Source: a virus
Strand: one strand, 5' to 3'
Length of the DNA: 64,000 nucleotides
IMG/VR virus record: IMGVR_UViG_3300011113_000747
Location: 32,001 to 96,000 of that record
A program made the translations under genes and the position numbers. Numbering within the stretch: position 1 is the first letter of the stretch; every line of letters starts with the position of its first letter. The notes beneath the pieces were generated by a model. It worked only from the letters and a program-made list of their open reading frames with translations. It was not told where the DNA came from and ran no database searches. Below, in pieces: positions 1 through 64,000 of this stretch.

Positions 1-1385
1 AAATCATAGAAGTTAGTTGGTGCGTTAAATTCTACAGAAAGATTAGTTTCTTTAAGTTCGTATTCATCCCAAATCTTTTTTAATTTAAGATGTGTAACGA
101 AAGTCTTTTTAATTGCTGAAGAAAATCTCTGTTGCATTCTTATAATAAAACGAGCAAACTTAAGTTCTTCTCTTAAAATTTCATTACCATCTCTAAATGC
201 ATCTTGTGGGTCAAGTCTTGAAGTTGGTACTTTAAGTGAGCGATAAAGTTTTTTAATAAAGTACATCAAATCTGATAGTTCACCAAGATTAGCACCACCA
301 GGTAATTGTGTTACTTTAGTACCTTCAGACCCTTGTCTTTTAGCAAACCAGAATGCATCAAGCATCGATTGTGGTGTAAATTTTTGCACCATATCATTTT
401 GATCCACATCAATTGTTTTTGTAGACCAGTAATTTTGAATAAGCTTACGAAGGTATGCTTCTGCTTTAGGTGGTGGCATGTTACCAACATCAACGTCAAA
501 TACAAGACGTTCAGGTGCTCTTACCATTCTATAAATGACAATAGCGTCTTCAATAAGTGAGAGCTGTCTATAAGCTCTTCTAGCATTTTCTAGAATTGGT
601 AAAACAAATGTTTTATTTTCATCATATATACCAGAGCTAATATATACAATCTGATTTTCATCCATTGGGATGTAATCATATTTTTCTACTTTCTGTGGTT
701 GTTTCGGATCAAGAATAGGCTTTTTATAGATATAGCCTTTAATCATTAAATTTTGTAAGTTATTATATACAGGGTCGCAAAGCTCAGCTGGTATATTAAC
801 AAAACCTAAAATACCTTGATCTGAATAATCCTTATGGATAATATTTTCAAAGTACACTTCACCTTCAATAAGAAACTGTCTGATATATGACCAACCTCTA
901 TTTTCTAAGTCAAAATATTCTACAATTTTACTAAACTCTTTCTTAAGAGTTTGTTGTTGTTCATCTGTAAGTTTTTTATCTCTAAACTCCAAATGTACAA
1001 TATCACCATTTTCATCTTTATTAATAAATTCATCGCAAATTTCATCCAATGCATCAGCTACATCTGAATATGCTGCCATAATACGATAATCACGTAATCT
1101 ACCCGACTTATCTGAATTGACATTAGAATATAAAACAGATTGTAGTGTTTTATCTTGATTGAAAAGACCACCACCAGGTTCATTTAACCTACCAATTGCA
1201 ATGGAATTATTAGCTAAAGCTTCTGCACGCTTTGGTCCATTCTTTGCGAAAAGTTCATATTTAGGATTTTTTTCCTGAATATTATCTACTTCTTTATATG
1301 AATAAGGCAACCTTTGCGCAATATAGGTCATTAGACCTCTGCCGAATGTTGATGATTTACCTGTATTGTTTTCTTGCATCGCCAT
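1..1385 (-). CDS. gp20: Portal vertex protein (T4 gp20 family), C-terminus runs off the left edge
   Basis: Not in the ORF track. Manual translation from ATG at 1385 gives PILENARRAYRQLSLIEDAIVIYRMVRAPERLVFDVDVGNMPPPKAEAYL, the gp20 signature. Confidence 0.92.
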   Translation of the reverse strand, partial: MAMQENNTGKSSTFGRGLMTYIAQRLPYSYKEVDNIQEKNPKYELFAKNGPKRAEALANNSIAIGRLNEPGGGLFNQDKTLQSVLYSNVNSDKSGRLRDYRIMAAYSDVADALDEICDEFINKDENGDIVHLEFRDKKLTDEQQQTLKKEFSKIVEYFDLENRGWSYIRQFLIEGEVYFENIIHKDYSDQGILGFVNIPAELCDPVYNNLQNLMIKGYIYKKPILDPKQPQKVEKYDYIPMDENQIVYISSGIYDENKTFVLPILENARRAYRQLSLIEDAIVIYRMVRAPERLVFDVDVGNMPPPKAEAYLRKLIQNYWSTKTIDVDQNDMVQKFTPQSMLDAFWFAKRQGSEGTKVTQLPGGANLGELSDLMYFIKKLYRSLKVPTSRLDPQDAFRDGNEILREELKFARFIIRMQQRFSSAIKKTFVTHLKLKKIWDEYELKETNLSVEFNAPTNFYD

Positions 1386-1405
1386 ATTTATTTTATTTAT
1401 TTAAC

Positions 1406-2539
1406 TCAAATAAGCGTAAAAACAATATTTTTGGACTTAAATGATGAATCCCAACCAACTTCATTTGCAACAACTATGGTGAAATTACCAGTCTGTTGTG
1501 TATAAGGTAAAGTAAAATATAGTAAGTTATCGTTTACTATAGTGTAATCATCTAGAAGGAACCCACTTACTGTACCTTGCTTAATTGTAGAAATTGATGT
1601 AATGTTTGGATATAAACTAGTATTATTAGATGAAAGCATCAAATATAATACATCGCTTTCTTTATACCATTCACCCCCCACTGAAAATGTTAAGTTCGAT
1701 AACTGATTACGTACCGTTGTATTTTCGGTTATTTCTGCTTGAGCTTTTGTACTGAAGGATGTTCTAGCATATATACTTTTCACAGAAGGTATACCAGATA
1801 TAGAGAATGATTCTGTTACACCTGACAAGTTCATACCCGAAAGCGTAAAGTATGAATTATATGTTAGAGGTGGTCCTGACTTTGCTGTGAGATTGTAGAA
1901 GTTTGTATCTACAACAAAAATGTTTGATGTTTCTTCAAACTTTTTAAATAACCAACCTTTAATTGTAAAGGTGGTATCAGCTACAATATTGTATTTGTCT
2001 GAAGAAGTTAAGTCTATAGGTGATGTAAGACTCACACTACCATCCCATAATACTTCTGATCTTATTTCACCATAATAATTTAACCCAGCTGACTCTGGAA
2101 CTTTCCATGATAGTATAATATATGGGTTATTATATGGTACAAAATTTGATAGAATCTGATCAATATCAGTCTGAAATTTTGCAATTATAGATAGTGAAAC
2201 TGTTAAATTAACTGGCGTTGGGGTTGGTATTTTACTATACGTTCCGGTGTTTCTATTGTACACCTTTTGCATATAAAATCCATCTAGTTTATTAAACACA
2301 CGTTCATTATCACGTGCTACGCTAGTTAAATTAACAGCAACAACTGGTAAAGTTATGTTTTGTTGTTCGTTTATAATATCATAAAGAACACGCTGCTTTG
2401 GAGCTAATACATATCTTACTTCAATATTTGACTTTGGTACCCTATTGTTATCATACCTCTTAATAATACAGTCATTAAACGCAGCTAAAAACTGCGTAAG
2501 TAAATCCTTTATTTCAAAATGGTATGTATAATTCTTCAC
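1406..2539 (-). CDS. Tail terminator / sheath stabiliser, T4 gp15-like, with C-terminal extension
   Basis: YHFEIKDLLTQFLAAFND, PTPVNLTVSLSIIAKFQTDIDQILSNFVPY; TAAATA late motif upstream; next to portal. Confidence 0.7.
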   Translation of the reverse strand: MKNYTYHFEIKDLLTQFLAAFNDCIIKRYDNNRVPKSNIEVRYVLAPKQRVLYDIINEQQNITLPVVAVNLTSVARDNERVFNKLDGFYMQKVYNRNTGTYSKIPTPTPVNLTVSLSIIAKFQTDIDQILSNFVPYNNPYIILSWKVPESAGLNYYGEIRSEVLWDGSVSLTSPIDLTSSDKYNIVADTTFTIKGWLFKKFEETSNIFVVDTNFYNLTAKSGPPLTYNSYFTLSGMNLSGVTESFSISGIPSVKSIYARTSFSTKAQAEITENTTVRNQLSNLTFSVGGEWYKESDVLYLMLSSNNTSLYPNITSISTIKQGTVSGFLLDDYTIVNDNLLYFTLPYTQQTGNFTIVVANEVGWDSSFKSKNIVFTLI

Positions 2540-2550
2540 CTTAATATTTA

Positions 2551-4185
2551 TCAGACAAATCGGTCGATAAAATATTTAGGTAAGATATCAGTATTATTTT
2601 TCAATACATTGAGCACTGTAGCATCTAAGATATATGTCACGCAATGATCGTCTTTTGATCTAATTCCACGACCACAAGCTTGAATAAGAGAGCATAACAT
2701 TTTATTTTCATACCACTTTTTATCTGCATCAAATAGAATTTTAATTCTCTGATCTGTGAGTGGTAGGTAAGGAGCTTTTACAATGATTTGAAATCTTGCA
2801 AGATCATCTTTTAAGTCAACACCATGAGTAAGTGAAGGTGATACAAGTACTGTCGGCTCATCGGTTTCATAATGAAGTTTGAGAATTTCATCATTCATTA
2901 CACCTTGCTCACGATACAAAAATCGTTTTTCACCACATTTCGGTTTGATTGCATTCGTGATAGCTAACGTATGGGTGTGAATGATACCTTTATCATTTTT
3001 ATGCATTTCACAAATACTCTGCACCATATCAACAATAATAGGTAGAGTTGACTTCATCGAATACGCATTCAATCTATGCTTTGCATTTACATAAATTGGA
3101 GCCTTTTTACTATCAAAAGGTGATGCAATATCGATAAACTTAAACTTCTCAATACCTAAAGTTTTTGCAAAGTTCTTTTCATCAATAATGGTTGCAGACA
3201 TCAAAACAATCTTTTTACCGTAATCAAAAAGATATTTTGTAAGCCTATCAATTTTGAGAGGTGTAAATGTGATGGTATTGCCATTTTTCTTTTCAATGAG
3301 ATACTCACAATCATTCCACGATTCAATAAGCAATTGCAGTTTGCTGTTAAGGTTTTTCAACCCAATCATCTTCTTTTTCTCGTTTTCGAGATAATTAGTT
3401 AACTTGTCATTACCTTTGATAGTCAATTCAATTGCCTTGACTTTCTCTTGAATTGACAATGCAAGAGCTTCTACACCACGATATGCCTTTGCATAATCAC
3501 CAGTTGGAATACTGCTAGAGTAAAAATTAATATCACACTCATCTAGAAAGTCAGTATCGATATTACATGTAAACTCTTTTACAAATTCATCCTCAAGTTC
3601 CGATGCCTCATCACAAATAATGTATTCGCGATGTTTAACATGATCAGGCAATGAGAAAAACATCTTGTAGTTCAAAGTTGCAAATGGACCAACAATTGCT
3701 TCGTTTCTATCTCTATAATAGGTACAGAAGTTTTTTCTCCAACATTCATCTCTTAGTTTCTTAATATGAACACATGGAGCTGTTTCAACAGAATAATTTT
3801 TATCTACTTCACAAAGGTAGTTATTTTTACCTTTTAGTACTTTCACATCATCAAAGAACTGCTTATACTGATCTTGAAGACCCTTTGTTACAGTTAATGC
3901 AAAACAGCCAAATGGTTGCTTCTCAGTTTCATTAACACAATCATATTCATATTCTCCATCTTGCTTATATGCAAGATATGATGTAATAAGATCTCTAAAT
4001 TCTTTAGAGCATTGATTTGAAGCATTAGCTACAGTTTTAGAGATAAAAGATTTACCAGTACCAGTAGGTGCTCTTACTATTACAAATTTATGACCTTCTA
4101 AAAAGGCTTGCTCAATATTATTGAGTACAATTTGTTGAGACTCGTTAGGCTTATATCCAGATGGAAAACAATTAATTAATTTCAC
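2551..4185 (-). CDS. DinG/Rad3-like SF2 helicase
   Basis: APTGTGKS, CDEASELE, LMSATI, QACGRGIRSKDDHC; Cys residues consistent with an Fe-S cluster. Confidence 0.85.
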   Translation of the reverse strand: MKLINCFPSGYKPNESQQIVLNNIEQAFLEGHKFVIVRAPTGTGKSFISKTVANASNQCSKEFRDLITSYLAYKQDGEYEYDCVNETEKQPFGCFALTVTKGLQDQYKQFFDDVKVLKGKNNYLCEVDKNYSVETAPCVHIKKLRDECWRKNFCTYYRDRNEAIVGPFATLNYKMFFSLPDHVKHREYIICDEASELEDEFVKEFTCNIDTDFLDECDINFYSSSIPTGDYAKAYRGVEALALSIQEKVKAIELTIKGNDKLTNYLENEKKKMIGLKNLNSKLQLLIESWNDCEYLIEKKNGNTITFTPLKIDRLTKYLFDYGKKIVLMSATIIDEKNFAKTLGIEKFKFIDIASPFDSKKAPIYVNAKHRLNAYSMKSTLPIIVDMVQSICEMHKNDKGIIHTHTLAITNAIKPKCGEKRFLYREQGVMNDEILKLHYETDEPTVLVSPSLTHGVDLKDDLARFQIIVKAPYLPLTDQRIKILFDADKKWYENKMLCSLIQACGRGIRSKDDHCVTYILDATVLNVLKNNTDILPKYFIDRFV

Positions 4186-4207
4186 ATCTTTATTATAGCT
4201 TATACCT

Positions 4208-4549
4208 TCATTCAGTCAACATATATAAAAAGTTATCATACATTTTATTAGATGTCTTTTTATCTGTTGTTTTGAGTTTATAATAAAGCTCTGAACTATT
4301 ACTATTACAAAAACTACTCAAAGTATATTCAAATACTAGAGAGTTATTTGTTTCGTGAATTTTGTAAGGATAAGGCACTTCAAAAACTTTAATTTCATTA
4401 TCAATATCAAGATTAAACTTAATAAAGAATTGCTTAATTGTAAAAATTTTTAACTTGCCTTTTTTGATTACCTTATTATTAAGTTTGAAAGTAACAGGCT
4501 TAAGTAAGAAGTTGTTTATTTTTTTCTCTATTGAATCTTTGTTTCTCAT
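4208..4549 (-). CDS. Hypothetical protein
   Basis: 113 aa ORF tightly packed in the minus-strand operon. Confidence 0.6.
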   Translation of the reverse strand: MRNKDSIEKKINNFLLKPVTFKLNNKVIKKGKLKIFTIKQFFIKFNLDIDNEIKVFEVPYPYKIHETNNSLVFEYTLSSFCNSNSSELYYKLKTTDKKTSNKMYDNFLYMLTE

Positions 4550-4917
4550 GACATCATAAAGTTAATTTTTTGTTGTGTGGTCATTAAACGTAGACTATTA
4601 TTGAAATATTTCCAGAACTCATCATTGCCTGGAATTCTATTTAACACCGTTACTGTTTCAGCAGGGATGTTTCTAAAGTCTTGCATTAAAACATCCCACA
4701 CAATAACTAATCCTTCTGATTCAGGATTAAACTTTGGAGCTTGTACTGGAGCTCTATAACCTAACGAAATTAAACCGTTATTTGAGTTTAAAATATTATT
4801 GCTTTTAGTGCATATCATTCGCCTTGTTAGTGGTTTATTTTTTACAGGTAACCGTCTAACAAAGCGAATATCTAGCACATTTTCAGCTAATAATGAATTT
4901 AACTCAGTCGTTGTCAT
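4546..4917 (-). CDS. Hypothetical protein, DUF2693/WYL-like SH3 fold
   Basis: LDIRFVRR...TRRMICT...VWDVLMQDFRNI pattern. Confidence 0.5.
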   Translation of the reverse strand: MTTTELNSLLAENVLDIRFVRRLPVKNKPLTRRMICTKSNNILNSNNGLISLGYRAPVQAPKFNPESEGLVIVWDVLMQDFRNIPAETVTVLNRIPGNDEFWKYFNNSLRLMTTQQKINFMMS

Positions 4918-5317
4918 TTGTTTCTAAAGGTTTGCAGATGCCAAAAATGCGCTGTTCATTTAAAAACATTCCCTTTTTGAGCAAACCATAACCATCAACT
5001 TCAATATTTGCAACTGTAATTCCTTTATCATTTGGAAAGATTACAATGTCACCCTTTTTAGTGAACTTGACATTTGGTCCAACTAGAATTACTTCAGCTT
5101 TTCGCCATGCAGCTCTTACTGCATTTGCTTTGATAAATAGTGATCCACGTTTAATTAAATCACCATCATCGGCATCCATGTCAATATATTTGACAAGAAT
5201 AATATCATCAAAAATGAAGGTGAGCTTGTGGTCTTGTAAACCAAAGTCACCTTCACTATGTGAACTTAAATCAATTACGCTTTTTTGTGTTGGTAAAATA
5301 TCAATATCTGCAGGCAT
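4904..5317 (-). CDS. GroES-like co-chaperonin (gp31 analogue)
   Basis: DDIILVK...AEVILVGP...KKGDIVIF...FLNEQRIFG matches the Cpn10 layout. Confidence 0.7.
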   Translation of the reverse strand: MPADIDILPTQKSVIDLSSHSEGDFGLQDHKLTFIFDDIILVKYIDMDADDGDLIKRGSLFIKANAVRAAWRKAEVILVGPNVKFTKKGDIVIFPNDKGITVANIEVDGYGLLKKGMFLNEQRIFGICKPLETNDND

Positions 5318-5333
5318 ACAGATAATTAATAAA

Positions 5334-5678
5334 TTATTTCAACATATCAACGTACAAATCTAATTCTCTTTTTGATAAAAATTCCCGTTTAACGGGTTGT
5401 ACATCATCTGCTTCTTTTTTTGTTTTTTTAATGTACGATATTTTTTTAAATCTTAATTTTGGTAAAAAGTTAAAATAAAATTCATACAACGCAGTTTTAT
5501 CTTCAAATGGTAAAACACGATTCAAAAAATTATTAACAAAGACAGCAAGATCATTGTTATACATAGAGGTCCATCTATTTATCATAAATGGACCTCCGAA
5601 TGCGTTTTCATCCTCTAAATTCAAATCAATTTTCTTCTTTGAATAAAGGATGCTATTGAGAATATCAAATATTGTCAT
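5334..5678 (-). CDS. Clamp loader small subunit, gp62-like
   Basis: IFDILNSI...PFMINRWTS...YEFYFNFLPK resembles gp62 of T4-like environmental phages. Confidence 0.55.
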   Translation of the reverse strand: MTIFDILNSILYSKKKIDLNLEDENAFGGPFMINRWTSMYNNDLAVFVNNFLNRVLPFEDKTALYEFYFNFLPKLRFKKISYIKKTKKEADDVQPVKREFLSKRELDLYVDMLK

Positions 5679-5874
5679 TTAATGCTAACTTAACATTATC
5701 ACTAATTTTATTCAAAAATTGTTTCATAATGTCATTCAACGCTTTATTAGCAGCTGTTGGGTCCATTGCTAAAACATCTTTACGATTAAGCTTAATGGTG
5801 TATTCAATACTCTTATCATTTAAAGCTACATTTGTGGTGATTGTAACTACGTCTGGTTCTGTTTTTGGTTTCAT
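5665..5874 (-). CDS. Hypothetical protein
   Basis: 69 aa ORF overlapping or abutting its neighbours in the operon. Confidence 0.5.
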   Translation of the reverse strand: MKPKTEPDVVTITTNVALNDKSIEYTIKLNRKDVLAMDPTAANKALNDIMKQFLNKISDNVKLALNDNI

Positions 5875-5875
5875 G

Positions 5876-6457
5876 TTAAACTATTACTTTGGATGTTGCG
5901 ACAAAAATGTCATTGGTTAAATTATAAAATTCTGTTTCCACTTCAGCCATAAACTCCAAACACTTTTCAATTGATAAGTTGGTTGAATATGCAAAATTAG
6001 GAGCAAGCGGACCTGCAACAATATTGATACCAGTATGACCAATTGCAACATTATCTTTACTATATGTAATGCTCACACTTGCTTTCCCCTTTTCTTGTTC
6101 TGTACCATCACTACCGATAAATTTATCGTATACCATAATATCATCACCCTTTACAGAAATACTCTTGTTGATATATTTGTAAAGAATGCTAGCAATCTTA
6201 GTATTAAAAAGTCTCTGAAAACAAACTGCTCCAAAACTATCTAAGTTAGGAATTTCCCAACAGAAGTTCATAGCACCTTGACTTACAATATAGTCGTTTG
6301 ACATTGAATCTTCTAAGTCAATTAAGTTTGTGGACACCAACATAGGTCCAATAAACGAAACAATATCACCAGTTGCACAAACATTTTTCTTCAAAAATCT
6401 ATAAGCAAATCTCTGATGAATAAGAGAGCCGTCGTAATTTTTTTCTTCAATATACAT
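5876..6457 (-). CDS. DUF366 family protein (biotin/lipoate ligase-like fold)
   Basis: YDGSLIH..FAYRF, GDIVSFIGPM, LIDLED, FQRLF, GDDI, KASVSI, GHTGINI. Confidence 0.65.
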   Translation of the reverse strand: MYIEEKNYDGSLIHQRFAYRFLKKNVCATGDIVSFIGPMLVSTNLIDLEDSMSNDYIVSQGAMNFCWEIPNLDSFGAVCFQRLFNTKIASILYKYINKSISVKGDDIMVYDKFIGSDGTEQEKGKASVSITYSKDNVAIGHTGINIVAGPLAPNFAYSTNLSIEKCLEFMAEVETEFYNLTNDIFVATSKVIV

Positions 6458-6463
6458 ATCTTA

Positions 6464-7462
6464 TTATGGTATAAGATTAGCGTTTTTCAACTTTAAAACT
6501 GTTTGTTTTACTGCCATCCACATATCCATATATGTGTAAGTTGCTAACCTACCTAGAAAAATAACATTATCTTCTTTATCAGCTAACTCTTTATATTTTG
6601 TATACATTTGCAACCCCTCACCCCATGGAATTGGATAAAATGGAATATTTTTACCGTTATATGGTTCTGGATATTCTTCTGTTATAATAGTGGTGCCTTT
6701 GTGGTTTGGTGTAAAAAAGCTGTGATCATACGTTCTTGTAAAATCAACAGCTTTTGTATTTTGATTGTATACCACTGCATCAAATTTATTTTCAGAGGTA
6801 ATATGCTTAAACCACAAAGATCTGTATGGTAACTGACCGAAACAATAATTAAAATACTCATCAATTTTACCAGTATATATTGTAAGATCTGCTTGTTCTT
6901 TTTTCCATTCATCAATAGTGCAGTTAAGTCTCACTTCAATACCTTGTAACATTTTTTCAAACATTTTTGTATAACCTTCTTTAGGAATGCATTGATATTT
7001 CTGTCCCTCAAACCAAGTAGGATCTTCACAATCTTTTGTTTTAGGGATTCGGTTAGTAATAGATTTAGGAATTTGATCAAAAGGTACACCCCACTGTTTT
7101 TCGGAATAATCTGCGAAAATTACATCGATAATCTCTTCTTGGGACAATTCTCTTTTAAGTTCACTTTCTGTTTTCTTGCTATATGGTAATGAAATAATAC
7201 CTAGTTTTGTTGCACCTTTGGGTTTATATTCAAACGGAACCCATTCTGTAAATTGTGACAAAAACGCAAAAACTTCTTCATCATCTGTATGAAAAATATG
7301 AGGTCCATAATTGTGCACTATTGTACCGCAAATATTTGAATCATAGCAGTTGCCGCCTATGTGGTTTCGTGATTCAAATATTGTCACTTCATGCCCATGA
7401 TCTTTTAAAAGACGTGCTGCGACCACACCAGATAACCCACAGCCTACTATATTAGCTTTCAT
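6464..7462 (-). CDS. glf: UDP-galactopyranose mutase
   Basis: IVGCGLSG, HIGGNCYD, HNYGPHIFHT, YTGKIDEYF, LPYRSL, PFYPI, LGRLATYTYMDM. Confidence 0.93.
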   Translation of the reverse strand: MKANIVGCGLSGVVAARLLKDHGHEVTIFESRNHIGGNCYDSNICGTIVHNYGPHIFHTDDEEVFAFLSQFTEWVPFEYKPKGATKLGIISLPYSKKTESELKRELSQEEIIDVIFADYSEKQWGVPFDQIPKSITNRIPKTKDCEDPTWFEGQKYQCIPKEGYTKMFEKMLQGIEVRLNCTIDEWKKEQADLTIYTGKIDEYFNYCFGQLPYRSLWFKHITSENKFDAVVYNQNTKAVDFTRTYDHSFFTPNHKGTTIITEEYPEPYNGKNIPFYPIPWGEGLQMYTKYKELADKEDNVIFLGRLATYTYMDMWMAVKQTVLKLKNANLIP

Positions 7463-8069
7463 GCACCCAGAAATTATTGTTTATGATTTTAAATGATTCG
7501 CCGAATGATTCAGTTACAGCTTTTTTAACACCAGGCCAAGTATCCGTATAATCATCCCCGAACATTACTCCGTTCTTATTTAACAGCTTTTTGTAGTTGT
7601 GTATATCTGATAAAACATCTTCATATTCGTGTGACGCATCAATATACATTAAATCTGCTTTTATACCATGATATGATAATACTTTATGGGCTATATTTGA
7701 TGGTAATGGTAACGGTGTAATGTACTCGTCTGTTTCTGTATGGACAACATTTGATAAAAACTGGAAATATATTTGTGGGTACCCATTTTTCAAAAGTAAA
7801 TTTCTCTCTTCTGTATTTGCTAGATTTGTCCAAAATTCTACAGCACCCAGCCATGTATCAATACAAAAAATTTGACATTGTATATTATGCTTCTTACATA
7901 TGCGTGCCATGTTAATAGCCGATGCACCTTTCCATGTTCCTACCTCCACTATTACAGCTGGTTTTGTTTGTAGTATTAATGATTCAAAGACATTATCATT
8001 GCTGTTCCATCCTCTTAAATCGAGGGGAAGTAAATTTATATTTTTATAGATGGTTTTATCGTTTATCAT
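7452..8069 (-). CDS. Class I SAM-dependent methyltransferase (Methyltransf_24-like)
   Basis: VEVGTWKGASA, CIDTW, YIDASHEYEDV, GDDY. Confidence 0.85.
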   Translation of the reverse strand: MINDKTIYKNINLLPLDLRGWNSNDNVFESLILQTKPAVIVEVGTWKGASAINMARICKKHNIQCQIFCIDTWLGAVEFWTNLANTEERNLLLKNGYPQIYFQFLSNVVHTETDEYITPLPLPSNIAHKVLSYHGIKADLMYIDASHEYEDVLSDIHNYKKLLNKNGVMFGDDYTDTWPGVKKAVTESFGESFKIINNNFWVHES

Positions 8070-8741
8070 TTAAATATTTACAGTCATATTATCAATAGGG
8101 GTCTGTCCCCAATTTGATTTGTTTTTATACAAATCAATATGCGGATAATATTCTGTTCTTCTATTTGTTTTTGTTCCGTACCAGTCATCAGGTTCTGTAA
8201 CTACAAAACCACTATATTCACCATACACTGCTGGGGTGGGTCCTGTTCTCCACAGCAAAAAATCCTCGTTTTCTACATGCCATTTTTTACAGTTTAAAAT
8301 ACCCTGATGTGTATAGTCTTTGTTCTTTATAGAAAGAATTAGTTGTTTGTTTGCCAACAGGTAGTCTCCTCTGTATGCACCTATCGACATTGACGGCATG
8401 TCTTTGATGGCTATTTTTTCAGGATTGTCTGCTGGTATATTTTCTATTTTGTTCTTAAAATTTCTACCTACTTTGCATGTATCATGCAACAAAAACCAAT
8501 AGTCTTCTTGGAGGTTATTTTCCACTATACCTATAAGTGCTGTTAACTCAAATGTATTGTTATCTAACAAATAACTAGTACACCCATATAACTCTTTTTT
8601 ATCACAAACGCTATAACCACCAATAAAAATAATTATATCGTTAACAGTGTAACCTGCATCCAGTAGTGATGGTAATAACGTTGGTAATGTTTTTTCGTAA
8701 AAATCTATATTTGAAGCTATAGCTATTTTCATTTCATCCAT
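8070..8741 (-). CDS. Hypothetical protein, possibly GT-A-like
   Basis: WFLLHDT motif; embedded among glycosyltransferases. Confidence 0.5.
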   Translation of the reverse strand: MDEMKIAIASNIDFYEKTLPTLLPSLLDAGYTVNDIIIFIGGYSVCDKKELYGCTSYLLDNNTFELTALIGIVENNLQEDYWFLLHDTCKVGRNFKNKIENIPADNPEKIAIKDMPSMSIGAYRGDYLLANKQLILSIKNKDYTHQGILNCKKWHVENEDFLLWRTGPTPAVYGEYSGFVVTEPDDWYGTKTNRRTEYYPHIDLYKNKSNWGQTPIDNMTVNI

Positions 8742-9412
8742 TTTTTGTTAAAAACTGCTGTCTGGTTATAAGTCATTTCTTGTAATTTAGTTGATGGTAC
8801 CGTATCATGTGAACTACTTGTTTCATGATACACTCTTGATGTTGTTACAAGCGCATGTGGTATAGAATGCTGCTGTAATGTTAACCCATAGTCATTATCT
8901 TGATACCAGAAATTAAATGTTTCATCGAATAAATTACACTGATCAATAACACTTTTATGTACTACAATACACCAACCTGCAATTTCATGTGCAGCTCTAT
9001 AACCATAGTGGTGTGTTACATCATTATTTAGCCCATGCTGTTTATGCCAATTTGGCTCATAAGGTGACATTGACAGTACTTCAGGTACTTTTTTTTGAAA
9101 AATCATTAATTTGGTAAACCAGTTTTCAGTGTAAATAACGTCATTATTTGATATTACAATCCAATCAGATTTACACTCAGTAAGACCGATGTTTAAAAAT
9201 CTATTATAATTAAATTCTTCACCAGGAATTATAACTGTTGAATTATGATAAACATATCCATCTTGCAAATAATTGGGGTTTGTTTCAACTATAATTTCAT
9301 TAAATTTAAATTCCTTTTCACTAGCTCTTAGTGTATTAAGTGTTCTAGTAGTTAAACCGTAATGTTTTAGACTAGCTGTATTTGATAAGATAATAATATC
9401 TACTTGTTGCAT
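8729..9412 (-). CDS. Glycosyltransferase family 2
   Basis: VDIIILS, FNYNRFLNIG, ISNNDV, FNFWYQDND. Confidence 0.8.
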   Translation of the reverse strand: MQQVDIIILSNTASLKHYGLTTRTLNTLRASEKEFKFNEIIVETNPNYLQDGYVYHNSTVIIPGEEFNYNRFLNIGLTECKSDWIVISNNDVIYTENWFTKLMIFQKKVPEVLSMSPYEPNWHKQHGLNNDVTHHYGYRAAHEIAGWCIVVHKSVIDQCNLFDETFNFWYQDNDYGLTLQQHSIPHALVTTSRVYHETSSSHDTVPSTKLQEMTYNQTAVFNKKWMK

Positions 9413-9413
9413 T

Positions 9414-10127
9414 TTATAATAATGTTATAATGTCTTGGTAATATTTTTGTCTTACCAGTTCACCGTATTTTTTTAAATTTTCATCAGGATGTGTACCACC
9501 AAAATCAATGTCAGTATCTGGTTTAGTAGGATTATAACTCTGCACACGCCATGACATACCTTCATAGTGAATATATTTTTTATTTCTAAAATCCATATCT
9601 CCTATTGTTAAACCATTTAACTTTATATCTTCATACATAGTTGAACCAATATTATAAACTCTAGAAGTTGCTTTACTTTTACGTGTTCGTTCTTCATCAA
9701 AGAATACAATATTATGTTTGTTTATTTGATCTAGATCAATAAAACAAAAACTTGGATCCACTCTAGGGTAAAGTAATTTACCACCTTCATCACCTACAAC
9801 TCTACCCGCTAATGCTACCCCACTACTCACAAATTTATTGAACAGTGGTTGTAAATTATCAATAATAATTACATCTGAGTCTACTAGTAAAACATATTTT
9901 GTTTTAATTTGTTTTAATCCATAATTAACACCATTACCATGAACAGCACCTTTTAAATTTATAAAATTTAAATTATTAGAAACTAAAACCTTTTGTGATT
10001 CATCTTCTGTAGATGTATTCACAATAAAAAAATTATACTCTAACTTACTATTTTTATCAAATGATTTCTTTAAATTTAAAATAAGATCAGGTGTATTATA
10101 ATTACAGGTTAATACTGTTAAGTTCAT
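9414..10127 (-). CDS. Glycosyltransferase family 2
   Basis: LTCNYNT, HGNGVNYG, LLVDSDV (DxD). Confidence 0.75.
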   Translation of the reverse strand: MNLTVLTCNYNTPDLILNLKKSFDKNSKLEYNFFIVNTSTEDESQKVLVSNNLNFINLKGAVHGNGVNYGLKQIKTKYVLLVDSDVIIIDNLQPLFNKFVSSGVALAGRVVGDEGGKLLYPRVDPSFCFIDLDQINKHNIVFFDEERTRKSKATSRVYNIGSTMYEDIKLNGLTIGDMDFRNKKYIHYEGMSWRVQSYNPTKPDTDIDFGGTHPDENLKKYGELVRQKYYQDIITLL

Positions 10128-10896
10128 TAATTTTTTGTTTGCAAAATTTTGTTATTTCACTCACCGATTGTAGTGGTATTTGTAATGGTAAACATCCATG
10201 TTTTTCAACAAATATTTTATCAGCATCTTTCATCATTTGTTGGTGGTTTGGTTTTGATGAAATTGTAGATTTTTCTAAACTCCATTCTTCATCACCTAAA
10301 TAGTCCCATGAATTTTCAATATCTGCAAAATACCAAAAAGGAGGATGCATACCTGCTTTAATTATTTCATAAGTGTGATCTACATGCTCACATGCATTGT
10401 AATATCTTTCATCAATTATACCTATTTTATCAATGCATTTTCGAGTATAAAGAGAAAATGCACCCACACAATGTGGGTATAGTGGTAACTTTATTTTACC
10501 ATAATCAACAACAATTCGAGGATTAGGTGTACCTGCAGGCCATGATTTATTCATCATACCATGTTGTGAAAAATTGAAATGTTGAATACCAGTAAGTTTT
10601 GATGCTTCAATATATTTGCTAAAAACAGATACATCTTTAATATAAATATCATCCTCAATCAAAAACAAATAATCACATCCTTTTTCCATGAGGTATTTTA
10701 ACGCTTTGTTTTTTGATTTACCCACACCTAAGTTAACTTCGTTTTCAATTAATACACCATTACCAATATCAAATGGTAATGGTTTACCGTCATTCACAAC
10801 GACAATTTCATTAACTTGTGCAGGTATTAACGAATTTAAACACTTACGTAAAAGTTCTGGTCTATTATGGGTTATAATACCAACTCCAATTTTCAT
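10102..10896 (-). CDS. Glycosyltransferase family 2
   Basis: GIITHNRP, VVVNDG, NLGVGKSKN, LIEDDI, CEHVD. Confidence 0.85.
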   Translation of the reverse strand: MKIGVGIITHNRPELLRKCLNSLIPAQVNEIVVVNDGKPLPFDIGNGVLIENEVNLGVGKSKNKALKYLMEKGCDYLFLIEDDIYIKDVSVFSKYIEASKLTGIQHFNFSQHGMMNKSWPAGTPNPRIVVDYGKIKLPLYPHCVGAFSLYTRKCIDKIGIIDERYYNACEHVDHTYEIIKAGMHPPFWYFADIENSWDYLGDEEWSLEKSTISSKPNHQQMMKDADKIFVEKHGCLPLQIPLQSVSEITKFCKQKINELNSINL

Positions 10897-10943
10897 ATTT
10901 AAAATTTAATATCCAATCCGCTAAACTCAACATAAATAATAGT

Positions 10944-11594
10944 ATGCAGACTAACGGTAAAGACATTTACGTAAATATAAAAGAGTTACCTCTTGTTAAT
11001 GAGGTACAGGCAGGTGATTTTTTTATTGTCGAAACCACACAAGGTACAAATATTATTGATTTTTCTAATATTATCATACCACCTGAAAATACTTCTTTTT
11101 ATGGAGAAATACAGCAACTTCAAACTGACGTTGCTGGTCTTTCAACACTTTATGATTTACAGACAGCTTTAATTGTAGCTGTATCTGGGGAGTTAGATAC
11201 CAAGATTGATTCTACTTCTGCAGAACTTCAAACATCTATCGATAGTGTATCTGCAAATCTTTATGAAAGATTTTATCTTGTAGGTGGTGGTGTTACCTTT
11301 GATGGTAACAGTGTTGAAACAACTGCAGGTGTGAGATGTTTTGCTATCCGAAATGGTGTTGGTAATTATAGTATTGTTTTTGATGACAGTATTGCTACTG
11401 CAGTAGCATCATCTAATCAAGATAAAACAATCGTTCTTGGTGTTGATGGTAACGTAGCTACCGTACAAACATTCCAACTTTCTTATACCTTTGATGTATC
11501 TGGTGGTAGTGGTACTACAGCGATTTCAGCTATTGAAACAGCTCTTTCTTATGAACCGTTTGATGCAGATATTGTTACTGTGATGGGGTTTTAA
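10944..11594 (+). CDS. Putative virion/fibre protein
   Basis: TAAATA at 10933; N-terminal IKELP..V.AGDFFIV motif; coiled coil followed by a beta-rich C-terminus. Confidence 0.55.
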   Translation: MQTNGKDIYVNIKELPLVNEVQAGDFFIVETTQGTNIIDFSNIIIPPENTSFYGEIQQLQTDVAGLSTLYDLQTALIVAVSGELDTKIDSTSAELQTSIDSVSANLYERFYLVGGGVTFDGNSVETTAGVRCFAIRNGVGNYSIVFDDSIATAVASSNQDKTIVLGVDGNVATVQTFQLSYTFDVSGGSGTTAISAIETALSYEPFDADIVTVMGF

Positions 11595-12321
11595 TTTCAC
11601 TAATTAGTTTATTGATTTCATCATCATAGGCTTTTTGCTCTTTTTGTTCTTTGAGCAGCTGCTCCATAATATCTAACTGTTCACCACTAAAGATGCTATG
11701 TTCTTCACCGTAGAGTTCACCACCCTCACCAATATAGTCACCAATTGTAATAAGTCTATTTTCTCTAGATCCCCAAATATCAATTACACCTGGTGAATCA
11801 TTTTTTGGCCAAAATACATCAGCATCAAAATTAGTCTTATACTGATCAATAATACCTTTAAAAATCTGATCAATTTGTTCTCTGTAGATAACACTTACAT
11901 CTCTAAATTCATCATCAACAATACCAAAATTGCATTTATCTGCAGGGATGTAAAAAATAATGTCAAGATTTCTCATTGACTCTTTAACCATGTCAATGGT
12001 TTCATCTACAAACTTACCGTCAATAGAACCAGGCATATATCTATATGCCCAGAGAGTATATACAAGATTATCTAACAAGCAACGATCATAAACAATCTTA
12101 TCACCTTGCTTATTTTTTTTAATTTCACCGTACATCCAATCACGAATTAAACGCTGAGTTTCCTGAGTTGTATTTGAAGAATGGGTAAGTCCATTCTCTT
12201 TAATTACATCCCTATAGCTTTTATCTAAAGTTTTATATTGCGGCCAACAAGTAAGAAAGTCTCTAATTAGTGTTGTCTTACCGGTATTTTGTGCGCCTGA
12301 AAAAGCTATTCTCATAATCAA
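11575..12321 (-). CDS. P-loop nucleotide kinase (AAA_28/NadR-like)
   Basis: GAQNTGKTT Walker A; YDRCLLD. Confidence 0.7.
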   Translation of the reverse strand: MIMRIAFSGAQNTGKTTLIRDFLTCWPQYKTLDKSYRDVIKENGLTHSSNTTQETQRLIRDWMYGEIKKNKQGDKIVYDRCLLDNLVYTLWAYRYMPGSIDGKFVDETIDMVKESMRNLDIIFYIPADKCNFGIVDDEFRDVSVIYREQIDQIFKGIIDQYKTNFDADVFWPKNDSPGVIDIWGSRENRLITIGDYIGEGGELYGEEHSIFSGEQLDIMEQLLKEQKEQKAYDDEINKLISEIKTPSQ

Positions 12322-12329
12322 TATATAGT

Positions 12330-12980
12330 TTAATGTCCGAAAGCTTCAATGGTATATTTGAAAGGATTACCTTCAATGTTTTTTACAAGATCAAGCATGG
12401 TTGCGGCAATGTCACGAATTTCTTTCTGTGCATCAGGCTTGTTACGAAGCCTCAAGAAATGATGAAAAGACCTCCAATTGAACATTACATCAGCTTGAAT
12501 CTGAGAGTTGTATGTCTTGAAGAAACGGGCAGATTCTTTTGCACGCTTGCGACCAAGAACAGGTTCAAGGTCTTTGAGGCATTGATGATAAATTCTATTA
12601 CCTAATTCAGTATATTCCTTCAAAGCATCTAACCAAGTTTCACCCGTTTTCTTCCAAGAAATTTCTATATCTTCCCAATCATCAGGAATGTAATATTTGT
12701 CTTCTTTCAGTTCTTTATACCTAGCACTCTCACCATTGATTGAAACACCAATGCGATGCTTAAGAAGGTGAATGTGAGAAGCAATGTCGCAATCCACAAG
12801 AAAATGCAGGCTGCTTTTCTCGAAAGGGGTATGGTGTCCTGCATCTGCAAGCATTTTGAGGAGTTTCGGAATGCGTTCACGTTTTTCTTCTGTAATGTCA
12901 CGGCTAGTAGAGGTCCATGCAGAGCATGCATGAATCTCGTCACTGCCGTAAAATCCAATTAGTTCAACTTTGTTTTTCAT
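12330..12980 (-). CDS. thyX: Flavin-dependent thymidylate synthase
   Basis: GHHTPFE, HLLKHR..SINGESARY, FLRLRNKPDAQKEIR. Confidence 0.9.
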   Translation of the reverse strand: MKNKVELIGFYGSDEIHACSAWTSTSRDITEEKRERIPKLLKMLADAGHHTPFEKSSLHFLVDCDIASHIHLLKHRIGVSINGESARYKELKEDKYYIPDDWEDIEISWKKTGETWLDALKEYTELGNRIYHQCLKDLEPVLGRKRAKESARFFKTYNSQIQADVMFNWRSFHHFLRLRNKPDAQKEIRDIAATMLDLVKNIEGNPFKYTIEAFGH

Positions 12981-13339
12981 TCAAGTGTGAGCAAATACAT
13001 TAACTGATTAATTTCAGCTTCAATTTCATCTTTGATATTAAGAAGGTCTTTATTATCACCATTAGCTAAATCCTGTGAAAGATCTGCCATAATTTTATCT
13101 TTATATTCCTGAATAATGTTTACAAAAGACTGTAAAGAATAAGAGTCAAGACTAAAACCGTATTGCATTTCTTTTTCTGGTCGTCCATACTTACCATAAT
13201 AAACTTCAACAAATCTATCAAATAGTTTATCTAAAGCTTCATATGCGTTACCAAGAGCAATATGTTGTGCATAAGATCTAGTTTGCCAGTGAAAAATTTT
13301 AATCTGACTTAGGAATGCTAGGAATGTAGTTAATTTCAT
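12977..13339 (-). CDS. Ferritin/Dps-like protein (DUF5856-like)
   Basis: KIFHWQT..YAQHIALG..YE.LD...DRFVEVYYG; YLLTLE C-terminus. Confidence 0.65.
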   Translation of the reverse strand: MKLTTFLAFLSQIKIFHWQTRSYAQHIALGNAYEALDKLFDRFVEVYYGKYGRPEKEMQYGFSLDSYSLQSFVNIIQEYKDKIMADLSQDLANGDNKDLLNIKDEIEAEINQLMYLLTLE

Positions 13340-13959
13340 TTTGTTATATTGTAAATGTAATGGTCTGAAGTTTCAATCTTGCGACTATTTTCCACAGAAT
13401 ATAAATTCATATCAATAAGATATCCAGGATTTTTTTCAATTCTATTTTTAATCCAAGCATCATCATACCAAATAACTCTGTTATTTGGATAGGCAAAATA
13501 ATTACCTTCATCCATTTTAAATACATGAGCACATTTATGTTCAGATGTTTCTGAAAAATTTATATCAGTAGCTCCTGATTTATTTTCCCAAGACCAATCT
13601 AATGTAAACATATAAATGCCTTGTAGCTTTTCTTGTTTATAAGTTATAAGCTCTGCTCTAAGACCTGATAATCTCTGCCTTACCTGCACATCAATATAGG
13701 GTGAAAAACAATCCCAATACATATGCTCATTCAACGGTCTTACTGGAGCATCTTTTTTCCAACAAAAAGCATTGATGGGTCTACGAGTCCAGTTAACACC
13801 ATTTTCTAAAAATGCTTCAAATAACGGTGAGCGTTTTTCTATAGATGCTACACTATGTACATCACATAGTGTAAATTGTCCATGCCCTTTAGTATGGTTA
13901 AACATATACTCATTACGAATGTAACAAGTAATTACAGGTATATTGTGATTAAGATACAT
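13336..13959 (-). CDS. Conserved phage hypothetical protein
   Basis: YLNHNIP..CYIRNEY, HKCAH, FAYPNNR; 207 aa in the operon. Confidence 0.6.
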   Translation of the reverse strand: MYLNHNIPVITCYIRNEYMFNHTKGHGQFTLCDVHSVASIEKRSPLFEAFLENGVNWTRRPINAFCWKKDAPVRPLNEHMYWDCFSPYIDVQVRQRLSGLRAELITYKQEKLQGIYMFTLDWSWENKSGATDINFSETSEHKCAHVFKMDEGNYFAYPNNRVIWYDDAWIKNRIEKNPGYLIDMNLYSVENSRKIETSDHYIYNITK

Positions 13960-14350
13960 TCCAGTCTCTTTCTTTTGGCAAGTAGTAGCAAGTCAATTCT
14001 TCACCTGAAATAATATTTCTAATGGCCCAATATTCATCTGTTTCAGAGTCATAATGAAGATTGGGGTTATCAGAATGATTTACAAAATATGATGCATTGA
14101 TATCATTGGGTGGTCTATCAATAATAATTCCAGATTCGTTTGTATGACAAATTGATTTAAAATATGATAATGAAATAAATGGAATTACATCCCATGGTAA
14201 GGTGTAATTGCGTTTTGGTTTAAACACTAAAGTGTCTTTTGCTATGTTGGTGACAGCAAACACACCAACCCCACCTTTATCAATAATAGATGGTTTGAGC
14301 CTCACAATATGCTCTTCTTTAAACGCTTGTAATATATCTAGATAGTTCAT
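13949..14350 (-). CDS. SET-domain methyltransferase
   Basis: GGVGVFA, YFVNHSDNPN, AIRNIISGEELTCYY. Confidence 0.85.
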   Translation of the reverse strand: MNYLDILQAFKEEHIVRLKPSIIDKGGVGVFAVTNIAKDTLVFKPKRNYTLPWDVIPFISLSYFKSICHTNESGIIIDRPPNDINASYFVNHSDNPNLHYDSETDEYWAIRNIISGEELTCYYLPKERDWNVS

Positions 14351-15123
14351 ACCTTTAAAGCTTTATCCCAGAGAAGTAAATGAAGTCGAGGACTGAAATT
14401 AACATTCATTGCTTTTGCATACTCTGCAACTGCAGGAGCTTTTTCAATATGTTCAGCACGAGAACCACAACATGGCATAAACCAAATACGATGTAATGGT
14501 ACATTAATACCTTTATCATCATTCACATACTTTTTCCAAACCTCTTCAATATCTTTATCCGTATTAATAACAAATTTAAATCCACTTTCATATTGACTAT
14601 GCCATCTAAGTGCATCTGGTTTGTAAGTTCTATTTTCAGGATCACCATTATGAGTTAATTTTGGTGATGTTGTAAATGTTGCAAAGAAATCTGTCTTCCA
14701 GTTTTGATCAGGAATAATTGTTGCATTAGTTTCAAAATCAATTCGTGGTGTTTTTCCAAGCTTATTTGAAATATATTCAACAAACTTCAACAACTTAATT
14801 TCCTGAATTAGAGGTTCACCACCAGTTAGTTTAAGAATGGCACCTTTATTAAGTTTTTCAGCATAACCACTTTTTAAGAAGAACTCTTCCCAAATATCAG
14901 CAAATTTCATTTTATTTTTTACTGACCATGAAATGTATGAATCACATCCATGAGGTGAATCAGCACTTGCAAATCCTTTACATGTAAGATTGCACATTGA
15001 CATTCTCATAAACACTGAAGGTTGACCAATATATTCACCTTCACCTTCTAGCGTATAAAATAGTTTATCGTCTGATAAGAAGATTACCTCGTCGTCTAAA
15101 TTCATATTTATAGTATAAAACAT
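14347..15123 (-). CDS. queE: 7-carboxy-7-deazaguanine synthase (radical SAM)
   Basis: FYTLEGEG, CNLTC...CDS, LTGGEPL, FETN, SPKL, SPRLHLLLW. Confidence 0.9.
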   Translation of the reverse strand: MFYTINMNLDDEVIFLSDDKLFYTLEGEGEYIGQPSVFMRMSMCNLTCKGFASADSPHGCDSYISWSVKNKMKFADIWEEFFLKSGYAEKLNKGAILKLTGGEPLIQEIKLLKFVEYISNKLGKTPRIDFETNATIIPDQNWKTDFFATFTTSPKLTHNGDPENRTYKPDALRWHSQYESGFKFVINTDKDIEEVWKKYVNDDKGINVPLHRIWFMPCCGSRAEHIEKAPAVAEYAKAMNVNFSPRLHLLLWDKALKV

Positions 15124-15172
15124 GTTTTGGTCATTTCAACTTGCATTTTGAAAAATAGATAAATATTTGCAT

Positions 15173-15949
15173 ATGTCTAAAAAAACTCGTAAACGTGACG
15201 AAAGTCACGAGTTGGTGACGGAATTATATGATAATTTTAACAGAAATGCATACCTCAATTATGAGATAAAAATGCCATTTCAATTTAACGAAAGACATAC
15301 AGAAATGTTACATCTTTTACAAACAAATAAAACCAAAATGGTTTTTGTAGATGGACCAGCTGGAACAGCTAAAACATATATTGCTGTATTAGCAGGATTA
15401 CATCTCCTTAAGGAGCATTACATTGACAATATTTACTATATTAGATCTATTGTCGAGTCTGCATCAAGGCAAATAGGCTCTCTACCTGGAGAAATTGATG
15501 ACAAATTCTTACCATGGTCAATGCCTCTTATTGATAAAATTACAGAGATCTCTGGTAAAATAACTGCTGATAATCTTTACAAAGGTGAAATGATTAAAGG
15601 TTTACCGGTTAATTTTTGTAGAGGTTTAACATTTAACAAATCATTAGTAATTGTTGATGAAGCTCAAAACCTTACTAAAGAAGAGCTTACAACAATTCTT
15701 ACAAGATTTGGTCATAAATCCAAATACGTTATCGTTGGGGATACATTCCAATCAGACATAAAAAACTCCGGATTCAAGGACATATATAATGCCTTCAATA
15801 CGGAGTTTAGTAAAGATAACCAGATTTATTGCCTCAAATTTTATAATGAGGATATTGTAAGATCAGAAATTCTCAAACACATTGTAAGAGTGCTTGAGAG
15901 TATTCCAAAAACTCAACCCCATCTAGTACCAGCAAACAAACCTGAATAA
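15173..15949 (+). CDS. phoH: PhoH-like ATPase
   Basis: GPAGTAKTY, RGLTF, DEAQN, GDTFQSD, DIVRS. Confidence 0.9.
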   Translation: MSKKTRKRDESHELVTELYDNFNRNAYLNYEIKMPFQFNERHTEMLHLLQTNKTKMVFVDGPAGTAKTYIAVLAGLHLLKEHYIDNIYYIRSIVESASRQIGSLPGEIDDKFLPWSMPLIDKITEISGKITADNLYKGEMIKGLPVNFCRGLTFNKSLVIVDEAQNLTKEELTTILTRFGHKSKYVIVGDTFQSDIKNSGFKDIYNAFNTEFSKDNQIYCLKFYNEDIVRSEILKHIVRVLESIPKTQPHLVPANKPE

Positions 15950-16599
15950 TTACCACTTGTAGGTTGTTTACCAACAGGAGCTGCAGTATCATTTACTGGT
16001 CCTTGTACCGGAGCCACTTCTTGCTCTTTAAGTTGTTCCGCAGTTATTTCTAATTGTTTTTGTTGAACTGCAGCTTCTTGAGTAAGATATGTTTTAACTA
16101 ACTCTTCTGCTGTCTCTAAATTTGTTGTGGTAAGCATACCATGATCAACAAATTTAGGATTTACATATATTGCAGAGTTTTTTTCATGTTCAAACACTTC
16201 TACTTTTTCCACCCAACGAAGTCCTCCGAAACGTTTCTCTAAGAAATCAGTCGCAATATTAAAGCATAATTCTGCAGTACGTTCAATACCAACACCTTTT
16301 TCAAAAATACGAAGATCAATTACACCCTTTTCGTGTAACTGTCTAAAATCTTCTAAAAACGGATCATCTTGAGCTACACAAAATGTATGATCAAAAATTG
16401 TATTGAGTGTATTTTTAAGTTCGTCAAGATCACCAAAATCGACAACCCAATTACGATTATCGAGAAAATCTCCTCCGAAATAAAATTTAGCTTTTAATTC
16501 ATAACCGTGAATTTTTGAACAATGACTAGTCGTTGCTCTCCACTGACGAAATGCACACGAACCCAAACTAATTAACTTTGTTGATTGATATAATCCCAT
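15913..16599 (-). CDS. queD: 6-carboxytetrahydropterin synthase with C-terminal extension
   Basis: CAFRQW..HCSKIHGY, WVVDFG, FDHT, VEVFEHEKNSA. Confidence 0.85.
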   Translation of the reverse strand: MGLYQSTKLISLGSCAFRQWRATTSHCSKIHGYELKAKFYFGGDFLDNRNWVVDFGDLDELKNTLNTIFDHTFCVAQDDPFLEDFRQLHEKGVIDLRIFEKGVGIERTAELCFNIATDFLEKRFGGLRWVEKVEVFEHEKNSAIYVNPKFVDHGMLTTTNLETAEELVKTYLTQEAAVQQKQLEITAEQLKEQEVAPVQGPVNDTAAPVGKQPTSGNYSGLFAGTRWG

Positions 16600-16740
16600 A
16601 TTAATAATTATAACGTTTTATTTTTGGGTTTCAACTTTTTTTTTTATTCTCTTATTTATTTAATATTATATATCACCAAAAATCAACTGACTTTTTTTAA
16701 CTTTTTTTCTTGAACATTTAAAAAAAGATGCCATATTATA

Positions 16741-17352
16741 ATGTATATGAGTCAAAAATACGATTTAATTGCAGCTGAAGAAGCTTATGGTAAATTTTTA
16801 GAGGCTTTAGGCTTCGATTGGAAAAATAATCCGCATATGGAAGATACCCCACATCGAGTTGCTAAAGCTTGGGTGCATGATCTTGCAAGAGGTTGTTTTG
16901 AAAACGAACCAAAGATTACAGCATTTGAAAACGATGGTCAGTATGATGGTATGGTTTGTCAAACAAACATTCCAGTAATCAGTATGTGTGCACATCATAA
17001 TCTTCCTTTTATGGGTTATGCTCACGTTGCATACATTCCATCTCCAGATGGTAAAGTGATTGGTCTTTCGAAATTGAATCGAATTGTCGATTATATTTCT
17101 CGTCGTCCTTCTGTGCAAGAAACTTTGAATATGGACATTCATAAGTTCATTGATAAAGTTTGCTCTAATAATAAAGGTGTTGCAGTTATGGTTGAAGCAA
17201 ATCATACTTGTTGCTCTTTGCGTGGTATTAAGCAGAATTCAACAATGAGAACAGCTCGTATGTCTGGTTCATTTCATGAGCTTGGAGATAATAGCCGAAA
17301 TGAATTCTATAAATTTATTGAATTTGCACAAAATAGTCGGTCGTTAGTTTAA
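16741..17352 (+). CDS. folE: GTP cyclohydrolase I
   Basis: DTPHRVAK, SMCAHHNLPF, GLSKLNRIV, EANHTCCSLRG. Confidence 0.93.
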   Translation: MYMSQKYDLIAAEEAYGKFLEALGFDWKNNPHMEDTPHRVAKAWVHDLARGCFENEPKITAFENDGQYDGMVCQTNIPVISMCAHHNLPFMGYAHVAYIPSPDGKVIGLSKLNRIVDYISRRPSVQETLNMDIHKFIDKVCSNNKGVAVMVEANHTCCSLRGIKQNSTMRTARMSGSFHELGDNSRNEFYKFIEFAQNSRSLV

Positions 17353-17368
17353 GGAAATATTATATAAT
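17353..17368 (+). promoter_or_regulatory. GGAAA-N5-TATAAT promoter
   Basis: One of nine identically spaced copies; 6 nt before the ATG at 17375. Confidence 0.6.
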
Positions 17369-17374
17369 TCGGTT

Positions 17375-17911
17375 ATGAATATTTTTGTAACCGATGAAGA
17401 TCCTGTTGTATCAGCAATTAATCTTTGTGATCAACATGCAAGATCTAAAATGATTATCGAGTCCTGCATTATGCTACAAAACGCATTTTCGCAGGACTCG
17501 CTTTCTCATGAATCATGCCCTCGAACTAAAACAGGTCGAGTACGCAGACGAGGTAAAGGGTATGCAAAACATCAGTGCACTCTTTGGACGATTGAATCGC
17601 AATCTAATTTCGAATGGTTGCTTGAACATGCTCTTGCAATGGTTGATGAACGAAACTTCAGATGGCCTAATAGTCCAGAACATTTTAGTGTATCGTTTTT
17701 AAAATGGTGTAAGGAAAATCGGTATAATACGATTATTGAAAGAAAAGGTTTAACACCATTTACTGTTGCGATAAGTCAAGATAGTGAATGCCGTCAGATC
17801 AAAGCTTTCAATAAGCTCTCTGTTATTGATCAATATAGACAATATATTGTCCATGACAAAGACTTCGCAACCTGGACAAAAAGAAAAAAGCCTTTTTGGT
17901 ATGGAAAATAA
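17375..17911 (+). CDS. Pyrimidine-dimer DNA glycosylase (DenV) family-like protein
   Basis: MNIFV.DEDP..SA..LCDQH..KM..ESCIML, HQCTLW, YRQY, W.KR.KP.W. Confidence 0.65.
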   Translation: MNIFVTDEDPVVSAINLCDQHARSKMIIESCIMLQNAFSQDSLSHESCPRTKTGRVRRRGKGYAKHQCTLWTIESQSNFEWLLEHALAMVDERNFRWPNSPEHFSVSFLKWCKENRYNTIIERKGLTPFTVAISQDSECRQIKAFNKLSVIDQYRQYIVHDKDFATWTKRKKPFWYGK

Positions 17912-18062
17912 GCTCAGCTAATATAAATAAAATTAGATGAACCATAATGTCACATACCTCAATACAGGCGCCTTTAGTAAAGGTTGCGAGGGGTATGATT
18001 GGTCTAATCCGATGCCGCAACGAATTTCGAAAAGATAATTTAAGAAAAGAAGTTGAAGTAAA

Positions 18063-18078
18063 GGAAAAAGACTATAAT
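18063..18078 (+). promoter_or_regulatory. GGAAA-N5-TATAAT promoter at the head of the tRNA array
   Basis: ggaaa aagac tataat. Confidence 0.6.
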
Positions 18079-18266
18079 ATAAAGACATAACACAAAAGGT
18101 TCACGACGAGGGATGACCAAAACAGCCCAAGAGCTCGCAGAATGCGACGTAAAGCGAAAAGCTGACAGTGATATAAAGTATTGAAATAAAATAAAGCATA
18201 TGGGTTAGTAATGCAAATTGCATGAGGCTCCCCCGGTGTAGCCACCACAAGCCATGAATTTCAAAA

Positions 18267-18341
18267 GGCTGCTTAGCTGAGATAGATTAGCGTCTGCCTG
18301 AAGAGCAGAATAGACTGGAGCGTTACCAGTAGCAGCCACCA
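18267..18341 (+). tRNA. tRNA-Phe(GAA)
   Basis: GGCTGCT/AGCAGCC acceptor; TCTGC-CTGAAGA-GCAGA; T-loop AGCGTTA; encoded CCA. Confidence 0.85.
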
Positions 18342-18409
18342 TTTTTAGTTGGAGAACTGATCCTTCAGACTTTCGGTGATCTGAAGCAAAGAAAACACCG
18401 TACAATTTC

Positions 18410-18498
18410 GGGACCTGCCCCCATCAATGGACTGTAAATCCATTGCCATTAATAAGATGGGAAGTTGGCAAGTGGTGCGTTACCACCAGGGCCCACCA
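18410..18498 (+). tRNA. tRNA-Tyr(GTA)-like, lacking a D-arm
   Basis: GGGACCT/AGGGCCC; ATGGA-CTGTAAA-TCCAT; T-arm GTGG-TGCGTTA-CCAC; ACCA. Confidence 0.65.
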
Positions 18499-18504
18499 TT
18501 TCAA

Positions 18505-18591
18505 GTTGGAGACATCGCGCTGTGTTGTCTTTAAAACGCTAACCAACAAGAACAAACCAGTCGTGTCTGCTGGTATAGAAAAAGACACACA
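18505..18591 (+). ncRNA. Candidate pseudoknotted RNA element
   Basis: GTTGG/CCAAC stem; its loop TGTGTTGTCTTT is complementary to downstream AAAGACACACA; intervening ACCAG/CTGGT hairpin. Confidence 0.4.
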
Positions 18592-18592
18592 T

Positions 18593-18685
18593 GGAGAGAG
18601 TCCGGCTAGACGAGGAGCAATCTTGGAAAGATTGTAGACGCAGCTCTGCTGGGTCTGGTGGGTGCGAGTCCCCCTCTCTCCTCCA
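18593..18685 (+). tRNA. tRNA-Ser(GGA)
   Basis: GGAGAGA/TCTCTCC; CAATC-TTGGAAA-GATTG; long variable arm; T-loop TGCGAGT. Confidence 0.85.
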
Positions 18686-18691
18686 TTTTCT

Positions 18692-18781
18692 GGGTAGTTA
18701 ACTAGACAAGCGCGCTAGGACCGACTTGAAATCGGATCGAGGTGTAAAAGCCTTGGGGTGCAAGCCCTCAGCTGCCCGCCA
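18692..18781 (+). tRNA. tRNA-Ser(TGA)
   Basis: GGGTAGT/GCTGCCC; CCGA-CTTGAAA-TCGG; variable arm; GCCA. Confidence 0.85.
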
Positions 18782-18787
18782 TTTTTT

Positions 18788-18862
18788 GCGGATATAATTC
18801 AGTGGTAGAATATCTCGTTGCCAACGAGAGTGTCGTCGGTTCAAATCCGACTATCCGCTCCA
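18788..18862 (+). tRNA. tRNA-Gly(GCC)
   Basis: Canonical cloverleaf; CTCGT-TGCCA-ACGAG; TCCA. Confidence 0.92.
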
Positions 18863-18871
18863 TTTTCAAAA

Positions 18872-18946
18872 GCGGTGTAGATGTTAATGGCTGCACACCT
18901 GACTTCCAATCAGAAGGAGGGGGTTCGATTCCCCCACACCGCACCA
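18872..18946 (+). tRNA. tRNA-Gly(TCC)
   Basis: GCGGTGT/ACACCGC; CTGA-CTTCCAA-TCAG; GGTTCGA. Confidence 0.9.
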
Positions 18947-18953
18947 ATTTTAA

Positions 18954-19030
18954 CGGGATGTAGCTCAGCCTGGTAGAGCGCTTGCTTTGGGAGCAAGATG
19001 TCGTCGGTTCGAATCCGGCTATCCCGACCA
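18954..19030 (+). tRNA. tRNA-Pro(TGG)
   Basis: Canonical; CTTGC-TTTGGGA-GCAAG. Confidence 0.92.
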
Positions 19031-19035
19031 TTTAT

Positions 19036-19128
19036 GGAGAGTTAACTGGACAAGCGCGCCAGGGATGTTTGCTAAACATCACGCACTTCCCTCAGAGGTG
19101 TGCGGGGCAGGACCGCAGCTCTCCTCCA
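19036..19128 (+). tRNA. tRNA-Ser(GCT)
   Basis: GATGT-TTGCTAA-ACATC; variable arm; T-loop GGCAGGA. Confidence 0.85.
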
Positions 19129-19136
19129 TTTTTATT

Positions 19137-19213
19137 CGGGTGGTGTCTGGACAAGTAAACGAGCTCGGTTTGGATCCGAGTATATGTGGGAGCGTTACCC
19201 ACTCACCCGACCA
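19137..19213 (+). tRNA. tRNA-Pro(TGG), second divergent copy
   Basis: CGGGTGG/TCACCCG; CTCGG-TTTGGAT-CCGAG; T-loop AGCGTTA. Confidence 0.8.
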
Positions 19214-19223
19214 ATTTCAAAAA

Positions 19224-19312
19224 TCCCCCTTAGCTCAGTGGTAGAGCGCTTGGCTGTTAACCAGGAGGCCCTTATAAGGTATAGCGACGATCGTAACGTC
19301 GAGGGGGAGCCA
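19224..19312 (+). tRNA. tRNA-Asn(GTT) with long variable arm
   Basis: TCCCCCT/AGGGGGA; CTTGG-CTGTTAA-CCAGG; variable hairpin CCTTATAAGG; T-arm CGACG-ATCGTAA-CGTCG. Confidence 0.8.
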
Positions 19313-19321
19313 ATTTCAAAA

Positions 19322-19407
19322 GCAGGTGTGGGTCAATTGGTTGACCAACAGACTTTTAATCTGTGCGAGTAATCGCTATGTGGGTTCGAGTCCCATCGCC
19401 TGCACCA
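19322..19407 (+). tRNA. tRNA-Lys(TTT) with long variable arm
   Basis: ACAGA-CTTTTAA-TCTGT; variable arm GCGA-GTAA-TCGC; canonical T-arm. Confidence 0.85.
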
Positions 19408-19416
19408 ATTTCAAAT

Positions 19417-19493
19417 ATCCGGCCATGTTCCAAGGCTAGGCGACGCGGACTCCAAATTTGCGTGGGTCAGTTCAATTCTGACGCCGGATGCCA
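19417..19493 (+). tRNA. tRNA-Trp(CCA)
   Basis: ATCCGGC/GCCGGAT; GCGGA-CTCCAAA-TTTGC. Confidence 0.8.
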
Positions 19494-19501
19494 TTTCAAA
19501 T

Positions 19502-19577
19502 GCCCCATTAGTATAACGGACAGAACACTCGGCTACGAACCGAGAGAAGGTAGGTTCAATTCCTCCATGGGGTACCA
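19502..19577 (+). tRNA. tRNA-Arg(ACG)
   Basis: GCCCCAT/ATGGGGT; CTCGG-CTACGAA-CCGAG. Confidence 0.9.
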
Positions 19578-19580
19578 TTT

Positions 19581-19655
19581 CGCGCAATGGTGTAAGGTAA
19601 AGCACGCTGGCCACACTGGCGCCAGAGGAAGGGTGAAAAGCCTGATGCGCAACCA
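19581..19655 (+). pseudogene. Degenerate tRNA-like unit, anticodon not readable
   Basis: GCGCA/TGCGC acceptor, D-arm-like TGGTGTAAGGTAAAGCAC, CTGGC/GCCAG arm with a 9-nt loop, 3' ACCA. Confidence 0.5.
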
Positions 19656-19663
19656 TTTCAAAT

Positions 19664-19742
19664 GCTCCAGAAGCTACAGTAGACGGGCAGCTGGCTCTTA
19701 ACCAGAAGATTCGTGTGGTTGCAACTACCACCTGGAGTACCA
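19664..19742 (+). tRNA. tRNA-Lys(CTT)
   Basis: GCTCCAG/CTGGAGT; CTGG-CTCTTAA-CCAG; T-loop TGCAACT. Confidence 0.85.
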
Positions 19743-19752
19743 ATTTCAAAAA

Positions 19753-19829
19753 GCCCCGGTAGCATAACTGGTAACTGCAGCAGTCTCAAACACTGAAGAG
19801 TGTCGGTTCGAATCCGACTCGGGGTACCA
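19753..19829 (+). tRNA. tRNA-Leu(CAA) with short variable loop
   Basis: CAGT-CTCAAAC-ACTG; 5-nt variable loop; canonical T-arm; A73. Confidence 0.8.
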
Positions 19830-19834
19830 ATTAA

Positions 19835-19921
19835 GGAAGCACCAGCTGAGATGGACGCTCTGCGGAGAAGTGTTACTTGTGCAAGAAAGCTAAACGAACG
19901 CTTTCCAGCTGACTTCCACCA
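19835..19921 (+). ncRNA. CCA-ended tRNA-like small RNA
   Basis: GGAAG/CTTCC plus CAGCTG/CAGCTG closing stems, internal hairpins, 3' ACCA followed by the array spacer ATTTCA. Confidence 0.5.
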
Positions 19922-19928
19922 ATTTCAT

Positions 19929-20027
19929 GGGAGTGTGAAGCCAAAGGCTAGGCTAGTGGTTCGATTCCACTTTAATTGCTGGTGCACTCGACGGAGCAAG
20001 AGGGTTCGAATCCCTTCACTTCCACCA
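19929..20027 (+). tRNA. tRNA-Ser(CGA) with extra-long variable arm (99 nt)
   Basis: GGGAGTG/CACTTCC; AGTGG-TTCGATT-CCACT; TTGCT/AGCAA variable arm; A73. Confidence 0.75.
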
Positions 20028-20036
20028 ATTTCAAAT

Positions 20037-20120
20037 GGGCTTGTGGATAACCAGAAACAGCAGAATGGCTCGGCTTAAACCCGATGATCCTTGAGGGTGC
20101 AACTCCCTTCAAGCCTACCA
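20037..20120 (+). tRNA. tRNA-Leu(TAA), enlarged D region, short variable loop
   Basis: GGGCTTG/CAAGCCT; TCGG-CTTAAAC-CCGA; T-loop TGCAACT. Confidence 0.75.
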
Positions 20121-20128
20121 ATTTCAAT

Positions 20129-20205
20129 GCCCTGGTAGCATAACTGGCAACTGCGTCTGACTTAGGATCAGAAGAATGGGGGTTCGAATCCCTCTCAGGG
20201 TACCA
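20129..20205 (+). tRNA. tRNA-Leu(TAG) with short variable loop
   Basis: TCTGA-CTTAGGA-TCAGA (G37); D-arm nearly identical to Leu(CAA). Confidence 0.85.
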
Positions 20206-20213
20206 ATTTCAAA

Positions 20214-20288
20214 GGCCTATAAGCATAGATAGCGATGTATCCGTTTTGTAGTCGGAATAGGAGTGCGCAAGTCACTCATGGGCCTCCA
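20214..20288 (+). tRNA. tRNA-Thr(TGT)
   Basis: GGCCTAT/ATGGGCC; TCCG..TTTGTAG..CGGA; T-loop CGCAAGT. Confidence 0.8.
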
Positions 20289-20294
20289 TTTTAT

Positions 20295-20369
20295 TACCCT
20301 CTAGTGTAATGGTTAACACACCTGACTTTGACTCAGGTAGTCCTCGTTCGAATCGAGGGAGGGTAGCCA
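20295..20369 (+). tRNA. tRNA-Gln(TTG)
   Basis: TACCCTC/GAGGGTA; CCTGA-CTTTGAC-TCAGG. Confidence 0.9.
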
Positions 20370-20379
20370 ATTTTCAAAT

Positions 20380-20442
20380 GGGGTGTCCTGTGCCGCCTAG
20401 CAGGGTAATGGAAAATCTTGGGCTAACCTCCACATTCCACCA
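20380..20442 (+). ncRNA. 63-nt CCA-ended mini tRNA-like RNA
   Basis: GGGGTGT/ACATTCC acceptor-like stem plus ACCA; only two internal hairpins. Confidence 0.45.
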
Positions 20443-20451
20443 ATTTCAAAT

Positions 20452-20529
20452 AACCCTATCGTATAGTCTGGTTGAGTATGTCTGTCTCTGAAACAGAAGG
20501 CCCTGGTTCAAATCCAGGTAGGGTTGCCA
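20452..20529 (+). tRNA. tRNA-Gln(CTG)
   Basis: AACCCTA/TAGGGTT; TCTGT-CTCTGAA-ACAGA. Confidence 0.88.
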
Positions 20530-20551
20530 ATTTCAAACAACAAACACAAAC

Positions 20552-20833
20552 ATGTGGCCAAGCATTAATAATTTTAAAATCTTATCACCAAAAGAAAAAT
20601 GTATAGCTGCATTTCATTATTGGGTTGAAACACAAACAGATGGTAGTGTTTCTTGGAGACATGCAAATACATGTACAACTTCTCTAACACAAAAGCAGCA
20701 GATGCATTATAGAAAATATTATGAAGTGCTTCATGCAATTAGGTTTGTTATTCATACTGAACGCTATGATTTGCTAATTTCTGAGCATCAAGCATTGAAT
20801 GCTCTCAATGATGGCAACAATGTTTTAGTTTAG
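20552..20833 (+). CDS. Hypothetical protein inserted in the tRNA array
   Basis: 93 aa AT-rich ORF filling the gap between tRNAs. Confidence 0.55.
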   Translation: MWPSINNFKILSPKEKCIAAFHYWVETQTDGSVSWRHANTCTTSLTQKQQMHYRKYYEVLHAIRFVIHTERYDLLISEHQALNALNDGNNVLV

Positions 20834-20839
20834 TAAAAA

Positions 20840-20914
20840 TGCTCTCGGGAGGTAAGGATCTCGGACCGTCTCATAAGCGGTGTTAAGTGGGTGCAATCCC
20901 CACGGGAGCGACCA
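20840..20914 (+). tRNA. tRNA-Met(CAT), elongator Met or Ile2 not distinguishable
   Basis: TGCTCTC/GGGAGCG; ACCGT-CTCATAA-GCGGT; T-loop TGCAATC. Confidence 0.8.
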
Positions 20915-20920
20915 ATTTAA

Positions 20921-20936
20921 GGAAATACGATATAAT
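20921..20936 (+). promoter_or_regulatory. GGAAA-N5-TATAAT promoter (internal to array)
   Basis: ggaaa tacga tataat. Confidence 0.6.
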
Positions 20937-20957
20937 AATAGAGTAATAAATTTAAAA

Positions 20958-21035
20958 GTCCCTGTAGTTAACGGAAGGCTATAACATCGCCCTTTCACGG
21001 CGAAATACCCGGTTCGACCCCGGGTGGGGATGCCA
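20958..21035 (+). tRNA. tRNA-Glu(TTC)
   Basis: TCGCC-CTTTCAC-GGCGA; GGTTCGA. Confidence 0.88.
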
Positions 21036-21044
21036 ATTTCAAAT

Positions 21045-21118
21045 GACCCTGTAGATTAATAGTAAATCGCCACGCTTTCAACGTGAAGACGACGGAGCAT
21101 AACCGTCCTGGGTTGCCA
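21045..21118 (+). tRNA. tRNA-Glu(TTC), second divergent copy
   Basis: CACG-CTTTCAA-CGTG; T-loop AGCATAA. Confidence 0.8.
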
Positions 21119-21127
21119 ATTTCAAAT

Positions 21128-21205
21128 AGAGCCGAAGTCAAACAGCATTGACGCTCGCCTGTCGAGCGAGATATAAAGTGGGGGCAGCACCCATCGGCTC
21201 TGCCA
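21128..21205 (+). tRNA. tRNA-Asp(GTC)
   Basis: AGAGCCG/CGGCTCT; CTCGC-CTGTCGA-GCGAG; T-loop GGCAGCA. Confidence 0.82.
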
Positions 21206-21213
21206 ATTTCAAT

Positions 21214-21289
21214 CCTTCTGTAGCTGAGTGGTTTTTAGCAGCGTCTTGATAAGGCGCAGACGTAGGTTCAATTCCTACCAGAAGGACCA
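21214..21289 (+). tRNA. tRNA-Ile(GAT)
   Basis: CCTTCTG/CAGAAGG; GCGTC-TTGATAA-GGCGC. Confidence 0.9.
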
Positions 21290-21297
21290 ATTTCAAA

Positions 21298-21373
21298 AGC
21301 CCTATAGCCCAACAGCAGAGGCAATACGTTAAGGGCGTATTCAGTGCAGGTGCAAATCCTGCTAGGGGTACCA
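21298..21373 (+). tRNA. tRNA-Leu(AAG) with short variable loop
   Basis: ATACG-TTAAGGG-CGTAT (A34, G37); T-loop TGCAAAT; one acceptor-stem mismatch. Confidence 0.72.
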
Positions 21374-21378
21374 ATTTT

Positions 21379-21561
21379 ATGAAAATAATTGTCAACACAG
21401 AACAAGAAAAGATTGCTTTATTAAAAGCTTCAAAATACATTCATGATCTAAAATGTTTAGATACAAGCGATGATGCTGTTAATACAATAGCTCATTTGTA
21501 TTGTGCACCATTTTTAATTGAAGTTGATCCTAATTTAAAAATTTCAGTTGAACAACAATAG
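21379..21561 (+). CDS. Hypothetical protein inserted in the tRNA array
   Basis: 60 aa AT-rich ORF between tRNAs. Confidence 0.5.
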   Translation: MKIIVNTEQEKIALLKASKYIHDLKCLDTSDDAVNTIAHLYCAPFLIEVDPNLKISVEQQ

Positions 21562-21576
21562 GAAAGAGTATATAAT
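21561..21576 (+). promoter_or_regulatory. GGAAA-N5-TATAAT promoter
   Basis: TTGAAC-17 nt-TATAAT with GGAAA in the spacer. Confidence 0.65.
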
Positions 21577-21593
21577 ATTGTTGTAGATAAAAA

Positions 21594-21669
21594 TCCCAAG
21601 TAGCTCAGCGGTAGTAGCGAGTGGCTGTTAACCACTAGGTCGCTGGTTCGATCCCAGCCTTGGGAGCCA
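21594..21669 (+). tRNA. tRNA-Asn(GTT), canonical copy
   Basis: TCCCAAG/CTTGGGA; AGTGG-CTGTTAA-CCACT. Confidence 0.92.
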
Positions 21670-21679
21670 TTTTCAAAAT

Positions 21680-21753
21680 TGCAGGTAGGTGGTCTAGTGA
21701 CCATTCTGGGCTCATAACCCGGAGAGCGTGGTGCGATTCCCGGCCTGTTACCA
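21680..21753 (+). tRNA. Initiator tRNA-fMet(CAT)
   Basis: GGG/CCC anticodon stem around CTCATAA; 1:72 mismatch; T-loop TGCGATT. Confidence 0.8.
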
Positions 21754-21761
21754 ATTTCAAT

Positions 21762-21837
21762 GCCCGGTTAGCTCAGCGGTAGTAGCACCGCCTTTACACG
21801 GCGACTGTCGCAGGTTCAATCCCTGCACCGGGTACCA
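21762..21837 (+). tRNA. tRNA-Val(TAC)
   Basis: CGCC-TTTACAC-GGCG; canonical. Confidence 0.9.
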
Positions 21838-21843
21838 GTTTAT

Positions 21844-21919
21844 GGGGCCATAGCACAATTGGTAGTGCACCTGCTTTGCAAGCAGAAGGTTACCGGTTCG
21901 ACTCCGGTTGGCTCCACCA
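21844..21919 (+). tRNA. tRNA-Ala(TGC)
   Basis: GGGGCCA/TGGCTCC with G3:U70; CTGC-TTTGCAA-GCAG. Confidence 0.92.
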
Positions 21920-21929
21920 ATTTCTAAAT

Positions 21930-22025
21930 GATCGGCGTCTGAAAAGGTAAGAGAAACCTCTCCCACTGCAAACGTTAGCAGATGAAGTTTTGAGCTTTCA
22001 TAACGACGAGTATACCTGGTCACCA
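21930..22025 (+). ncRNA. CCA-ended multibranch small RNA
   Basis: GATCGG/CTGGTC plus ACCA; CGTC/GACG inner stem enclosing three hairpins. Confidence 0.5.
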
Positions 22026-22030
22026 ATTTC

Positions 22031-22170
22031 AGAACATTCAATCAACCGCAACACAGAGGTCGATCTTGCAAGCCGAGTACCTCTGACGGCTCTGATAACA
22101 GGTGCGCTTGCACGAGCCTTGCGAATGGTTCTGCATGCACCAGCTGAATTAGCTACTCAGTGTGGTGCTA
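22031..22170 (+). ncRNA. Candidate structured RNA
   Basis: AGAACATTC/GAATGGTTCT, CGCAA/TTGCG, CAGAGG/CCTCTG, GGCTC/GAGCC, then a GCACCA/TGGTGC hairpin. Confidence 0.45.
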
Positions 22171-22201
22171 AATTTTTTAATTAACTATAATAAATATTAA
22201 C

Positions 22202-22660
22202 ATGAAAAAAGATTTAAAACTCATTGCAGAAGCTTATAACAAGGTTATTATTGAACAAATAACTGATGATTGGTTTCAACAAGGAGCATTTCAAGCTTAT
22301 AAAAAGCCAGCAAAAGAACCATATCAAGTTGCAAAGCAAGATGGTGTGTTACAGACCTTAGAAGGACCACAACAATACAAAGCTGGTTTTTATATTATTA
22401 CAGGACCGAAAGGTGAAAAATATTCGATGCCTCCAGAAAAATTCAATGAATTAAAAGATGATAACGGGGATGGTACAGCTTCACCTAAAAAAATTATTAA
22501 GCAAGTAAAATTAGCTGATTCAGATGGTGTTGTAAAAACTTCATGGGGAGCTGATTTACAATATAAGTCTGGGGAAGATTATATTGTTAAACATGGTCCG
22601 GGTGATTATGGTGTGGTAAAGAAAGATATTTTTCAGCAAACATACGTATCCGAACAATAA
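22202..22660 (+). CDS. PGDYG-motif protein (duplicated domain)
   Basis: HGPGDYGVVKKDIFQQTY; two similar halves; TAAATA at 22191. Confidence 0.75.
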   Translation: MKKDLKLIAEAYNKVIIEQITDDWFQQGAFQAYKKPAKEPYQVAKQDGVLQTLEGPQQYKAGFYIITGPKGEKYSMPPEKFNELKDDNGDGTASPKKIIKQVKLADSDGVVKTSWGADLQYKSGEDYIVKHGPGDYGVVKKDIFQQTYVSEQ

Positions 22661-22670
22661 ATTTTTCAAT

Positions 22671-22745
22671 GCGCAATGAGCCAGCTGGCGTAGGCAGCGG
22701 TCTGCAAAATCGCTTAGTAGGGTTCGATTCCCTAATTGCGCTCCA
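22671..22745 (+). tRNA. tRNA-Cys(GCA)
   Basis: GCGCAAT/ATTGCGC; GCGGT-CTGCAAA-ATCGC; U73. Confidence 0.9.
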
Positions 22746-22770
22746 ATTCTAGTACGCGTATCCGGCGCTA

Positions 22771-22836
22771 GGCTCGTCGCTGGTTAATTCTAGACATCTG
22801 AGATTCCAAATTTCAGATGAAGTTAACGGGCCGCCA
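22771..22836 (+). ncRNA. Long hairpin ending in GCCA
   Basis: GGCTCG/CGGGCC, GTTAA/TTAAC and CATCTGA/TCAGATG stacked stems. Confidence 0.4.
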
Positions 22837-22858
22837 ATTTTTTTAGTTGAATTAGATA

Positions 22859-22874
22859 GGAAATATCTTATAAT
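22859..22874 (+). promoter_or_regulatory. GGAAA-N5-TATAAT promoter
   Basis: TTGAAT-16 nt-TATAAT with GGAAA in the spacer. Confidence 0.65.
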
Positions 22875-22897
22875 AAAGGTGTAAACAAACAACAAAA

Positions 22898-22980
22898 GCC
22901 CCGGTAGCGGATCCGCCTTCTAAGCGGAGCATTGTACCGTAATTGGACGCATACAGGTTCGAGTCCTGTTCGGGGTACCA
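22898..22980 (+). tRNA. tRNA-Arg(TCT)-like, lacking a D-arm
   Basis: GCCCCGG/TCGGGGT; 7-nt linker; TCCGC-CTTCTAA-GCGGA; CGT-AATTGG-ACG hairpin; ACAGG-TTCGAGT-CCTGT; ACCA. Confidence 0.7.
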
Positions 22981-22990
22981 TTTTTCAAAA

Positions 22991-23067
22991 TCCCTGCGTA
23001 TCATAATTAGTTAATGTCCTCGCCTGTGAAGCGAGCTAAGACGGGGCAGAACCGTCCCAGGGAACCA
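22991..23067 (+). tRNA. tRNA-His(GTG) without G-1/C73
   Basis: CTCGC-CTGTGAA-GCGAG; T-loop GGCAGAA; discriminator A. Confidence 0.78.
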
Positions 23068-23074
23068 TTTCATC

Positions 23075-23362
23075 ATGACAACCACACGCAAAGATAAAAT
23101 TTTAGTTTTCCAACACAAAATAACTAATTTATATTTAGCAGTATGGCGTGAGCCGGGATCAACTTCTTATTTTTGGACATATGATGTTAATGATGCTATG
23201 CAGTCAAATGTATGGGATGAAAATCATGCAATTTTTCAGAACATTGAAAAGGCAGACCCTGCAAAATATTTTGACCCCATGAGAAGCAATGAAATTAAAG
23301 ATTGCAAACTTGTAATGTTTGAAAAAGAGTCTACAATCAATTACAAACAAATTTCATCATGA
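23075..23362 (+). CDS. Hypothetical protein
   Basis: 95 aa ORF; ATGA overlap with the next ORF. Confidence 0.6.
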   Translation: MTTTRKDKILVFQHKITNLYLAVWREPGSTSYFWTYDVNDAMQSNVWDENHAIFQNIEKADPAKYFDPMRSNEIKDCKLVMFEKESTINYKQISS

Positions 23363-23706
23363 CAACATCAACAATCATCAATGAAGATTATGCAATGGAG
23401 CTTACGATGTTGCATCGTTACAGAGACCTTTCAGATGGTCTTTCGGTAATAGAATTTGATTGCAACTTTGATTGGTATCATGGTGATCATTGTCCAAAGT
23501 TTGATTTGAGTCTGAGATTATTCAATTGGACTATTTTTGAGTTTAACATCTACAACAGACATCATGTTGTAGATGAAATAGGCGATGTTTTATTGCCTTG
23601 GGCAAAACAAGATTTTGAAGAATCAGACAAAGCTTTTATAGAGCTTGTAAAAAATTCCGGAATAGTTGCAAACGAGGGTTCGAAACCTCCAGTAGCATCT
23701 AACTGA
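23359..23706 (+). CDS. Hypothetical protein
   Basis: 115 aa ORF, translationally coupled to the previous one. Confidence 0.6.
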   Translation: MTTSTIINEDYAMELTMLHRYRDLSDGLSVIEFDCNFDWYHGDHCPKFDLSLRLFNWTIFEFNIYNRHHVVDEIGDVLLPWAKQDFEESDKAFIELVKNSGIVANEGSKPPVASN

Positions 23707-23940
23707 GATTCAAAGCATCGAAGTTTATAGGTTTGAACGACGGGTTGTTGGCCCGGTAGGTGTGTTCGAGTGCACACGTGCTTTGAGTCTCGACAATTCA
23801 TCTGGCTGTTGCAATGAGGTAAAGACCCAACGCAATGCCAAATAGTCCAAAAAGTAAGAGTAAAATATTCATAAGGGCTGCATTTCAAAACTATGGCAAA
23901 GCTTTTGCTATAGCGATGAAAATTGCAGCAATGCAAAAAA
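23705..23940 (+). ncRNA. Candidate structured RNA with a tRNA-like cloverleaf closed by a 13-bp stem
   Basis: GAGATTCAAAGCA/TGCTTTGAGTCTC encloses three hairpins including GTGTG-TTCGAGTG-CACAC; further long hairpins follow. Confidence 0.55.
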
Positions 23941-23996
23941 ATCCAAGAAACATGTGGATTATCTCAAGGAAGTTCATATAGTTATTTATTCAAAAT

Positions 23997-24084
23997 GCTG
24001 GTGTGGCTGAGCGGCCTAAAGCACTAGTTTTGTAAACTAGCGGGAGTGATCCCATCGTCAGTTCGAATCTGACCACCAGCTCCA
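23997..24084 (+). tRNA. tRNA-Thr(TGT) with long variable arm and class II-type D-arm
   Basis: GCTGGTG/CACCAGC; GGCTGAGCGGCCTAAAGC; CTAGT-TTTGTAA-ACTAG; GGGA-GTGA-TCCC. Confidence 0.88.
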
Positions 24085-24090
24085 TCTTCC

Positions 24091-24270
24091 ATGAACAATC
24101 GCAGATCATTCTTCAAAAGACTCATTGGCTTAATCGCTGCACCAAAGGTTGCGAAAGCAACACACTCAAGCAACATAGTCAAAATGTGGACACCTGAAAC
24201 AGGTGTTACATATGGTGAGTATATTCATCCAGGCATTTGTATTAAACAAATTGACAAAACGGGGAGTTAG
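24091..24270 (+). CDS. 59 aa protein with a twin-arginine-like N-terminus
   Basis: Manual translation MNNRRSFFKRLIGLIAAPKVAKA...; stop overlaps the tRNA-Val 5' end. Confidence 0.5.
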   Translation: MNNRRSFFKRLIGLIAAPKVAKATHSSNIVKMWTPETGVTYGEYIHPGICIKQIDKTGS

Positions 24271-24334
24271 TATAGAAGCAGTACATTGGCTCGACACGCC
24301 AAAGAAGAAGGAGCGTTACCTTCACTCCCTACCA
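24261..24334 (+). tRNA. tRNA-Val(GAC)
   Basis: GGGGAGT/ACTCCCT; TTGGC-TCGACAC-GCCAA (C33); T-loop AGCGTTA. Confidence 0.8.
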
Positions 24335-24345
24335 TAAATATATTC

Positions 24346-24828
24346 ATGAAGTTTGATGATGTTGTAAACGAAGCACTTTCACGTCTTTCGCCTGTAAAAC
24401 TATATAGAGGAGCTGAACCAGATGAGGATCCTTCGAGTGAAGTAGAAAGACCTTGGGCCCAAGGTCGTGAATTAGATTTTCGTGCTGCATTTATGAAAGG
24501 AGATGTTGATGAAGTTATCAGCATGCTGCGTAAGCATGCTGGTGATTCTGGTGTAAGAGCAAAAGGTATAAAGTCATATTCTTTGAATAGAGATGTAGCA
24601 AAAGAGTTTATTTTCGACAAAGGTATAATTAAAGAATTAGATATACCCGCTAAAAACATAATTTCATCAAGACAAAGACTACAAACAATTTTATCTTTAC
24701 CTGATCAACAAAAACAGCAACTGCTCGATCAGGGTGTAGGATTCAACGTTAATAGATTGCTTTCCAAATATAAATTTGCTGCATCTGATCCAGATACAGA
24801 GCAAGAAATAATGATTTACAAAAAGTAA
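24346..24828 (+). CDS. Putative ADP-ribosyltransferase (R-S-E type)
   Basis: LYRG, SYSLNRDVAKEF, EQEIMI. Start moved to ATG 24346 because the track start lies inside the tRNA; TAAATA at 24335. Confidence 0.6.
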   Translation: MKFDDVVNEALSRLSPVKLYRGAEPDEDPSSEVERPWAQGRELDFRAAFMKGDVDEVISMLRKHAGDSGVRAKGIKSYSLNRDVAKEFIFDKGIIKELDIPAKNIISSRQRLQTILSLPDQQKQQLLDQGVGFNVNRLLSKYKFAASDPDTEQEIMIYKK

Positions 24829-24906
24829 GCCAACTATCGCTCCACCCGACAGATAGCTTTGCATGACGGTGCAAATGACCCTGAAAATCGCAAGGAGCAA
24901 AATCAT

Positions 24907-24981
24907 GGTTTCTAAGCATAGACAGCGATGCACACGATTGGTATTCGTGATAGAGGAGCGCAAATCTCCTAGGAGCCTCCA
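24907..24981 (+). tRNA. tRNA-Thr(GGT)
   Basis: GGTTTCT/AGGAGCC; CACGA-TTGGTAT-TCGTG; T-loop CGCAAAT. Confidence 0.82.
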
Positions 24982-25001
24982 TTTTTCAGTGGAACCTTAA
25001 A

Positions 25002-25017
25002 GGAACTACGTTATAAT
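25002..25017 (+). promoter_or_regulatory. GGAAC-N5-TATAAT promoter variant
   Basis: ggaac tacgt tataat, just upstream of ORF 25022. Confidence 0.55.
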
Positions 25018-25021
25018 AAAA

Positions 25022-26071
25022 GTGAAGTTAAAACAAAAACTAAACTTAAAACATATGACAGAAACGTTAGAACAACTCAAAGAAACAGTCAAAAGCCATA
25101 CCATTGTGCCTTTTAGCGCACGTAATATTGCTTGCGAAAAAAATACACTCATTATCAATGACCGATATGTTGTTGATCAACCAAAGAAAGTTCTCGAGAC
25201 TCTAGGTATTCGAGATAATCTCATCAAGGAAATTTTTGATAAACCTGATGTTAATTGGGGCGCCATTCGTGATGCTCTTAATACTATCGATGATAAAAAG
25301 TCTTTTGGTGGTATTGTGGATAAAAACAACCGCATGCTTAATCTCACTAAGGCTGTAAAAGAAGAAACTCAGCTTGACTTTGATAAGCGTCTTGATGAGC
25401 TTTTTAATGCTATTGATGGTAGCCAAAGTAATGAACTTCAGAGTGCAATTTGGAGTCCAAGTGATTGTGCAGTTCATGTCAATTCTATTAATCGCTCAAG
25501 TGATATTGATTGCGGTGCTGGTGATATTTGGAAGTTTGGTACAACTACTATCATTGGAGACGCTATGCAACAGTTCAAGAATTATTTTCTTCGTCTAGTC
25601 TGCACAAACGGTATGACCACACGAGATAACATTGCATATCGAGCTGCTACAGCTTCTGTTAATATTGCTAAGCAGTTTGTGAAGTTTGCTAGCGATGGTG
25701 CTTTTGCAAATCAAATTACCCCTCGTGTTAATCGTCTTCGCAACAATCGAGCTTCTCTTTATGAGCTTACCTCTGTTGCTGATTGTCTTAACGCAGAACA
25801 GCGTGATACGTTTATGCCTGAATATGGCTATACCGTTGAACACTTTAAGAACGCTGGTCACCCAGTCGACGGCTTCTCAGCAGCTCGTAAGAAATTTGTT
25901 TATACAAATGAAAATCTTTATGATGTCTTTAATGTTGCAACCAATCTCGCAACACATCAGCGCGATGTGATCGGTGATGCTGCAGCAATGAGGCTCAATA
26001 AGGTTGCTGGTGAAATCTTCTCAAAAGGTCCGAATCTTGATATTCAGATTTTAGATCTTTGGAAGAACTAA
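25022..26071 (+). CDS. DUF932-like protein
   Basis: YFLRLVCTNGM motif; 349 aa. Confidence 0.55.
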   Translation: MKLKQKLNLKHMTETLEQLKETVKSHTIVPFSARNIACEKNTLIINDRYVVDQPKKVLETLGIRDNLIKEIFDKPDVNWGAIRDALNTIDDKKSFGGIVDKNNRMLNLTKAVKEETQLDFDKRLDELFNAIDGSQSNELQSAIWSPSDCAVHVNSINRSSDIDCGAGDIWKFGTTTIIGDAMQQFKNYFLRLVCTNGMTTRDNIAYRAATASVNIAKQFVKFASDGAFANQITPRVNRLRNNRASLYELTSVADCLNAEQRDTFMPEYGYTVEHFKNAGHPVDGFSAARKKFVYTNENLYDVFNVATNLATHQRDVIGDAAAMRLNKVAGEIFSKGPNLDIQILDLWKN

Positions 26072-26078
26072 AAACTTC

Positions 26079-26123
26079 GGTGGGTAACTAGTACATAAAA
26101 AATATTAGTTACCCACCAAAAAA
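26079..26123 (+). terminator. Inverted repeat / probable terminator
   Basis: GGTGGGTAACTA...TAGTTACCCACC 12-bp stem after the stop codon. Confidence 0.6.
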
Positions 26124-26138
26124 TAGTAGATTTATAAA

Positions 26139-26154
26139 GGAAAGTAGCTAAAAT
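26139..26154 (+). promoter_or_regulatory. GGAAA-N5-TAAAAT promoter
   Basis: TAGATT-16 nt-TAAAAT with GGAAA; precedes the 350-nt structured region. Confidence 0.55.
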
Positions 26155-26160
26155 AAATAC

Positions 26161-26510
26161 ATAAGAGCGACAAAAAGCTCGATGATCTTTGATAAATTCC
26201 GTGGTGGCAGAACAATGGGTCGCCAGCCCATAATGCACTAAGCAACGTCTGAAAAGACGCCAGGTAGGTTGAAAAAGTTATGCCGGATAAAGCTGAAATA
26301 ACCAAGATTGGTCAAATCTTGAGTGACGTAAGAAGACAACAAATCGTTATTATACGACTGATGGCTGTATTGTCTTGGAGGTAACCATTCCTCTCTATCA
26401 TTAACAATGAGAGTAATTAACTCATTGGATAGTGGCTGAATAATCCGACATAATGGAGACTTGTGAGTAGTCAGGAATCTCACCCACACTAATTTCTCTC
26501 GCAAGAGAAT
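26161..26510 (+). ncRNA. Candidate large structured ncRNA or structured leader
   Basis: Many short hairpins (GAGC/GCTC, ATGGG/CCCAT, CGTC/GACG, CAAGATT/AATCTTG, TCGT/ACGA, TCATT/AATGA, TTCTC-TCGCAA-GAGAA); no credible + strand ORF. Confidence 0.55.
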
Positions 26511-26531
26511 AGAAAGGAAACACACATACAC

Positions 26532-26747
26532 ATGAATAAAAACGCATATGAAATCAGGCTAGATGTTCTTGGTATGGCTCATGGTACTATCATGAATCAA
26601 TACCACGAAAAGATTGGTCAGCTTCGCGATAATGCAAATCGTACAAATCATCAGTTTGATGTTGAGCTTATTGATAAGCTTATGCCGAAAACGGCAGACA
26701 TCATTGCTTATGCAAACGAATTGTATTCCTTCGTAGAAGGCAAATAG
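26532..26747 (+). CDS. Conserved phage hypothetical protein
   Basis: NAYEIRLDVL.MA motif; AAAGGA SD upstream. Confidence 0.7.
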   Translation: MNKNAYEIRLDVLGMAHGTIMNQYHEKIGQLRDNANRTNHQFDVELIDKLMPKTADIIAYANELYSFVEGK

Positions 26748-26797
26748 AGTCAAAGTGGTGCTGGATAACCACATTAAACACCAGTAAATATATACAT

Positions 26798-26893
26798 GCT
26801 CCAGTAGCTCAATTGGTAGAGCGGAAGGCTTATACCCTTCGTATGCACCAGATTAGTGCGCGGTTGTCGGTTCGAGCCCGGCCTGGAGTACCA
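26798..26893 (+). tRNA. tRNA-Ile(TAT) with long variable arm
   Basis: GCTCCAG/CTGGAGT; GAAGG-CTTATAC-CCTTC; GCAC-CAGATTA-GTGC variable arm. Confidence 0.85.
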
Positions 26894-26899
26894 ATTTTC

Positions 26900-27343
26900 G
26901 GGGGCGTTCTGGTTTCGACTCAATTGGTTGAATCAAGTTCGCATGCAGAGGTAGACTAGCTGGCCTCTATAAAAGCAAGTCAAAAAACATAAACGCAGAA
27001 GACACTGAAGTCGATGCCCTCTTAGCACAAGCTGAGTACATCTTCAACAACGCTGACGAATTCGTCACCGCTGATGTTGAAGAAGCTCTCTTTGCCTAAG
27101 CAAAAACAGAAATGGATCCTATTAAAATTTCTGAGGTAACCAATAGGTTGAGCTGAACAATGTATGCTCTTAAATCAAACATTGGGGTGACCTCGGACTC
27201 TTCACCGAAGTAGGTAGGCTCTAAAACTTAGGTTGATACGCCATGCAAACCTGTTGCCAATGAAATTGCAAATGTATCTAAGCATGTAGACAACTTAGCT
27301 GATACTATTGAACACAGGGGTTCGACTCCCCTCGCCTCCACCA
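26900..27343 (+). ncRNA. ssrA: tmRNA
   Basis: GGGGGCG...GGTTTCGAC 5' end; GGGGTTCGACTCCCC-TCGCCTCCACCA 3' end with G3:U; tag frame 26995-27099 after ATAAAC. Confidence 0.95.
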
Positions 27344-27362
27344 TTTTAGAATAAATAAAGAC

Positions 27363-27884
27363 ATGTACCAGCTGTTTTTAGACGATGAACGTATGCCAGA
27401 AGATGTATTTTGGATTAACATTCCAAAAGGAGATTACGTTATCGTGCGTACTGCAGAACAATTTAAGCAGTATATTCAAGAACATGGATTACCTTCACAT
27501 GTTTCATTTGATCATGACTTAGGGGATGATCCTAATGGTTATGACTGCGCAAAGTGGTTAGTAAACTATTGCATTGAAACAGATCAAAAGTTTCCATCAT
27601 ATACAGTACACTCTCAAAACCCAATCGGTAAAGATAACATCATTGGATATATTGATAATTACAAACGAGTGTATGGTGAAAGTGCAAAGCTAACATTCGA
27701 GCAATACTTTTATATCACTGAAAAGAAAAAGAGTATTCATGACCCTGTAAGACCAGGTATACTCAAGAGACAAACAAAGGGTAAGATGACTTGCTCGAAA
27801 GCGAGAGCGTTAAAGTCTAAGCAGAAGAACAAAGGTAATAATACAGCTAAAGCTGCTCAACGCTACCTAAACTATCATTGTTAA
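27363..27884 (+). CDS. Cyclic-phosphate-processing receiver-domain protein with a basic C-terminal extension
   Basis: LFLDDER, SFDHDLG, GYDCAKWL, VHSQNPIG. Confidence 0.7.
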   Translation: MYQLFLDDERMPEDVFWINIPKGDYVIVRTAEQFKQYIQEHGLPSHVSFDHDLGDDPNGYDCAKWLVNYCIETDQKFPSYTVHSQNPIGKDNIIGYIDNYKRVYGESAKLTFEQYFYITEKKKSIHDPVRPGILKRQTKGKMTCSKARALKSKQKNKGNNTAKAAQRYLNYHC

Positions 27885-28357
27885 TAGTTAACTTCGATAT
27901 TATCATCGAATATATTCTTTGCTCCTACATCGATTAGAGCATCAAGCTCATTCATAATAAAGTCTTTACCGATGAGTACTGGGTATTCATTATTACCTCT
28001 ATTACCAATAGAGAATTTAACATTATCAAATTCTTTATCTCCTATTTTGATATTGAATTCAACTACTGGTCTATCTTCAAAATTGCCAGCACCCACGTTA
28101 ATCTTAATATGATTCACGACAGGTTTAGTGAGGGTTCTACCATTAACGGTATTGAATGTTACTTGATCATCTTTAACCGATACACCTTCACCATGTAATA
28201 CATTGTAAGCACCATTACCGCTATCAACCTTAGCTTGAACTTCACCAATATCATTGATATAGATGGTTTCAATTAAACCAATTACTGTCTTTTCTTGGAA
28301 ATATTGTTTGAATTTAATCATATTATTCGCAACCACATCCTTTATCTTGATGTTCAT
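27881..28357 (-). CDS. Retropepsin-like / RimK-associated protease family protein
   Basis: AKVDSGN, RPVV, LIGKDF. Confidence 0.7.
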   Translation of the reverse strand: MNIKIKDVVANNMIKFKQYFQEKTVIGLIETIYINDIGEVQAKVDSGNGAYNVLHGEGVSVKDDQVTFNTVNGRTLTKPVVNHIKINVGAGNFEDRPVVEFNIKIGDKEFDNVKFSIGNRGNNEYPVLIGKDFIMNELDALIDVGAKNIFDDNIEVNY

Positions 28358-28661
28358 ATTCGAGCCAGTGATAAACTGAAGATATATAGTCAGATGCTTT
28401 GGTAATTTTAGCAGCTACCCAACCTTCAAGACCATCAACTTGATCAACCATTTCATAGAGCTTTTGAGAATATTCTGCAAGCTTTCTAAGATCAGCTTTA
28501 GCCATATGGATTTCACTTGGATCACTTTCATCTACGTTGTGACCTTCTGCATCACTAGCCATACCTGGTTGGTGGGTTTCTGGTGAGAGATCAGCTGCTC
28601 TTGCTATAAAAATAGCGTTTTCATATAAAGCTGCAATAGAAAGTTTGTCCTTTTTATCCAT
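28323..28661 (-). CDS. Conserved phage hypothetical protein
   Basis: MAKADL...LEGWVAAKITKASDYISSV; TAAATA at 28667-72. Confidence 0.65.
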   Translation of the reverse strand: MDKKDKLSIAALYENAIFIARAADLSPETHQPGMASDAEGHNVDESDPSEIHMAKADLRKLAEYSQKLYEMVDQVDGLEGWVAAKITKASDYISSVYHWLEYEHQDKGCGCE

Positions 28662-28665
28662 ATAG

Positions 28666-29268
28666 TTATTTAATACGTTCCCTTATTGCATTATACGTTT
28701 TATTTACCAAAATACTTGGTATCATACGAGACATACCTTGTTTGAAAAGATCTATATCATTATCGAGAGCAGCTTTTCTGAGTTTTGAGGCACTCATACC
28801 TTCAACGCCTTCTGAATCTGGATCTCTTTCACCTGCTGATTCAAACTTATAGTCTGCAAATTGAAAAGGGATATTACCCTTTGAATCTGGTTTACCATTA
28901 TATCTCTCAATCAATCCTTCAAATTCAGGAATTCGATCACTACCTGCAATATGAATTATATTTGCATATCCTTTCTCTTGTAAATCTTTTAAAACTGAAA
29001 TTAAATTAGCACCGGATTCCAAAATTTGAATATTTGGTGGTGTCATATACTTCAAAATTTCTTCCTTTTCTTTAAAAGATAGCGGATCCTTTTTATTATT
29101 TTGTGTATGTGAAGGTACGAGAAACCCATTACCATTTACTCTTTTAGTAACTTCAGCTAGTTTATTAATAAGCTTCTCATGACCAACAGTAGGTGGGTTA
29201 TATCTACCGTATGCAATAACTGCAGTTTTACCTTGTTGTTCTAATATAAATTGTTTAAATGATTTCAT
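28666..29268 (-). CDS. HIGH-motif nucleotidyltransferase (cytidylyltransferase-like)
   Basis: YGRYNPPTVGHEKL, AGSDR, SAGERDPD, MSASKLR. Confidence 0.85.
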   Translation of the reverse strand: MKSFKQFILEQQGKTAVIAYGRYNPPTVGHEKLINKLAEVTKRVNGNGFLVPSHTQNNKKDPLSFKEKEEILKYMTPPNIQILESGANLISVLKDLQEKGYANIIHIAGSDRIPEFEGLIERYNGKPDSKGNIPFQFADYKFESAGERDPDSEGVEGMSASKLRKAALDNDIDLFKQGMSRMIPSILVNKTYNAIRERIK

Positions 29269-30536
29269 TTTGTTTGTACACCTCCTGGTTTACCTGTTTG
29301 AAAATTAGCAGCTGAAAATTCTTTTCTATCTACAAACTTAGTAATTTCAGGACCACCTTGTGTACGTGATACAGCATAACCTTCTGGTGGTGTGGTTTTC
29401 CAATTACCACCACCTTGATCCATATATGTACCAAGATAAGAATTTTTAGTCATTTCGTTGAAGATTTTAACGAGATTATTCTTTAAAGTTGCAACTATTT
29501 TTGTAATATCAAAAACTGCTTTGATAGATTTTTTAGCTCCTTTAAGTTCCTTCACCGCAGCTTCAAGCTGAGCTTTCTTTTTCATCTTACCAGACTCACT
29601 TTTAAGAGCATTCAATTCTTTCTGAAATCTACCAGCAATATATTCAATAAACTGCTGAGTTGAAATGGAGGTGTTGTCTAAAAACTTACCACCTCTAATC
29701 TCAGAATTAATATATGTTTTCATTTCCATAGCATATTTTTGTATCATGGAAAAATCGATTGTTTTAAGTAATGCACTAACTTGAGCTTTTTTCTTATCTA
29801 CATCCTTTAAAAGCATATTGAGAATACGCTTATTTGGGTTAGCTTGCTTGTCGATAAGAACGTTAAATACAAATACATCTTTTGAACGTGCAAATTCAGT
29901 TGGTGATGTTGTATATTTTTTAACTCTAAGAATACCACCAACTACTTCATACTCGATATGAATAGCAACACCTATCTGTGAATTTTGAATTTCTCTACCA
30001 AAAGGACTTTCTGGTGATACAGCATATTTAATGGTATTAGGTTTAAAAGAAATAAATGTATTAGTGTTACGAATACCATCTATTGTATTTGGTGTTTCTG
30101 TTTGTTTAATTTGATTATCAAACATATAATCCATTTGATAAATACCCTTCAAATTTAATGATGGTATATATTGAAGAGCTAACTTAAGCTTTTCAGCTAA
30201 ACCAGGACTGTTAGAGTGGTTTGCATCAATGTCATCTTCTGTATAATTTATCTTTGGATTTTTTGCAAATGCTGATTTACTTGCAACGAAGAACTTACCC
30301 TGAGGGTCTTTACCTGCAACAATAGCAGGTGAGCCATCAAACTTTGTAGAGATCTGATAGTCAGTTTCACTTACAAAGTATTCAATAGCCTTATCGATAT
30401 ACTCCAAAGCCTCGATCACACCATCACGACCTTTATTGATAATATTTTCTTCTAAATGGTCAATATGCTTGACAGCTCCTTCAACTTCATCGAAGAACTC
30501 TAGAAATATTTTATTGTATTGTTTAAATGTTATCAT
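29265..30536 (-). CDS. DUF6267-like protein with ATP-dependent ligase motifs
   Basis: HIDHLEE, TKFDGSPA (KxDG), IYQMDYMF, PEGYAV, KFVDR. Confidence 0.65.
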   Translation of the reverse strand: MITFKQYNKIFLEFFDEVEGAVKHIDHLEENIINKGRDGVIEALEYIDKAIEYFVSETDYQISTKFDGSPAIVAGKDPQGKFFVASKSAFAKNPKINYTEDDIDANHSNSPGLAEKLKLALQYIPSLNLKGIYQMDYMFDNQIKQTETPNTIDGIRNTNTFISFKPNTIKYAVSPESPFGREIQNSQIGVAIHIEYEVVGGILRVKKYTTSPTEFARSKDVFVFNVLIDKQANPNKRILNMLLKDVDKKKAQVSALLKTIDFSMIQKYAMEMKTYINSEIRGGKFLDNTSISTQQFIEYIAGRFQKELNALKSESGKMKKKAQLEAAVKELKGAKKSIKAVFDITKIVATLKNNLVKIFNEMTKNSYLGTYMDQGGGNWKTTPPEGYAVSRTQGGPEITKFVDRKEFSAANFQTGKPGGVQTK

Positions 30537-30540
30537 TTTT

Positions 30541-31977
30541 TTATTGATTGAGAGTTATACCAACACTCGTTCTTGTTGGATCAATTGACATATTAATAAT
30601 AAAGCCAGTGCTAAACATTTCGAAAAATCTAGGAATTTCACTATTTAAATTACCTTCACCTGTAAATACAACTGGGTAAAACTTTTTAGTTTCATCATTC
30701 GTGAATACAATACCATTGAACAATTTATCATTATGGTAACACGCTAAATGAATAGCAGCAATCAAAGGTCTTAACTTTGTGGAAACTGGATCTAAAAATT
30801 CCTGATAATTATCAGGTGTTACAACATTTTTAATACCCACTGTTAAATCATCAATATTAGCGCCTTTATAATTTCTTGTATTAACAAAACCATTAATAAT
30901 ATCATCATAAGATAGATTATTATCTTTCATAAAGAATGTAGCTATACTAGTAGAAAACGACATGTTTTTTCCTTTAATTTTAGAAACTTTATTATAGCTC
31001 GTCTCAATAGTTTTTATTACACTTTGTTTAACTTTTTGATCTCTAGCAGGGTTAGGATCAAAAACAACAGAACTAATCACATTTTTTATTTCTTCTATAT
31101 TATCAGTATCTTTAATTGATTTTGAAATTTTTGCTCCATGCGCAGCCCATCTAAGCTTACCAATAACGTTGCTGACAGAATTTATTACTTTCTGTTTAAC
31201 CGCTTGAAGACTTTTAAGACCTAAATCCGCAGAATTATTACTTAAAATTTCTTCTAATTTTTTAGGAGTTTGTAAAGTATAACCATCACCACCTAACCTA
31301 GCACCTGTACCTTTAACTTCATATTCACCAAACCCTGGAAAATCTAAATCACCCACGTCGCCTTTTTTGGCATCGGAAATTAACGTACTAATTAATTCAC
31401 CTTTACCCACACTGACTGTATTTACAAGAAACTTAACATTATAAAGTCTTTCGAATGCATCTTTTGCATCCTCAGGCATTTCAAATAAATCTATAAACTC
31501 ACTAGGTAATGTATTATACCAACTTTTAACACCTTTTGATAATAACATATTTCGAAATGGTGTATTAGGTGAACCTTGTAGTTTAGTAAATTTGGAAATA
31601 GTTTCGTTGTTTATTTTTAAATCATAGGACTTTAAAATATACATTACAGGGTTTAATACATCTGTAGTATAAGCAGAATTACCTTCATACCACCCTTTAG
31701 TCTGTAAAATATTATCAATAATTGTTTCGAAAGACCCACCACCAGCACCTTCAAATTTTTTATTTGTATTAATTTCTCTCTTTACCTTTTTAACAAAGTC
31801 ATCTGTAACAGGTTCGTTAATGATGGTCTCACCATTTTTTAAAACTGTAAGTTGAGCATCTTCTCTTATAACCTTGTAGATATCTTGCAAAGTTTTTGTC
31901 TGTTTGTGTTTTTTTCTATTACAAACCTGTTCATATAGTTTTGTTAAATTATAGTCCATATGTATTATTAATTGCAA
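30541..31977 (-). CDS. Hypothetical protein with a PD-(D/E)xK-like motif
   Basis: VGKGEL...GDL...EYEVKG; probable start at 31959. Confidence 0.5.
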   Translation of the reverse strand: MQLIIHMDYNLTKLYEQVCNRKKHKQTKTLQDIYKVIREDAQLTVLKNGETIINEPVTDDFVKKVKREINTNKKFEGAGGGSFETIIDNILQTKGWYEGNSAYTTDVLNPVMYILKSYDLKINNETISKFTKLQGSPNTPFRNMLLSKGVKSWYNTLPSEFIDLFEMPEDAKDAFERLYNVKFLVNTVSVGKGELISTLISDAKKGDVGDLDFPGFGEYEVKGTGARLGGDGYTLQTPKKLEEILSNNSADLGLKSLQAVKQKVINSVSNVIGKLRWAAHGAKISKSIKDTDNIEEIKNVISSVVFDPNPARDQKVKQSVIKTIETSYNKVSKIKGKNMSFSTSIATFFMKDNNLSYDDIINGFVNTRNYKGANIDDLTVGIKNVVTPDNYQEFLDPVSTKLRPLIAAIHLACYHNDKLFNGIVFTNDETKKFYPVVFTGEGNLNSEIPRFFEMFSTGFIINMSIDPTRTSVGITLNQ

Positions 31978-32364
31978 TTATAGTCCATACTTATTATCGA
32001 TTTCTGCAGTTTCGTAATCAGATTTATTCGAAACGAACATAGACTCAAATTTTTTGAGCATATCTCTTGCATTACTTGCATCTATTGAATCTACATCAAA
32101 GTTAGCAATCATTGATCTAGTTGACTCATCAGGTTCAGATGTAACTACAGTTTGTAATAATGTTACAAGCTTTTTAATCATGTTAACTTCACCTTGAGAT
32201 GTTAGTTTCAGTACTTCTTGCTGTTCTGGTGCTTGAGGTTCAGCTGCCATTGTTGGGTCATTACCTTCTGGTGATGGTGGTGATGCATCACCACCAGCTT
32301 CTGGAAATGGAGCTGCTTCTAACAATGAATATGCTTGTTCGATTAATTTGAGAGTTTTTTTCAT
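31978..32364 (-). CDS. Hypothetical acidic protein (putative internal head protein)
   Basis: Pro/Glu-rich; LLEAA in the N-terminus. Confidence 0.6.
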   Translation of the reverse strand: MKKTLKLIEQAYSLLEAAPFPEAGGDASPPSPEGNDPTMAAEPQAPEQQEVLKLTSQGEVNMIKKLVTLLQTVVTSEPDESTRSMIANFDVDSIDASNARDMLKKFESMFVSNKSDYETAEIDNKYGL

Positions 32365-32798
32365 ACTGTTTTTGTTGTTGGTGTGTTCACCTGCTTTAAT
32401 AAATTATCATACTGCTTTTTTAACTTTGCAGTAGTATTTTTATATAATTGAACTATTTGAGGTTCTAATGTTTTTCTTTCTCTTACAGCTCCTTTAGCTG
32501 CTCTCGAATTAGAATCCACAACACCTCCTAGTAAACCTGTTCTATCAGCCATATTTTGAACTGTTGTATCAACAGCTAGTCTTGATGTGTAAGGATCTTC
32601 AGCTTCTTCGTCTGGTATGTCTTCCCCAATATAAAATGTAATTGCTACCCCCTTTTCGGTTTTTTTGATATCAACTCCAGCATCTCTCAATTTTTGAATT
32701 GTTCCATCATCTAGAATATTGGATGATGAGCTACCTGGCTGATTTTCATTTATTAGATCTAAAAACTTCGACATATTGATATTTATTATTTTAACCAA
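32361..32798 (-). CDS. Hypothetical protein
   Basis: Probable start at 32774 (MSKFLDLINE). Confidence 0.6.
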   Translation of the reverse strand: MVKIININMSKFLDLINENQPGSSSSNILDDGTIQKLRDAGVDIKKTEKGVAITFYIGEDIPDEEAEDPYTSRLAVDTTVQNMADRTGLLGGVVDSNSRAAKGAVRERKTLEPQIVQLYKNTTAKLKKQYDNLLKQVNTPTTKTV

Positions 32799-33319
32799 AA
32801 TTTAACCTTTGTCTCTGTTTTATAAATATTTGATAACGATTTTAATCCATGTTTATCCAAAAATCTATAAACTTTCTCAGATTTTATCTCTTTTTTACTA
32901 ATAGATTTTTGCAACTTTTCCTGTAAAAAAGCATCGGTTTTAAGCTCTTCTGCATAAGCTTTAAATGAATATCCACCACAAACAAAGCAAATATTCATAT
33001 TGTTCTTAAGCTTTTTAATAAACTCGACAAAAAATTTCAAAAATACCTTCTTATCATTATCACCAATTAAACAACAGGATTGTAATTTAAGCTTATCTAC
33101 ATAAAAAACTTTTTTATCTAGAGTCTTTTGATCAATAAAATACGATATAATACATTCAATTATAGAGTGATAAAATATTTTTTTAACATCTTCGTTAGTT
33201 ATATCATTTACCATAGAATATGTTGTAAGAGACGACAGATATTTCTTGCAGCAGTTTTTATCTACAAACTGGAGGAAATCAATTAGCTGAATACCTCTAT
33301 GTGGTATTTTATACGTCAT
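32786..33319 (-). CDS. Hypothetical protein
   Basis: 177 aa ORF coupled to its neighbours. Confidence 0.6.
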   Translation of the reverse strand: MTYKIPHRGIQLIDFLQFVDKNCCKKYLSSLTTYSMVNDITNEDVKKIFYHSIIECIISYFIDQKTLDKKVFYVDKLKLQSCCLIGDNDKKVFLKFFVEFIKKLKNNMNICFVCGGYSFKAYAEELKTDAFLQEKLQKSISKKEIKSEKVYRFLDKHGLKSLSNIYKTETKVKFWLK

Positions 33320-33729
33320 TCTTCTATTATATGACTCTTTGGCGCTTTTCCAATACGACAGTTAATAATTCCGTTATAATAATTTTCTGACACCAAAACA
33401 TCTAACTGAAACTGTATTTTTGACTCGTAATAAGCTAACTCCCATTTACTGTTACAGAACTGTAAAATGTCAAACTTAAAATTTTCCTTGCCATATTTTT
33501 CAATATCAGCATTTAATTCATTTGATGAACCAGTATAAGTACGCCAATCCGTTTCAACCTCTTTATGTCTTTTATTTTTGCGACCCTTTAAAGGTGGCAT
33601 TTTTTTAACTGACTTCATTTGTTTTTTACCAATATACGATTTATTGTTAGCAAGATTTGTAATCTTGTAAATAAACCCATATGCTGAATCAGGTATTTCA
33701 GTTATATTCCAATGTCCAAAGTCGTTCAT
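33316..33729 (-). CDS. GIY-YIG endonuclease (Seg-like)
   Basis: YGFIYKITNL.N.KSYIGKK, YTGSS, NGIIN. Confidence 0.85.
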   Translation of the reverse strand: MNDFGHWNITEIPDSAYGFIYKITNLANNKSYIGKKQMKSVKKMPPLKGRKNKRHKEVETDWRTYTGSSNELNADIEKYGKENFKFDILQFCNSKWELAYYESKIQFQLDVLVSENYYNGIINCRIGKAPKSHIIEE

Positions 33730-33968
33730 TTTTTCTTACGCTTGCGGCGTCTTTTACTTAAGCCGCCTCTGCGCTGAACTCCACCGAGTGCTTTCGGCAT
33801 TCTAGAATCACCTGGAGCGTAGATCGAATCATTAGATGTAAACCTACCTTCATTTGGATTATAGATACCACCATCGTTATCAACAGCACCACCAAAGACA
33901 GAGTTAGCTCCCCCTGCTACATTATCTTCTTCGATAAGCTTTAAAAAAATATCCTTGAAAGTTGACAT
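33726..33968 (-). CDS. Small protein with a basic tail
   Basis: MSTFKDIFLKLIEE...RRRKRKKK; TAAATA at 33980-85. Confidence 0.65.
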   Translation of the reverse strand: MSTFKDIFLKLIEEDNVAGGANSVFGGAVDNDGGIYNPNEGRFTSNDSIYAPGDSRMPKALGGVQRRGGLSKRRRKRKKK

Positions 33969-33994
33969 CTTGGTATTATTATTTATAATTAAGA

Positions 33995-34390
33995 ATGAGT
34001 CTGCTAAGTAAATATATAAAAGAGGTTGAGCAAGACCTCGTATTGAATGATTTCAATATTAAAGAAACACAATTAAGACTACCAGCTCGTAAACATTTTT
34101 GGGTAGCAAGATTGATTGAAGCAAAACGTGATCTTCAAAACCTTGTTGAAAAGGAAAAAAAGCTAACTAAAAAACTATCTGTTAAAGTGAAGGAGCAAGC
34201 TCCAGTTCATCTTACTGATAAAGCTGTAAGTAATCTTATCGACGAACAAGATGAAATGGTCTCGATAAAAGAACAAAAACGCGACCTTTCTAATGTTATC
34301 GAATATCTTGAAAAGGTTGAAAAAATACTTTCAAGTATGCACTGGGAAGTCAAAAACATTATTGATCTCAATAAACTTGAAACATTATGA
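33995..34390 (+). CDS. uvsY: Recombination mediator UvsY
   Basis: Coiled-coil, IEYLEKVEK...HWEVKNII; directly before UvsW. Confidence 0.7.
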   Translation: MSLLSKYIKEVEQDLVLNDFNIKETQLRLPARKHFWVARLIEAKRDLQNLVEKEKKLTKKLSVKVKEQAPVHLTDKAVSNLIDEQDEMVSIKEQKRDLSNVIEYLEKVEKILSSMHWEVKNIIDLNKLETL

Positions 34391-35802
34391 AATTTGACCT
34401 CAAAAGTAATAAGCTTATTTTTCAATGCGAAACTGAATTGTTTAAGCAGGTAAGAGAACATTTTAGTTGTCCTTATGAAGGTCATTCTTTCATGAAAAGA
34501 AAAAATAAGTTTATACCAAGCCGCAAATATTTCATTACACCTACAGGTCAATGTGAGATGGGTATGTTTTGGGAGATTAACAAATACCTTCATGAATGCA
34601 ATATTGTTGTACCATCATCATGCATTACTAAAGAGCTTTCAGATTACCTTACAAAACAGTATGACTTAAAGTTCTATAACAATTTAAAAGCTGATGGTAA
34701 TACCTTAAGAGAATATCAAGAAGATGCAGTTAAAATAGCACTTAGGTATGGCCGTGGTATTTGTCTGATGGGTACCGGGGCAGGTAAAACTATTACAACA
34801 GCAACATTAATTGAAAATTATTATCTAAATGCAACTAATAAAAATGCATTTAAATGTTTAGTTGTAGTACCTGATCTTGGTCTTGTTACACAAACATACA
34901 ACGATTTCCTTTCATATGGTGTTTCCTTCAAACCAACTAAATGGACAGGAAAACATGCACCTGATTTAACATCAAATGTGTTTGTGGTCAATCTTGGTAT
35001 TTTACAAAGTAAGTTTGAGGAAAATAAGTGGTTGGAACATATCGATCTATTAATTGTTGATGAATGCCATAAAGGAAAGGCTGAAGTAACAGGAAAGATT
35101 ATTTCCAAAATAAAAACATCACATAAGTATGGTTTCACAGGAACATTACCAGATAAGAACGGTGATAGGTGGTCTGTACTTGGTAAACTCGGACCAATCA
35201 TATTTGAGAAGAATTCCTACGAGTTGAGACAGGAAAATTACCTTACAAACGTTGAAGTTAAGTGTGTAAATCTATGTTATAAACCTGTTCCTAGAATGAA
35301 ATATAGAGAGGAACTAGATTTCCTTTATGAGTCGGAGTTTAGGAACAACACGATTAAGGAAATCGCGACCAAATTTCCTAAAAATGTCCTCATTCTAATC
35401 AACCATATCCGACATGGGGAAATTCTAATGGAAAAACTTCGCGGACTTTCCAAAAAGGTTTTCTTCATTCAAGGGAAAGTTGAGGTGGAAGAACGGGAAA
35501 AGATTAAGGAAATTATTGAGAAACACGACGATGTAGTGTGTATTGCGTTAAGTTCCATCTTTTCGACTGGTGTTAATATTAAGAATTTACACATGATTAT
35601 GTTTGCCGCAGGTGGGAAAGCCTTTATTCGTACAGTGCAATCGATTGGTCGTGGCTTGCGACTACATCCTTCTAAAAATAAACTATACATTTTTGACTTA
35701 ATTGACAATCTTCGTTATGGTTCCGAACATGGAGATGCAAGAAAAGACATCTATCAACGAGAAAAAATACAATTTATTGAAAAAAATATTAGAGAACCTT
35801 GA
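34387..35802 (+). CDS. uvsW: UvsW DNA helicase
   Basis: REYQ, GTGAGKT, DECH, GFTGT, QSIGRGLR. Confidence 0.9.
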   Translation: MKFDLKSNKLIFQCETELFKQVREHFSCPYEGHSFMKRKNKFIPSRKYFITPTGQCEMGMFWEINKYLHECNIVVPSSCITKELSDYLTKQYDLKFYNNLKADGNTLREYQEDAVKIALRYGRGICLMGTGAGKTITTATLIENYYLNATNKNAFKCLVVVPDLGLVTQTYNDFLSYGVSFKPTKWTGKHAPDLTSNVFVVNLGILQSKFEENKWLEHIDLLIVDECHKGKAEVTGKIISKIKTSHKYGFTGTLPDKNGDRWSVLGKLGPIIFEKNSYELRQENYLTNVEVKCVNLCYKPVPRMKYREELDFLYESEFRNNTIKEIATKFPKNVLILINHIRHGEILMEKLRGLSKKVFFIQGKVEVEEREKIKEIIEKHDDVVCIALSSIFSTGVNIKNLHMIMFAAGGKAFIRTVQSIGRGLRLHPSKNKLYIFDLIDNLRYGSEHGDARKDIYQREKIQFIEKNIREP

Positions 35803-35831
35803 TTTAATCTCTTTATATCATATATTGTGCT

Positions 35832-36287
35832 ATGAGTTCCAAAAAAGAAAAAAAAGAACACTACGTAAACTCTGAAGATTTCAAGAGAGAGCTTCAAAAG
35901 TATTACGACTCTGATGTAATGACTGAGATATTAGGTGTATATATTAAAAAAATTGCAACTGGTCTTAGTTATCTACCTAATTTTATTAACTACACCTATA
36001 AAGATGACATGATAGGTGATGCTCTTATTAAGATGTACAGTGCTCTTAAGAACAAAAAGTATGATTTTTCATCTGGATCCAATCCATTCTCGTATTTTAC
36101 AACGATTGCCTTTCATGCTTTCATTAATAGGATTAAAAAAGAACAAAAACATCACGAAACAATCACAAATTATAAGTCGCAGGTATACGAATCTATGATG
36201 ACCGACCCTGAGATGTCAAATTATGTCTATGTAAAGCCTGAAGGTGATGGTGATGACATGGACTCATATTATAACGAAAATGATTAA
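35832..36287 (+). CDS. gp55: Late-transcription sigma factor
   Basis: HYVN, IATGLSY.PNFINYTYKDDMIGDA, NPFSYFTTIAFHAFINRIKKE. Confidence 0.9.
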   Translation: MSSKKEKKEHYVNSEDFKRELQKYYDSDVMTEILGVYIKKIATGLSYLPNFINYTYKDDMIGDALIKMYSALKNKKYDFSSGSNPFSYFTTIAFHAFINRIKKEQKHHETITNYKSQVYESMMTDPEMSNYVYVKPEGDGDDMDSYYNEND

Positions 36288-37335
36288 TAAGTCGAGAGTA
36301 GCGATCTTTTCTGATTTACATTTAGGTGTTCATGGTAATTCAAACCAATGGCATGAAATTGCTTTAAATTGGTGTCGTTGGTTTGTTGAAGATCTGAAAC
36401 GTAACAATATTAAAGATGTTATCTTCTGTGGTGATTGGCATCATAATAGAAGTGAAATATCTGTTGATACACTTACCGTATCAGCTGAAATATTTGAGTT
36501 ACTAAGTGAGTTTAACCTCACTGTTATAACTGGTAACCATGATATGTATTTCAAACATAGAACTGATGTGCATTCACTTAACATTGTTAAGGGTAAAGAA
36601 AATGTAAACGTTATTGATAAACCGTTTGTTTTAGAACGTTTCGATAAAACTCTAGCATTTTTACCTTGGGGTTTTTCACTCAACGACGTACCTAATGGTG
36701 ATATTCTTTTCGGTCATTTAGAAATCGAATCTTTTAAAATGAACTCAATGAAAGATTGCGATGAAGGAATGAAAGCAAGTGAGCTGCTTCGTAAGTTTAA
36801 TCTTATTATATCAGGACACTTTCATACAAGACATGAACGTAATTTTGGAGCTGGTACAATCCTCTATACCGGTAATCCTTTTGAAATGGATTTTGGTGAT
36901 TGTGGTAATGATAAAGGGTACTATATCCTTGATATTGAGACTAATGAGTTGCAGTTCATTCAGAATAATATATCACCAAGATATAAAAAGATAACTCTTA
37001 GTGATATGGTAAGCATTGGTACTATTGATAATAGTATTAAATCAATTTTTAATAACAACTTTGTAAAGCTAAAAATTGACAAAAATATTAGTTCTGATGA
37101 TATGGATATTTTACGTGGTAAGTTAAGCCAACTTAAACCTACAAGCTTCATCGTTGAATATGATTTTGATTACAATAAACTTATTACAAAAGATACCTGG
37201 TTAACTCAATCTTTAGATGATTCAATTAATATACCAACTGCAATCGAAGAGTTTATTAATTTACTGGATATTGAAGATAAAAAATCTATATTAGACTATA
37301 CTCTCAACCTTTATGGTAAGTGTACAACGGTATGA
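36280..37335 (+). CDS. gp47: Recombination nuclease (Mre11/SbcD-like)
   Basis: SDLHLG, GDWHH, GNHD, GHLE, SGHFH. Confidence 0.9.
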   Translation: MINKSRVAIFSDLHLGVHGNSNQWHEIALNWCRWFVEDLKRNNIKDVIFCGDWHHNRSEISVDTLTVSAEIFELLSEFNLTVITGNHDMYFKHRTDVHSLNIVKGKENVNVIDKPFVLERFDKTLAFLPWGFSLNDVPNGDILFGHLEIESFKMNSMKDCDEGMKASELLRKFNLIISGHFHTRHERNFGAGTILYTGNPFEMDFGDCGNDKGYYILDIETNELQFIQNNISPRYKKITLSDMVSIGTIDNSIKSIFNNNFVKLKIDKNISSDDMDILRGKLSQLKPTSFIVEYDFDYNKLITKDTWLTQSLDDSINIPTAIEEFINLLDIEDKKSILDYTLNLYGKCTTV

Positions 37336-39137
37336 AAAACGTTTTATTCAAAAGTCTTAAGATTCAAAATTACCTTTCAGTTGGAAACAATCCTGTGTGC
37401 ATTAACTTTAATGCAGGTATTAATCTAATTACTGGTATTAATAAAGATAAGCCAGATAGAAGAAATGCAATTGGTAAATCTACTATAGCTGATGCATTAT
37501 ACTTTGGTATTTTTGGAGACCCTTTGCGTGAGATTAAAAAAGATCTCGTAATTAATAATATTACTGGTGGTACAACTACCATTGAAATTGAGTATGATGT
37601 AATAACTTCGAAAGAAACAAATTCATATAAAGTTATTCGTAAACTTAACCCATCAAAGGTTTTTATCTATAAAGATGGTGAAGATGCAACTAGAGATACC
37701 ATCGCAAATACCAACAAATATATTTGCGAAACTCTAAGTGCTACACCTTCATTATTTCAAAATTGTGTTATTATGACTGTTAATAACGCAGTACCTTTTA
37801 TGGCTAAAAATAAGGTCGAAAAGAGAAAATTTATCGAAGATATTTTTGGACTTGAAGTGTTTAGTAATATGTTATCAGAACTGCGTGGTGAATTAAATGC
37901 AGTTTCAAGAGAATATGAACTCGAGCAAGCAAAATATAACGAAGTTGAACGTACTGTTTCCGAATATGAAAAACAGAAACTTAAGGTATTAGATCATAGA
38001 AAGCAAAAACATGCTACATATCTAACACGTCAAAAAGAAAATGAGGACAATTTACATAAGCTTGAAACCAAGAGGGATGCTATTTTTTGGTTTGATGAAA
38101 CCTTGGTAAAAGAAAATATTGAAAAGCTTAAAGGTGGTATTACTAAATGTGATACTGCTATTAATGATAAAAATCATTTTATCGGTGAACTAACTGCAAA
38201 GATTAAAAACCTCAAAACCAACTTATCTAAGATCGGTACCGATGAAGATAAATGTCCAGTTTGCTTAAGATCAATTGAGGATCACGATGCTAATTATATC
38301 GAAGCTGAAAAAGAGAAAATTGAAGCTGAAATTAAAACGTATTTGGTGTCTCTCAAAGATGCAAAAGATGAGGTAATATCTATTCAGAATAAAAAAGACA
38401 GCATTAGCAATAAATTGAGAGAAGAAGAAAACAAACTTTCAAAAAATAAACTTAATACACAAGAAGAAAAAAACCTAACAGAAAAAATTGAACAGATTTA
38501 TAAATGGCAAAAATCTCTTATTGAGGATATTGAGCAAGTAGAAAATACTCAAACGGAATTTGACACTCTCATTGAAACTTCTAAAGTACGGGTTAATGAA
38601 CTCAATACATGCATTATTGAAAAGAAAAATAAAGTGCAAATGCTTGAAGTAGTTAAGTATGTTATTAGTGAAGAAGGTGTTAAGTCATACATTGTTAACA
38701 AATTGCTTGAACTTCTCAATGGTAGGTTGATGTATTATCTCAAAAAGCTTGACAGTAATGCTATTTGTTATTTTAATGAGTTTTTTGAAGAAGAGCTTGT
38801 TAATGATAAAAATAAAATTTGCTCATACTTTAACTTCTCTGGAGCTGAACGTAAGAGTGTTGACCTGGCATGTTTGTTTACTTTCTCTGACTTGAGAAGA
38901 ATGCAGGGTGGTGTTCAATATAATATTGCTTTTTATGATGAGTTATTTGATTCATCATTTGATAGTAAGGGTGTTGAACTTATAAGTGAAATACTTAAAG
39001 AACGTACTGAACAATTTAATGAGTGTATCTATATTATTTCACACAGGCCTGAATCACTAAAATCTGTTACAGGTGAAGTTGTATACTTAGAAAAAGAAAA
39101 TGGTATTACTAACCGAGTTGAGTTTACTGATATTTGA
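37332..39137 (+). CDS. gp46: Recombination ATPase (Rad50/SbcC-like)
   Basis: NAIGKST, CPVC hook, FSGAE, DELFD, ISH. Confidence 0.92.
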   Translation: MKNVLFKSLKIQNYLSVGNNPVCINFNAGINLITGINKDKPDRRNAIGKSTIADALYFGIFGDPLREIKKDLVINNITGGTTTIEIEYDVITSKETNSYKVIRKLNPSKVFIYKDGEDATRDTIANTNKYICETLSATPSLFQNCVIMTVNNAVPFMAKNKVEKRKFIEDIFGLEVFSNMLSELRGELNAVSREYELEQAKYNEVERTVSEYEKQKLKVLDHRKQKHATYLTRQKENEDNLHKLETKRDAIFWFDETLVKENIEKLKGGITKCDTAINDKNHFIGELTAKIKNLKTNLSKIGTDEDKCPVCLRSIEDHDANYIEAEKEKIEAEIKTYLVSLKDAKDEVISIQNKKDSISNKLREEENKLSKNKLNTQEEKNLTEKIEQIYKWQKSLIEDIEQVENTQTEFDTLIETSKVRVNELNTCIIEKKNKVQMLEVVKYVISEEGVKSYIVNKLLELLNGRLMYYLKKLDSNAICYFNEFFEEELVNDKNKICSYFNFSGAERKSVDLACLFTFSDLRRMQGGVQYNIAFYDELFDSSFDSKGVELISEILKERTEQFNECIYIISHRPESLKSVTGEVVYLEKENGITNRVEFTDI

Positions 39138-39151
39138 TATAAATTTGTAAT

Positions 39152-40351
39152 ATGTTTCCATCGCCGTTTGTATCCCCTTTCATTCCAGTTCAAGGCGCTA
39201 AATTAGCTTTTACACCCACAAAACCGAAAGAAATTCCAGCACCTCGCGAGCTTTCTTTACCTCGTGTTGTTAACTACCTTGCTGACTACAGTGGCTGTGG
39301 ACATTGGAGAGTTATTTGGCCTGAACAGATTTTAAACGGCAATGGTATGATGATATCACAATCAAATACATGTATGGTATTTGATCCTAAATGGTATGAA
39401 GGTGTTACTGCAATTAAAATTCAGAGACAAGCAACTACAGATCAAAAACGATTTATTGAGTACTTGAAGTCTATTCAAGCTCAATGTGGATTTAAAATAA
39501 TCTATGAAGTTGATGATGTGGTCTTCAGAGAAGATATTCCCGACTACAACAAGTTTAAATTTGCATTTGATAATGATGAGGTAAGACAAAATTGTATTGA
39601 TATTATCAACATGGCTGATGAGGTCACTGTAACATGTGACTACATGAGAGATTTATATAGAGAAAAAACTGGTAAGCAAGAAATTACAGTCATTCCTAAC
39701 TTCCCTCCATATTTCTGGATGGGCTATCTTTTCAATCATTCTAAAGTATGTAACTCATTAGATAAAAATCACAAAAAACCCCGTATTCTTTATACGGGGT
39801 CTGGAGCTCATTATGACGTAGACAATAAAGTTGGTGGTAAGGATGATTTTGAGCATGTAATTCAAGTGATCATTGATACCAGACACAAATATCAGTGGGT
39901 GTTTATGGGTTCATTCCCACCACCACTTTTACCATATGTGCAGTCTGGTGAGATTGAGTTTCATCAATGGCAAACACTTTATCAATATCCAAAGAAGATT
40001 TATGAACTTGATATTAATTTGATGATTGCTCCGTTGCAGGATAACCCATTCAACAGATCTAAGTCTGATATTAAATTCATCGAGGCATGCTTATTCGGTA
40101 TACCTGTTATTTGTCAGGATATGGTTACATATAAGGATGCACCACTTAAATTTAAAACTGGTGAGCAGCTTAAAGAGCTTATTGCATCAACACTCAAAAA
40201 TAAACCAAAATATCGCAAGATGTCTATAGAAATGAGACAAATTGGCGAACAACGCATTCTTGAAAAACAAGAAAACATTGGATGCATTTTTGAAGCATAC
40301 ACCACACCATATAATTCTCCTGAAAGAAAATACTTGAAGAAGTGGAATTAG
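39152..40351 (+). CDS. Glycosyltransferase (GT-B-like)
   Basis: GCGHWRV, YEVDD, IAPLQDNPFNRSKSDIKFIE. Confidence 0.75.
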   Translation: MFPSPFVSPFIPVQGAKLAFTPTKPKEIPAPRELSLPRVVNYLADYSGCGHWRVIWPEQILNGNGMMISQSNTCMVFDPKWYEGVTAIKIQRQATTDQKRFIEYLKSIQAQCGFKIIYEVDDVVFREDIPDYNKFKFAFDNDEVRQNCIDIINMADEVTVTCDYMRDLYREKTGKQEITVIPNFPPYFWMGYLFNHSKVCNSLDKNHKKPRILYTGSGAHYDVDNKVGGKDDFEHVIQVIIDTRHKYQWVFMGSFPPPLLPYVQSGEIEFHQWQTLYQYPKKIYELDINLMIAPLQDNPFNRSKSDIKFIEACLFGIPVICQDMVTYKDAPLKFKTGEQLKELIASTLKNKPKYRKMSIEMRQIGEQRILEKQENIGCIFEAYTTPYNSPERKYLKKWN

Positions 40352-40369
40352 TTCATATAATAAGACGAA

Positions 40370-42946
40370 ATGTCTTATAGAAACTGTTTTTACGATAATA
40401 ATAATCGATCAGTAGAACTCTTTGCGTGGGATAAAGACGGTAATCGTGTTCGTTATACTGTATCTCACGACCCTTATTTATACCTTGAAGACCCTAAAGG
40501 TGAAAGCACATCGATTTACAATACTAAATTGAAGAAGAAAGTGTTTCGTAATGGTTACGAACGCAGTAAATTTCTTCGTGATAGTGGTATCAGGAGGGTG
40601 TTTGAAAACGTACCCCCAGCTCAGCAATACTTGCTTGATACATTCTGGCGTGATAATGAAAAGCCAGAATTTACGCAGCATCCAATTAAGATCTGCTTTA
40701 TAGATATTGAAACCTATTCTGTTGACTCATTTCCAAATCCAGAAGATCCTACTCATGAGGTGACCGTTATTACTTGTTATGATAGTTTGAGTAAAAAGTT
40801 TCATACATTTGGTATTAAGCCATACAATGGCTCAAACAAAACTGTAAAGTATACTCATTGTAAAAATGAGAGGGAATTGTTCATAAAATTCATTGAGTAT
40901 TTGAAAAAGGATTATCCAGATATTATGTCTGGGTGGAACTCTGAGTTCTTTGATATTCCGTACATCATTAATCGTTGTACTAGAATTTTAGGTGAAGAAT
41001 ATACTAAAGGGTTATCACCTCTTGGACGTGTACATTATCGCGATATAGTTGGTAAGTTTGGTATGCAACAGCGTCGTTATTATATCGATGGTATTTCGAT
41101 TCTTGACTACTTGGATATTTACAAACGTTTCTGCTTTAAAGAACGTGATAGTTACAAGCTCGATAACATTGGTGAAATCGAACTTGGTGAGAAGAAGGTT
41201 AATTTAAATGGTATGTCTCTTGCTCAGTTAACAGATACTGATTGGGATACATTTATTGATTATAACATTCAGGACGTTAATATCGTTGTTCGTCTTGAGG
41301 AGAAGCTGCAGTATGTTAACTTATTGAGGATGTTATCTTATGCTGGGTTGTGTACGTTTGAACAAGCAATGGGTACATTGTCTGTGATCAATGGTGCTTT
41401 ATGTATCAAAGCTCGTGAAATTGGTAAAGTTATTTCAACTTTTATTCGTAATGATCCTGATAGTGTTAACCCAGGGGCTTATGTTGCAGAACCTAGAGGG
41501 GGATTTCAAGAGAAGATTATTTCGTTTGACGCAAACTCTCTGTATCCGAACGTGATGATTTCACTTAATTTATCTCCTGAAACTAAAGTGGGTAAGTTTG
41601 AGAAGGTTGATGATGACAACTATGTTGTGAGACATGTAAGTGGTAAAACGTTCAATCTTACCAAGACAAGATTTGCTGAACTTATTAAAGCAGAAGAGCT
41701 TGCAATTACAAAAGCAAACTTCTTGTTTACTCAAAAGTTTAAAGGTATTGTTCCATTATTTGTTGATCACTTTTATAACAAGCGTGTTGAAATTAAGAAA
41801 GAACTCCAAAAGTATAAAGTTGAGTTGAGTAAACTTAAGAAAGGTACTGCTGATTATAAACGTGTATCTGATATGGTTGATAAACTTAATGCGCATCAGA
41901 TGTGTGTGAAAGTTTTGATTAACTCTTGTTATGGATATTTTGGTAATAAGCAAGCGCCTATTGGAGATGATGATATTGCATCGTCTGTTACGCTAACAGG
42001 TCAGGCAGTTATCAAAGAATCAAATACACTTATCAAGGAATATCTCAAAAATAATGTTACTAACATTACAGATAGGGACTTAGAGGAAGCTATCATTTAT
42101 AACGATACAGATTCTTCTTATGTATCCATTAAGTCTCTCTTCAAAGACAATAAAATACAGTTCATTGATAAAGATGGGAATCTTACCAAAGAAACTCATG
42201 AGCAAGTGCAAAACATTGAAAACTTTCTTAATGAAAAGATTAAGATTTGGGGTAAAAAAGCTCTCAATTCAAAAGATTGTCGATTTGTTTTCAAACGTGA
42301 AAGCATTGGTGATGTTGGTATTTTCTTGCAGAAAAAACGTTATGTTTTACATGTACTAGATGATGAAGGTATTCCTTGTAGTAAGTTCAAGTATACCGGA
42401 GTTGAAGTTGTGCGTACAACAATGCCAAACGCAATTAAACCTTATGCTAAGAAGATTATTGAGACGATGATGCTCACAAAATCTCAAGCAGAAACAAATA
42501 GGGTGTTAAATGAAACGTACGATATCTTTAAGAGTTTGACTATTCAGGATATTGCATTTGTTATGGGATTGAAAGGTTATGATAAATATGCAGTTAAATG
42601 TAGGGAGTTTGAAACTGCAAAGTCAATGCCATTGCATGTAAAATCTAGTTATTATTACAACCTACTTCTTGATAAATTTAAACTTAATAACAAGTATGAG
42701 ACTTTATCATCTGGTGATAAAGTTAGATACATTTACGTAGAAACTCCAAATAAATACATGCTTGAATCAATTGCATTTAAAAATGAATTCCCTGAAGAGT
42801 TTAATCAGCTTTTTAAGGTAGATTATGATAAGATGTTTGAGAAGATTCTTTTTCAAGCAATTGAACGTTTTTATGAAGCAGTTAACTGGACTGTACGTAA
42901 ACCGAAAGATAATGTGCAAACAGAATTATTTGATTTGTTTGGTTGA
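40370..42946 (+). CDS. gp43: Family B DNA polymerase
   Basis: DIET, GWNSEFFDIPY, FDANSLYP, KVLINSCYG, YNDTDS, KKRY. Confidence 0.96.
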   Translation: MSYRNCFYDNNNRSVELFAWDKDGNRVRYTVSHDPYLYLEDPKGESTSIYNTKLKKKVFRNGYERSKFLRDSGIRRVFENVPPAQQYLLDTFWRDNEKPEFTQHPIKICFIDIETYSVDSFPNPEDPTHEVTVITCYDSLSKKFHTFGIKPYNGSNKTVKYTHCKNERELFIKFIEYLKKDYPDIMSGWNSEFFDIPYIINRCTRILGEEYTKGLSPLGRVHYRDIVGKFGMQQRRYYIDGISILDYLDIYKRFCFKERDSYKLDNIGEIELGEKKVNLNGMSLAQLTDTDWDTFIDYNIQDVNIVVRLEEKLQYVNLLRMLSYAGLCTFEQAMGTLSVINGALCIKAREIGKVISTFIRNDPDSVNPGAYVAEPRGGFQEKIISFDANSLYPNVMISLNLSPETKVGKFEKVDDDNYVVRHVSGKTFNLTKTRFAELIKAEELAITKANFLFTQKFKGIVPLFVDHFYNKRVEIKKELQKYKVELSKLKKGTADYKRVSDMVDKLNAHQMCVKVLINSCYGYFGNKQAPIGDDDIASSVTLTGQAVIKESNTLIKEYLKNNVTNITDRDLEEAIIYNDTDSSYVSIKSLFKDNKIQFIDKDGNLTKETHEQVQNIENFLNEKIKIWGKKALNSKDCRFVFKRESIGDVGIFLQKKRYVLHVLDDEGIPCSKFKYTGVEVVRTTMPNAIKPYAKKIIETMMLTKSQAETNRVLNETYDIFKSLTIQDIAFVMGLKGYDKYAVKCREFETAKSMPLHVKSSYYYNLLLDKFKLNNKYETLSSGDKVRYIYVETPNKYMLESIAFKNEFPEEFNQLFKVDYDKMFEKILFQAIERFYEAVNWTVRKPKDNVQTELFDLFG

Positions 42947-42976
42947 TTTATCACAAATATAATTCATAATATTTAT

Positions 42977-43318
42977 ATGAACGAACAAATTAAAGTTATT
43001 ATCGACAACGTTGGTAGGTTTATTATCGGTAAAGTTGTATCAGAAAGTGATACAGTTTTATCTCTAAAGACACCTGTAATTCTTCACGTACAACCAAGCC
43101 AGACAGGTCAGCTTCAAGTTCAGACTATCCCACTTTTCTTTGGTGAATTTGTAAAAAACAAAGATACCAATGTTTGGAATTATGCAAAATCAACAATTGC
43201 ATTTAGTGATGTTGAACTTGATGATAGACTTGTTAGTCAGTATCAGGCTATTGCTAACCCATCTCCAATCATCCAACCTACAGCAGATCCACAGGTTGTA
43301 AAGTTGTTTGATGATTAA
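42977..43318 (+). CDS. Hypothetical protein
   Basis: 113 aa; TTGATT...TATAAT upstream and a terminator downstream. Confidence 0.7.
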   Translation: MNEQIKVIIDNVGRFIIGKVVSESDTVLSLKTPVILHVQPSQTGQLQVQTIPLFFGEFVKNKDTNVWNYAKSTIAFSDVELDDRLVSQYQAIANPSPIIQPTADPQVVKLFDD

Positions 43319-43339
43319 TTATTAATAACAGCCAACCCG

Positions 43340-43370
43340 AGCCCGTTAGACTAGTCTAACGGGCTTTTTT
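43340..43370 (+). terminator. Rho-independent terminator
   Basis: AGCCCGTTAGA-CTAG-TCTAACGGGCT plus T tract. Confidence 0.85.
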
Positions 43371-43404
43371 GTTGATATTTTGAAAATTGAATTTAGATTA
43401 ATAC

Positions 43405-44526
43405 ATGGACAAAGAATTAAAAGCTGCATTAGATAGTATTGACGAAATTAACCCATACGCAACATATCTCGATAAGAACTCCCTTAGTTTAGTAGATGGT
43501 TGGATTGATACAGGATCGATGGTGTTAAACGCTCTCATCTCTGGTAAATTAGATGGAGGTATTCCAAAGGGTCGAGTTACTCTTTTAGCTGGTGAATCAA
43601 TGACTGGTAAGTCTCTTTTTGTACAAAAGATTCTTGCTCGAGCTCAGCGTCAAGGTTTAACTCCGGTTATCTTTGATACTGAAAATAGTATTGACCCTGA
43701 AGGTGCATCTCGCTTAGGACTTGATGTTTCAAAGGTAAAATATGTACCTTCCGTTACAATTGAAGAAACAAGAAATGCCATCTTCAAATTTTTAACTAAC
43801 GTTAAAGCAAAAGGTCTTGAAGGTAAATTTATTATTGCTATTGACTCGTTGGGTAACCTTCAATCACAGCAAGAAATGAATCGAATGGAGAAAGAGAGTA
43901 CATCTGCTGATATGGGTAGTGCAGCTCGTGCTATGAAGTCACTTCTTAAGACTTGCAATAATATGGGTGCTCTCACTAAAACAACCATTCTTTGCACGAA
44001 TCATGTGTATGATGATCCATCTGCAATGTTCCCATCACTTGAAAAACATATGCCTGGTGGTAAGTCTGTGACTTATCTACCATCTGTTTCTGTTCAGTTA
44101 GCTCGTAAGCCATTAAAAGATGATGGTGGTAAGACATTTGATAGTAACATGGTTGCTGGTCAGAAGAATTACTCTGGTGTGATTATTCGTGCTCTTACAC
44201 GTAAGAATCGTTTTATTAAACAGTACCTTGAAGCTGAGATGTACTTAAGCTTCTCAACGGGATTAGATAAATACTACGGTCTTCTTGATCTTGCAGTGGG
44301 TATGGGTGCTGTTATTCAAAATGGTTCTACTTATGCTCTACCAGACGGAACTAAGCTCGGTTATTACAAATCATGGCGTAAAGATTCTGACGTTTGGGAT
44401 CAGATTTTACCTAAACTTCAAGAAGAAATCACCAAAAATTGGGCATATAGTGAAGGTGAATCATCAGCTAATGATGTTGATGAAATTGATGAACTTGACG
44501 AAATGGAGGATAACGAAAATGAATAA
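43405..44526 (+). CDS. uvsX: RecA-like recombinase
   Basis: GESMTGKS, FDTE, IDSLGNL, NHVY, GGKS. Confidence 0.9.
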   Translation: MDKELKAALDSIDEINPYATYLDKNSLSLVDGWIDTGSMVLNALISGKLDGGIPKGRVTLLAGESMTGKSLFVQKILARAQRQGLTPVIFDTENSIDPEGASRLGLDVSKVKYVPSVTIEETRNAIFKFLTNVKAKGLEGKFIIAIDSLGNLQSQQEMNRMEKESTSADMGSAARAMKSLLKTCNNMGALTKTTILCTNHVYDDPSAMFPSLEKHMPGGKSVTYLPSVSVQLARKPLKDDGGKTFDSNMVAGQKNYSGVIIRALTRKNRFIKQYLEAEMYLSFSTGLDKYYGLLDLAVGMGAVIQNGSTYALPDGTKLGYYKSWRKDSDVWDQILPKLQEEITKNWAYSEGESSANDVDEIDELDEMEDNENE

Positions 44527-44788
44527 TATCAAACTACTATATTTTAGTGCACCGTGGTGTGGTCCATGTAAAATGTTTAAACCTGTAATTGAGCAGTTTA
44601 AACAAAAACAAACTGAATGTGATGTTCAAATTATTGACATTGAAGAGAATGAAGATCTTGGTAAACAATACAGTATTAATGCTGTACCCACATGCATCAT
44701 TCTTAAAAATGACAAAGAAGTATCTCGCTTTTCTGGCATGAAAGGTATTTCGTATATTGAATCTCTCGTAGACGAAGCTAAAATCTAA
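44519..44788 (+). CDS. Thioredoxin
   Basis: APWCGPCK, AVPT. The real start is ATG 44519 rather than the track's 44285. Confidence 0.9.
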   Translation: MNNIKLLYFSAPWCGPCKMFKPVIEQFKQKQTECDVQIIDIEENEDLGKQYSINAVPTCIILKNDKEVSRFSGMKGISYIESLVDEAKI

Positions 44789-44790
44789 TT

Positions 44791-45519
44791 ATGTCAAAAG
44801 TTGTACTAGCATTTAGTGGTGGAATGGACTCTTCAGTCTTGCTTCATATGGCAGCTGAAAAGTTTGATGAAGTGTATTGCTTATTCTTTGATTATGGTCA
44901 AAGACATAAGAAGGAACTTCAATGTGCAGAAAAGCAGCTGAAGAGTCTTAACGAAGGTGTTAAAATGTTGGTGATTGATACACCACTAAATGTTCTTGCT
45001 CCAACCTCATCTCTTACTAATCTGGATATCGATACCCCAGATGTAAGAGAGATGAGAGGTGAGGCTCAACCTAAGAGTTATGTACCATTTCGCAATATGC
45101 TGTTTATCTCATACCTTTTGTCATATGCAGAGGGAGTGGGTGCAGATGCTGTTTGGTATGGTGCAGCTCAAGTTGACTCATTAGCTGGCTATTGGGATGG
45201 AAGTCCAGAATTTTTAAAAGAGATCAATGATGTAGCTGCTTTGAACCGTGAACATCGTATTGTTGTTGAAGCACCGCTTCTTACAATGTCAAAAGCAGAT
45301 ATCATCTTAGAAGGTATTAGACTTGGAGTTAAGTTTAGTGATACTTGGACTTGTTATGCAGGTGAAGAAAAAGCAGATGCATATTCACCTTCCTCAAGTT
45401 TGAGATTACAAGGATTTGCTTCAGCTGGATATATCGATCCAATTCCTTACAAACAAGATTTAAGGAATGTTTGGAAGCAAAATAACTGTAAGAAGATTCC
45501 TTACGAAACTTATCTGTAA
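44791..45519 (+). CDS. queC: 7-cyano-7-deazaguanine synthase
   Basis: SGGMDSS, DYGQRH.KE, YVPFRN, SDTWTCY. The usual CxxC is replaced by YSPSSSLR. Confidence 0.88.
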   Translation: MSKVVLAFSGGMDSSVLLHMAAEKFDEVYCLFFDYGQRHKKELQCAEKQLKSLNEGVKMLVIDTPLNVLAPTSSLTNLDIDTPDVREMRGEAQPKSYVPFRNMLFISYLLSYAEGVGADAVWYGAAQVDSLAGYWDGSPEFLKEINDVAALNREHRIVVEAPLLTMSKADIILEGIRLGVKFSDTWTCYAGEEKADAYSPSSSLRLQGFASAGYIDPIPYKQDLRNVWKQNNCKKIPYETYL

Positions 45520-46550
45520 TACATCTCTTGCTGCATCATCTTCTGATGATATGTCTTAGCTTTGATGTCTTTGTTAGCCACATACTTAATTTTAGGTCTG
45601 TGGCTTTCCTTTACAATCTCTTCTTCATCTTCGAATGGATTTGCTAAACGTCTAGCAGAATCATCTTGAGCAATTGTACCCATTCCATAACCTTGAGTAT
45701 CAATACCAGATCTCATTGATTTAGTTTTAGGTTTTTCTGCTTTATCCTCAAATTCAAAATAACCTGGAGCGTGTACAATAACTTCAAATTCATCTACATC
45801 CAATCCAAGAGCTTTACCTAAAGATGCTTTGATAGATGCTTCGACTTTACCAGCACCTAGCTTGTTAACAATTTTAGTAATAGGTGTTTCTTCACCAAAC
45901 TCTAAGTCAACGCTATTTGAACTACCAACATCAACATCAAATTGTTGATTTTTGTTAGCAGCATTAAAGAACTTTTGGATCTTTTCAATATCTAGTGGTA
46001 TTTCTTGATCTGAAACAATTTCAATAATGGAAGACTTAGCGTCAATTGGTGATGTTGGTGAAATATCATCTGCTGCAGCTTTTTGCGCATCCTTTTTAGC
46101 TTGTTTTTCAGCTGCCATTTCTTCTGGTGTTTTAACTTTACCGAATTGCTCGAAATCCTGTTTTGTTTCAAAAGTTTTACCAATATTTTCACCCTTACCT
46201 CTTGATCTAACTTGCTGTTTACGTTGCAAGAATGAACTTAAGTTACCTTCCATATATTGCTTAAATTCGTCAGCAATTTCGTCTTTAATGACACCACTAT
46301 CGACGAGGTTCTTAATAAATTCACCAGCTTCAGCTGCATATCTTGAACCAGCAAATGCAGTACCTTCTGGTACCATTCCCTTTTCTTTCAAGAAATTGAT
46401 AATAAATTCAAAAACGATTGGTCTAGCAATACCGATCTTTTTATCTTCGATAGCTTTTTTAAGGTAACCTGTATTAAAAAGCTTATCAAAGCGACCTGCT
46501 CTAGCTTCTTCAAGGATTTCTAATTTATTAACAAGGGAATTGAAATTCAT
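45510..46550 (-). CDS. Hypothetical protein (putative virion protein)
   Basis: TAAATA at 46556-61; MNFNSLVNKLEILEE N-terminus. Confidence 0.65.
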   Translation of the reverse strand: MNFNSLVNKLEILEEARAGRFDKLFNTGYLKKAIEDKKIGIARPIVFEFIINFLKEKGMVPEGTAFAGSRYAAEAGEFIKNLVDSGVIKDEIADEFKQYMEGNLSSFLQRKQQVRSRGKGENIGKTFETKQDFEQFGKVKTPEEMAAEKQAKKDAQKAAADDISPTSPIDAKSSIIEIVSDQEIPLDIEKIQKFFNAANKNQQFDVDVGSSNSVDLEFGEETPITKIVNKLGAGKVEASIKASLGKALGLDVDEFEVIVHAPGYFEFEDKAEKPKTKSMRSGIDTQGYGMGTIAQDDSARRLANPFEDEEEIVKESHRPKIKYVANKDIKAKTYHQKMMQQEMYYR

Positions 46551-46598
46551 AGAATTATTTATTGTTTTTTATCTATTAACGTCTATATTTAATATATT

Positions 46599-47300
46599 AT
46601 GTGCGCGATATTTGGATCGACAGATCAATCAATGTTTGAAATATTATTTGAAGCTAATAAAGTAAGAGGTACTTTTGCTTCATCATTAGTAACACTAATG
46701 AAAAATCCAGTTGGTCAAGTTGATGATGTTACAATTCGTAAAGAGCAGGGATTATATTCGTTTGAAAAACTAAAACTCAAACCAAAAAATCATGCTTACT
46801 ATATGGGCCATGTACAGGCTCCTACATCGTCAGCTAGAAAATACAATTATGATACATCACATCCATTTGAGCAAGAAGATTGGCTTGTGTTTCATAATGG
46901 TGTGTTAACTAATCATGAAAGTTTAAATGCAGTTTATTGTAAATGGAATGAAAATCCTGTAGATACATCAGTTATTCCATGTATGCTTCAAGAAAAGTGG
47001 AATGAACTTAAAGAAGGTAAAGCTAAAGCTTCTTCTACTGATGAAGTCAAGATAATTGAAACAATCTGTGAACGACTTCAAGGAACATTTGCTCTCTGTA
47101 TTGTTAACACAACGACCCTTAACGTCTACTTAACTAGACAAGGTAGTACATTATTCTACGACGACAAAGGTAACTACTCTTCAATCAAAGGTAAAACGAT
47201 GGAAGAAGTACCAGAAGGTAAAATTCTCAAACTAACAAAAGATTTCACATTCAAAGCAGTAGGTAAATTCAAACCAAGTTCTCCATTTTTAATCATATGA
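46599..47300 (+). CDS. Class II glutamine amidotransferase (Ntn hydrolase)
   Basis: N-terminal MCAIFG, GHVQAPT, HPF, HNGVL, DTSVI, GTFA. Confidence 0.82.
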   Translation: MCAIFGSTDQSMFEILFEANKVRGTFASSLVTLMKNPVGQVDDVTIRKEQGLYSFEKLKLKPKNHAYYMGHVQAPTSSARKYNYDTSHPFEQEDWLVFHNGVLTNHESLNAVYCKWNENPVDTSVIPCMLQEKWNELKEGKAKASSTDEVKIIETICERLQGTFALCIVNTTTLNVYLTRQGSTLFYDDKGNYSSIKGKTMEEVPEGKILKLTKDFTFKAVGKFKPSSPFLII

Positions 47301-47950
47301 TCGCATTCGTATCAGCAACCAAAGGTGACCCAACCAAAACATTACTTTATAATAGCACAAAAGATATTCTAGAGGTAGCTTGGGCAGCAAACAATACAGA
47401 CCCACTCCCTGTCGTCTATAATGACGCTATTGCGGACTTTACAATTACAGATTATGACTGGGTTGTATTTGTTCATGACGATGTTATCATTGAATCACCA
47501 GAAGCTATTGAGAGACAAATTTATAATCTTGGTGTTGAATTTGATGTCATCGGTGTAGCAGGTACCAGAGAGGTAAAATTACAAGAACCAGCATTGTGGC
47601 ATCTTATGGGTGATAGAAAACATCACAGAGGAGCTGTAGCACACTTGTGTGAATCTACAGGTAAAAAGTTTATGACCAGTTTTGGTAGCTATCCTGATAG
47701 GGTTGTACTTATCGATGGTGTGTTTATGGCTGCTAAAACAGAAGTACTTCAAAAAGTTAGTTTTGATGAAACCAATCCTGCTGGGTTTCACTTTTATGAT
47801 CTAGACTTTTCTATGGCATGTCATAAGGCTGGTTACAGGGTTGGTGTGGGTGATATAACAATCACACACGCATCACCTGGATTACGACAATTCATAGATG
47901 AATGGAAGAAGGGGCAAGATTGGTTCCTTAATAAATGGGTAACAAAATAA
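47297..47950 (+). CDS. Glycosyltransferase family 2-like
   Basis: YNDAI, VFVHDDV, VIGVAG, IDGVF, FHFYDLD. Confidence 0.78.
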   Translation: MIAFVSATKGDPTKTLLYNSTKDILEVAWAANNTDPLPVVYNDAIADFTITDYDWVVFVHDDVIIESPEAIERQIYNLGVEFDVIGVAGTREVKLQEPALWHLMGDRKHHRGAVAHLCESTGKKFMTSFGSYPDRVVLIDGVFMAAKTEVLQKVSFDETNPAGFHFYDLDFSMACHKAGYRVGVGDITITHASPGLRQFIDEWKKGQDWFLNKWVTK

Positions 47951-47981
47951 AAAAAGGCGGCTTAATTAAGCCGCCTTTTTT
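47949..47981. terminator. Bidirectional terminator
   Basis: A tract-GGCGGCTTAA/TTAAGCCGCC-T tract between convergent genes. Confidence 0.88.
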
Positions 47982-47982
47982 G

Positions 47983-49242
47983 TTATGCTAATATCTGCTC
48001 TATTGGTTCAGCCTCGTAAACCACCTCAACTGGTCTTAAATCTGGAGTCATCAACTTTGTTCTTGGTGATATACCAATTAAATGGAACATTGTAGCAGCA
48101 AATTGCTGCGGTGTAACTGGATCTGAGTCAGGCTCTGAAGCTAATGCATCAGACGTACCATAAGCATAACCTGCTTTAACACCACCACCAGCTAAAACTG
48201 TTGAGAATACCTTTGGCCAATGGTCTCTTCCGTTTGTAGCATTAATTTTAGGTGTACGACCAAACTCAGATGTCACCATTACAAGGGTTGAATCAAGTAA
48301 TCCACGTTGTTTTAAGTCATTAATAAAGGTTGCAAAGGCTTTATCAAAGTTAATCATATTAGATTCATATGCACCTTTAAGATTTGAGTGGTGATCCCAT
48401 GAACCATACGTTACTGTAACCATTCTTACACCTGCTTCAACAAGACGACGAGCTAGAAGTAAACGTTGACCAGCAGCATTACGGCCATATGCATCGCGAA
48501 CCACATCAGGCTCTTTAGAAAGCTCAAAAGATTCACGAGCTTGTGTTGATGATAACATTGAATATGCATCATTATAGAAAGAATCCATTGCTTTTACTGC
48601 ATCTACGTTTGATTCACGTGTTTTGAAGTAATCATCCACCGCTCCAAGCAATGCACGGCGACGATCTAATTGTTTATCGGAAACATCCTTAGGTGTATTG
48701 AGGTCTTTCACAACAAATCCCGGATCTTCTGGATTAGAACCTAAAGCAAACGGTCCATACTTGGTAGACAAGTAACCGGTGCCGTTTTCAGGTGCAAACT
48801 GATTAGGAACTAACACATAAGCAGGTAGATTGTTACGATTTCCTAATTCATGGCTAATAACACTACCAAATGATGGGTAGTTTAATGCTGGAGATGGTTT
48901 ATAACCAGTGAGCATGTTATGTGTTCCTCTTTCATGAGCTGCTTCACCGTGAGTCATTGAACGAATTACTGTAAGATTGTCAGAGACCTTTGCTGTTTCC
49001 TTTAGAAGTTCACCAAAATGAACACCATCTATCTTTGTCTTAACAGGAGCAAATGGTCCTCTATATTCTGGTGAGCCATTTACCTTATAATCCCACGAAT
49101 CTTGATGTGAAATACCACCAGGTAAGTAGATTTGAACTACTGATGTAGCTTTTGCAGGTGTTTGTGCTTGAGCTTTTAATAATTGTGGTAAACTTACACA
49201 ACCAGCAGCACCAATTCTTAGAATTTCACGTCTGTTATACAT
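47983..49242 (-). CDS. DUF1501 family protein with Tat signal
   Basis: NRREIL signal; YLPGGISHQDSWD, ARRLVEAGV, WDHH, SEFGRTP.IN...GRDHWP. Confidence 0.9.
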   Translation of the reverse strand: MYNRREILRIGAAGCVSLPQLLKAQAQTPAKATSVVQIYLPGGISHQDSWDYKVNGSPEYRGPFAPVKTKIDGVHFGELLKETAKVSDNLTVIRSMTHGEAAHERGTHNMLTGYKPSPALNYPSFGSVISHELGNRNNLPAYVLVPNQFAPENGTGYLSTKYGPFALGSNPEDPGFVVKDLNTPKDVSDKQLDRRRALLGAVDDYFKTRESNVDAVKAMDSFYNDAYSMLSSTQARESFELSKEPDVVRDAYGRNAAGQRLLLARRLVEAGVRMVTVTYGSWDHHSNLKGAYESNMINFDKAFATFINDLKQRGLLDSTLVMVTSEFGRTPKINATNGRDHWPKVFSTVLAGGGVKAGYAYGTSDALASEPDSDPVTPQQFAATMFHLIGISPRTKLMTPDLRPVEVVYEAEPIEQILA

Positions 49243-49323
49243 ACTCTTATTTAATTATCTACTCAAAAAATTAAAAATCCACTTTTATCTTGATATTAGA
49301 ATGTAATAAACTATCATAAAGAG

Positions 49324-50643
49324 ATGTTAAAGCTCGATCTAGACTTCTTTGAGAATATTTTCTTATACAAATGCTGCACAGATAAAAGATATCTTGCAAC
49401 TACTATCGATTACACAAAGCCTGATTATTTCAAAAATGCAGATAACAAAAAAATATTTGAAATTATAAAAGGGTTCTATGATAATCGAAATGAATTACCC
49501 AACCTAACTGAGATTAAACAGTATTGTGCTGATGATGTAAGTAGATCTTCATTCAAAAATGTACTTACTACATTTCAATCATTAGATAAAACCTTTAATG
49601 AAGATGAGTTATATGAGAATACAGAGCAGTTTTTGAAAGAAAAGGCTGTATTCAATACTCTACTTGAGGTAGCAGCTGATGTTTCAAAGAGTAAAGCTGA
49701 TACATCTGTAATTCTAGATAAGTTTGAGAAGAGTTGCAATATATCATTGCAGACTGATGTTGGTTTAGACTTATATGAAGACATTGACAATGTTATTCAA
49801 CAGATTCAAGACGTTCAAGAGACGATTCCAAGTAAGTGGCCTTGGTTGGATGACTATATCGGTGGTGGGTTTATGAAAGATGGGCGTGCTTTGTATGTGT
49901 TTGCAGGTGAGACTAACATTGGTAAGTCAATTTTCCTTGGTAATATTGCAGCTAATATAGCAGATCAGAATAAGACTGTGTTGTTAATTACATTAGAAAT
50001 GCCTGAAATCTTATATGCAAAACGTATTTGTACTAATGTGAGTAAGATTCCAATGAAGACTCTTCATTTAGAGACAGGATCACTTAAAGCAGCTATTGAA
50101 GAGCTCAAGAAGAACAAGCCTGGTGGTAAGATTCTAATTAAAGAGTTTCCTCCAGCAACGATGACACCCAGACAAATTCAAGCTTTTATTAAAAAGATTG
50201 AAGATAAAGGTATTAAAATTGACGCAATTGTATTAGATTATTTGAATCTTTTGCATTCACCTCTTGGCAACAACAGTTACGAGCGAATTAAACATGTTAC
50301 TGAGCAGGTTCGTGCAATGTCATACATCTTTAACTGCCCGGTCATTAGTGCAACTCAGTTGAATCGTTCAGGTTTTGATGTATCTAACCCCGATCTTAAT
50401 ACAATTAGTGAGTCGATTGGTCTTGCAGCTACTGCAGATGTGATTGTTTCTATCTTCCAAAACGATGAAGATCGCGAACTAGAAATTATTAAGATGGGTA
50501 TGATGAAAAACCGTTTTGGAGCTCGTGGAACCACAACAGCGATGAAAATTGATTATTCAACTCTTACTATTTCTGAAGCAGATGGTCAGTCAGGTGGTAT
50601 GGAGAGTGAAATGTTAAGCTCTTTGAGTATGTTCGCGAGTTGA
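49324..50643 (+). CDS. gp41: Replicative DnaB-like helicase
   Basis: GETNIGKS, TLEM, LDYLN, SATQLNR, SESIG, KNRFG. Confidence 0.92.
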   Translation: MLKLDLDFFENIFLYKCCTDKRYLATTIDYTKPDYFKNADNKKIFEIIKGFYDNRNELPNLTEIKQYCADDVSRSSFKNVLTTFQSLDKTFNEDELYENTEQFLKEKAVFNTLLEVAADVSKSKADTSVILDKFEKSCNISLQTDVGLDLYEDIDNVIQQIQDVQETIPSKWPWLDDYIGGGFMKDGRALYVFAGETNIGKSIFLGNIAANIADQNKTVLLITLEMPEILYAKRICTNVSKIPMKTLHLETGSLKAAIEELKKNKPGGKILIKEFPPATMTPRQIQAFIKKIEDKGIKIDAIVLDYLNLLHSPLGNNSYERIKHVTEQVRAMSYIFNCPVISATQLNRSGFDVSNPDLNTISESIGLAATADVIVSIFQNDEDRELEIIKMGMMKNRFGARGTTTAMKIDYSTLTISEADGQSGGMESEMLSSLSMFAS

Positions 50644-50671
50644 TTATTTAGTTCATCCTCTAAATAATGAG

Positions 50672-50998
50672 GTGAACCAAAACTTTATAGAATATCTTAA
50701 AGAAAAATTCAAAACGACACAATTTTTTCAATTAAAACTTAATGGTAAATTATTTGTGAGCTTTTTTGATTTAGGTGTTACAACACCTGAGTTTATTAAA
50801 CTATGTCAGAAAAAGTTTAACTGTGATGTATTACTAATTGTAAATACAAAAAACAAAGAAGTTAATGTTTATAAAAACGAATTATCTGATATTGATATGT
50901 TATCGTTTAATAAAAAGGTATTTGGTAAAGGTATGGGTAATACATTTACATTTACAAAAGAGTTTTTAGGTTTAACCAAACATTTCAAGCCATGTTAA
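50672..50998 (+). CDS. Hypothetical protein
   Basis: 108 aa; weak resemblance to DHHA1-type C-termini. Confidence 0.55.
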   Translation: MNQNFIEYLKEKFKTTQFFQLKLNGKLFVSFFDLGVTTPEFIKLCQKKFNCDVLLIVNTKNKEVNVYKNELSDIDMLSFNKKVFGKGMGNTFTFTKEFLGLTKHFKPC

Positions 50999-51279
50999 TT
51001 GCAAATAAACACTACAACCCATCTCACTTTTTAGTAGAAGATGAAACAGAGCATGCATTGTTGTCTTTTTGTACCTTTTGCACTCTTTTGGTGGGTAAAA
51101 AACTATCTTTTCAGAATGTATTCTTGTTGATTCTGAAAGATGCTAAGCTAAAAAATATACTTAAACGAACTTTAGACGTTGATTCTGACTTTGAAATAGT
51201 TAAAATGTTTATAGATTACGATAATACAATTACTAAGTCAAAATATGTCACAAAATACATCAATTCTCTCAAAAAATGA
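50992..51279 (+). CDS. Hypothetical protein
   Basis: 95 aa ORF in the operon. Confidence 0.6.
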   Translation: MLIANKHYNPSHFLVEDETEHALLSFCTFCTLLVGKKLSFQNVFLLILKDAKLKNILKRTLDVDSDFEIVKMFIDYDNTITKSKYVTKYINSLKK

Positions 51280-51934
51280 TATTACAGAGGATGAAAAATT
51301 TATATACAATGCATTTTTAGTCGCGTCAAGAAAATCTAAAAATAAACCTTTCAAAATTCGTTCTGACTTTTCGGACATTTCAGATGAAATCTACATTAAC
51401 CTAAAAAAATTAGGTTCGTTTTTTGCAGCACATAAAAATATCGGTTACAACGACTTTTTTTGGGCTCCATATGAAGTATATTCTAAAGATGAATATTTTG
51501 ACCTTAATTTTTACAATACAAGAAAGGCTATTGTAGCATATACACAATTTGTACGTAAAAAAGAAACGCAAGACCCAGATAGTGAAAGTTGTATTAATGA
51601 ATGTAAAGATGGTCTTAAAAACATTTACAATGAGTGCTTAATAAACGGTATAAACCTTGCTCAATATAAAGCATCAGCTCCACCAGTACCAATTTTCTTA
51701 ATTAATCTTAAATCCCATCTTATTAATTTTTACATTCTACATGGTTTGGATGTAGAAAAACAAATTAAGAGCATCGAACCAGAACTATTAGATTTTTATT
51801 GTAAAGATTTTTACGATACATTTTATAAAACAAGAACCAAATTTATTGCATCACAAAGATTAAAAGTAGTAATAAGAGAAGGTTTAAAAATAATTGAAAA
51901 AAAGCTGTTGAATTTTCCAAAACACAATCCATAA
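51245..51934 (+). CDS. Hypothetical protein at the gp59 (helicase loader) position
   Basis: Immediately upstream of gp32, as gene 59 is in T4; no motif confirmed. Confidence 0.45.
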   Translation: MSQNTSILSKNDITEDEKFIYNAFLVASRKSKNKPFKIRSDFSDISDEIYINLKKLGSFFAAHKNIGYNDFFWAPYEVYSKDEYFDLNFYNTRKAIVAYTQFVRKKETQDPDSESCINECKDGLKNIYNECLINGINLAQYKASAPPVPIFLINLKSHLINFYILHGLDVEKQIKSIEPELLDFYCKDFYDTFYKTRTKFIASQRLKVVIREGLKIIEKKLLNFPKHNP

Positions 51935-51946
51935 TAAAAGTATACT

Positions 51947-52798
51947 ATGAGTAAATATAACCTAACGTCAATGTTCGATTCAATCAAAGAAGCTCTTACC
52001 TCTCAGGATAAAAAGCAGGGTGGTTTGCAGGATATTATGCAACTTAAAACTGGTAATACCTATACGGTTAGACTTCTTCCTAATACAAAGAATCCAAAGC
52101 AGTCTCTCTTTCATCATTTTACGCATGGTTGGAATTCTCTTGCTACTGGTAAGTATGTAAGTGCAATTTCACCTACAACATTCGGTGAACGTGATCCAAT
52201 TGCAGAAGAAAGGTACAAGGTTCTTCGAACTGGTACAGAAGAAGAAAAGGAAAAGATGAAAGTTATTCGTCGTGCTGAGCAGTGGCTTGTAAACGTCTAT
52301 GTTATCGATGATCCTTCTAATCCAGATAACAATGGTAAGGTAAAGATTCTTCGCTATGGTAAACAGCTTGGTAACATTATCAATAGTGCTATCAGTGGTG
52401 ATGAAGCTGAAGAGTTTGGTATGCGAGTTTTCGATCTTTCTAAAGAAGGTGTTAACTTCAAGATTAAGGTTGAGAAGCAGGGTGATTACCCAGTGTATAC
52501 TTCTTCGCGATTCACTTCTGTTGGTAGAGATCTCGGTTTGAGTGATTCGAAGCAAGATGAAATTCTTGAATCAACTCACGATCTTGAAAGTGTCTTCCGT
52601 GTCAAAACAGAAGATGAACTTAAGCAAATGCTTGATGAGCATTTTTATTGCAAGACTGCAGAAGATCGTGAAACTTCTACTTCATTACCTGAAGCAGATG
52701 AAGCAATTGCAGAACTTAGTAATAAAGTTAAACAACCTTCAGTTGTAGCATCTACTGTTGAGGATGCTGACATTGACGAGCTTCTTAAAGATCTATGA
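51947..52798 (+). CDS. gp32: Single-stranded DNA-binding protein
   Basis: TVRLLP, NVYVIDDP.NP.NNGKV, YGKQL, G.NFKIK, acidic tail DIDELLKDL. Confidence 0.88.
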   Translation: MSKYNLTSMFDSIKEALTSQDKKQGGLQDIMQLKTGNTYTVRLLPNTKNPKQSLFHHFTHGWNSLATGKYVSAISPTTFGERDPIAEERYKVLRTGTEEEKEKMKVIRRAEQWLVNVYVIDDPSNPDNNGKVKILRYGKQLGNIINSAISGDEAEEFGMRVFDLSKEGVNFKIKVEKQGDYPVYTSSRFTSVGRDLGLSDSKQDEILESTHDLESVFRVKTEDELKQMLDEHFYCKTAEDRETSTSLPEADEAIAELSNKVKQPSVVASTVEDADIDELLKDL

Positions 52799-53313
52799 GT
52801 CCAGAAGAAATTGAACAACAAAAAATGCTACTCAATTTAATGGGTAGCATTTATGGTGAAGCCAAAAAGATTGATCAAAATCTAGTTGGTACATCTCTTA
52901 ATTTGAGACCTCAAAGTGAGAACGTCAAGCAGTTGTTCGAGGGTGCGCTGAGATCTACTCAGCCACCCGCTCCACCACCACAACCGCAGATTGTGCATGT
53001 ACCACCACCTAATACTGTTAATTTACCGCATGTTGTACAACCAGCACAAGAATCTAAACCAATTCAATTAGTTGACAATTCAGATCTTGTATCTACATTA
53101 AAAGGTATTGAAAGCAATCTTGGTAAGTTGGTAGAATTATTCACACAATATGAAGTTAAAGTTAAAAAAGCAACAAATCGAAAAGTTTCTAGAGTCTCTG
53201 GCGAAGATAAACGACCAGTGCATAGTGAAAGTGGAGAAGGACAAGATATCGTCGATAGTAACATCGACGGACAACACGTTGATCCTTTACGCAACTCTAA
53301 ACCATACGAATGA
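52795..53313 (+). CDS. Hypothetical Pro/Gln-rich protein
   Basis: Coupled to gp32; the last 164 nt overlap the clamp gene. Confidence 0.55.
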   Translation: MSPEEIEQQKMLLNLMGSIYGEAKKIDQNLVGTSLNLRPQSENVKQLFEGALRSTQPPAPPPQPQIVHVPPPNTVNLPHVVQPAQESKPIQLVDNSDLVSTLKGIESNLGKLVELFTQYEVKVKKATNRKVSRVSGEDKRPVHSESGEGQDIVDSNIDGQHVDPLRNSKPYE

Positions 53314-53860
53314 ATCCGAAAGATCCTTGTGTATACCGGATTTAAAAAAGCTTAATCGTGTTTTAGACTGTATTAGTAGTGATGAAATTGAACTCCAAGT
53401 TAATCAAAATAACTTGGAGTATAAGTCTCCAGAGATAAAGTTTAAGTATCACCTATTTGAAGATGATTTTATTACACCTCCTTCAATTAAACCAGATAAA
53501 ATTATGTCTTTCGAGACTGATTTTACCTTTGAACTAATGAAAGATGACTTTAGTAAAATCAATAAAGCTTCAACATTTACAACTGAAACGAATAAGATTT
53601 ATTTTTATTTAGAAGATGGGGTTGTTAAGTGTGAACTTACAGATAAAGCTAGACATAATACAGATTCATTTCAATTACAGGTTGGTAAAAATATAGCAGG
53701 AGCTGAATTGAAGAATTTACCTGTTAATTTTGATAATTTCAAACTTATCAATTCAGATAACGTTAAAGTGTCTATTAATAACAGATACGGCGTACTTATA
53801 TTTGATATTGATCAGGAGCCGCTTAAATTAAGATATATTTTATCATCACTTACTCAATAA
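53150..53860 (+). CDS. gp45: Sliding clamp
   Basis: FLESLAKIN, CIPDLKKL..VL, IKYHL, final YILSSLT; 236 aa. Confidence 0.7.
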   Translation: MKLKLKKQQIEKFLESLAKINDQCIVKVEKDKISSIVTSTDNTLILYATLNHTNESERSLCIPDLKKLNRVLDCISSDEIELQVNQNNLEYKSPEIKFKYHLFEDDFITPPSIKPDKIMSFETDFTFELMKDDFSKINKASTFTTETNKIYFYLEDGVVKCELTDKARHNTDSFQLQVGKNIAGAELKNLPVNFDNFKLINSDNVKVSINNRYGVLIFDIDQEPLKLRYILSSLTQ

Positions 53861-53861
53861 T

Positions 53862-54215
53862 ATGGAATCCACATTAACATATCAAGACAAAAACAAACTC
53901 AAAACACCAGGATATTTTATCAAACGTCTCAAGGACAGTGGTATTATTACTCTCAGAGTGTTCCAAACATATGGAATGTCTGATCCTCGTAAGTGGACTA
54001 TTCTTGTAGACCCAGGTGTAGCATCAGTTTATGTTACATGCTATCAGAATAAAGAAAAGTTAAATGAAATTATGTTTGAAATTGATGATGGTGGTGTGAG
54101 ATTTCCTCGCAACTACTTTATTAAAACTCATTCTATTGAAGTTATTGTTGAATATCTTCTCGAAAAGGGTATTGCACAATATGATAAAAGCAACCCGTTC
54201 TACAAAAAGGACTAA
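53862..54215 (+). CDS. Hypothetical protein
   Basis: 117 aa ORF in the operon. Confidence 0.65.
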   Translation: MESTLTYQDKNKLKTPGYFIKRLKDSGIITLRVFQTYGMSDPRKWTILVDPGVASVYVTCYQNKEKLNEIMFEIDDGGVRFPRNYFIKTHSIEVIVEYLLEKGIAQYDKSNPFYKKD

Positions 54216-54217
54216 AT

Positions 54218-54586
54218 ATGTTTATGAGTGATGAACCTAAAAGGCGTAAAAAGAAAAAAACCACGCCACCAGCTCCAAAACAGGAAACTGAATGGGTACC
54301 ATCTGATAATGATGTAAGAGACTTAATTAATAGCATTCTTTCCAACAGAATAAAAGAAGTTAAGAAAATTAAAGACGTTGAGGATATTAATAATGCTCTC
54401 GTTTGCACAATAAGTGAGTTTCTTGATAGTTTTATGATATTAGGATACAATAGTGAAGGTATACCTATTGCTTTAACAAAAGCTAACACACCTCTTGATG
54501 CAGATGCGTTACATTCTCTTTTAGTTAAGTTCTTTTCAATTCAAATGGTTAAATTTAATGGTAAATATGGTGGGGAAGATTTTTAA
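54218..54586 (+). CDS. Hypothetical protein
   Basis: 122 aa ORF in the operon. Confidence 0.65.
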   Translation: MFMSDEPKRRKKKKTTPPAPKQETEWVPSDNDVRDLINSILSNRIKEVKKIKDVEDINNALVCTISEFLDSFMILGYNSEGIPIALTKANTPLDADALHSLLVKFFSIQMVKFNGKYGGEDF

Positions 54587-54851
54587 ACGTGAGCCAGAGC
54601 CTAAAGCAAAAATACCCTATGCAGTACAAAATGGTCACTATGTAGGTGAAATGTTTGTTTATATGGAGAAAGACGATAAAAACTTTTATTTTATCTCTAT
54701 ACCTAAAAATATTAACAGAGAAGTCCCTAAAGAGAAGTTTTTCTTCGGTATTGAAAACAAAATACTAGAAGAAGTTGAAAAACTACCCAATAACATTTAT
54801 AGTCTTTTAAAATCGCAATATTTCTACAACAAAAAGAGAAATACTAAATAA
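54558..54851 (+). CDS. Hypothetical protein
   Basis: 97 aa ORF in the operon. Confidence 0.55.
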   Translation: MVNMVGKIFKREPEPKAKIPYAVQNGHYVGEMFVYMEKDDKNFYFISIPKNINREVPKEKFFFGIENKILEEVEKLPNNIYSLLKSQYFYNKKRNTK

Positions 54852-54863
54852 TAAAAGACTATT

Positions 54864-56651
54864 ATGAAAAAACTCATCTTATTACTAGTAAGTATATGCA
54901 CCTTATCATTTGGTGCTACATTAGAACAGCTTAATAACTATAGTGGTTGGGTTGATTCTGTGTTACAAAAACAATATGTAGCTGCTAATGTTCAACCTCT
55001 TGGTAGGGTTAATGACGATACTTTTGTTCGTCGTGCATATCTTACAATTATTGGTAGAAACCCCACATACGAAGAGTATGAAATGTTCAATAAGGCGACT
55101 GATCCTAATAAAAGACAAGGATTAATTCAGTTTCTTATTAATCACCCTGGTTATACATCACATATGTTTAACTTTTGGGCTGAGTCGTTAAGATTGCGTG
55201 ATAGAATCAACACCACCAATAACTTCTCTGGTGGTCCTTATATTGATTATGTGAAGGATTCTATTGCAGCTAATAAATCTTATTCGAAATTTGTTACAGA
55301 TCTATTAACAGCAACAGGTTCTTATTACGATAATCCAGCTACTGGCTATTTCTATCGTGATTTAGGAATGCCTTTAGATAATCTAATTGGCACAGGTAAA
55401 GTGTTTATGGGTACTGATATTGGATGCGCACAATGCCATGATGATCCGTTCCAAGACTTCACTCAAATGCAGTTCTATAAGATGGCTGCTATGTTTAATC
55501 AGGTAGAACTTAGAGGTCGTGGAAGAGATAAAGACCCAGCTGTTGCAGCTCGTCAAAAAGCATTGAGAGAAGAAATTGATGCTTTGATTAAAGCTGATCC
55601 AATGAAGAATCGTGGATTGAACAATACAATTAATAACTTTGTTGCTGCTATGAGAGCTAATCTTGAAGTAGATGAAAAGCGCGAACTAAAACTACCACAT
55701 GATTACAACTACAAAGATGCAAAGCCATTTGATACAGTTGTACCTGCAGTTCTTTCTGGTAAAACAGAGATTAAAAACAAAGACGACATGAGAAAAGATG
55801 TTGTTGCTTGGTTGGTTAACCCAGAACACCCAACATTCACAAAGAACATTGTGAACCGTTACTGGAAATGGGTGTTCGGTAAGCATATCATCGAAGATTA
55901 TGATAATATCTATGATGATGAAAAGCTTAATAGTGAGCTTATGAATACACTTGCTGCAATTATGGTAAGTGTAAATTATGATACCAAACAGTTCATGTAT
56001 GTATTATACAATACCAAGTTATTTCAACGTGAACTCTACGATGGTGCATATTCAAATTCAGATAAGTTTGTGTTTATTGGACCAGTTAAACAACGTTTAA
56101 CTGCAGAGCAGATGTGGGATTCAGTTATTTCTATTGCTCTTGATAAACCAGATACATTCAAATTGACTTTCCAAGATGAATATGTAAAAGTAATGAGATA
56201 TTCATTAGAAGATCTCACTATTGATAAATTAAAAGCAAAGAATGAGGAATATCAGAAGATTATTCGTTCAAAATACGAGACTGCTCCAAAATATCGTAAT
56301 TACCCTCTTGTAAGAGCATCAGAGGTTAATGATAATGGACCCGTTAATACTATTCTTGAACAGCTTGGTCGTAGTGATCGTGAATTAATTGACACTTCAT
56401 CACGAGAAGGTTCAGTTACACAGGTTATTTCTTTCATGAACGGTCAATTAGCTGAAGTAGCAGTCAACAAAGAGACAAACCTTGCAAAGTTACTTGCAGG
56501 TAAGTCTCCAACCGATACCATTGATATTATCTTTAAGTCTGTATTAGTAAGAAGACCAACAATTGATGAAAAATCTAAGTTTGTTGGTGTGCAGGACGAT
56601 GATATCATCTGGGCACTAGTAAACAGTTCGGAGTTCAAATTCAATAAATAA
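54864..56651 (+). CDS. DUF1549/DUF1553 (PSD1-type) protein with Sec signal and CxxCH
   Basis: MKKLILLLVSICTLSFG; TFVRRAYLTIIGRNPT; FMGTDIGCAQCHDDPF; FTKNIVNRYWKWVFG; RLTAEQMWDS; WALVNSSEF. Confidence 0.9.
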   Translation: MKKLILLLVSICTLSFGATLEQLNNYSGWVDSVLQKQYVAANVQPLGRVNDDTFVRRAYLTIIGRNPTYEEYEMFNKATDPNKRQGLIQFLINHPGYTSHMFNFWAESLRLRDRINTTNNFSGGPYIDYVKDSIAANKSYSKFVTDLLTATGSYYDNPATGYFYRDLGMPLDNLIGTGKVFMGTDIGCAQCHDDPFQDFTQMQFYKMAAMFNQVELRGRGRDKDPAVAARQKALREEIDALIKADPMKNRGLNNTINNFVAAMRANLEVDEKRELKLPHDYNYKDAKPFDTVVPAVLSGKTEIKNKDDMRKDVVAWLVNPEHPTFTKNIVNRYWKWVFGKHIIEDYDNIYDDEKLNSELMNTLAAIMVSVNYDTKQFMYVLYNTKLFQRELYDGAYSNSDKFVFIGPVKQRLTAEQMWDSVISIALDKPDTFKLTFQDEYVKVMRYSLEDLTIDKLKAKNEEYQKIIRSKYETAPKYRNYPLVRASEVNDNGPVNTILEQLGRSDRELIDTSSREGSVTQVISFMNGQLAEVAVNKETNLAKLLAGKSPTDTIDIIFKSVLVRRPTIDEKSKFVGVQDDDIIWALVNSSEFKFNK

Positions 56652-56659
56652 TAAAAGCC

Positions 56660-57895
56660 ATGAATAACTTAACAAGACGTAATTTCGTGCTTAATCTTGC
56701 TTCTGCAGGTTTAGGTGTAACCGTTCTACCTCACGTTGCAGCTGCTCCAGCTAGCAAAAAAGCAGAACATATCATTTATTTGTTTATGAATGGTGGTATG
56801 AGTCATTTAGATACATTTGATCCTAAAACTAATGCAGAAGTTAAGGGTGAATTTAATTCTATTACCACAAATGCAGGTTATGAAATCTCAGAACACCTAC
56901 CTTTGATGGCTAAGCATGGTGATAAGATGGCAGTTGTTCGTTCCATGATGGTTACAACAGGTGATCACGCTGGAGCGCAATATTTACAAAGAACTTCATT
57001 CAAGAAGATTGGTACAATTGTACACCCTAACATGGGAGCTTGGATGTGTCATTATACTGAAGATGGAAAACCAAAAGTCATTCCACAAAACGTATTAATC
57101 GGTGGTGGAGCTGATCATCCTGGTGCTGGTTGGATGCCTAAGAAGTATTCTCCTATTCCAGTTGCAGATCCAATGAGAGGTCTTGATAATACTAAGCTTA
57201 AGAATACAGCAGAGTTCGCAAAGAGGGTGCAAATCCTAGAAAAGCTTGAAAAAGATGCAAATAAGATTATTAACCCAGCTCAAAAGTCATATGCTGAGTT
57301 TTATGATCAAACAATCCGTCTTCTTAACTCTAATGAGCTTGATGTATTTGATCTTTCTAAGGTAGATCAAGCAACAAGAGACAAATATGGTAATAATCGT
57401 TTTGGTCAAGGGGTTTGCTTAGCAAAACGCTTGATTGAGCAAGGTAAATGTAAGTTCATTGAAGTTTCTGATGGTGGTTGGGATACACACGTTAATAACT
57501 TTGAGTCTCTTGAAACCAAACTTGGTATTCTTGATCAAGCAGTCAACGCACTTATCGAAGACCTTAAAGCATCAGGTCTTTACGATAAGACCCTTATCGT
57601 AATTGCAACAGACTTCGGTAGAACACCAAATATTAACATTAATAATGGTAGGGATCACCATCCAGGTGCTTTCTGCGGTGTTCTTATCGGAGCAGGCATT
57701 AAAGGTGGTCAAGCTTATGGTAAATCTGATGATAAAGGTATGAAAGCTGTTGAAAACATTGTAAGTCCATCTGATTTCAATGCTACTATTGCAGCTGCTG
57801 CCGGGTTACCAATTGATGAAATTGTAATGTCACCTGAAAATCGACCATTCAAGATCGCAGATAAAGGTAAACCTATTCAAGCACTTTTAGCTTGA
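56660..57895 (+). CDS. DUF1501 family protein with Tat signal
   Basis: LTRRNFV signal; LFMNGGMSHLDTFDPK, LAKRLIEQG, GWDTH, TDFGRTP.IN...GRDHHP. Confidence 0.92.
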   Translation: MNNLTRRNFVLNLASAGLGVTVLPHVAAAPASKKAEHIIYLFMNGGMSHLDTFDPKTNAEVKGEFNSITTNAGYEISEHLPLMAKHGDKMAVVRSMMVTTGDHAGAQYLQRTSFKKIGTIVHPNMGAWMCHYTEDGKPKVIPQNVLIGGGADHPGAGWMPKKYSPIPVADPMRGLDNTKLKNTAEFAKRVQILEKLEKDANKIINPAQKSYAEFYDQTIRLLNSNELDVFDLSKVDQATRDKYGNNRFGQGVCLAKRLIEQGKCKFIEVSDGGWDTHVNNFESLETKLGILDQAVNALIEDLKASGLYDKTLIVIATDFGRTPNININNGRDHHPGAFCGVLIGAGIKGGQAYGKSDDKGMKAVENIVSPSDFNATIAAAAGLPIDEIVMSPENRPFKIADKGKPIQALLA

Positions 57896-57903
57896 TAATA
57901 TAA

Positions 57904-57919
57904 GGAAATCGTCTATAAT
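57904..57919 (+). promoter_or_regulatory. GGAAA-N5-TATAAT promoter
   Basis: TTGATA-16 nt-TATAAT with GGAAA; before RNase H. Confidence 0.65.
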
Positions 57920-57925
57920 AGGGGT

Positions 57926-58792
57926 ATGAAAACTCTTATTATAGACGGAAATAACCTTGTTCATCGTTGTTTCTGGGTTGCAAACAACCAGACTAAAGGT
58001 GAAGACTCTTATCTCCATGTATATATGGTGCTTAACTCTGTTAAGACATATGTAGAGAAGTTCAAACCTGATAAAATTTACTGTTGCTGGGATGAGAAGA
58101 AAGATTACGGTGTAAACGAACGTAAAGAAATGTTCGCTGATTACAAAGGTAATCGTGATCGTGAATATAGTGCTCAAGTTCATGATAAAAACGAGCATAT
58201 TAAGCATTTACTTAGCTGTCTTGGGGTTAAAAACTTCTTCCCATTACGTTTAGAAGCAGATGATTGCATGGCTTTCCTTTGCAAAGAGCTTCCAGGTAAG
58301 AAAGTGGTGGTTACAGTTGATAAGGACCTTTGTCAGTGCATTGATACTAATGTTATTGTGTATGATCCTATTAGAAAGCAGGAGATTAATATTGATAACT
58401 TCTTAGATATAATGAAAGTTACTAAAGAGCATTATCTTATAGAGAAATGCTTTAGAGGTGATAAGTCTGATAATGTACCAGGTGTAACTGGGATGGGTAA
58501 AAAGAAGATTGAAAAGTTTTTCATTGGTGCTTATAGGACTACGAATGAGCAAGATGCTGAATTTAAAAGAAATTATGATCTCTTTAGACTTGATAGATAT
58601 ACCATGCATACAGATGAACATTCGTGGTATAAAGAGCAGGTAGACGTTGAACAAAAACATGATTTCAAACAATTTAAGTTGTATTGTGAAGATCTTAAAT
58701 TAGATTCTATTCTGAAAAAGCAAGATAGATGGTATGATATCTTCTGTTTTGGTAATGATTACCAGAGCTATCTCATGAATATGTTAAAATGA
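57926..58792 (+). CDS. rnh: RNase H / 5'-3' exonuclease (T4 rnh family)
   Basis: IIDGNN, YKGNR, EADD, VDKDL, GDKSDNVPG. Confidence 0.88.
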   Translation: MKTLIIDGNNLVHRCFWVANNQTKGEDSYLHVYMVLNSVKTYVEKFKPDKIYCCWDEKKDYGVNERKEMFADYKGNRDREYSAQVHDKNEHIKHLLSCLGVKNFFPLRLEADDCMAFLCKELPGKKVVVTVDKDLCQCIDTNVIVYDPIRKQEINIDNFLDIMKVTKEHYLIEKCFRGDKSDNVPGVTGMGKKKIEKFFIGAYRTTNEQDAEFKRNYDLFRLDRYTMHTDEHSWYKEQVDVEQKHDFKQFKLYCEDLKLDSILKKQDRWYDIFCFGNDYQSYLMNMLK

Positions 58793-59829
58793 TACTTCCT
58801 GAAGAATACATCATAGAAAAGTTTTATACTTACGGTTATCAACCTAAGCGTAACAAATACAATAAGACATATCAATGTGGGTGTCCTATTTGTCGTGAAG
58901 GTAAATCGTTAGGTATAAAACGTAGATGTTTTTATATACCTAAAAATAATAATATCTTCTGCCATAACTGTGGATGGAGCTCACCTCCACTTAAATGGAT
59001 TGAAAAGGTATCAGGACTCACATATGCTCAAATACTTGATGAAGCTAGTAAGTATGATACCACCAAAGTATACGACTTTAAAGATGTTGTAATCAAGAAA
59101 GAGTATGTAGCACCTACATTACCAACAGATTCAATTAATTTATTTGATAAAACTCAGGTAAAGTTTCATAAAGACAACGAAGTTGTGAGAGCATGCCTTA
59201 AACTTATCAAGGATAGACGTATTCATAAAGCTATCAATAAACCAAAAGCTCTTTATGTATCATTGAAAGATAAAACCCATAAAAATAGATTGGTTATTCC
59301 ATTCTATAATGAACATGGAGATATTGTTTTCTATCAATCTAGAACAGTACTACCTAGTATCAATGACATTAAGTCGAAATATACGTCTAAGGTAGGGAGC
59401 GATAAGTCTCTTTATGGTATTAACAATGTAAAAGATGATCTTAACTATGTTTTTCTATTTGAAGGTCCAATTAATGCAATGTTTACTAAGAATGGACTTG
59501 CAGTTGCTGGCATTTCAAAAGGAGAACATTTATTGACTCAAACTCAACAGGATCAACTTAAACGTTATCAGTTTTATAATCGTATTTGGGTGTTAGACTC
59601 CCAGTGGATTGATAATACATCGTTAGTTAAGACTGAAAAGTTACTCAAAAAAGGTGAAACGGTGTTTATTTGGCCAGCAAAGTATGGTAAAAAGCTGAAA
59701 GACTTCAACGATATAGCAATGAAGTATAATCTTGATGAGATTACACCAGAATTTGTTATTGAAAATAGTTTTACTGAATTAATGGGTATGGTAAAACTAG
59801 CAGAGATAAAAAAAGCGAGCAGAAAGTAA
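58789..59829 (+). CDS. gp61: DNA primase
   Basis: CPIC...CHNCG zinc finger, RLVIPF, FEGPINAMF, WVLD, KDFND. Confidence 0.9.
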   Translation: MILPEEYIIEKFYTYGYQPKRNKYNKTYQCGCPICREGKSLGIKRRCFYIPKNNNIFCHNCGWSSPPLKWIEKVSGLTYAQILDEASKYDTTKVYDFKDVVIKKEYVAPTLPTDSINLFDKTQVKFHKDNEVVRACLKLIKDRRIHKAINKPKALYVSLKDKTHKNRLVIPFYNEHGDIVFYQSRTVLPSINDIKSKYTSKVGSDKSLYGINNVKDDLNYVFLFEGPINAMFTKNGLAVAGISKGEHLLTQTQQDQLKRYQFYNRIWVLDSQWIDNTSLVKTEKLLKKGETVFIWPAKYGKKLKDFNDIAMKYNLDEITPEFVIENSFTELMGMVKLAEIKKASRK

Positions 59830-59844
59830 TCTGCTCGCTTTTTT
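59809..59844. terminator. Bidirectional terminator
   Basis: A tract-GCGAGCAGA/TCTGCTCGC-T tract. Confidence 0.85.
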
Positions 59845-59860
59845 ATTGTTATAATGTGAA

Positions 59861-60280
59861 TTAAACACCCTTGTACTTAGGATCTCTAGCTGTAGCAAGG
59901 TAACCTTGGAAAATTTGAGAAAGAGCTGCAAGGTCCATTGCTGAACGAGCAATTTTCTTGGTTTCAGTTGTACGAATTTTATCAAGAATGGTATCTGGTG
60001 TAGCATCCTTAAGTGTATTCTGGATAGATTTGCCTGTAGGTGAGTTAAGATATTTTACGAACTCATCAAGTTTAACGATCCATCCTTGTACTGTGCTAAT
60101 CATTTGCTGTTGCTGTTGAGCTACTGCAGTAGCAGCCTGCGCATCAATATCAGCACCAAGTGCTGCTGGATCTGTTTCAGCATCTAATGTTGCAGCCATT
60201 GCAGCCTCATCAGGTGTTGGTGTAACATCTTGCTCGTCTTGTTCAAGGAGTGTAAAGAATTTTTTTGTAAAGCTACTCAT
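59861..60280 (-). CDS. Hypothetical protein (putative internal head protein)
   Basis: MSSFTKKFFTLLEQ; TAAATA at 60286-91. Confidence 0.65.
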   Translation of the reverse strand: MSSFTKKFFTLLEQDEQDVTPTPDEAAMAATLDAETDPAALGADIDAQAATAVAQQQQQMISTVQGWIVKLDEFVKYLNSPTGKSIQNTLKDATPDTILDKIRTTETKKIARSAMDLAALSQIFQGYLATARDPKYKGV

Positions 60281-60313
60281 ACTATTATTTATTGGAAGTG
60301 ATAAATATATTTA

Positions 60314-60643
60314 ATGATTAACGTAGGAGATCCATACTCTGTTACAAGAGCTCAACCACCTAAATTAGGTGACGATTACACAGCTGCTTATGACTTACTA
60401 AAACAAGAGCAAGAAGAAGCTGCGCAAGCTCCTCCTGAGCTACCTCACGAGTTGACTCAGATTTATTCTCAGATTGGTGAAATGGTTAACACCCTTAATA
60501 ATATTGCAGCTGTTTTAGAAAAAGGTGTAGGAGAAATTCCATTACTTAAAGGTAAGCGTATTGATAATCAAATTGATCAGATAATTAAGATTAGAGAAGA
60601 GTTATTCGAGTTGAATAATTCTCTCATTGATCTTAAATTATAA
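60314..60643 (+). CDS. Hypothetical coiled-coil protein
   Basis: TAAATA at 60302. Confidence 0.6.
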   Translation: MINVGDPYSVTRAQPPKLGDDYTAAYDLLKQEQEEAAQAPPELPHELTQIYSQIGEMVNTLNNIAAVLEKGVGEIPLLKGKRIDNQIDQIIKIREELFELNNSLIDLKL

Positions 60644-61055
60644 TATGATCAAACAGGTTTTGCAAAGTTTTGCGATTGTAATCGTTATAAGCAGTATTTT
60701 TGGATACACTCTAGGTACGATTATGGGTGGTTGGCAACATGCATTTGTTTTTTCTATGCTTTTGCAGCTAATTGGTGGTTATTTTTACAATGATATTACA
60801 ATCCGTAGTGATTCACTTAAAAAAGAAAGCATTTTAAATGAAAGATTTGATATTCTTTCACGTAACATCGTATCATTTCCATGCCCTTGTGGTGGTAATA
60901 CATTTGAAGAGATAGTTTATCCAGGTGAAGATAATAACTTTGTTTGTGAGAAGTGTAATCAAGAAATTAGAGTAGATGTTTCGTTTACACCTATCGTAAT
61001 TACAAAACCTTTACTTTCTGATCCATTAGAAAAAATTAAAACACCTGTAGAATAA
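60627..61055 (+). CDS. Membrane protein with a C-terminal Zn ribbon
   Basis: Two hydrophobic helices; CPCG...CEKC. Confidence 0.65.
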   Translation: MILNYNMIKQVLQSFAIVIVISSIFGYTLGTIMGGWQHAFVFSMLLQLIGGYFYNDITIRSDSLKKESILNERFDILSRNIVSFPCPCGGNTFEEIVYPGEDNNFVCEKCNQEIRVDVSFTPIVITKPLLSDPLEKIKTPVE

Positions 61056-61060
61056 TTAGA

Positions 61061-61076
61061 GGAAATTTAGTATAAT
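61061..61076 (+). promoter_or_regulatory. GGAAA-N5-TATAAT promoter
   Basis: TAGAAT-17 nt-TATAAT with GGAAA. Confidence 0.6.
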
Positions 61077-61082
61077 ATTATT

Positions 61083-61337
61083 ATGAAAAAAGATAATATT
61101 TATATTTCAGTCAATACAAAGAGTGGTAAAGAACAAATGCATATTGATCATTATGCAAGGTGGCTTTGTTTGATTGAAGCAATCGATTATATCGATAAAA
61201 AGTGTGAGGATATGGGAACAGATATTGAAAGTGTTGATTGGGTCAAGCCAATTGCATTCCAAAAATACATCGATGAGCGTTTTCACTCAATGAAGCATGA
61301 TCTTAAGTACGAATACACAAATGGTCTATTAGAATAG
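61083..61337 (+). CDS. Conserved phage hypothetical protein
   Basis: DWVKPIAFQKYIDER. Confidence 0.65.
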   Translation: MKKDNIYISVNTKSGKEQMHIDHYARWLCLIEAIDYIDKKCEDMGTDIESVDWVKPIAFQKYIDERFHSMKHDLKYEYTNGLLE

Positions 61338-63515
61338 ACTTACTCTAATAGGTACATCAATTATTTCAGGGTTTAAATTAGCAACACCCGCATTAGGTAC
61401 ACCAGTTTGACCGAAAAGGTTATATCCCCATGAATATAATTCATTGGAATTACTTTTAGCAAGTACTGTTTTATTGATACCATTTTGTTCGTATGAAAAT
61501 ACTTCAAAATCAGTCCAAGTTACACCTTGTGGTCTAATAACCTGTTGTAAGGTATTTTGTTTTGTGACATTACCTTCACCTCTACCATCTATACCACCCT
61601 GCACAAATCCAGATACATAAATATCACCTGAACTAGTTAAAACAAACAGTGTAGCGTTGTTACCAATACCAACCATTTTAGCTTTTTCTACTCCAAAGAT
61701 ATTAGGTACTGGTGTAGTTGCGAGAGATTTATTCTGGTTATCACTGGTACCAAGAGCTCCATTACCATTATTACCCCAAACTCTAATCTCTTTAGAGCTA
61801 AGTACTGCACACACACTTACGTTGCCATTTCCAGTAGGGTCTCCATTTGTTGTAATGTATCTTACACCTGTAAGAGTTTGTGTACTTGATGAAACTGGAG
61901 TCCAAAAAGTCTGAAGAGTTTTAAAGCCTGGAACACCTAAGAAAGAACCGTTACCACATGCACCTTTACCATTATTACCACAAGACCAAACTTTACCCCC
62001 TGTTAAAATATATGAAGTAGAACCAGATGTATAAACATCATCGGCGGACATTTGTTCAGATACCAGCACAGGTAGTGTAACCGACTTTTTAGGGTTAACT
62101 TGAACAGAAGATAAAGCCCAAAGTGGTGAATCTCTGAATGTTGTGGTGTTGGTAGGGGGTCTACCTAAAGCAATATTATTACCTGTACCAGTTGTTGCTG
62201 CGCTAAGACCCAATTGACCAGCTCCGTTCCACCCAACTACATGTACACCGTTAGTTGTATCAATTGCAAGAGCATATCCAAGTGTATTTGAGTTTGAAGC
62301 AGTAATTTTGCGGAGTGAAACACCACCGATTGAACCTGGGGTGGCTACATTATTAATGCAAAGTGGCGTTCTAGTATTAATTAAATCACCTGTACCTAAT
62401 TGACCAATTTTATTTGATCCCCAAGCCCAAAGATTACCACCACTTATTGCATAAACAGAGCAATTAGTAGCACCTATATCATTACCTAAACTAATTGCAA
62501 GACTATCAATACCTGAAAGTGGTGATGTTGTTGGTCCTGAACCAGAAGGTATAACTGTAAATGTATTTCTTCTTGTGGTGTCGCCTAGACCTAACTGTCC
62601 TGCTGTATTATCACCTGCAGAATAAACATAACCTCTGTTGGTAAGTAAAAGAGTTGTTAACCCTGTGGTGCAAATATTAGTAACATATTCTGAAGTAAGA
62701 CCTGTTACAAATGAAACGGGAATTTGTGGAAAATTACCGTAAGCGTTTTGATAAAACCCCATACCACCGTTTTTTGTATTACCATATAAACCACTTGTTC
62801 TTATTTTCCTATCATTATCGTTTATAAATGTAACATTATTACCTGTATTACCTCTACCGTTATTATCGTCACCATTTATTAAAAAAGAAGATAATGGATT
62901 TAGTCTAGAACCAGGTTGTGCTGCTATTCTACTTTCAACATAACCTATAGTAGCAATCCTCGTACTAGGTTCTCCAACTGAAGGTGTTGAAGCTGAAATT
63001 CCACCTGTAAATGTACCACCAGAAAGTGGCATAAACTTACCATCTACATAACCTTTATTAATTAACTCTGTAGAATTAACAGGAGTTAAATTAGATGTTA
63101 TATTACCTGTGATGGTGCTACCAGTTAGTGCAACAAAATTTGCAAATACATAAGCTGGTGATACACTACTCACACTTATCACCGCAGCATCAACATATGA
63201 TTTACTAGCAGCTTTAGAACCTTCTGATAAATCACTTGAGAGGTAAATAAAGCAACTATTATTACCAAAAACATATAAGTTAGCACCAGTAAGAGCAGTT
63301 AGTGTACCAGTAAATGTATCACCTGATGCCTGCAAGTAACGTGTATCATTAGGTGTTAATAAACTACTTAAAATATTACTAGTTAGTGAACCGTAATCAG
63401 TTTTATATGATACTGATGATTCTCCATCTACCACATAGAAAAAATCTCCTGAAGTGTATGTACTTAATGATGAAAGTGTTGTGAGTTTAGTTCCTGGAAC
63501 GATATAGGTGCTCAT
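61329..63515 (-). CDS. RCC1/BLIP-II beta-propeller protein with tail-fibre-like N-terminus
   Basis: Repeats SAGDNTAGQLGLG, WGSNKIGQLGTG, WGNNGNGALG, WGYNLFGQTG; N-terminal KSYVD/KGYVD/GYVE repeats; TAAATA at 63525-30. Confidence 0.8.
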   Translation of the reverse strand: MSTYIVPGTKLTTLSSLSTYTSGDFFYVVDGESSVSYKTDYGSLTSNILSSLLTPNDTRYLQASGDTFTGTLTALTGANLYVFGNNSCFIYLSSDLSEGSKAASKSYVDAAVISVSSVSPAYVFANFVALTGSTITGNITSNLTPVNSTELINKGYVDGKFMPLSGGTFTGGISASTPSVGEPSTRIATIGYVESRIAAQPGSRLNPLSSFLINGDDNNGRGNTGNNVTFINDNDRKIRTSGLYGNTKNGGMGFYQNAYGNFPQIPVSFVTGLTSEYVTNICTTGLTTLLLTNRGYVYSAGDNTAGQLGLGDTTRRNTFTVIPSGSGPTTSPLSGIDSLAISLGNDIGATNCSVYAISGGNLWAWGSNKIGQLGTGDLINTRTPLCINNVATPGSIGGVSLRKITASNSNTLGYALAIDTTNGVHVVGWNGAGQLGLSAATTGTGNNIALGRPPTNTTTFRDSPLWALSSVQVNPKKSVTLPVLVSEQMSADDVYTSGSTSYILTGGKVWSCGNNGKGACGNGSFLGVPGFKTLQTFWTPVSSSTQTLTGVRYITTNGDPTGNGNVSVCAVLSSKEIRVWGNNGNGALGTSDNQNKSLATTPVPNIFGVEKAKMVGIGNNATLFVLTSSGDIYVSGFVQGGIDGRGEGNVTKQNTLQQVIRPQGVTWTDFEVFSYEQNGINKTVLAKSNSNELYSWGYNLFGQTGVPNAGVANLNPEIIDVPIRVSLF

Positions 63516-63527
63516 TTCTTAATATAT

Positions 63528-64000
63528 TTATGTGAGTAAGATATGTTCATCTTCAGTAGCAAATGCACTTAGAGATGAAATAGGTGTGATACCTGATTCT
63601 ACCAGAAGAGCAGTTATACCCACACTACTTGTTGTTGGAATATAGGTTGTGGGTGCAGAAGTTGAGCCTTCAATCTGAAAATTTTTAATTCTAAAAATTG
63701 TATTGTTGGATGCTGCAAATGATGTACCTGTAATAGGAAAACTACTAGAAATACCAACTTTATAAAAACTTGAATCTTGTATTGGTAAGGTTATGGGTAG
63801 TTCTAGAACTTGTGCATATGAATCATTATCATTAATTCTATGATCTATGTAAAGAGTTTGTCCAACATTACCTATTCTAAATCTTAACCATTGATAACTA
63901 TCAGTATTGGTTAAAAGAGTCATATTTGTATTGAGAGCTGATAAACTTTCATTATACAACAACTCAAAACCACTAAAACCACTTCTTATTGTTAATGAAT
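63528..64000 (-). CDS. C-terminal part of a hypothetical (probably structural) protein
   Basis: The reading frame stays open from 63962 to the right edge, so the track's start is artificial. Confidence 0.55.
   Translation of the reverse strand, partial: SLTIRSGFSGFELLYNESLSALNTNMTLLTNTDSYQWLRFRIGNVGQTLYIDHRINDNDSYAQVLELPITLPIQDSSFYKVGISSSFPITGTSFAASNNTIFRIKNFQIEGSTSAPTTYIPTTSSVGITALLVESGITPISSLSAFATEDEHILLT

What the first reader, a model, noticed from the sequence alone, without database searches (positions are those of the whole stretch)
18267..24981. Covarying non-canonical T-loops (G55) in 18 of 38 tRNAs
Seen: T-loops AGCGTTA (x3), TGCAACT (x2), TGCGTTA, TGCGAGT, TGCAAGC, GGCAGGA, ATCGTAA, CGCAAGT, TGCAATC, AGCATAA, GGCAGCA, TGCAAAT, TGCGATT, GGCAGAA and CGCAAAT. 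C56 and purine 57 are invariant, 17 have G55, and positions 54/58 mostly covary (T-A, A-T, G-G). Established: U54/U55 are the TrmA/TrmFO and TruB substrates, and some toxins cut there. Inference: selection keeps the elbow fold while removing the T-psi-C signature, giving modification independence or nuclease evasion. Standard tRNA finders may score these genes as pseudogenes.
Basis: partly seen in the sequence, partly recalled or inferred. Interest (0 to 1): 0.7.

Follow-up and report, generated by a model that had tools for sequence, protein, structure and literature searches.

The report
Phage tRNAs with a rewired elbow
Seventeen of the 38 tRNA genes in this freshwater phage replace the near-universal tRNA corner contact G18-U55 with a matched A18-G55 pair. 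They look like working tRNAs built on an alternative corner that I did not find described in the papers I could search.

Summary
There are 38 CCA-ended tRNA units with an anticodon, 18 lack the TTC T-loop, 17 have G55, and C56 and R57 are invariant. The 54/58 pairs among the 18 are T-A 7, A-T 5, G-G 3, C-A 2 and T-T 1.

Every U55 unit has G18-G19 in its D-loop (19/19). G55 units have A18-G19 (14/15 evaluable; Fisher p = 1e-8).

In 248 unique units from about 50 phage contigs the split is 158 GG/UC against 57 AG/GC (p = 2e-36).

Orthologues in a sister phage keep these loops through compensatory stem changes. They also show concerted switches at 18/55, 19/56 and 54/58.

The variant units provide the only Phe, Tyr, Asp and His tRNAs of the genome.

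One variant T-arm recurs exactly in at least 48 viral contigs, but in tRNA context in only 4 of 185,579 bacterial species genomes.

Best reading: these are functional tRNAs whose elbow is locked as in riboswitch T-loops, with G at loop position 2 and an intercalated A. This removes the U54-U55 site used by TruB, by TrmA and by a published T-loop nuclease. The benefit is not shown.

This scan has noted the same rewiring on other DNA, in at least 118 genomes.

The parts
18267..26893 (+). tRNA array: 43 CCA-ended units. 38 have an anticodon (18 with non-TTC T-loops, 20 TTC-type) and 5 have none. Small ORFs are interspersed.
   Evidence: The 19 evaluable TTC-type units all carry G18-G19 in the D-loop. 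A homologous array lies in the sister phages G001/G002.
18267..18341 (+). tRNA-Phe(GAA), rewired elbow; the only Phe tRNA of the genome
   Evidence: T-loop AGCGTTA (A54.T58, G55); D-loop AGATAGAT (A18 G19, no GG); all four stems fully paired; A73. Missed by ARAGORN and Rfam.
18410..18498 (+). tRNA-Tyr(GTA), G55 T-loop, no D-arm; the only Tyr tRNA
   Evidence: T-loop TGCGTTA (T54.T58). About 10 nt stand in place of the D-arm, and an extended stem encloses the anticodon hairpin. A18 cannot be assigned. Covered by RNA-library contigs with 1-3 differences.
18593..18685 (+). tRNA-Ser(GGA), class II, G55
   Evidence: T-loop TGCGAGT; D-loop GGCTAGACGA (internal AG); long variable arm; T-stem 4 of 5 pairs. 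An RNA-library contig covers 18592-18791 with 1 difference.
18692..18781 (+). tRNA-Ser(TGA), class II, G55
   Evidence: T-loop TGCAAGC; D-loop ACAAGCGCG (A18 G19) closed by CTAG/CTAG.
19036..19128 (+). tRNA-Ser(GCT), class II, G55
   Evidence: T-loop GGCAGGA (G54.G58); D-loop ACAAGCGCG. The orthologue in G001 is 88/91 identical and has the same T-loop.
19137..19213 (+). tRNA-Pro(TGG), second copy, G55
   Evidence: T-loop AGCGTTA; D-loop GGACAAGTAAA (internal AAG); weak D-stem. It has the same C1:G72 and A73 as the TTC-type Pro at 18954.
19224..19312 (+). tRNA-Asn(GTT) with swapped 54/58 only (U55 kept) and a long variable arm
   Evidence: T-loop ATCGTAA (A54.T58, T55); D-loop AGTGGTA with G18 G19. 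This fits the 18/55 rule. ARAGORN and Rfam (35.3 bits) both find it.
19664..19742 (+). tRNA-Lys(CTT), G55
   Evidence: T-loop TGCAACT; D-loop ACAGTAGACG; U53:A61. The G001 orthologue keeps the T-loop and the D-loop core through 4 double (compensatory) stem changes.
20037..20120 (+). tRNA-Leu(TAA), G55, irregular D region
   Evidence: T-loop TGCAACT. 26 nt lie between the acceptor and the anticodon stem. A18 is not assignable.
20214..20288 (+). tRNA-Thr(TGT), G55
   Evidence: T-loop CGCAAGT (C54.A58); D-loop AGATAGCG; A8.
20840..20914 (+). tRNA-Met(CAT), G55
   Evidence: T-loop TGCAATC; D-loop GTAAGGAT, which can be read as A18 G19 or as G18 G19. It lies on an RNA-library contig of depth about 1377.
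21045..21118 (+). tRNA-Glu(TTC), second copy, G55
   Evidence: T-loop AGCATAA; D-loop AATAGTA. Infernal aligns A at 18 and G at 55 (48.6 bits). Its G001 orthologue has the same D-stem and anticodon arm but a canonical D-loop (GG) and a TTC T-loop.
21128..21205 (+). tRNA-Asp(GTC), G55; the only Asp tRNA
   Evidence: T-loop GGCAGCA (G54.G58); D-loop AACAGCAT; G73. The G001 orthologue is 74/78 identical with one compensatory acceptor pair. Its T-arm occurs exactly in at least 48 viral contigs. The family shows 96.7% pairing, and 13 of 21 pairs covary. Not found by Rfam even at E<=1.
21298..21373 (+). tRNA-Leu(AAG), G55, short variable loop
   Evidence: T-loop TGCAAAT; D-loop CAACAGCAGA. Infernal aligns A18 and G55 (37.3 bits).
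21679..21753 (+). Initiator-like tRNA-Met(CAT), G55; least regular unit
   Evidence: T-loop TGCGATT; D-loop TCTAGTGA; three G:C pairs next to the anticodon loop. The T-stem has only 3 of 5 pairs, and the register leaves no discriminator base. Conserved 63/68 in G001.
22991..23067 (+). tRNA-His(GTG), G55; the only His tRNA
   Evidence: T-loop GGCAGAA (G54.G58); D-loop ATAATTAGTTAA. The G001 orthologue has AGCATTA (A54.T58) and 4 compensatory stem changes. It has A73 and no G-1:C73.
24261..24334 (+). tRNA-Val(GAC), G55
   Evidence: T-loop AGCGTTA; D-loop AGAAGCA; A73; C33 in place of U33. Rfam scores it 46 bits in sensitive mode only.
24907..24981 (+). tRNA-Thr(GGT), G55
   Evidence: T-loop CGCAAAT (C54.A58); D-loop AGACAGCG; A8; all stems fully paired.

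Best explanation
These are working phage tRNA genes built on an alternative elbow. In canonical tRNA, G18 of the D-loop slots into the T-loop and bonds to U55 (pseudouridine). Here A18 slots in and bonds to G55. The outer pair G19:C56, purine 57 and G53:C61 (16 of 18) are kept. The 54.58 pair appears as U.A, A.U, G.G or C.A. This is how T-loops are built outside tRNA: in FMN and cobalamin riboswitches the preferred loop is UGHAA, with G at position 2 facing an adenine donated by the partner loop. The L-shape and the flat G19:C56 face used by RNase P, the ribosome and other partners should therefore be preserved. The U54-U55-C56 motif is gone.

Three consequences follow from the sequence. There can be no pseudouridine 55. 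There can be no m5U54 wherever 54 is not U. There is no UUC site for T-loop nucleases.

Shown here: the sequence pattern, the 18/55, 19/56 and 54/58 covariation, compensatory evolution, wide occurrence in phages, and presence in RNA libraries. Inferred: the A18.G55 geometry, charging, and use in translation.

The confidence of 0.8 refers to 'functional tRNAs with a structurally compensated elbow'. For the reason it is kept, my odds are: escape from T-loop-directed host nucleases about 0.35; a near-neutral alternative spreading with mobile arrays about 0.3; independence from TruB/TrmA about 0.1.
For: (1) Window: U55 units have G18-G19 in 19/19 cases. G55 units have A18-G19 in 14/15 cases, Fisher p=1e-8. 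Infernal's own alignment agrees.

(2) In 248 unique units from the genome, the sister phage and 50 viral loci, the (18-19, 55-56) split is GG/UC 158 and AG/GC 57. Of the 63 G55 units, 61 have no GG anywhere in the D-loop, and the other two can be read as A18 G19 G20. Fisher p=2e-36. Shuffled sequence gave 0 hits.

(3) Orthologues in G001, whose polymerase is 92% identical, show concerted switches: Cys G19:C56 to A19:U56; His G54.G58 to A54.U58; Glu A18/G55/A54.U58 to G18/U55/U54.A58. Lys, His and Asp keep their loops through 1-4 double stem changes.

(4) The variant tRNA-Asp family in 10 phage contigs has 96.7% of cells paired, 13 of 21 pairs changed on both sides, 0 of 500 shuffles as high, and slid controls of 36-48%.

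(5) The variant units are the genome's only Phe, Tyr, Asp and His tRNAs, and with them all 20 amino acids are covered. Their discriminator bases match the TTC-type isoacceptors. In the wider set, identity marks are kept: G3:U70 in Ala, U73 in Gly and Cys, C73 in His, G73 in Asp.

(6) RNA-library contigs cover variant units with 1-3 differences. One contig of depth about 1377 spans Met 20840 and Glu, against depth 5-10 on ORFs of the same stretch.

(7) Structural precedent: T-loop position 2 is almost always G where a terminal-loop receptor donates an adenine, and the optimum loop is UGHAA (bioRxiv 10.1101/2022.12.26.521914).
Against: There is no direct evidence of mature 5' and 3' ends, charging or ribosomal use. 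Contigs from RNA libraries cannot exclude DNA carry-over or related strains. The A18.G55 contact is inferred from covariation and analogy, not from a structure. Several variant units carry further defects: Tyr has no D-arm, Met 21679 has a 3/5 T-stem and no room for N73, Val has C33, Lys has U53:A61, and Leu-TAA has an irregular D region. Against a defence-escape payoff in this phage, 20 units keep TTC and the variant set lacks Gly, Ala, Arg, Cys, Gln, Ile and Trp. The host is unknown.
Confidence: 0.8

Rival explanations
1. The tRNAs are functional, but the rewired elbow brings no benefit. A18-G55 is a second, roughly equivalent solution. It was reached in redundant phage tRNA copies under relaxed selection, then spread by duplication, anticodon change and exchange of array modules. 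This agrees with the best explanation on what the units are and differs only on why the design persists.
For: Canonical and rewired units are mixed in one array. The mix differs between sister phages: Phe, Tyr and Ser-TGA are TTC-type in G001 and G55 in this phage, and Glu switches between the two. The variant set is incomplete. One T-arm is shared exactly by Asp, Glu, Gly and Met tRNAs in many contigs, as expected from module exchange.
Against: Drift alone does not explain the contrast between phages and bacteria: the T-arm is in tRNA context in at least 48 viral contigs but in only 4 of 185,579 species genomes. Nor does it explain why the loops stay fixed while the stems turn over.
Confidence: 0.3
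2. The units are tRNA-like RNAs that do not serve translation, such as decoys for tRNA-targeting defences, primers, or amino-acid donors like the staphylococcal non-proteogenic tRNAGly.
For: The only well-studied bacterial tRNAs that lack G18-G19 and U55 are kept out of translation (PMC13443448). The array also holds 5 CCA-ended units with no anticodon arm and other odd architectures.
Against: The variants have normal 7-nt anticodon loops with U33 in 17 of 18. Their 17 different anticodons cover 13 amino acids, including the genome's only Phe, Tyr, Asp and His. Discriminator and acceptor identity marks are kept. G19:C56 is retained, unlike in the staphylococcal species.
Confidence: 0.07
3. The units are decaying pseudogenes, or an artefact of parsing or assembly.
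For: ARAGORN and Rfam miss 13 of the 18. A few units have weak stems.
Against: Stems are maintained by compensatory changes. Loops are conserved between phages. Three tertiary pairs covary. The parser finds nothing in shuffles. An independent Infernal alignment agrees. Fourteen DNA runs from nine studies hold at least half of the stretch's sampled words, one of which may be the source sample.
Confidence: 0.03

Closest known systems
Canonical bacterial and phage elongator tRNAs (Rfam RF00005), including the large tRNA clusters of T4-like, T5-like and jumbo phages
   Same: Cloverleaf with 7/5-bp acceptor and T stems, a 7-nt anticodon loop, G19:C56, R57 and G53:C61. Genes are clustered in one transcription direction, and 20 units of this same array are fully canonical.
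   Different: G18-U55 is replaced by A18-G55. The 54.58 pair is not restricted to U.A. Most variants score below the thresholds of standard finders.
Generic T-loop motif with its receptor in FMN and cobalamin riboswitches (bioRxiv 10.1101/2022.12.26.521914)
   Same: The loop is of UGHAA type, with G at position 2 facing an adenine inserted from the partner loop. Four T-loops in this window read TGCAA, matching that optimum.
   Different: That motif docks two riboswitch helices. Here the same solution is used inside a tRNA elbow, where U at position 2 was regarded as the tRNA-specific rule.
Staphylococcal non-proteogenic tRNAGly NP1-3 (PMC13443448)
   Same: Bacterial tRNAs that lack U55 and therefore carry no m5U54 or pseudouridine 55.
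   Different: These lack both G18 and G19, have a shortened anticodon loop and weak EF-Tu determinants, and are a single Gly species excluded from translation. The phage units keep G19:C56 and span 13 amino acids.
tRNAPyl and type II mitochondrial tRNAs (PMC7609411)
   Same: Natural tRNAs without the GG and T-psi-C signatures.
   Different: These lose the standard D/T-loop interaction or replace it with unrelated contacts. Here the interaction is kept and re-coded pair by pair.
Phage tRNAs that counter tRNA-cleaving defences, such as T5 tRNATyr against retron-Eco7 and tRNALys against PrrC (PMC11555353)
   Same: Phage tRNA clusters used to survive host tRNA nucleases.
   Different: The known cases act by supplying extra tRNA or by changes in the anticodon loop. 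Resistance through the T-loop has not been reported, and the Cash paper leaves the fate of phage tRNAs open.
L-arrays: long, horizontally transferred bacterial tRNA operons such as the Anabaena trn operon (PMC8421152)
   Same: Long dense arrays of accessory tRNA genes, mobile and linked to phages.
   Different: The paper's text never mentions T-loop, G18 or U55. I did not examine L-array sequences myself.

Membership tests
tRNA (Rfam RF00005 / canonical elongator tRNA) | Cloverleaf: 7-bp acceptor stem, 5-bp T-stem with 7-nt loop, 5-bp anticodon stem with 7-nt loop, D-arm | tested here: met
   Fifteen of the 18 variant units parse with 6-7 of 7 acceptor pairs, 4-5 of 5 T-stem pairs and 4-5 of 5 anticodon-stem pairs. 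The D-stem is fully paired in 11 and weak in 4 (Ser-GGA, Ser-TGA, Ser-GCT and Pro 19137 in the parser's register). Tyr lacks a D-arm, Leu-TAA has an irregular D region, and Met 21679 has a 3/5 T-stem.
tRNA (Rfam RF00005 / canonical elongator tRNA) | U33 and purine 37 in the anticodon loop | tested here: met
   U33 in 17 of 18 (Val 24261 has C33); purine 37 in 18 of 18.
tRNA (Rfam RF00005 / canonical elongator tRNA) | G18-U55 tertiary contact (GG in the D-loop, T-psi-C in the T-loop) | tested here: not met
   Seventeen units have G55. Fourteen of the 15 evaluable have A18 G19 instead of GG. This is the point of the finding.
tRNA (Rfam RF00005 / canonical elongator tRNA) | G19:C56 outer elbow pair, R57, G53:C61 | tested here: met
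   C56 and R57 in 18 of 18. G19 is assignable in 15. G53:C61 in 16 of 18.
tRNA (Rfam RF00005 / canonical elongator tRNA) | Score above the family's gathering threshold (29 bits) | tested here: inconclusive
   Four of the 18 reach it (35.3, 37.3, 46.0 and 48.6 bits). The others are not reported even at E<=10. The model penalises exactly the rewired positions.
tRNA (Rfam RF00005 / canonical elongator tRNA) | Aminoacylation and use on the ribosome | not testable with these tools
   There are only indirect signs: kept identity marks, a complementary amino-acid set and RNA-library contigs.
Generic T-loop motif with intercalated adenine | Five-nt core closed by a 1.5 pair, G or U at position 2, a purine at position 4, and a partner base inserted between positions 4 and 5 | tested here: inconclusive
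   The sequence rules are met (54.58 pair types, G55, R57) and A18 covaries with G55. The insertion geometry itself needs a structure.
Non-proteogenic tRNAGly-like (non-translational) tRNAs | Loss of both G18 and G19, a shortened anticodon loop, a single Gly specificity | tested here: not met
   G19 is retained, the loops are 7 nt, and there are 17 different anticodons (PMC13443448).
Counter-defence phage tRNAs | Resistance to a host tRNA nuclease, and rescue of infection | not testable with these tools
   There is only the prediction from CbCash's need for U54 and U55. I found no Schlafen, RtcB, TruB or CCA-adding gene in the phage.

The most novel reading that the evidence does not exclude
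The A18-G55 elbow is a widespread phage counter-defence. By re-coding the one tRNA motif common to all cellular tRNAs (U54-U55-C56) while keeping the fold, phages make tRNAs that T-loop-directed immune nucleases (Cash-type Schlafens, some CDI toxins) cannot cut and that host TruB and TrmA cannot mark. This would amount to a naturally orthogonal tRNA chassis.
Probability: 0.3. Interest if true: 0.9.

Novelty: new variant of a known kind. Interest (0 to 1): 0.75.

Why it matters
G18-pseudouridine 55 is taught as an invariant of tRNA architecture, and gene finders, modification enzymes and at least one immune nuclease rely on it. A natural, conserved and widespread class of tRNAs that swaps it for A18-G55 has several consequences.

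- The elbow has a second workable code.
- Phage tRNA counts are likely to be underestimated where such genes are common. Here 13 of 38 tRNA genes are invisible to both ARAGORN and Rfam.
- There is a concrete test for whether phages evade T-loop-cutting defences.
- It offers a ready-made scaffold for tRNAs that escape host modification.

Tried and rejected
- Relatives through the array ORF 25022-26071: none found in viral contigs.
- More distant relatives, with polymerase about 66% identical: four long contigs have no tRNA match and a fifth has only two, neither in an array. The comparison therefore rests on G001/G002.
The host's tRNA set could not be tabulated.
- Scan of bacterial genomes with the 17-nt T-arm: 30 of 34 hits are coding or chance matches, many in one conserved coding motif. 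Only 4 are tRNAs. The raw hit count is near random expectation and must not be quoted as prevalence.
- Phage-encoded partners (RtcB, CCA-adding enzyme, Schlafen, TruB): none found.
- Zero RNA depth over some ORFs: rejected as evidence of differential expression. The contigs there come from relatives that lack those ORFs, as the joints show. Only the depth contrast within run X18 is used, and only as a weak hint.
- Literature: searches for G55 or A18 with tRNA and phage, tRNA arrays and non-canonical tRNAs gave no description of this elbow. The two Steinberg-group selection papers on the 54-58 pair and the L-shape are not held. I cannot say whether A18/G55 was recovered in those libraries.
- Alternative T-arm registers (6-bp stem, 8/4 or 9/3 acceptor/T-stem): no better pairing, except for the unresolved Met 21679 unit.

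Full report
**Context.** The window is bases 32001-96000 of a complete 184,542-bp IMG/VR phage record with terminal repeats. It is about 32% G+C and encodes a T4-type family B polymerase and replication helicases. DNA runs holding the stretch are mostly freshwater or drinking-water metagenomes. No cultured phage has a polymerase more than about 30% identical, so the host is unknown.

Between 18267 and 26893 lies a one-strand array. Every unit ends in an encoded CCA followed by an (A)TTTCAAA-like spacer. A tmRNA follows at 26900-27343.

**Check of the observation.** ARAGORN reports 21 tRNAs in the window. Rfam reports 19 at gathering score and 22 in sensitive mode. Anchoring a cloverleaf on each CCA gives 43 units, of which 38 have an anticodon.

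- Seventeen of these have G55. The exception, Asn 19224, has A54/U55/U58.
- C56 and a purine at 57 occur in all 38.
- The 54/58 pairs among the 18 are T-A 7, A-T 5, G-G 3, C-A 2 and T-T 1.
- Both standard finders miss 13 of the 18.

The numbers, coordinates and the remark about finders are all confirmed.

The D-loops change in step with the T-loops.

- All 19 evaluable U55 units carry G18-G19.
- Fourteen of the 15 evaluable G55 units carry A18-G19 and no GG. The remaining one, Met 20840, reads AAGG and is ambiguous. Fisher p = 1e-8.
- Infernal's own alignment of Glu 21045 and Leu 21298 to the tRNA consensus puts A under G18 and G under U55. The result therefore does not depend on my parser.

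I then scanned the whole genome, the sister phage and 50 viral loci with the same parser. There were 359 units, 248 of them unique, and none in shuffled sequence.

- The (18-19, 55-56) combinations are GG/UC 158 and AG/GC 57.
- Of the 63 G55 units, 61 have no GG, and the other two can be read as A18 G19 G20. Fisher p = 2e-36.
- In that set every G54 sits with G58 (29 of 29). G55 loops use only G.G, U.A, A.U, C.A and, once, U.U.
- This sample was seeded with one T-arm, so its 17 GGCAGCA loops are not independent. The pattern holds without them.

**Are these working genes?** Several lines of evidence say yes.

1. *Sister phage.* G001/G002 have a polymerase 92% identical and carry a homologous array at the same flank, with 70-93% DNA identity.
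2. *Orthologous variant units keep their loops while their stems change on both sides*.
   - Lys-CTT has 4 double changes, with the T-loop unchanged and the D-loop core kept.
   - His has 4 double changes.
   - Asp has 1 double change.
3. *Three orthologue pairs show concerted changes of tertiary partners*.
   - Cys goes from G19:C56 to A19:U56.
   - His goes from G54.G58 to A54.U58.
   - Glu keeps its D-stem and anticodon arm but switches A18/G55/A54.U58 to G18/U55/U54.A58.
4. *The variant tRNA-Asp family from ten phage contigs* has 96.7% of cells paired. Thirteen of 21 pairs change on both sides, including all seven acceptor pairs. No shuffle of 500 reaches this, and slid controls give 36-48%.
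5. *Amino-acid coverage.* The variant units are the genome's only tRNAs for Phe, Tyr, Asp and His, and with them all 20 amino acids are covered.
6. *Identity marks.* Discriminator bases equal those of the TTC-type isoacceptors in the array. In the wider set the usual identity marks are kept: G3:U70 in Ala, U73 in Gly and Cys, C73 in His, G73 in Asp.
7. *RNA libraries.* Contigs from four freshwater RNA libraries of two studies cover variant units with 1-3 differences. In run X18 a contig of depth about 1377 spans Met 20840 and Glu, while contigs on ORFs of the same stretch have depth 5-10. This is what stable RNAs would give. Contigs cannot exclude DNA carry-over or related strains, so I count it as a weak hint.

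**Distribution.** The 17-nt T-arm of the variant Asp (GTGGG-GGCAGCA-CCCAT) occurs exactly in 50 stretches from 48 viral contigs of 4.5-453 kb. Nearly all are inside CCA-ended cloverleaves. These have different acceptor and anticodon stems and different anticodons (Asp, Glu, Gly, Met), and always an A18-G19 D-loop.

The same scan of one genome for each of 185,579 prokaryotic species gave 34 hits, about the number expected by chance. Only four are tRNAs: a Parcubacteria, a Saccharibacteria, a Bacillota and a Fraserbacteria assembly. The design is therefore common in phages and rare in cells.

Earlier notes of this scan report the same rewiring in at least 118 other genomes. I had reached the A18/G55 reading before opening them.

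**How it most likely works.** In canonical tRNA, G18 inserts between 57 and 58 and bonds to pseudouridine 55. G19 pairs with C56 and forms the flat outer face of the elbow (PMC4810234, PMC7912444).

T-loops outside tRNA follow a different rule. In FMN and cobalamin riboswitches position 2 is almost always G where a terminal-loop receptor donates an adenine. The best loop there is UGHAA. Four loops in this window read TGCAA.

I therefore read these genes as tRNAs whose elbow is locked in the riboswitch manner, by A18 on G55, with G19:C56 unchanged. Partners that read the shape and the outer face should still work. Enzymes that read U54-U55 cannot: TruB for pseudouridine 55, and TrmA or TrmFO wherever 54 is not U. 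The geometry, the charging and the ribosomal use are inferences.

**Why it is kept.** This is not shown.

- *Counter-defence* is the most attractive payoff. The CRISPR-associated Schlafen nuclease CbCash cuts 5' of U55, targets UUC, and is blocked by single U54 or U55 mutations. Its authors leave the fate of phage tRNAs open (PMC13462974). Phage tRNAs are already known to counter anticodon nucleases (PMC11555353).
- *Against a complete escape role here*, 20 units keep TTC and the variant set lacks seven amino acids.
- *A near-neutral alternative design* spreading with mobile array modules fits the mosaic and the differences between sister phages. It does not explain the enrichment in phages.
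- I found no phage gene for a Schlafen nuclease, TruB, RtcB or a CCA-adding enzyme.

**Comparison with what is known.** The units pass the tests for tRNA, except for the G18-U55 contact that they replace.

- They differ from the staphylococcal non-proteogenic tRNAGly, which lose both G18-G19 and U55 and are excluded from translation.
- They differ from tRNAPyl and mitochondrial tRNAs, which lose the standard loop-loop interaction.
- The L-array paper does not mention T-loops.
- Searches of the held literature for A18 or G55 with tRNA gave nothing relevant.
- Two selection studies on the 54-58 pair and the L-shape are not held, so prior recovery of such variants in vitro cannot be excluded.

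**Verdict.** This is a new variant of a known kind: a conserved, phage-enriched, structurally compensated tRNA elbow.

Noticed in passing
window 19582-19655, 19836-19921, 20379-20442, 21930-22025, 22750-22836: Five CCA-ended units with acceptor-like closing stems but no assignable anticodon arm. Unit 19582-19655 is 71/74 identical in the sister phage G001, so at least that one is conserved.
   Followed up: partly
window 26182-26496: RNA-library depth is very high here (about 640 to 6050, against about 10 in neighbouring bins of run X18). The segment is non-coding and lies upstream of tRNA-Ile(TAT) and the tmRNA. Rfam gives only weak manA-like hits. This is probably an abundant unknown small RNA.
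   Followed up: no
window 26900-27343: A phage-encoded tmRNA (Rfam 105 bits) with a canonical TTC T-loop. ARAGORN does not report it. It directly follows a 96-nt tRNA-Ile(TAT) that has a 25-nt variable region.
   Followed up: no
window 27363-27884: The protein next to the tmRNA carries a cREC_REC 'cyclic-phosphate processing receiver' domain (E=2e-25). By its Pfam name the domain is tied to cyclic-phosphate RNA ends, but no RtcB is present in the phage.
   Followed up: partly
window 22991-23067; L091 6729-6803 (-): The only tRNA-His has A73 and no G-1:C73, in both sister phages. Variant tRNA-His genes in other phage contigs have the usual C73. From memory, A73 without G-1 is the rule in some alphaproteobacteria, so this may be a clue to the host.
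   Followed up: no
L091 6896-6970 (-), orthologue of window 22671-22745: The sister phage's tRNA-Cys has A19 paired with U56 (D-loop AGCTGATGTA, T-loop TTTGATT) where this phage has G19:C56. Other contigs show U19:A56 and C19:G56. The outer elbow pair is also being re-coded in phages.
   Followed up: partly
L093-L142 (viral contigs): An identical 17-nt T-arm (GTGGG-GGCAGCA-CCCAT) is shared by tRNAs of different amino-acid specificity (Asp, Glu, Gly-GCC, Gly-TCC, Met) in many unrelated contigs, while all other stems vary. The cause is unexplained. It could be module exchange, or a partner that reads this exact arm.
   Followed up: partly
window 18410-18498 and 22898-22980: tRNA-Tyr(GTA) and tRNA-Arg(TCT) have no D-arm. 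Each has a hairpin with a D-loop-like GG string 3' of the anticodon arm. Earlier notes of the scan treat this separately.
   Followed up: no
window 19224-19312, 19322-19407, 23997-24084, 26798-26893: Long variable arms occur on class I anticodons (Asn, Lys, Thr, Ile), while the Leu units in the array have short variable loops.
   Followed up: no
(wider set); window units Thr 20214, Thr 24907, Lys 19664, Asp 21128: A8 replaces the near-invariant U8 in 19 of 63 G55 units, against 6 of 179 U55 units, mostly together with A14. This second core position departs along with the rewired elbow.
   Followed up: partly
window 16741-17352: A GTP cyclohydrolase I gene (E=2e-48) lies just upstream of the array. 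From memory, this enzyme starts the 7-deazaguanine (queuosine-type) pathway.
   Followed up: no

Follow-up and report, generated by a model that had tools for sequence, protein, structure and literature searches.

The window analysed here, a stretch of 64,000 nucleotides, covers bases 32001-96000 of a T4-like phage genome of 184,542 bp that has direct terminal repeats and is rated complete. The genome encodes a T4-like DNA polymerase, an SbcC-like protein, PhoH, QueD, and GTP cyclohydrolase. Approximately 18.2-27.3 kb of the window is occupied by a tRNA array plus a tmRNA, and three more tRNA genes (Leu, Met, and Trp) lie outside the window, at positions 171887-171979, 172794-172868, and 183499-183576 of the genome (C1). 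A stem scan of the whole genome left one credible tRNA-Tyr gene, located in this array (Table 1). This agrees with a sequence-only reading of the same DNA, which had named it the sole tRNA-Tyr and whose quoted strings were all found in the complete genome's one Tyr-like gene. ARAGORN made no Tyr call in the whole genome, also at a lowered threshold, and Rfam gave no match at E ≤ 10 at the locus. No class Ic synthetase was found in the complete genome, and the phage is thus without its own TyrRS. Neither a sigma-70 promoter nor a terminator was found within 17850-18700. The gene ends in ACCA and is followed by the T-rich spacer typical of the array.

Several further elements were observed around the gene. 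The 68 nt between Phe and Tyr (18342-18409) contain the hairpin CTTCAGA...TCTGAAG; because Phe directly adjoins Tyr in the related loci L001 and L093, this segment is an insertion or a lost unit. The spacer 3' of Tyr (18499-18592) begins with TTTCAAGTTGGAGA, kept in L001 and L093, and AGTTGGAGA is shared, as it occurs in this spacer and again 3' of Phe. The spacer is possibly another small RNA unit. Three Ser tRNAs (18593-18685, 18692-18781, and 19036-19128) were missed by ARAGORN and can adopt an 8/4 as well as a 7/5 fold, which makes them similar to the phage (8/4) tRNA-Ser described in PMC5389517.

Table 1. Features of the rewired tRNA-Tyr gene and the companion tRNA-Arg gene (window coordinates)
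Feature	Position	Strand	Remarks
Rewired tRNA-Tyr(GUA) gene	18410-18498	+	89 nt, CCA encoded; without ARAGORN or Rfam call
Acceptor stem (8 bp), 5' strand, from G1	18410-18417	+	Eighth pair in 105/106 homologues, with both-side changes
Acceptor A.G mismatch	18413/18491	+	One in the window gene
Connector	18418-18419	+	2 nt, CC; mostly CC or UU in the family
P1 strand a	18420-18425	+	CCCATC; equivalent of the D-stem 3' strand, two nt after the acceptor strand; covariation
Anticodon arm	18426-18444	+	26.44 layer A18426/U18444; stem 18427-18431/18439-18443
Anticodon loop	18432-18438	+	Part of the anticodon arm; anticodon GTA at 18434-18436
P2 5' strand	18445-18448	+	GCCA; variable-arm-like stem; first three pairs in 64/64, both-side changes
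Linker, P2 back to P1	18449-18455	+	A/U-rich; mostly 4-9 nt in the family
P1 strand c	18456-18461	+	GATGGG; relocated D-stem 5' strand, pairs with 18420-18425
Relocated D-loop strand	18462-18465	+	AAGU; A18 = 18463, G19 = 18464; 18/55 covariation
P2 3' strand	18466-18469	+	TGGC, pairs with GCCA; holds the GG that had been read as G18-G19
T arm	18472-18486	+	4-bp stem 18472-18475/18483-18486; loop 18476-18482, G55 = 18477, C56 = 18478
Acceptor 3' strand	18487-18498	+	Discriminator A73 = 18495; CCA
Rewired tRNA-Arg(UCU)	22898-22980	+	Same strand swap; 7/5, 7-nt connector, 3-bp helix, no P2

The gene has a number of canonical features, namely a 5-bp anticodon stem, a 7-nt loop with U33 and a purine at position 37, and an NCCA end. 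The bacterial tRNA-Tyr identity set (A73, G1-C72, and the GUA anticodon) is present in the window sequence, and A73 and G1-C72 are known bacterial Tyr identity elements (PMC9976931). The arrangement between the acceptor strands is unusual. The string GCCCCCATCA (18417-18426) contains the first strand of a helix, P1, whose second strand is directly followed by AAGTTGGCAA (18462-18471). A second conserved stem, P2, occupies the variable position, where the family has a stem of 3-5 bp (4 bp in the window gene) with its loop tied into P1.

The window gene alone folds no better than its shuffles (z = -0.59). The sequence by itself thus proves nothing, and relatives were sought. Two pattern scans and a metagenome scan yielded, among the matches listed, at least 106 distinct sequences in at least 164 loci, so that the family comprises more than 100 distinct phage and bacterial sequences; 11 further rewired copies, dropped by a 7/5 filter, were found in addition to the 106. 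The pattern scans prescribed ACCA and the anticodon and T loops, together with a long gap, and nothing else. The patterns thereby also set C56 and the two T-loop classes, and conservation of these features, as of the anticodon loop and ACCA, therefore carries no evidential weight; base 18 and G1-C72 lay outside the search patterns. Among the matches listed, G1-C72 occurs in 104/106 homologues, and ARAGORN calls one of the 106. The distance from base 7 to the anticodon stem is invariant at exactly 10 nt (106/106 among the matches listed). The first G of the segment of about 10 nt named earlier had been missed as an acceptor base: it pairs with base 65, so that the acceptor has 8 bp and the T stem 4 bp.

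Both new helices are supported by covariation. P1 is fully paired (6/6) in 101 of the 106 listed homologues, compared to 11% for mismatched 5' and 3' halves, and its strands form 52 different combinations among the matches listed. When the register was set only by the GAAG motif, which is blind to pairing, P1 was paired in 64/65; on an unguided MAFFT alignment, 96% of the P1 cells were paired, with both-side changes at five of the six pairs. P2 has at least 3 bp in 106/106 listed homologues, versus 34% for mismatched halves. To lessen the effects of kinship, a minimum spanning tree was built on other columns and changes were counted along its branches. This gave 148 double compensatory, 29 G-U-compatible single, 5 other double, and 0 single pair-breaking changes for P1, and 102 double changes without a break for P2, whereas a control with partners slid by one base gave 155-209 breaks. 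The proposed pairing of CCCATC with GATGGG 3' of the anticodon arm is borne out by these data, and the label D-armless is not supported in that form, as a 6-bp D helix exists that is built from swapped strands.

The acceptor branch was assigned in the same way. In a MAFFT alignment of 64 members, pair 49:65 was unpaired in 54. This pair forms in 11/106 homologues, whereas 8:65 forms in 105 of the 106 listed, as G-C, U-G, U-A, or C-G. Because base 8 pairs with 65 in place of 49:65, the branch is 8/4 and not 7/5. With this correction, 96% of the alignment cells pair, a value that 0/500 shuffles reach; the slid controls lie at 37-54%. In the family, G.U, A.C, or A-U predominate at position 26.44. 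Covariation thus shows all five helices and the 8/4 branch of the predicted structure, and the rewired fold of this tRNA-Tyr can be regarded as close to certain.

P1 and P2 cross each other and together make a pseudoknot. Nearest-neighbour folding, which is unable to form pseudoknots, gave mean pair probabilities of 0.53 for P1 and 0.04 for P2. The core of the window gene has an energy of -13.8 kcal/mol without either stem, -20.8 with P1, and -19.1 with P2; each stem stabilises the core, and coexistence of the two is outside the reach of these energies. A functional tRNA whose P1 and P2 form in alternation, as in a switch or a folding intermediate, would agree with the gain from either stem alone and with the short strand from P1 to P2, which has only 3-6 nt and also has to reach the T loop. 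This arrangement is nevertheless improbable: with no nucleotide in common, the stems are not in competition, every member listed retains both, and positions 20-21 and 47-48 are close together in ordinary tRNA. P1 and P2 would therefore be expected to form simultaneously.

Relative to a class II tRNA, the proposed fold corresponds to one in which the D-stem 5' strand and the D loop have been excised and reinserted at the tip of the variable arm. From the acceptor (8 bp), the chain would run through the 2-nt connector, D-helix strand a, the anticodon arm, the first V-stem strand, and the linker, and then through D-helix strand c, the D-loop strand, the second V-stem strand, and the T arm (4 bp) back to the acceptor. 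The three new strand links connect positions that lie close to one another in ordinary tRNA. P1 would stack on the anticodon stem to give 12 layers (6+1+5), as the 6-bp D stem does in tRNA-Sec, and this arrangement would explain why U8 and A14 are not kept. In this manner, a pseudoknotted, non-cloverleaf secondary structure would rebuild the normal L shape. The gene contains the cloverleaf segments in a different order, and the processing of permuted tRNA genes is known (PMC3978253), so that cutting and re-ligation of a precursor to yield a cloverleaf, as for permuted, split, or intron-containing tRNA genes, can also be considered. It is very improbable, because the 5' acceptor strand comes first and ACCA last, which is not the order of a circular permutation, an internal transposition would require three cuts and ligations, and the covarying P2 and the A/U linker are sensible only in the encoded order.

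The elbow provides a further line of evidence. The conserved element consists of the three bases directly after P1. It was predicted that these bases, if they are positions 16, 18, and 19, should vary in step with the T loop, and a search was made for members whose T loop is ordinary. Homologues with G55 read AAG after P1 in 65/65 listed, and those with U55 read NGG (G18-G19) in 36/41 listed, with the GG one base later in the other 5. Ordinary cloverleaf tRNAs of the same loci (n=1,638) obey the same rule across 23 anticodons: G55 is found with D-loop AG in 93/98 and U55 with GG in 1,529/1,533. Within 18267-24981 of the window, the ordinary Phe, Glu, two Thr, and Leu-AAG tRNAs have G55 and D-loop AG, and the rewired Arg(ACG) of L093, which has G55, also reads AG. 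Since the relocated strand follows the rule of ordinary tRNAs, this is good evidence for the L shape. These joint changes strongly indicate docking of the D-loop strand on the T loop through G19-C56, with A18.G55 here and G18.U55 in other members. Tyr genes with G55 may form a single clade, in which case the 18/55 switch within the Tyr family could be one event. A BLAST search of the window gene against cultured phages returned anticodon-arm matches only and thus identified no cultured phage with the G55 subtype.

The sequence-only reading had proposed a 3'-shifted D-loop string before the T arm. A relocated D-loop segment is indeed present, but the GG of AAGTTGG belongs to P2 and is not G18-G19. 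The D-loop-like appearance of TTGG is coincidental, as homologues read GCC, GAG, AGG, or GAC at this place. A scan anchored on AAGTTGG was discarded; it returned mostly chance matches because its GG is not conserved.

Relatives at the locus were found via a neighbouring protein. The closest phages, L001 and L002 (94% identity), have the same layout, with CCCATC/GATGGG replaced by CCTATC/GATAGG; their anticodon stem shows a compensatory change as well. Phages at 83-85% (L004, L005, and L007) carry ordinary genes for both tRNAs, a class II Tyr and an Arg(UCU), with the Phe-Tyr-Ser slot as in the window; the canonical Tyr sits in the Phe-Tyr-Ser position in L004 and L007. These canonical genes are unrelated to the rewired gene and are not alignable ancestors carrying an extra arm. 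The presence of canonical and rewired Tyr in one slot points to whole-gene exchange, not decay. A pseudogene formed by recent deletion of the D-arm would fit the normal Tyr at the locus in these three phages, the one A.G acceptor mismatch, and the lack of a score from ARAGORN and Rfam. This explanation is refuted by the hundreds of compensatory changes seen across more than 106 diverged homologues; the mismatch is common to 7/64 aligned sequences, and the closest relatives (L001, L002, L093, and L147) keep the layout with compensatory changes. The original suggestion that the gene is probably functional is sustained by the compensatory changes among diverged homologues and by the filling of the Tyr slot.

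In arrays that have at least 12 tRNAs and a rewired Tyr, ARAGORN finds a Tyr in 7/86, and other amino acids are represented in 54-76. The control, i.e., arrays without the rewired gene, was contaminated by the 11 copies dropped by the filter; the other 10 control arrays have an ARAGORN Tyr in 7 and an uncalled canonical Tyr in an eighth (L421), which are too few for a rate. The scarcity of canonical Tyr in carrier arrays and the slot shared by relatives indicate that the rewired gene fills the Tyr slot. In bacterial genomes, the rewired gene is found either within arrays or on its own, and 9/10 of these genomes also have a canonical Tyr; as a canonical Tyr is nearly always present, the rewired gene is accessory there. 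Solitary 95-nt rewired Tyr genes were observed among housekeeping-type genes in six alphaproteobacterial MAGs (L539, L545, L546, L560, L564, and L568), which are labelled Amphiplicatus, Parvularculaceae, and Hyphomonas and have a canonical Tyr too in 5/6.

Such extra copies, some of them solitary among housekeeping genes, would suit a structured tRNA mimic acting off the ribosome, either as a decoy that engages sensors of uncharged tRNA or nucleases cleaving tRNA-Tyr, or as a Tyr donor for a non-ribosomal enzyme. A decoy would likewise conserve fold and anticodon, and irregular tRNAs that are charged yet unused in translation exist (PMC5389517). A mimic is nonetheless unlikely, because the rewired gene replaces the canonical Tyr in arrays and is swapped slot for slot between relatives. 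In addition, the 12-bp acceptor branch, whose length is read by EF-Tu (PMC5389517), is kept together with the 12 anticodon-D layers and the elbow, and no Tyr-using enzyme was seen among 10 flanking proteins.

The rewired Tyr gene is also present in cultured phages, namely Pseudomonas phages Lyrsu03 and Rembedalsseter and Rhizobium phage RHph_N3_2. It is unannotated in all of them, and no canonical-type Tyr match was found in these three genomes. A third subtype was identified in crAss001 at approximately 4141-4235 (L611:1451-1545), between Lys and Phe: this unannotated rewired Tyr has a 7/5 branch, U8, a 4-bp helix, and P2 (V-stem pseudoknot). The 'tRNA-Pseudo-2' of KVP40 (L571:4478-4563) was first taken for a member and then rejected, as it is an intact canonical tRNA-Tyr. 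A separate gene on the minus strand, L523:10995-11087, adjoins a rewired Tyr and has a GUA anticodon on an apparent Ser(UGA) body of its phage group; an anticodon switch or a missense tRNA is possible.

The rewired tRNA-Arg(UCU) of the window had been considered to have the same architecture. The strand swap is indeed shared, but the subtype is different: Tyr is 8/4 with a 6-bp helix and a V-stem pseudoknot and without U8/A14, and Arg is 7/5 with a 3-bp helix, U8/A14/A15/U48, and no clear P2. An independent origin of the two forms is plausible from these differences. Arg(UCU) and its 14 homologues carry UCU, ACG, CCG, and GAU anticodons; in this group, the 3-bp helix shows compensatory changes and U8, A9, A14, and A15 are found, with mostly G18-G19 and U48. 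The 7-nt-connector form with ACG, CCG, or GAU was observed in L093:6946-7025, L516, L527, L354, L531, L505, and L421:10605-10684, and cultured carriers of the Arg form are phi92, Bas94, Francob, and Trina. A CGT/ACG mini-hairpin proposed for Arg(UCU) was rejected, as it is not kept in the homologues.

With regard to function, the tRNA-Tyr would be released from the array transcript in the same way as the neighbouring tRNAs, charged by the host TyrRS (A73, G1-C72, and GUA being present), and used to decode UAU/UAC during infection. Bacterial TyrRS contacts the long variable arm, and P2, with only 3-5 bp, may not replace it. (8/4) tRNAs of bacteria and phages are used in E. coli translation (Mukai et al., PMC5389517), and an engineered D-armless tRNA works there as well (PMC11551756), which makes the host machinery a credible partner. 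A working L-shaped tRNA-Tyr charged by the host TyrRS is thus quite probable on the comparative evidence, and its use in translation is likely.

Why the rewired form is kept is the least certain part. Our best guess, which has somewhat less than an even chance of being right, is that the phage thereby gains a Tyr tRNA escaping recognition by tRNA-cleaving defences or structure-reading enzymes of the host. A phage tRNA-Tyr rescues T5-like phages from a retron that depletes tRNA-Tyr (PMC11555353), which suggests a possible motive for rewiring. Neutral drift between equivalent folds is an alternative to defence evasion. In general terms, we tentatively propose a second, non-cloverleaf tRNA topology in natural bacterial-type translation, which may have arisen more than once (8/4 Tyr; crAss001 7/5 Tyr; 7/5 Arg/Ile), be common in phages and invisible to gene finders, and have been selected because D/V rewiring conceals it from host defences that target tRNAs without loss of acceptance by synthetase, EF-Tu, and ribosome.

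If true, a natural and widespread pseudoknotted tRNA would mean that the translation machinery reads the three-dimensional L shape and not the connectivity. Phage tRNA inventories would be corrected where Tyr and Arg are given as missing or as 'tRNA-OTHER', and the rewired tRNA would be a new scaffold for tRNA engineering. All known bacterial tRNAs have been described as cloverleaves (PMC11551756). No description of the rewired design was found in the full-text literature searched; reviews and papers on odd tRNAs mentioned neither pseudoknots nor a D-strand swap, and an Anabaena trn-operon paper contained nothing about D-arm loss.

Several known systems share individual features with the rewired gene. 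Canonical class II tRNA-Tyr(GUA) (RF00005; for example, L004:11069-11156, KVP40, and phi92) has the same GUA anticodon, 7-nt loop, 5-bp anticodon stem, G1-C72, A73, CCA, 12-bp acceptor branch, G19/C56, stem in the variable position, and array slot. In contrast, the rewired gene has no D hairpin, its D-helix strands flank the anticodon arm in a pseudoknot, and it is 8/4 instead of 7/5, without U8-A14 and with a short V stem. The (8/4) allo-tRNAs and (8/4) tRNA-Ser/tRNA-His of Mukai et al. (PMC5389517) also have an 8/4 branch, a long D helix with about 4 loop nt, and a place in phage clusters. They differ in their cloverleaf fold, which includes a D hairpin and a long V arm, and in mostly carrying G73/U73 for Ser or Ala identity, whereas the rewired Tyr has A73, a 4-bp V stem, and a 6-bp helix plus a loop strand of about 4 nt that is not a hairpin; the main text of that paper contains no Tyr member and no pseudoknot among its (8/4) tRNAs.

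tRNA-Sec (PMC7609411) likewise has a 6-bp D stem and a 4-nt D loop that replace the 8-14 and 15-48 layers, and U55 rewired members resemble it in reading UGGU/CGGU at the D-loop strand. It differs in its cloverleaf topology, 13-bp branch, UCA anticodon, and SelB delivery. D-armless mitochondrial tRNA-Ser, the tRNA-like domain of tmRNA, and the engineered mini-HisT (PMC11551756) share the lack of a D hairpin in the acceptor-anticodon interval, but they have lost the D helix, whereas the rewired Tyr rebuilds it from relocated strands and, by covariation, keeps the elbow. Circularly permuted and split tRNA genes also show an unusual segment order in the gene, but they are processed back to a cloverleaf (PMC3978253 and PMC3218864), whereas the rewired tRNA-Tyr has normal ends and its mature fold itself appears to be rewired.

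Follow-up and report, generated by a model that had tools for sequence, protein, structure and literature searches.

The window analysed here is a stretch of 64,000 nucleotides (positions 32,001 to 96,000 of IMG/VR record IMGVR_UViG_3300011113_000747) from a complete phage genome of 184.5 kb, with direct terminal repeats and about 40 tRNA genes. Four of these genes, with anticodons for asparagine, lysine, threonine and isoleucine, encode a hairpin variable arm. They lie among the following features:

19224 to 19312, + strand: tRNA-Asn(GUU), long-arm, 89 nt; ARAGORN, Rfam 35.3 bits; G73, class I 4-bp D stem
19322 to 19407, + strand: tRNA-Lys(UUU), 86 nt; ARAGORN, Rfam 60 bits; A73, canonical D and T loops
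20214 to 20288, + strand: degenerate tRNA-like unit with a UGU loop; acceptor-stem and loop scan only
21594 to 21669, + strand: tRNA-Asn(GUU), short-arm canonical twin of the long-arm copy; ARAGORN, Rfam 60.9 bits
23997 to 24084, + strand: tRNA-Thr(UGU), 88 nt; ARAGORN, Rfam 58.6 bits; class II-type body, U73
26798 to 26893, + strand: tRNA-Ile(UAU), 96 nt; ARAGORN, Rfam 55.9 bits; A73
26900 to 27343, + strand: tmRNA gene, starting 6 nt past the CCA of tRNA-Ile(UAU); Rfam RF00023, 105 bits

Genes were called with ARAGORN and with Rfam RF00005 at its gathering score. Both call all four long-arm genes, in agreement with a first-pass annotation that had described hairpin variable arms in the genes starting at 19224, 19322, 23997 and 26798. 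Each of the four keeps a 7-bp acceptor stem, a 5-bp T stem, an encoded CCA, U33 and A37, and in each the variable arm is a stem-loop of more than 10 nt, the class II criterion. The 3-bp D stem and enlarged D loop of class II tRNAs are found in Thr(UGU) only. ARAGORN draws class I D stems of 4 bp for Asn and Ile; that of Lys, which it draws with 3 bp, is GGTC/GACC or longer by sequence and minimum-energy fold. The discriminator is G in Asn, where it is cognate, A in Lys, U in Thr and A in Ile. Lys and Thr fold at minimum free energy into five-arm cloverleaves (z of -3.3 and -3.4, with none of 200 shuffles as good), and the centroid structure of Ile is a cloverleaf with an extra arm. In the whole phage genome, ARAGORN calls these Lys(UUU) and Ile(UAU) genes and no further ones, and a scan for acceptor stems and anticodon loops between 18000 and 27500 gave no second gene with either anticodon. 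The phage is AT-rich and makes heavy use of AAA, AAY, ACA and AUA, the codons served by these four tRNAs (about 166 per 1000, or some 17% of its codons). Odd tRNA shapes are numerous in this genome: rewired Tyr and Arg(UCU) tRNAs, non-canonical T loops and short-arm Leu tRNAs.

The extra arms, which are conserved, fall into two kinds, that of Ile(UAU) and that of Lys, Thr and Asn; our literature search found no published description of either design. That all four genes are working phage tRNA genes whose arms were selected as add-ons, the Ile arm for recognition by IleRS and the others as protection from defence nucleases, strikes us as an evenly balanced proposition.

In the second kind, the hairpins of Lys (19365-19376, GCGA-GTAA-TCGC) and Thr (24042-24053, GGGA-GTGA-TCCC) are GNRA-capped, and their stems change in a compensatory manner among relatives. 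The Lys stem GCGA/TCGC becomes GTGA/TCAC in the related loci L384 and L392, and the GGGA/TCCC stem of Thr is replaced in homologues by GGA-GTAA-TCC and CTC-AAAA-GAG (L368 and L126); in L011 the Thr arm is identical and the anticodon stem is changed with compensation. Long-arm Lys(UUU) is represented by about 25 distinct sequences in 35 phage contigs. The D arm of the Thr gene, with a 3-bp stem GCT/AGC and a Ser-like loop GAGCGGCCTAA, differs by one base from that of a tRNA-Ser(GCU) of a related phage (L022), which bears out the first-pass reading of a Ser/Leu/Tyr-type D arm; the acceptor of the gene is Thr-type (G1-C72, C2-G71, U73), as in short phage Thr tRNAs. The long-arm Asn gene is the weakest of the four, with a non-canonical T loop (ATCGTAA) and a minimum-energy fold that is not a cloverleaf. 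Its hairpin (19268-19280) can be drawn as GCC-CTTATAA-GGT or as CCT-TATA-AGG, the gene agrees over its 5' half with canonical Asn tRNAs of phages, and near-identical copies of it exist in L384, L392 and L038, the last with two mismatches in the acceptor stem. Short-arm copies had been claimed for both Asn and Thr(TGT); the claim stands for Asn (21594-21669, 60.9 bits) and falls for Thr, where the unit at 20214-20288 is merely degenerate. The latter combines a 7/7 acceptor stem and a loop TTTGTAG with an anticodon stem that contains a U.U mismatch and with a T loop of non-canonical sequence, and neither ARAGORN nor Rfam calls it.

The Ile arm is a separate design, which the first-pass annotation had overlooked. 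Between its D and T arms this tRNA has two hairpins: a canonical anticodon arm with a 5-bp stem (GAAGG-CTTATAC-CCTTC), and then a second, anticodon-like arm at 26845-26859 (GCAC-CAGATTA-GTGC), with GAU at 26851-26853, followed by a linker GCGGTT to the T stem. A scan that imposed the loop motif returned more than 100 distinct tRNA(TAT) of 88-96 nt. Repeated without that motif, it gave 123 distinct long tRNA(TAT), 120 of them with GAT at the apex of the loop; the linker is 5 or 6 nt long in 108 of the 123. In all, 229 distinct sequences were collected from phages and mobile bacterial tRNA arrays, and we did not find this family in the literature searched. It is defined by the anticodon loop CUUAUA(A/C) in a canonical arm, and the second hairpin has a stem of 3-5 bp with covariation at every pair. 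From 20 sequences less than 72% identical, RNAalifold recovers the helix, whose pairs show 11, 8, 4 and 1 double changes, and finds GAT invariant. All 154 family sequences that end in CCA have A73, a base that Leu, Val, Met and Lys tRNAs use too. The window tRNA shows every one of these features: anticodon loop, 3-5 bp second hairpin with apical G-A-U, linker and A73. In loci not selected by any TAT pattern, 9 of 11 tRNA(TAT) have the arm. The GAU-arm tRNA is a regular member of mobile tRNA arrays in Acidobacteriota, Acidithiobacillus and others, arrays of the type known as L-arrays (PMC8421152) or tRNA array units (PMC4758250); term searches of these two papers turned up neither a UAU/TAT tRNA nor an extra variable arm.

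In phage loci, extra arms on class I anticodons are concentrated in Lys(UUU), Thr(UGU) and Asn(GUU), with 16 of 110 sequence clusters, while among the remaining class I anticodons 17 of 645 have one (Fisher p = 2e-6), in a sample that includes the window and its relatives and whose loci were originally picked for other tRNAs. The Lys, Thr and Asn arms are rare in bacterial tRNA arrays (Asn 0 of 54, Lys 1 of 56, Thr 2 of 41). Isolated tetraloop hairpins are seen in related phages on Gly(UCC), Glu, Arg(ACG), Pro, Cys, Met and His tRNAs. The premise that Ser, Leu, Tyr and Sec tRNAs alone have long arms holds for cells: across 301 genomes in the phylum of a Verrucomicrobiales MAG, the recurring tRNA-Lys(UUU) match has a standard 5-nt variable loop. 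It does not extend to phages or mobile tRNA arrays, in which class I anticodons with extra arms recur.

The three isoacceptors are those that the PARIS nuclease AriB cleaves, between positions 40 and 41 (PMC12409363), and in a comparison of Thr(UGU), Lys(UUU), Asn(GUU) and Val(UAC), the first is the one that P2 OLD cuts most rapidly (PMC12445682). Because the arms are concentrated in these published targets, it is plausible that they act as a nuclease shield, one of the two options raised in the first-pass annotation. Lying beside the anticodon stem's 3' strand, the short stable hairpins of Lys, Thr and probably Asn would hinder cleavage of the phage copies by stem-cutting Toprim nucleases such as AriB and P2 OLD, so that translation would go on once host copies are cut. 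Phage T5 likewise encodes Lys(UUU), Thr(UGU) and Asn(GUU) (PMC11464382, PMC12409363), and an anti-OLD Thr(UGU) is phage-encoded as well (PMC12445682). A further likeness to the T5-type case is a tRNA-repair-type RNA ligase alongside such tRNAs, here of the T4 Rnl1 type. The means differ. The T5 tRNAs that defeat PARIS are armless and 75-78 nt long, and owe their escape to single-base substitutions at 16, 39 and 41, in the D loop and the anticodon stem (PMC11464382, PMC12409363); the window tRNAs have an added variable-region hairpin. Resistance to P2 OLD maps to the anticodon stem and does not need an arm (PMC12445682). Against the E. coli target U36-A-A-U-C/A41 (the slash marks the cut), from which the host's own tRNAs may differ, Lys reads UAAUC/U, with position 41 alone changed, Thr UAAAC/U and Asn UAACC/A.

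That the proven anti-PARIS tRNAs do without an arm also fits a rival account, a real but minority prospect in our judgement: the arms would have no role in identity or defence and would be tolerated or mildly stabilising insertions in a solvent-facing region, perhaps aiding folding or processing. The single tetraloop hairpins on Gly(UCC) and the other tRNAs just named are what such an account expects, as is a phage that accepts many odd tRNA shapes. It leaves unexplained, however, both the constancy of GAU in 120 of 123 diverged Ile sequences and the concentration of arms in three isoacceptors, and extra stabilisation is not evidently needed in Lys and Thr, whose D and T loops were called fully canonical. 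We consider it unlikely that the long-arm copies are mainly decoys, occupying host nucleases or tRNA-binding defence proteins, or stable regulatory RNAs. The second array copy of Asn, perhaps of Thr(UGU), and the abnormal T loop of the weak Asn gene would suit such a role, but ARAGORN calls only one Lys(UUU) and one Ile(UAU) gene in the genome, the four genes retain a 7-bp acceptor stem, CCA, U33 and A37, and rescue from P2 OLD by a phage tRNA-Thr is by replacement of the cut tRNA, not by competition (PMC12445682).

The host's cognate synthetases presumably charge all four tRNAs, since the catalytic-core families PF00133, PF00152 and PF00587, which cover the enzymes for Ile, Lys, Asn and Thr, have zero matches in the phage. 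The first-pass annotation had entertained programmed mistranslation, the arms making the tRNAs substrates of SerRS or LeuRS for deliberate mistranslation of ANN codons. This has been proposed for allo-tRNAs (Mukai et al. 2017, PMC5389517), which, like nev-tRNAs (PMC3333845), join a long arm to anticodons outside the Leu/Ser sets, and a long-arm nematode nev-tRNA-Ile(UAU) is charged with leucine in vitro (PMC3333845, PMC4300185). Moreover, the Thr gene has its Ser-type D arm, Asn has G73 as tRNA-Ser does, and the acceptor stem of the window Ile(UAU), together with most of its T arm, recurs in Leu(UAA) of the same genome. The idea is nonetheless disfavoured and, to our mind, improbable. Cognate discriminator and acceptor features are kept in all four genes, and as a result SerRS mischarging appears unlikely; C2-G71, present in Thr and Asn, is a listed antideterminant for SerRS, and G73, which that enzyme requires (PMC9976931), is found in Asn only. 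The acceptor/T-stem layout is 7/5 throughout, in contrast to the 8/4 or 9/3 of allo-tRNAs, whose serine identity (G73 with a long arm) does not characterise a set with discriminators G, A, U and A. The nev-tRNAs, for their part, are eukaryotic, encoded by nematode nuclear genes, with Leu identity, whereas the genome here is that of a phage, the acceptor stem shared with Leu is not general across the Ile(UAU) family and the invariant GAU indicates Ile. Mistranslating about 17% of phage codons would be costly. The likeness to class II tRNAs (Leu, Ser, Tyr, Sec) is itself partial: the hairpin lies between anticodon and T arms and Thr has a class II-like D arm, but the anticodons are class I, the D stems of Asn, Lys and Ile have 4 bp, and the arms are just 3-4 bp. 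Class II tRNAs have 1-2 unpaired bases after the variable hairpin; the Ile family has 5-6, like a class I variable loop. It is highly improbable that the segments are small introns or the genes decaying pseudogenes, as the low Asn score (35 bits) and the mismatched L038 copy might hint, since the covarying stems point to a hairpin functional at the RNA level, hundreds of diverged copies are intact, and the introns known from bacterial tRNAs are group I elements that interrupt the anticodon loop and run to a few hundred bases, unlike variable-region hairpins of 12-25 nt.

As for the Ile arm, its likely role, by inference, is that of an anticodon determinant for IleRS. The strong determinants of isoleucine identity are the anticodon and A73 (PMC9976931), and a tRNA with a UAU anticodon is a poor substrate for E. 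coli IleRS (PMC3575796). The canonical UAU arm would do the decoding, and the second hairpin would give IleRS the G34 A35 U36 that an ordinary bacterial enzyme needs and that UAU lacks. In some members the second loop is exactly CTGATAA, the anticodon loop of tRNA-Ile(GAU); usually it has A, not U, at the equivalent of position 33, and its last two positions are free, so that it is not a full copy of that loop. A short variable-region hairpin has no obvious reach to the anticodon-binding domain of IleRS, unless by refolding or a new binding mode. Mycoplasma mobile tRNA-Ile(UAU) (Taniguchi et al. 2013, PMC3575796) and a B. subtilis suppressor tRNA-Ile(UAU) (PMC3919564) similarly read AUA by UAU without lysidine, and share with the window tRNA the problem of weak UAU recognition by ordinary IleRS. 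Those tRNAs are ordinary class I molecules, unlike the window tRNA with its second, GAU hairpin; in M. mobile the synthetase itself is altered (Arg865), a solution not available to phages or mobile arrays, which cannot alter the host enzyme. If the GAU arm supplies the determinant, the tRNA could read AUA without TilS.

The hairpin variable arms that the first-pass annotation had noticed on tRNAs for Asn, Lys, Thr and Ile are real and conserved, and they are of two kinds. ARAGORN and Rfam both call tRNA-Asn(GUU) at 19224-19312, tRNA-Lys(UUU) at 19322-19407, tRNA-Thr(UGU) at 23997-24084 and tRNA-Ile(UAU) at 26798-26893, all with acceptor and T stems of 7 and 5 bp and an encoded CCA. The extra hairpins, given as stem, loop and stem, are:

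19268-19280, Asn, GCC-CTTATAA-GGT
19365-19376, Lys, GCGA-GTAA-TCGC
24042-24053, Thr, GGGA-GTGA-TCCC
26845-26859, Ile, GCAC-CAGATTA-GTGC

For Lys and Thr the five-arm cloverleaf is the minimum free energy fold, equalled by none of 200 shuffled sequences. Asn is the weakest of the four genes (35 bits, with a T loop ATCGTAA). Thr does have the Ser-type D arm ascribed to it: its D stem is of 3 bp, and its D loop is, but for one base, that of a tRNA-Ser(GCU) in a related phage. As for the short-arm copies reported for two of these tRNAs, that of Asn was found (21594-21669), but the supposed Thr(TGT) copy, at 20214-20288, is a degenerate unit called by neither ARAGORN nor Rfam. The Asn hairpin, kept in three of the loci compared (L038, and L384 and L392 of the window's own lineage), can be read with a seven-base loop, CUUAUAA, identical to the consensus that the Ile family has for its UAU anticodon loop, a match which may be chance or may be meaningful, or as the palindrome CCU-UAUA-AGG.

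The Ile arm belongs to a large family. Loci of relatives were collected with the ORF at 27363-27884 as anchor (that at 25022-26071 retrieved no relatives), and long tRNA(TAT) genes appeared in five further lineages, where the arm stem varies (GGCC/GGCC, GGAT/ATCC, CGT/ACG) and the loop is constant. A scan of IMG/VR imposing the loop motif gave, among the matches listed, more than 100 distinct tRNA(TAT) of 88-96 nt. When the scan was repeated to remove this bias, specifying only anticodon loop, spacing and T loop and leaving the hairpin loop free, G-A-T stood at the apex of that loop in 120 of 123 distinct long tRNA(TAT). Read as seven bases, the side loop begins with a pyrimidine, continues with A, less often U, G or C, and leaves its last two bases free; in several cases it is exactly CTGATAA, the anticodon loop of an ordinary tRNA-Ile(GAU). 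All four stem pairs covary; RNAalifold, run on 20 sequences less than 72% identical, finds the helix again, counts 11, 8, 4 and 1 double changes in its pairs and shows GAT as invariant. A linker of 5 or 6 unpaired bases separates the hairpin from the T stem in 108 of the 123, similar to the variable loop in tRNAs of class I and different from what class II tRNAs have. Each of the 154 family sequences ending in CCA has A as its discriminator. In loci chosen without any TAT pattern, nine of eleven tRNA(TAT) have the arm.

Cultured carriers exist: the cyanophage Synechococcus phage SynMITS9220M01, whose copy is annotated merely as tRNA-Ile, and DSL-LC02 and Aeromonas phage 1233, whose copies are unannotated. 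The GAU-arm Ile(UAU) is also common in bacterial assemblies where, among the matches listed, most copies are members of tRNA arrays 10-38 genes long, found in Acidobacteriota, Acidithiobacillus and other bacteria. In the bacterial loci compared (L239-L358) such arrays hold 10-38 genes per 8 kb, with a gene order conserved across many Acidobacteriota (Pyrinomonadaceae, Terriglobales). A few copies are solitary genes, among them those of Rhodobacterales, Pseudoxanthomonas and Planctomycetota.

What could this arm be for? The aminoacyl-tRNA synthetase families PF00133, PF00152 and PF00587 have no match in the phage, so that host enzymes presumably charge its tRNAs. A tRNA with a UAU anticodon is charged poorly by Escherichia coli IleRS, which reads the wobble base with a tryptophan of its Zn-binding domain, and Mycoplasma mobile met this difficulty with an altered enzyme (PMC3575796). 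The strong determinants of Ile identity are the anticodon and A73 (PMC9976931). A GAU displayed on a second arm, together with the retained A73, would offer a coherent route to charging of a UAU tRNA by the host IleRS: a mobile element cannot alter the synthetase of its host, and a tRNA bearing a side-arm GAU and A73 would be a coherent solution. Use of the side arm as a charging signal would also account for its tie to the UAU anticodon. The most likely role of the GAU arm is thus inferred to be that of an IleRS determinant, its reach to the anticodon-binding domain being hypothetical; this explanation is more specific than the shielding from nucleases first proposed for all four arms. The two hairpins may swap which one stacks on the D stem. 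That the side arm is the true decoding arm does not fit, as its loop usually has A, not U, at position 2 and leaves positions 6-7 free. U33 and A37, absent from the side loop, are constant in the UAU loop, which makes the UAU arm the decoder. Pairing of GAU within the same tRNA, with the A-N-U-C of the T loop, the D loop or the main anticodon loop, was rejected too, because the candidate partners either change while GAU does not follow suit or are non-complementary.

The hairpins of Lys and Thr are short and capped by GNRA tetraloops, which resemble no anticodon, so that mimicry of the Ile kind was discarded for them. When Lys(UUU) genes with a GNRA hairpin were scanned for, 35 phage contigs came up, holding about 25 distinct long-arm genes, whose acceptor stems are unrelated and whose arm stems covary. 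Within the window's own lineage (L384, L392) the Lys arm displays a clean compensatory change, from GCGA/TCGC to GTGA/TCAC. In one compared locus (L011) the Thr arm is identical and the anticodon stem is altered with compensation, while Thr homologues with the same T arm have arms GGA-GTAA-TCC and CTC-AAAA-GAG. In tRNAs from 236 phage loci, clustered at 80% identity and counted as long from 82 nt upwards, long clusters made up 6 of 38 for Asn(GUU), 6 of 37 for Thr(UGU) and 4 of 35 for Lys(UUU), against 17 of 645 for class I anticodons other than these and UAU; the odds ratio of 6.3 (p = 2e-6) is indicative only, since the sample includes the window and was gathered via other tRNAs. Arms of this type are rare in bacterial tRNA arrays. 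Other phages (L374, L375, L378, L382, L388, L391) have a long-arm Lys(CUU), GTGA-GAAA-TCAC, and L382 an 86-nt long-arm Ile(GAU), GGC-GAAA-GCC.

The isoacceptors Lys(UUU), Thr(UGU) and Asn(GUU) are the targets of the AriB nuclease of PARIS, whose cut falls between positions 40 and 41 and which touches the D loop as well (PMC12409363). Of four tRNAs compared with P2 OLD, namely Thr(UGU), Lys(UUU), Asn(GUU) and Val(UAC), the first is cleaved fastest (PMC12445682). A helix arising three bases away from the cut site could obstruct AriB or OLD-like enzymes, and putative shielding by the arms of Lys, Thr and Asn, three of the four tRNAs, remains a reasonable reading. Against it, known resistance comes from substitutions in the D loop and anticodon stem, and the experimentally tested PARIS-neutralising tRNAs of phage T5, checked for long arms, proved to be of ordinary length and to lack them, unlike those of the window. 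The boldest proposal, a GAU hairpin acting as a portable identity element (IleRS reading GAU on the side arm, the ribosome UAU on the main arm) and, separately, Lys, Thr and Asn hairpins providing a general structural escape from anticodon-stem nucleases, distinct from point mutations, is tentative, and we consider it rather unlikely.

Programmed mistranslation through charging by SerRS or LeuRS, the other explanation first offered, is far less probable still, and must be deemed very unlikely. Cognate features are kept: Thr retains G1-C72, C2-G71 and U73, in common with the short Thr tRNAs of phages, and for SerRS C2-G71 is an antideterminant and G73 a requirement (PMC9976931). Among the four, G73 occurs only in Asn, where it is also the cognate discriminator, and in its 5' half this long-arm Asn tRNA is nearly the same as canonical phage Asn tRNAs. 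None has the 8/4 or 9/3 layout of allo-tRNAs. In favour of mischarging, the acceptor stem and most of the T arm of Ile(UAU) are common to Leu(UAA) of this genome, recalling the Leu-charged nematode nev-tRNA-Ile(UAU), but this sharing is not general in the Ile(UAU) family. That long-arm Leu(UAA), located outside the window (G000:C1:171887-171979), has the identical acceptor stem GCTCCAG/CTGGAGT, A73 and a near-identical T arm, which suggests duplication or recombination between the two genes. The codons served by the four tRNAs amount to about 166 per 1000.

Widespread long arms in the tRNAs of the host phylum itself had been named as an outcome that would speak against the original reading. 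For Lys(UUU) a strict pattern matched in only one of four bacterial genomes, a sensitivity too low, and it was loosened for a search of 301 genomes from the phylum of a Verrucomicrobiales MAG, the putative host phylum. Matches occurred in 282 of the 301. The match to tRNA-Lys(UUU) that recurs is of class I form, 27 nt long, and its variable loop has 5 nt; longer ones occur here and there, and a reversed-pattern control also matches in many genomes. Long arms did not prove common for Lys in these 301 genomes.

The phage record (184,542 bp, 35% GC), of which the window spans bases 32001-96000, is complete, with direct terminal repeats, and has a dense tRNA array at about 18.2-27.4 kb of the window. 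ARAGORN finds 21 tRNAs in the window; Rfam adds further ones and a tmRNA gene at 26900-27343 (105 bits), which starts 6 nt past the CCA of Ile(UAU) and has an unusually long reading frame. Our own scan, which required an anticodon-type loop and an acceptor stem of 7 bp with N-CCA after it, yielded about 20 extra tRNA-like units without ARAGORN calls (18267-25000), having perfect acceptor stems, CCA, plausible anticodon loops and non-canonical T loops (AGCGTTA, GGCAGGA, TGCAAGC and others). They include:

18267-18341, Phe
18593-18685, Ser GGA
18692-18781, Ser UGA
19036-19128, Ser GCU
19137-19213, second Pro UGG
19664-19742, Lys CUU
20840-20914, CAU
21128-21205, Asp
22991-23067, His
24907-24981, Thr GGU

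Almost every tRNA of the array (18780-22030) ends in its encoded CCA, after which comes the spacer ATTTCAAA or ATTTTCAA, which may be an array-wide processing signal. A 99-nt unit at 19929-20027 combines a 7-bp acceptor stem and CCA with two T-arm-like hairpins, GGTTCGATTCC and GGTTCGAATCC, and is a weak tmRNA match in Rfam (25.8 bits). Three Leu-anticodon tRNAs of 76-77 nt (19753-19829, CAA; 20129-20205, UAG; 21298-21373, AAG) lack the long arm that is normal in bacterial tRNA-Leu. Counted as distinct genes in the first 170 or so phage loci, short-arm Leu make up 23 of 26 for CAA, 21 of 45 for UAG and 18 of 53 for UAA, and in bacterial tRNA arrays 18 of 19, 27 of 30 and 21 of 28, respectively. 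When the tRNA region as a whole was compared with cultured phages by megablast, the only matches were generic ones to tRNA-Pro. The phage also codes for a T4 Rnl1-type RNA ligase (G000:C1:165096-165668, 65.7 bits, in a 398-aa open frame); in T4 this ligase repairs tRNAs cut by anticodon nucleases. Directly upstream of the array lies a 7-deazaguanine or queuosine-precursor gene set (14347-17911):

14347-15123, QueE-like
15913-16599, QueD-like
16741-17352, GTP cyclohydrolase
17375-17911, DNA-binding protein

Neither arm design was described in the literature searched (phage long variable arms, allo-tRNAs, tRNA-Ile(UAU), tRNA arrays), a partial coverage that leaves novelty unproven. The split between class I and class II tRNAs is held as a fixed rule in bacteria, on which gene finders and identity models depend; phages and mobile tRNA arrays break it in a systematic way that is under selection. 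Should the small hairpins block Toprim or PrrC-type nucleases, a structural counter-defence would be added to the contest between phages and bacteria over tRNA, and would aid in predicting which phages evade PARIS-like systems. If the GAU arm lets IleRS accept a UAU tRNA, it would embody a new principle of tRNA identity, with charging and decoding signals on separate arms, and provide a ready tool for orthogonal translation and for decoding of AUA without TilS.
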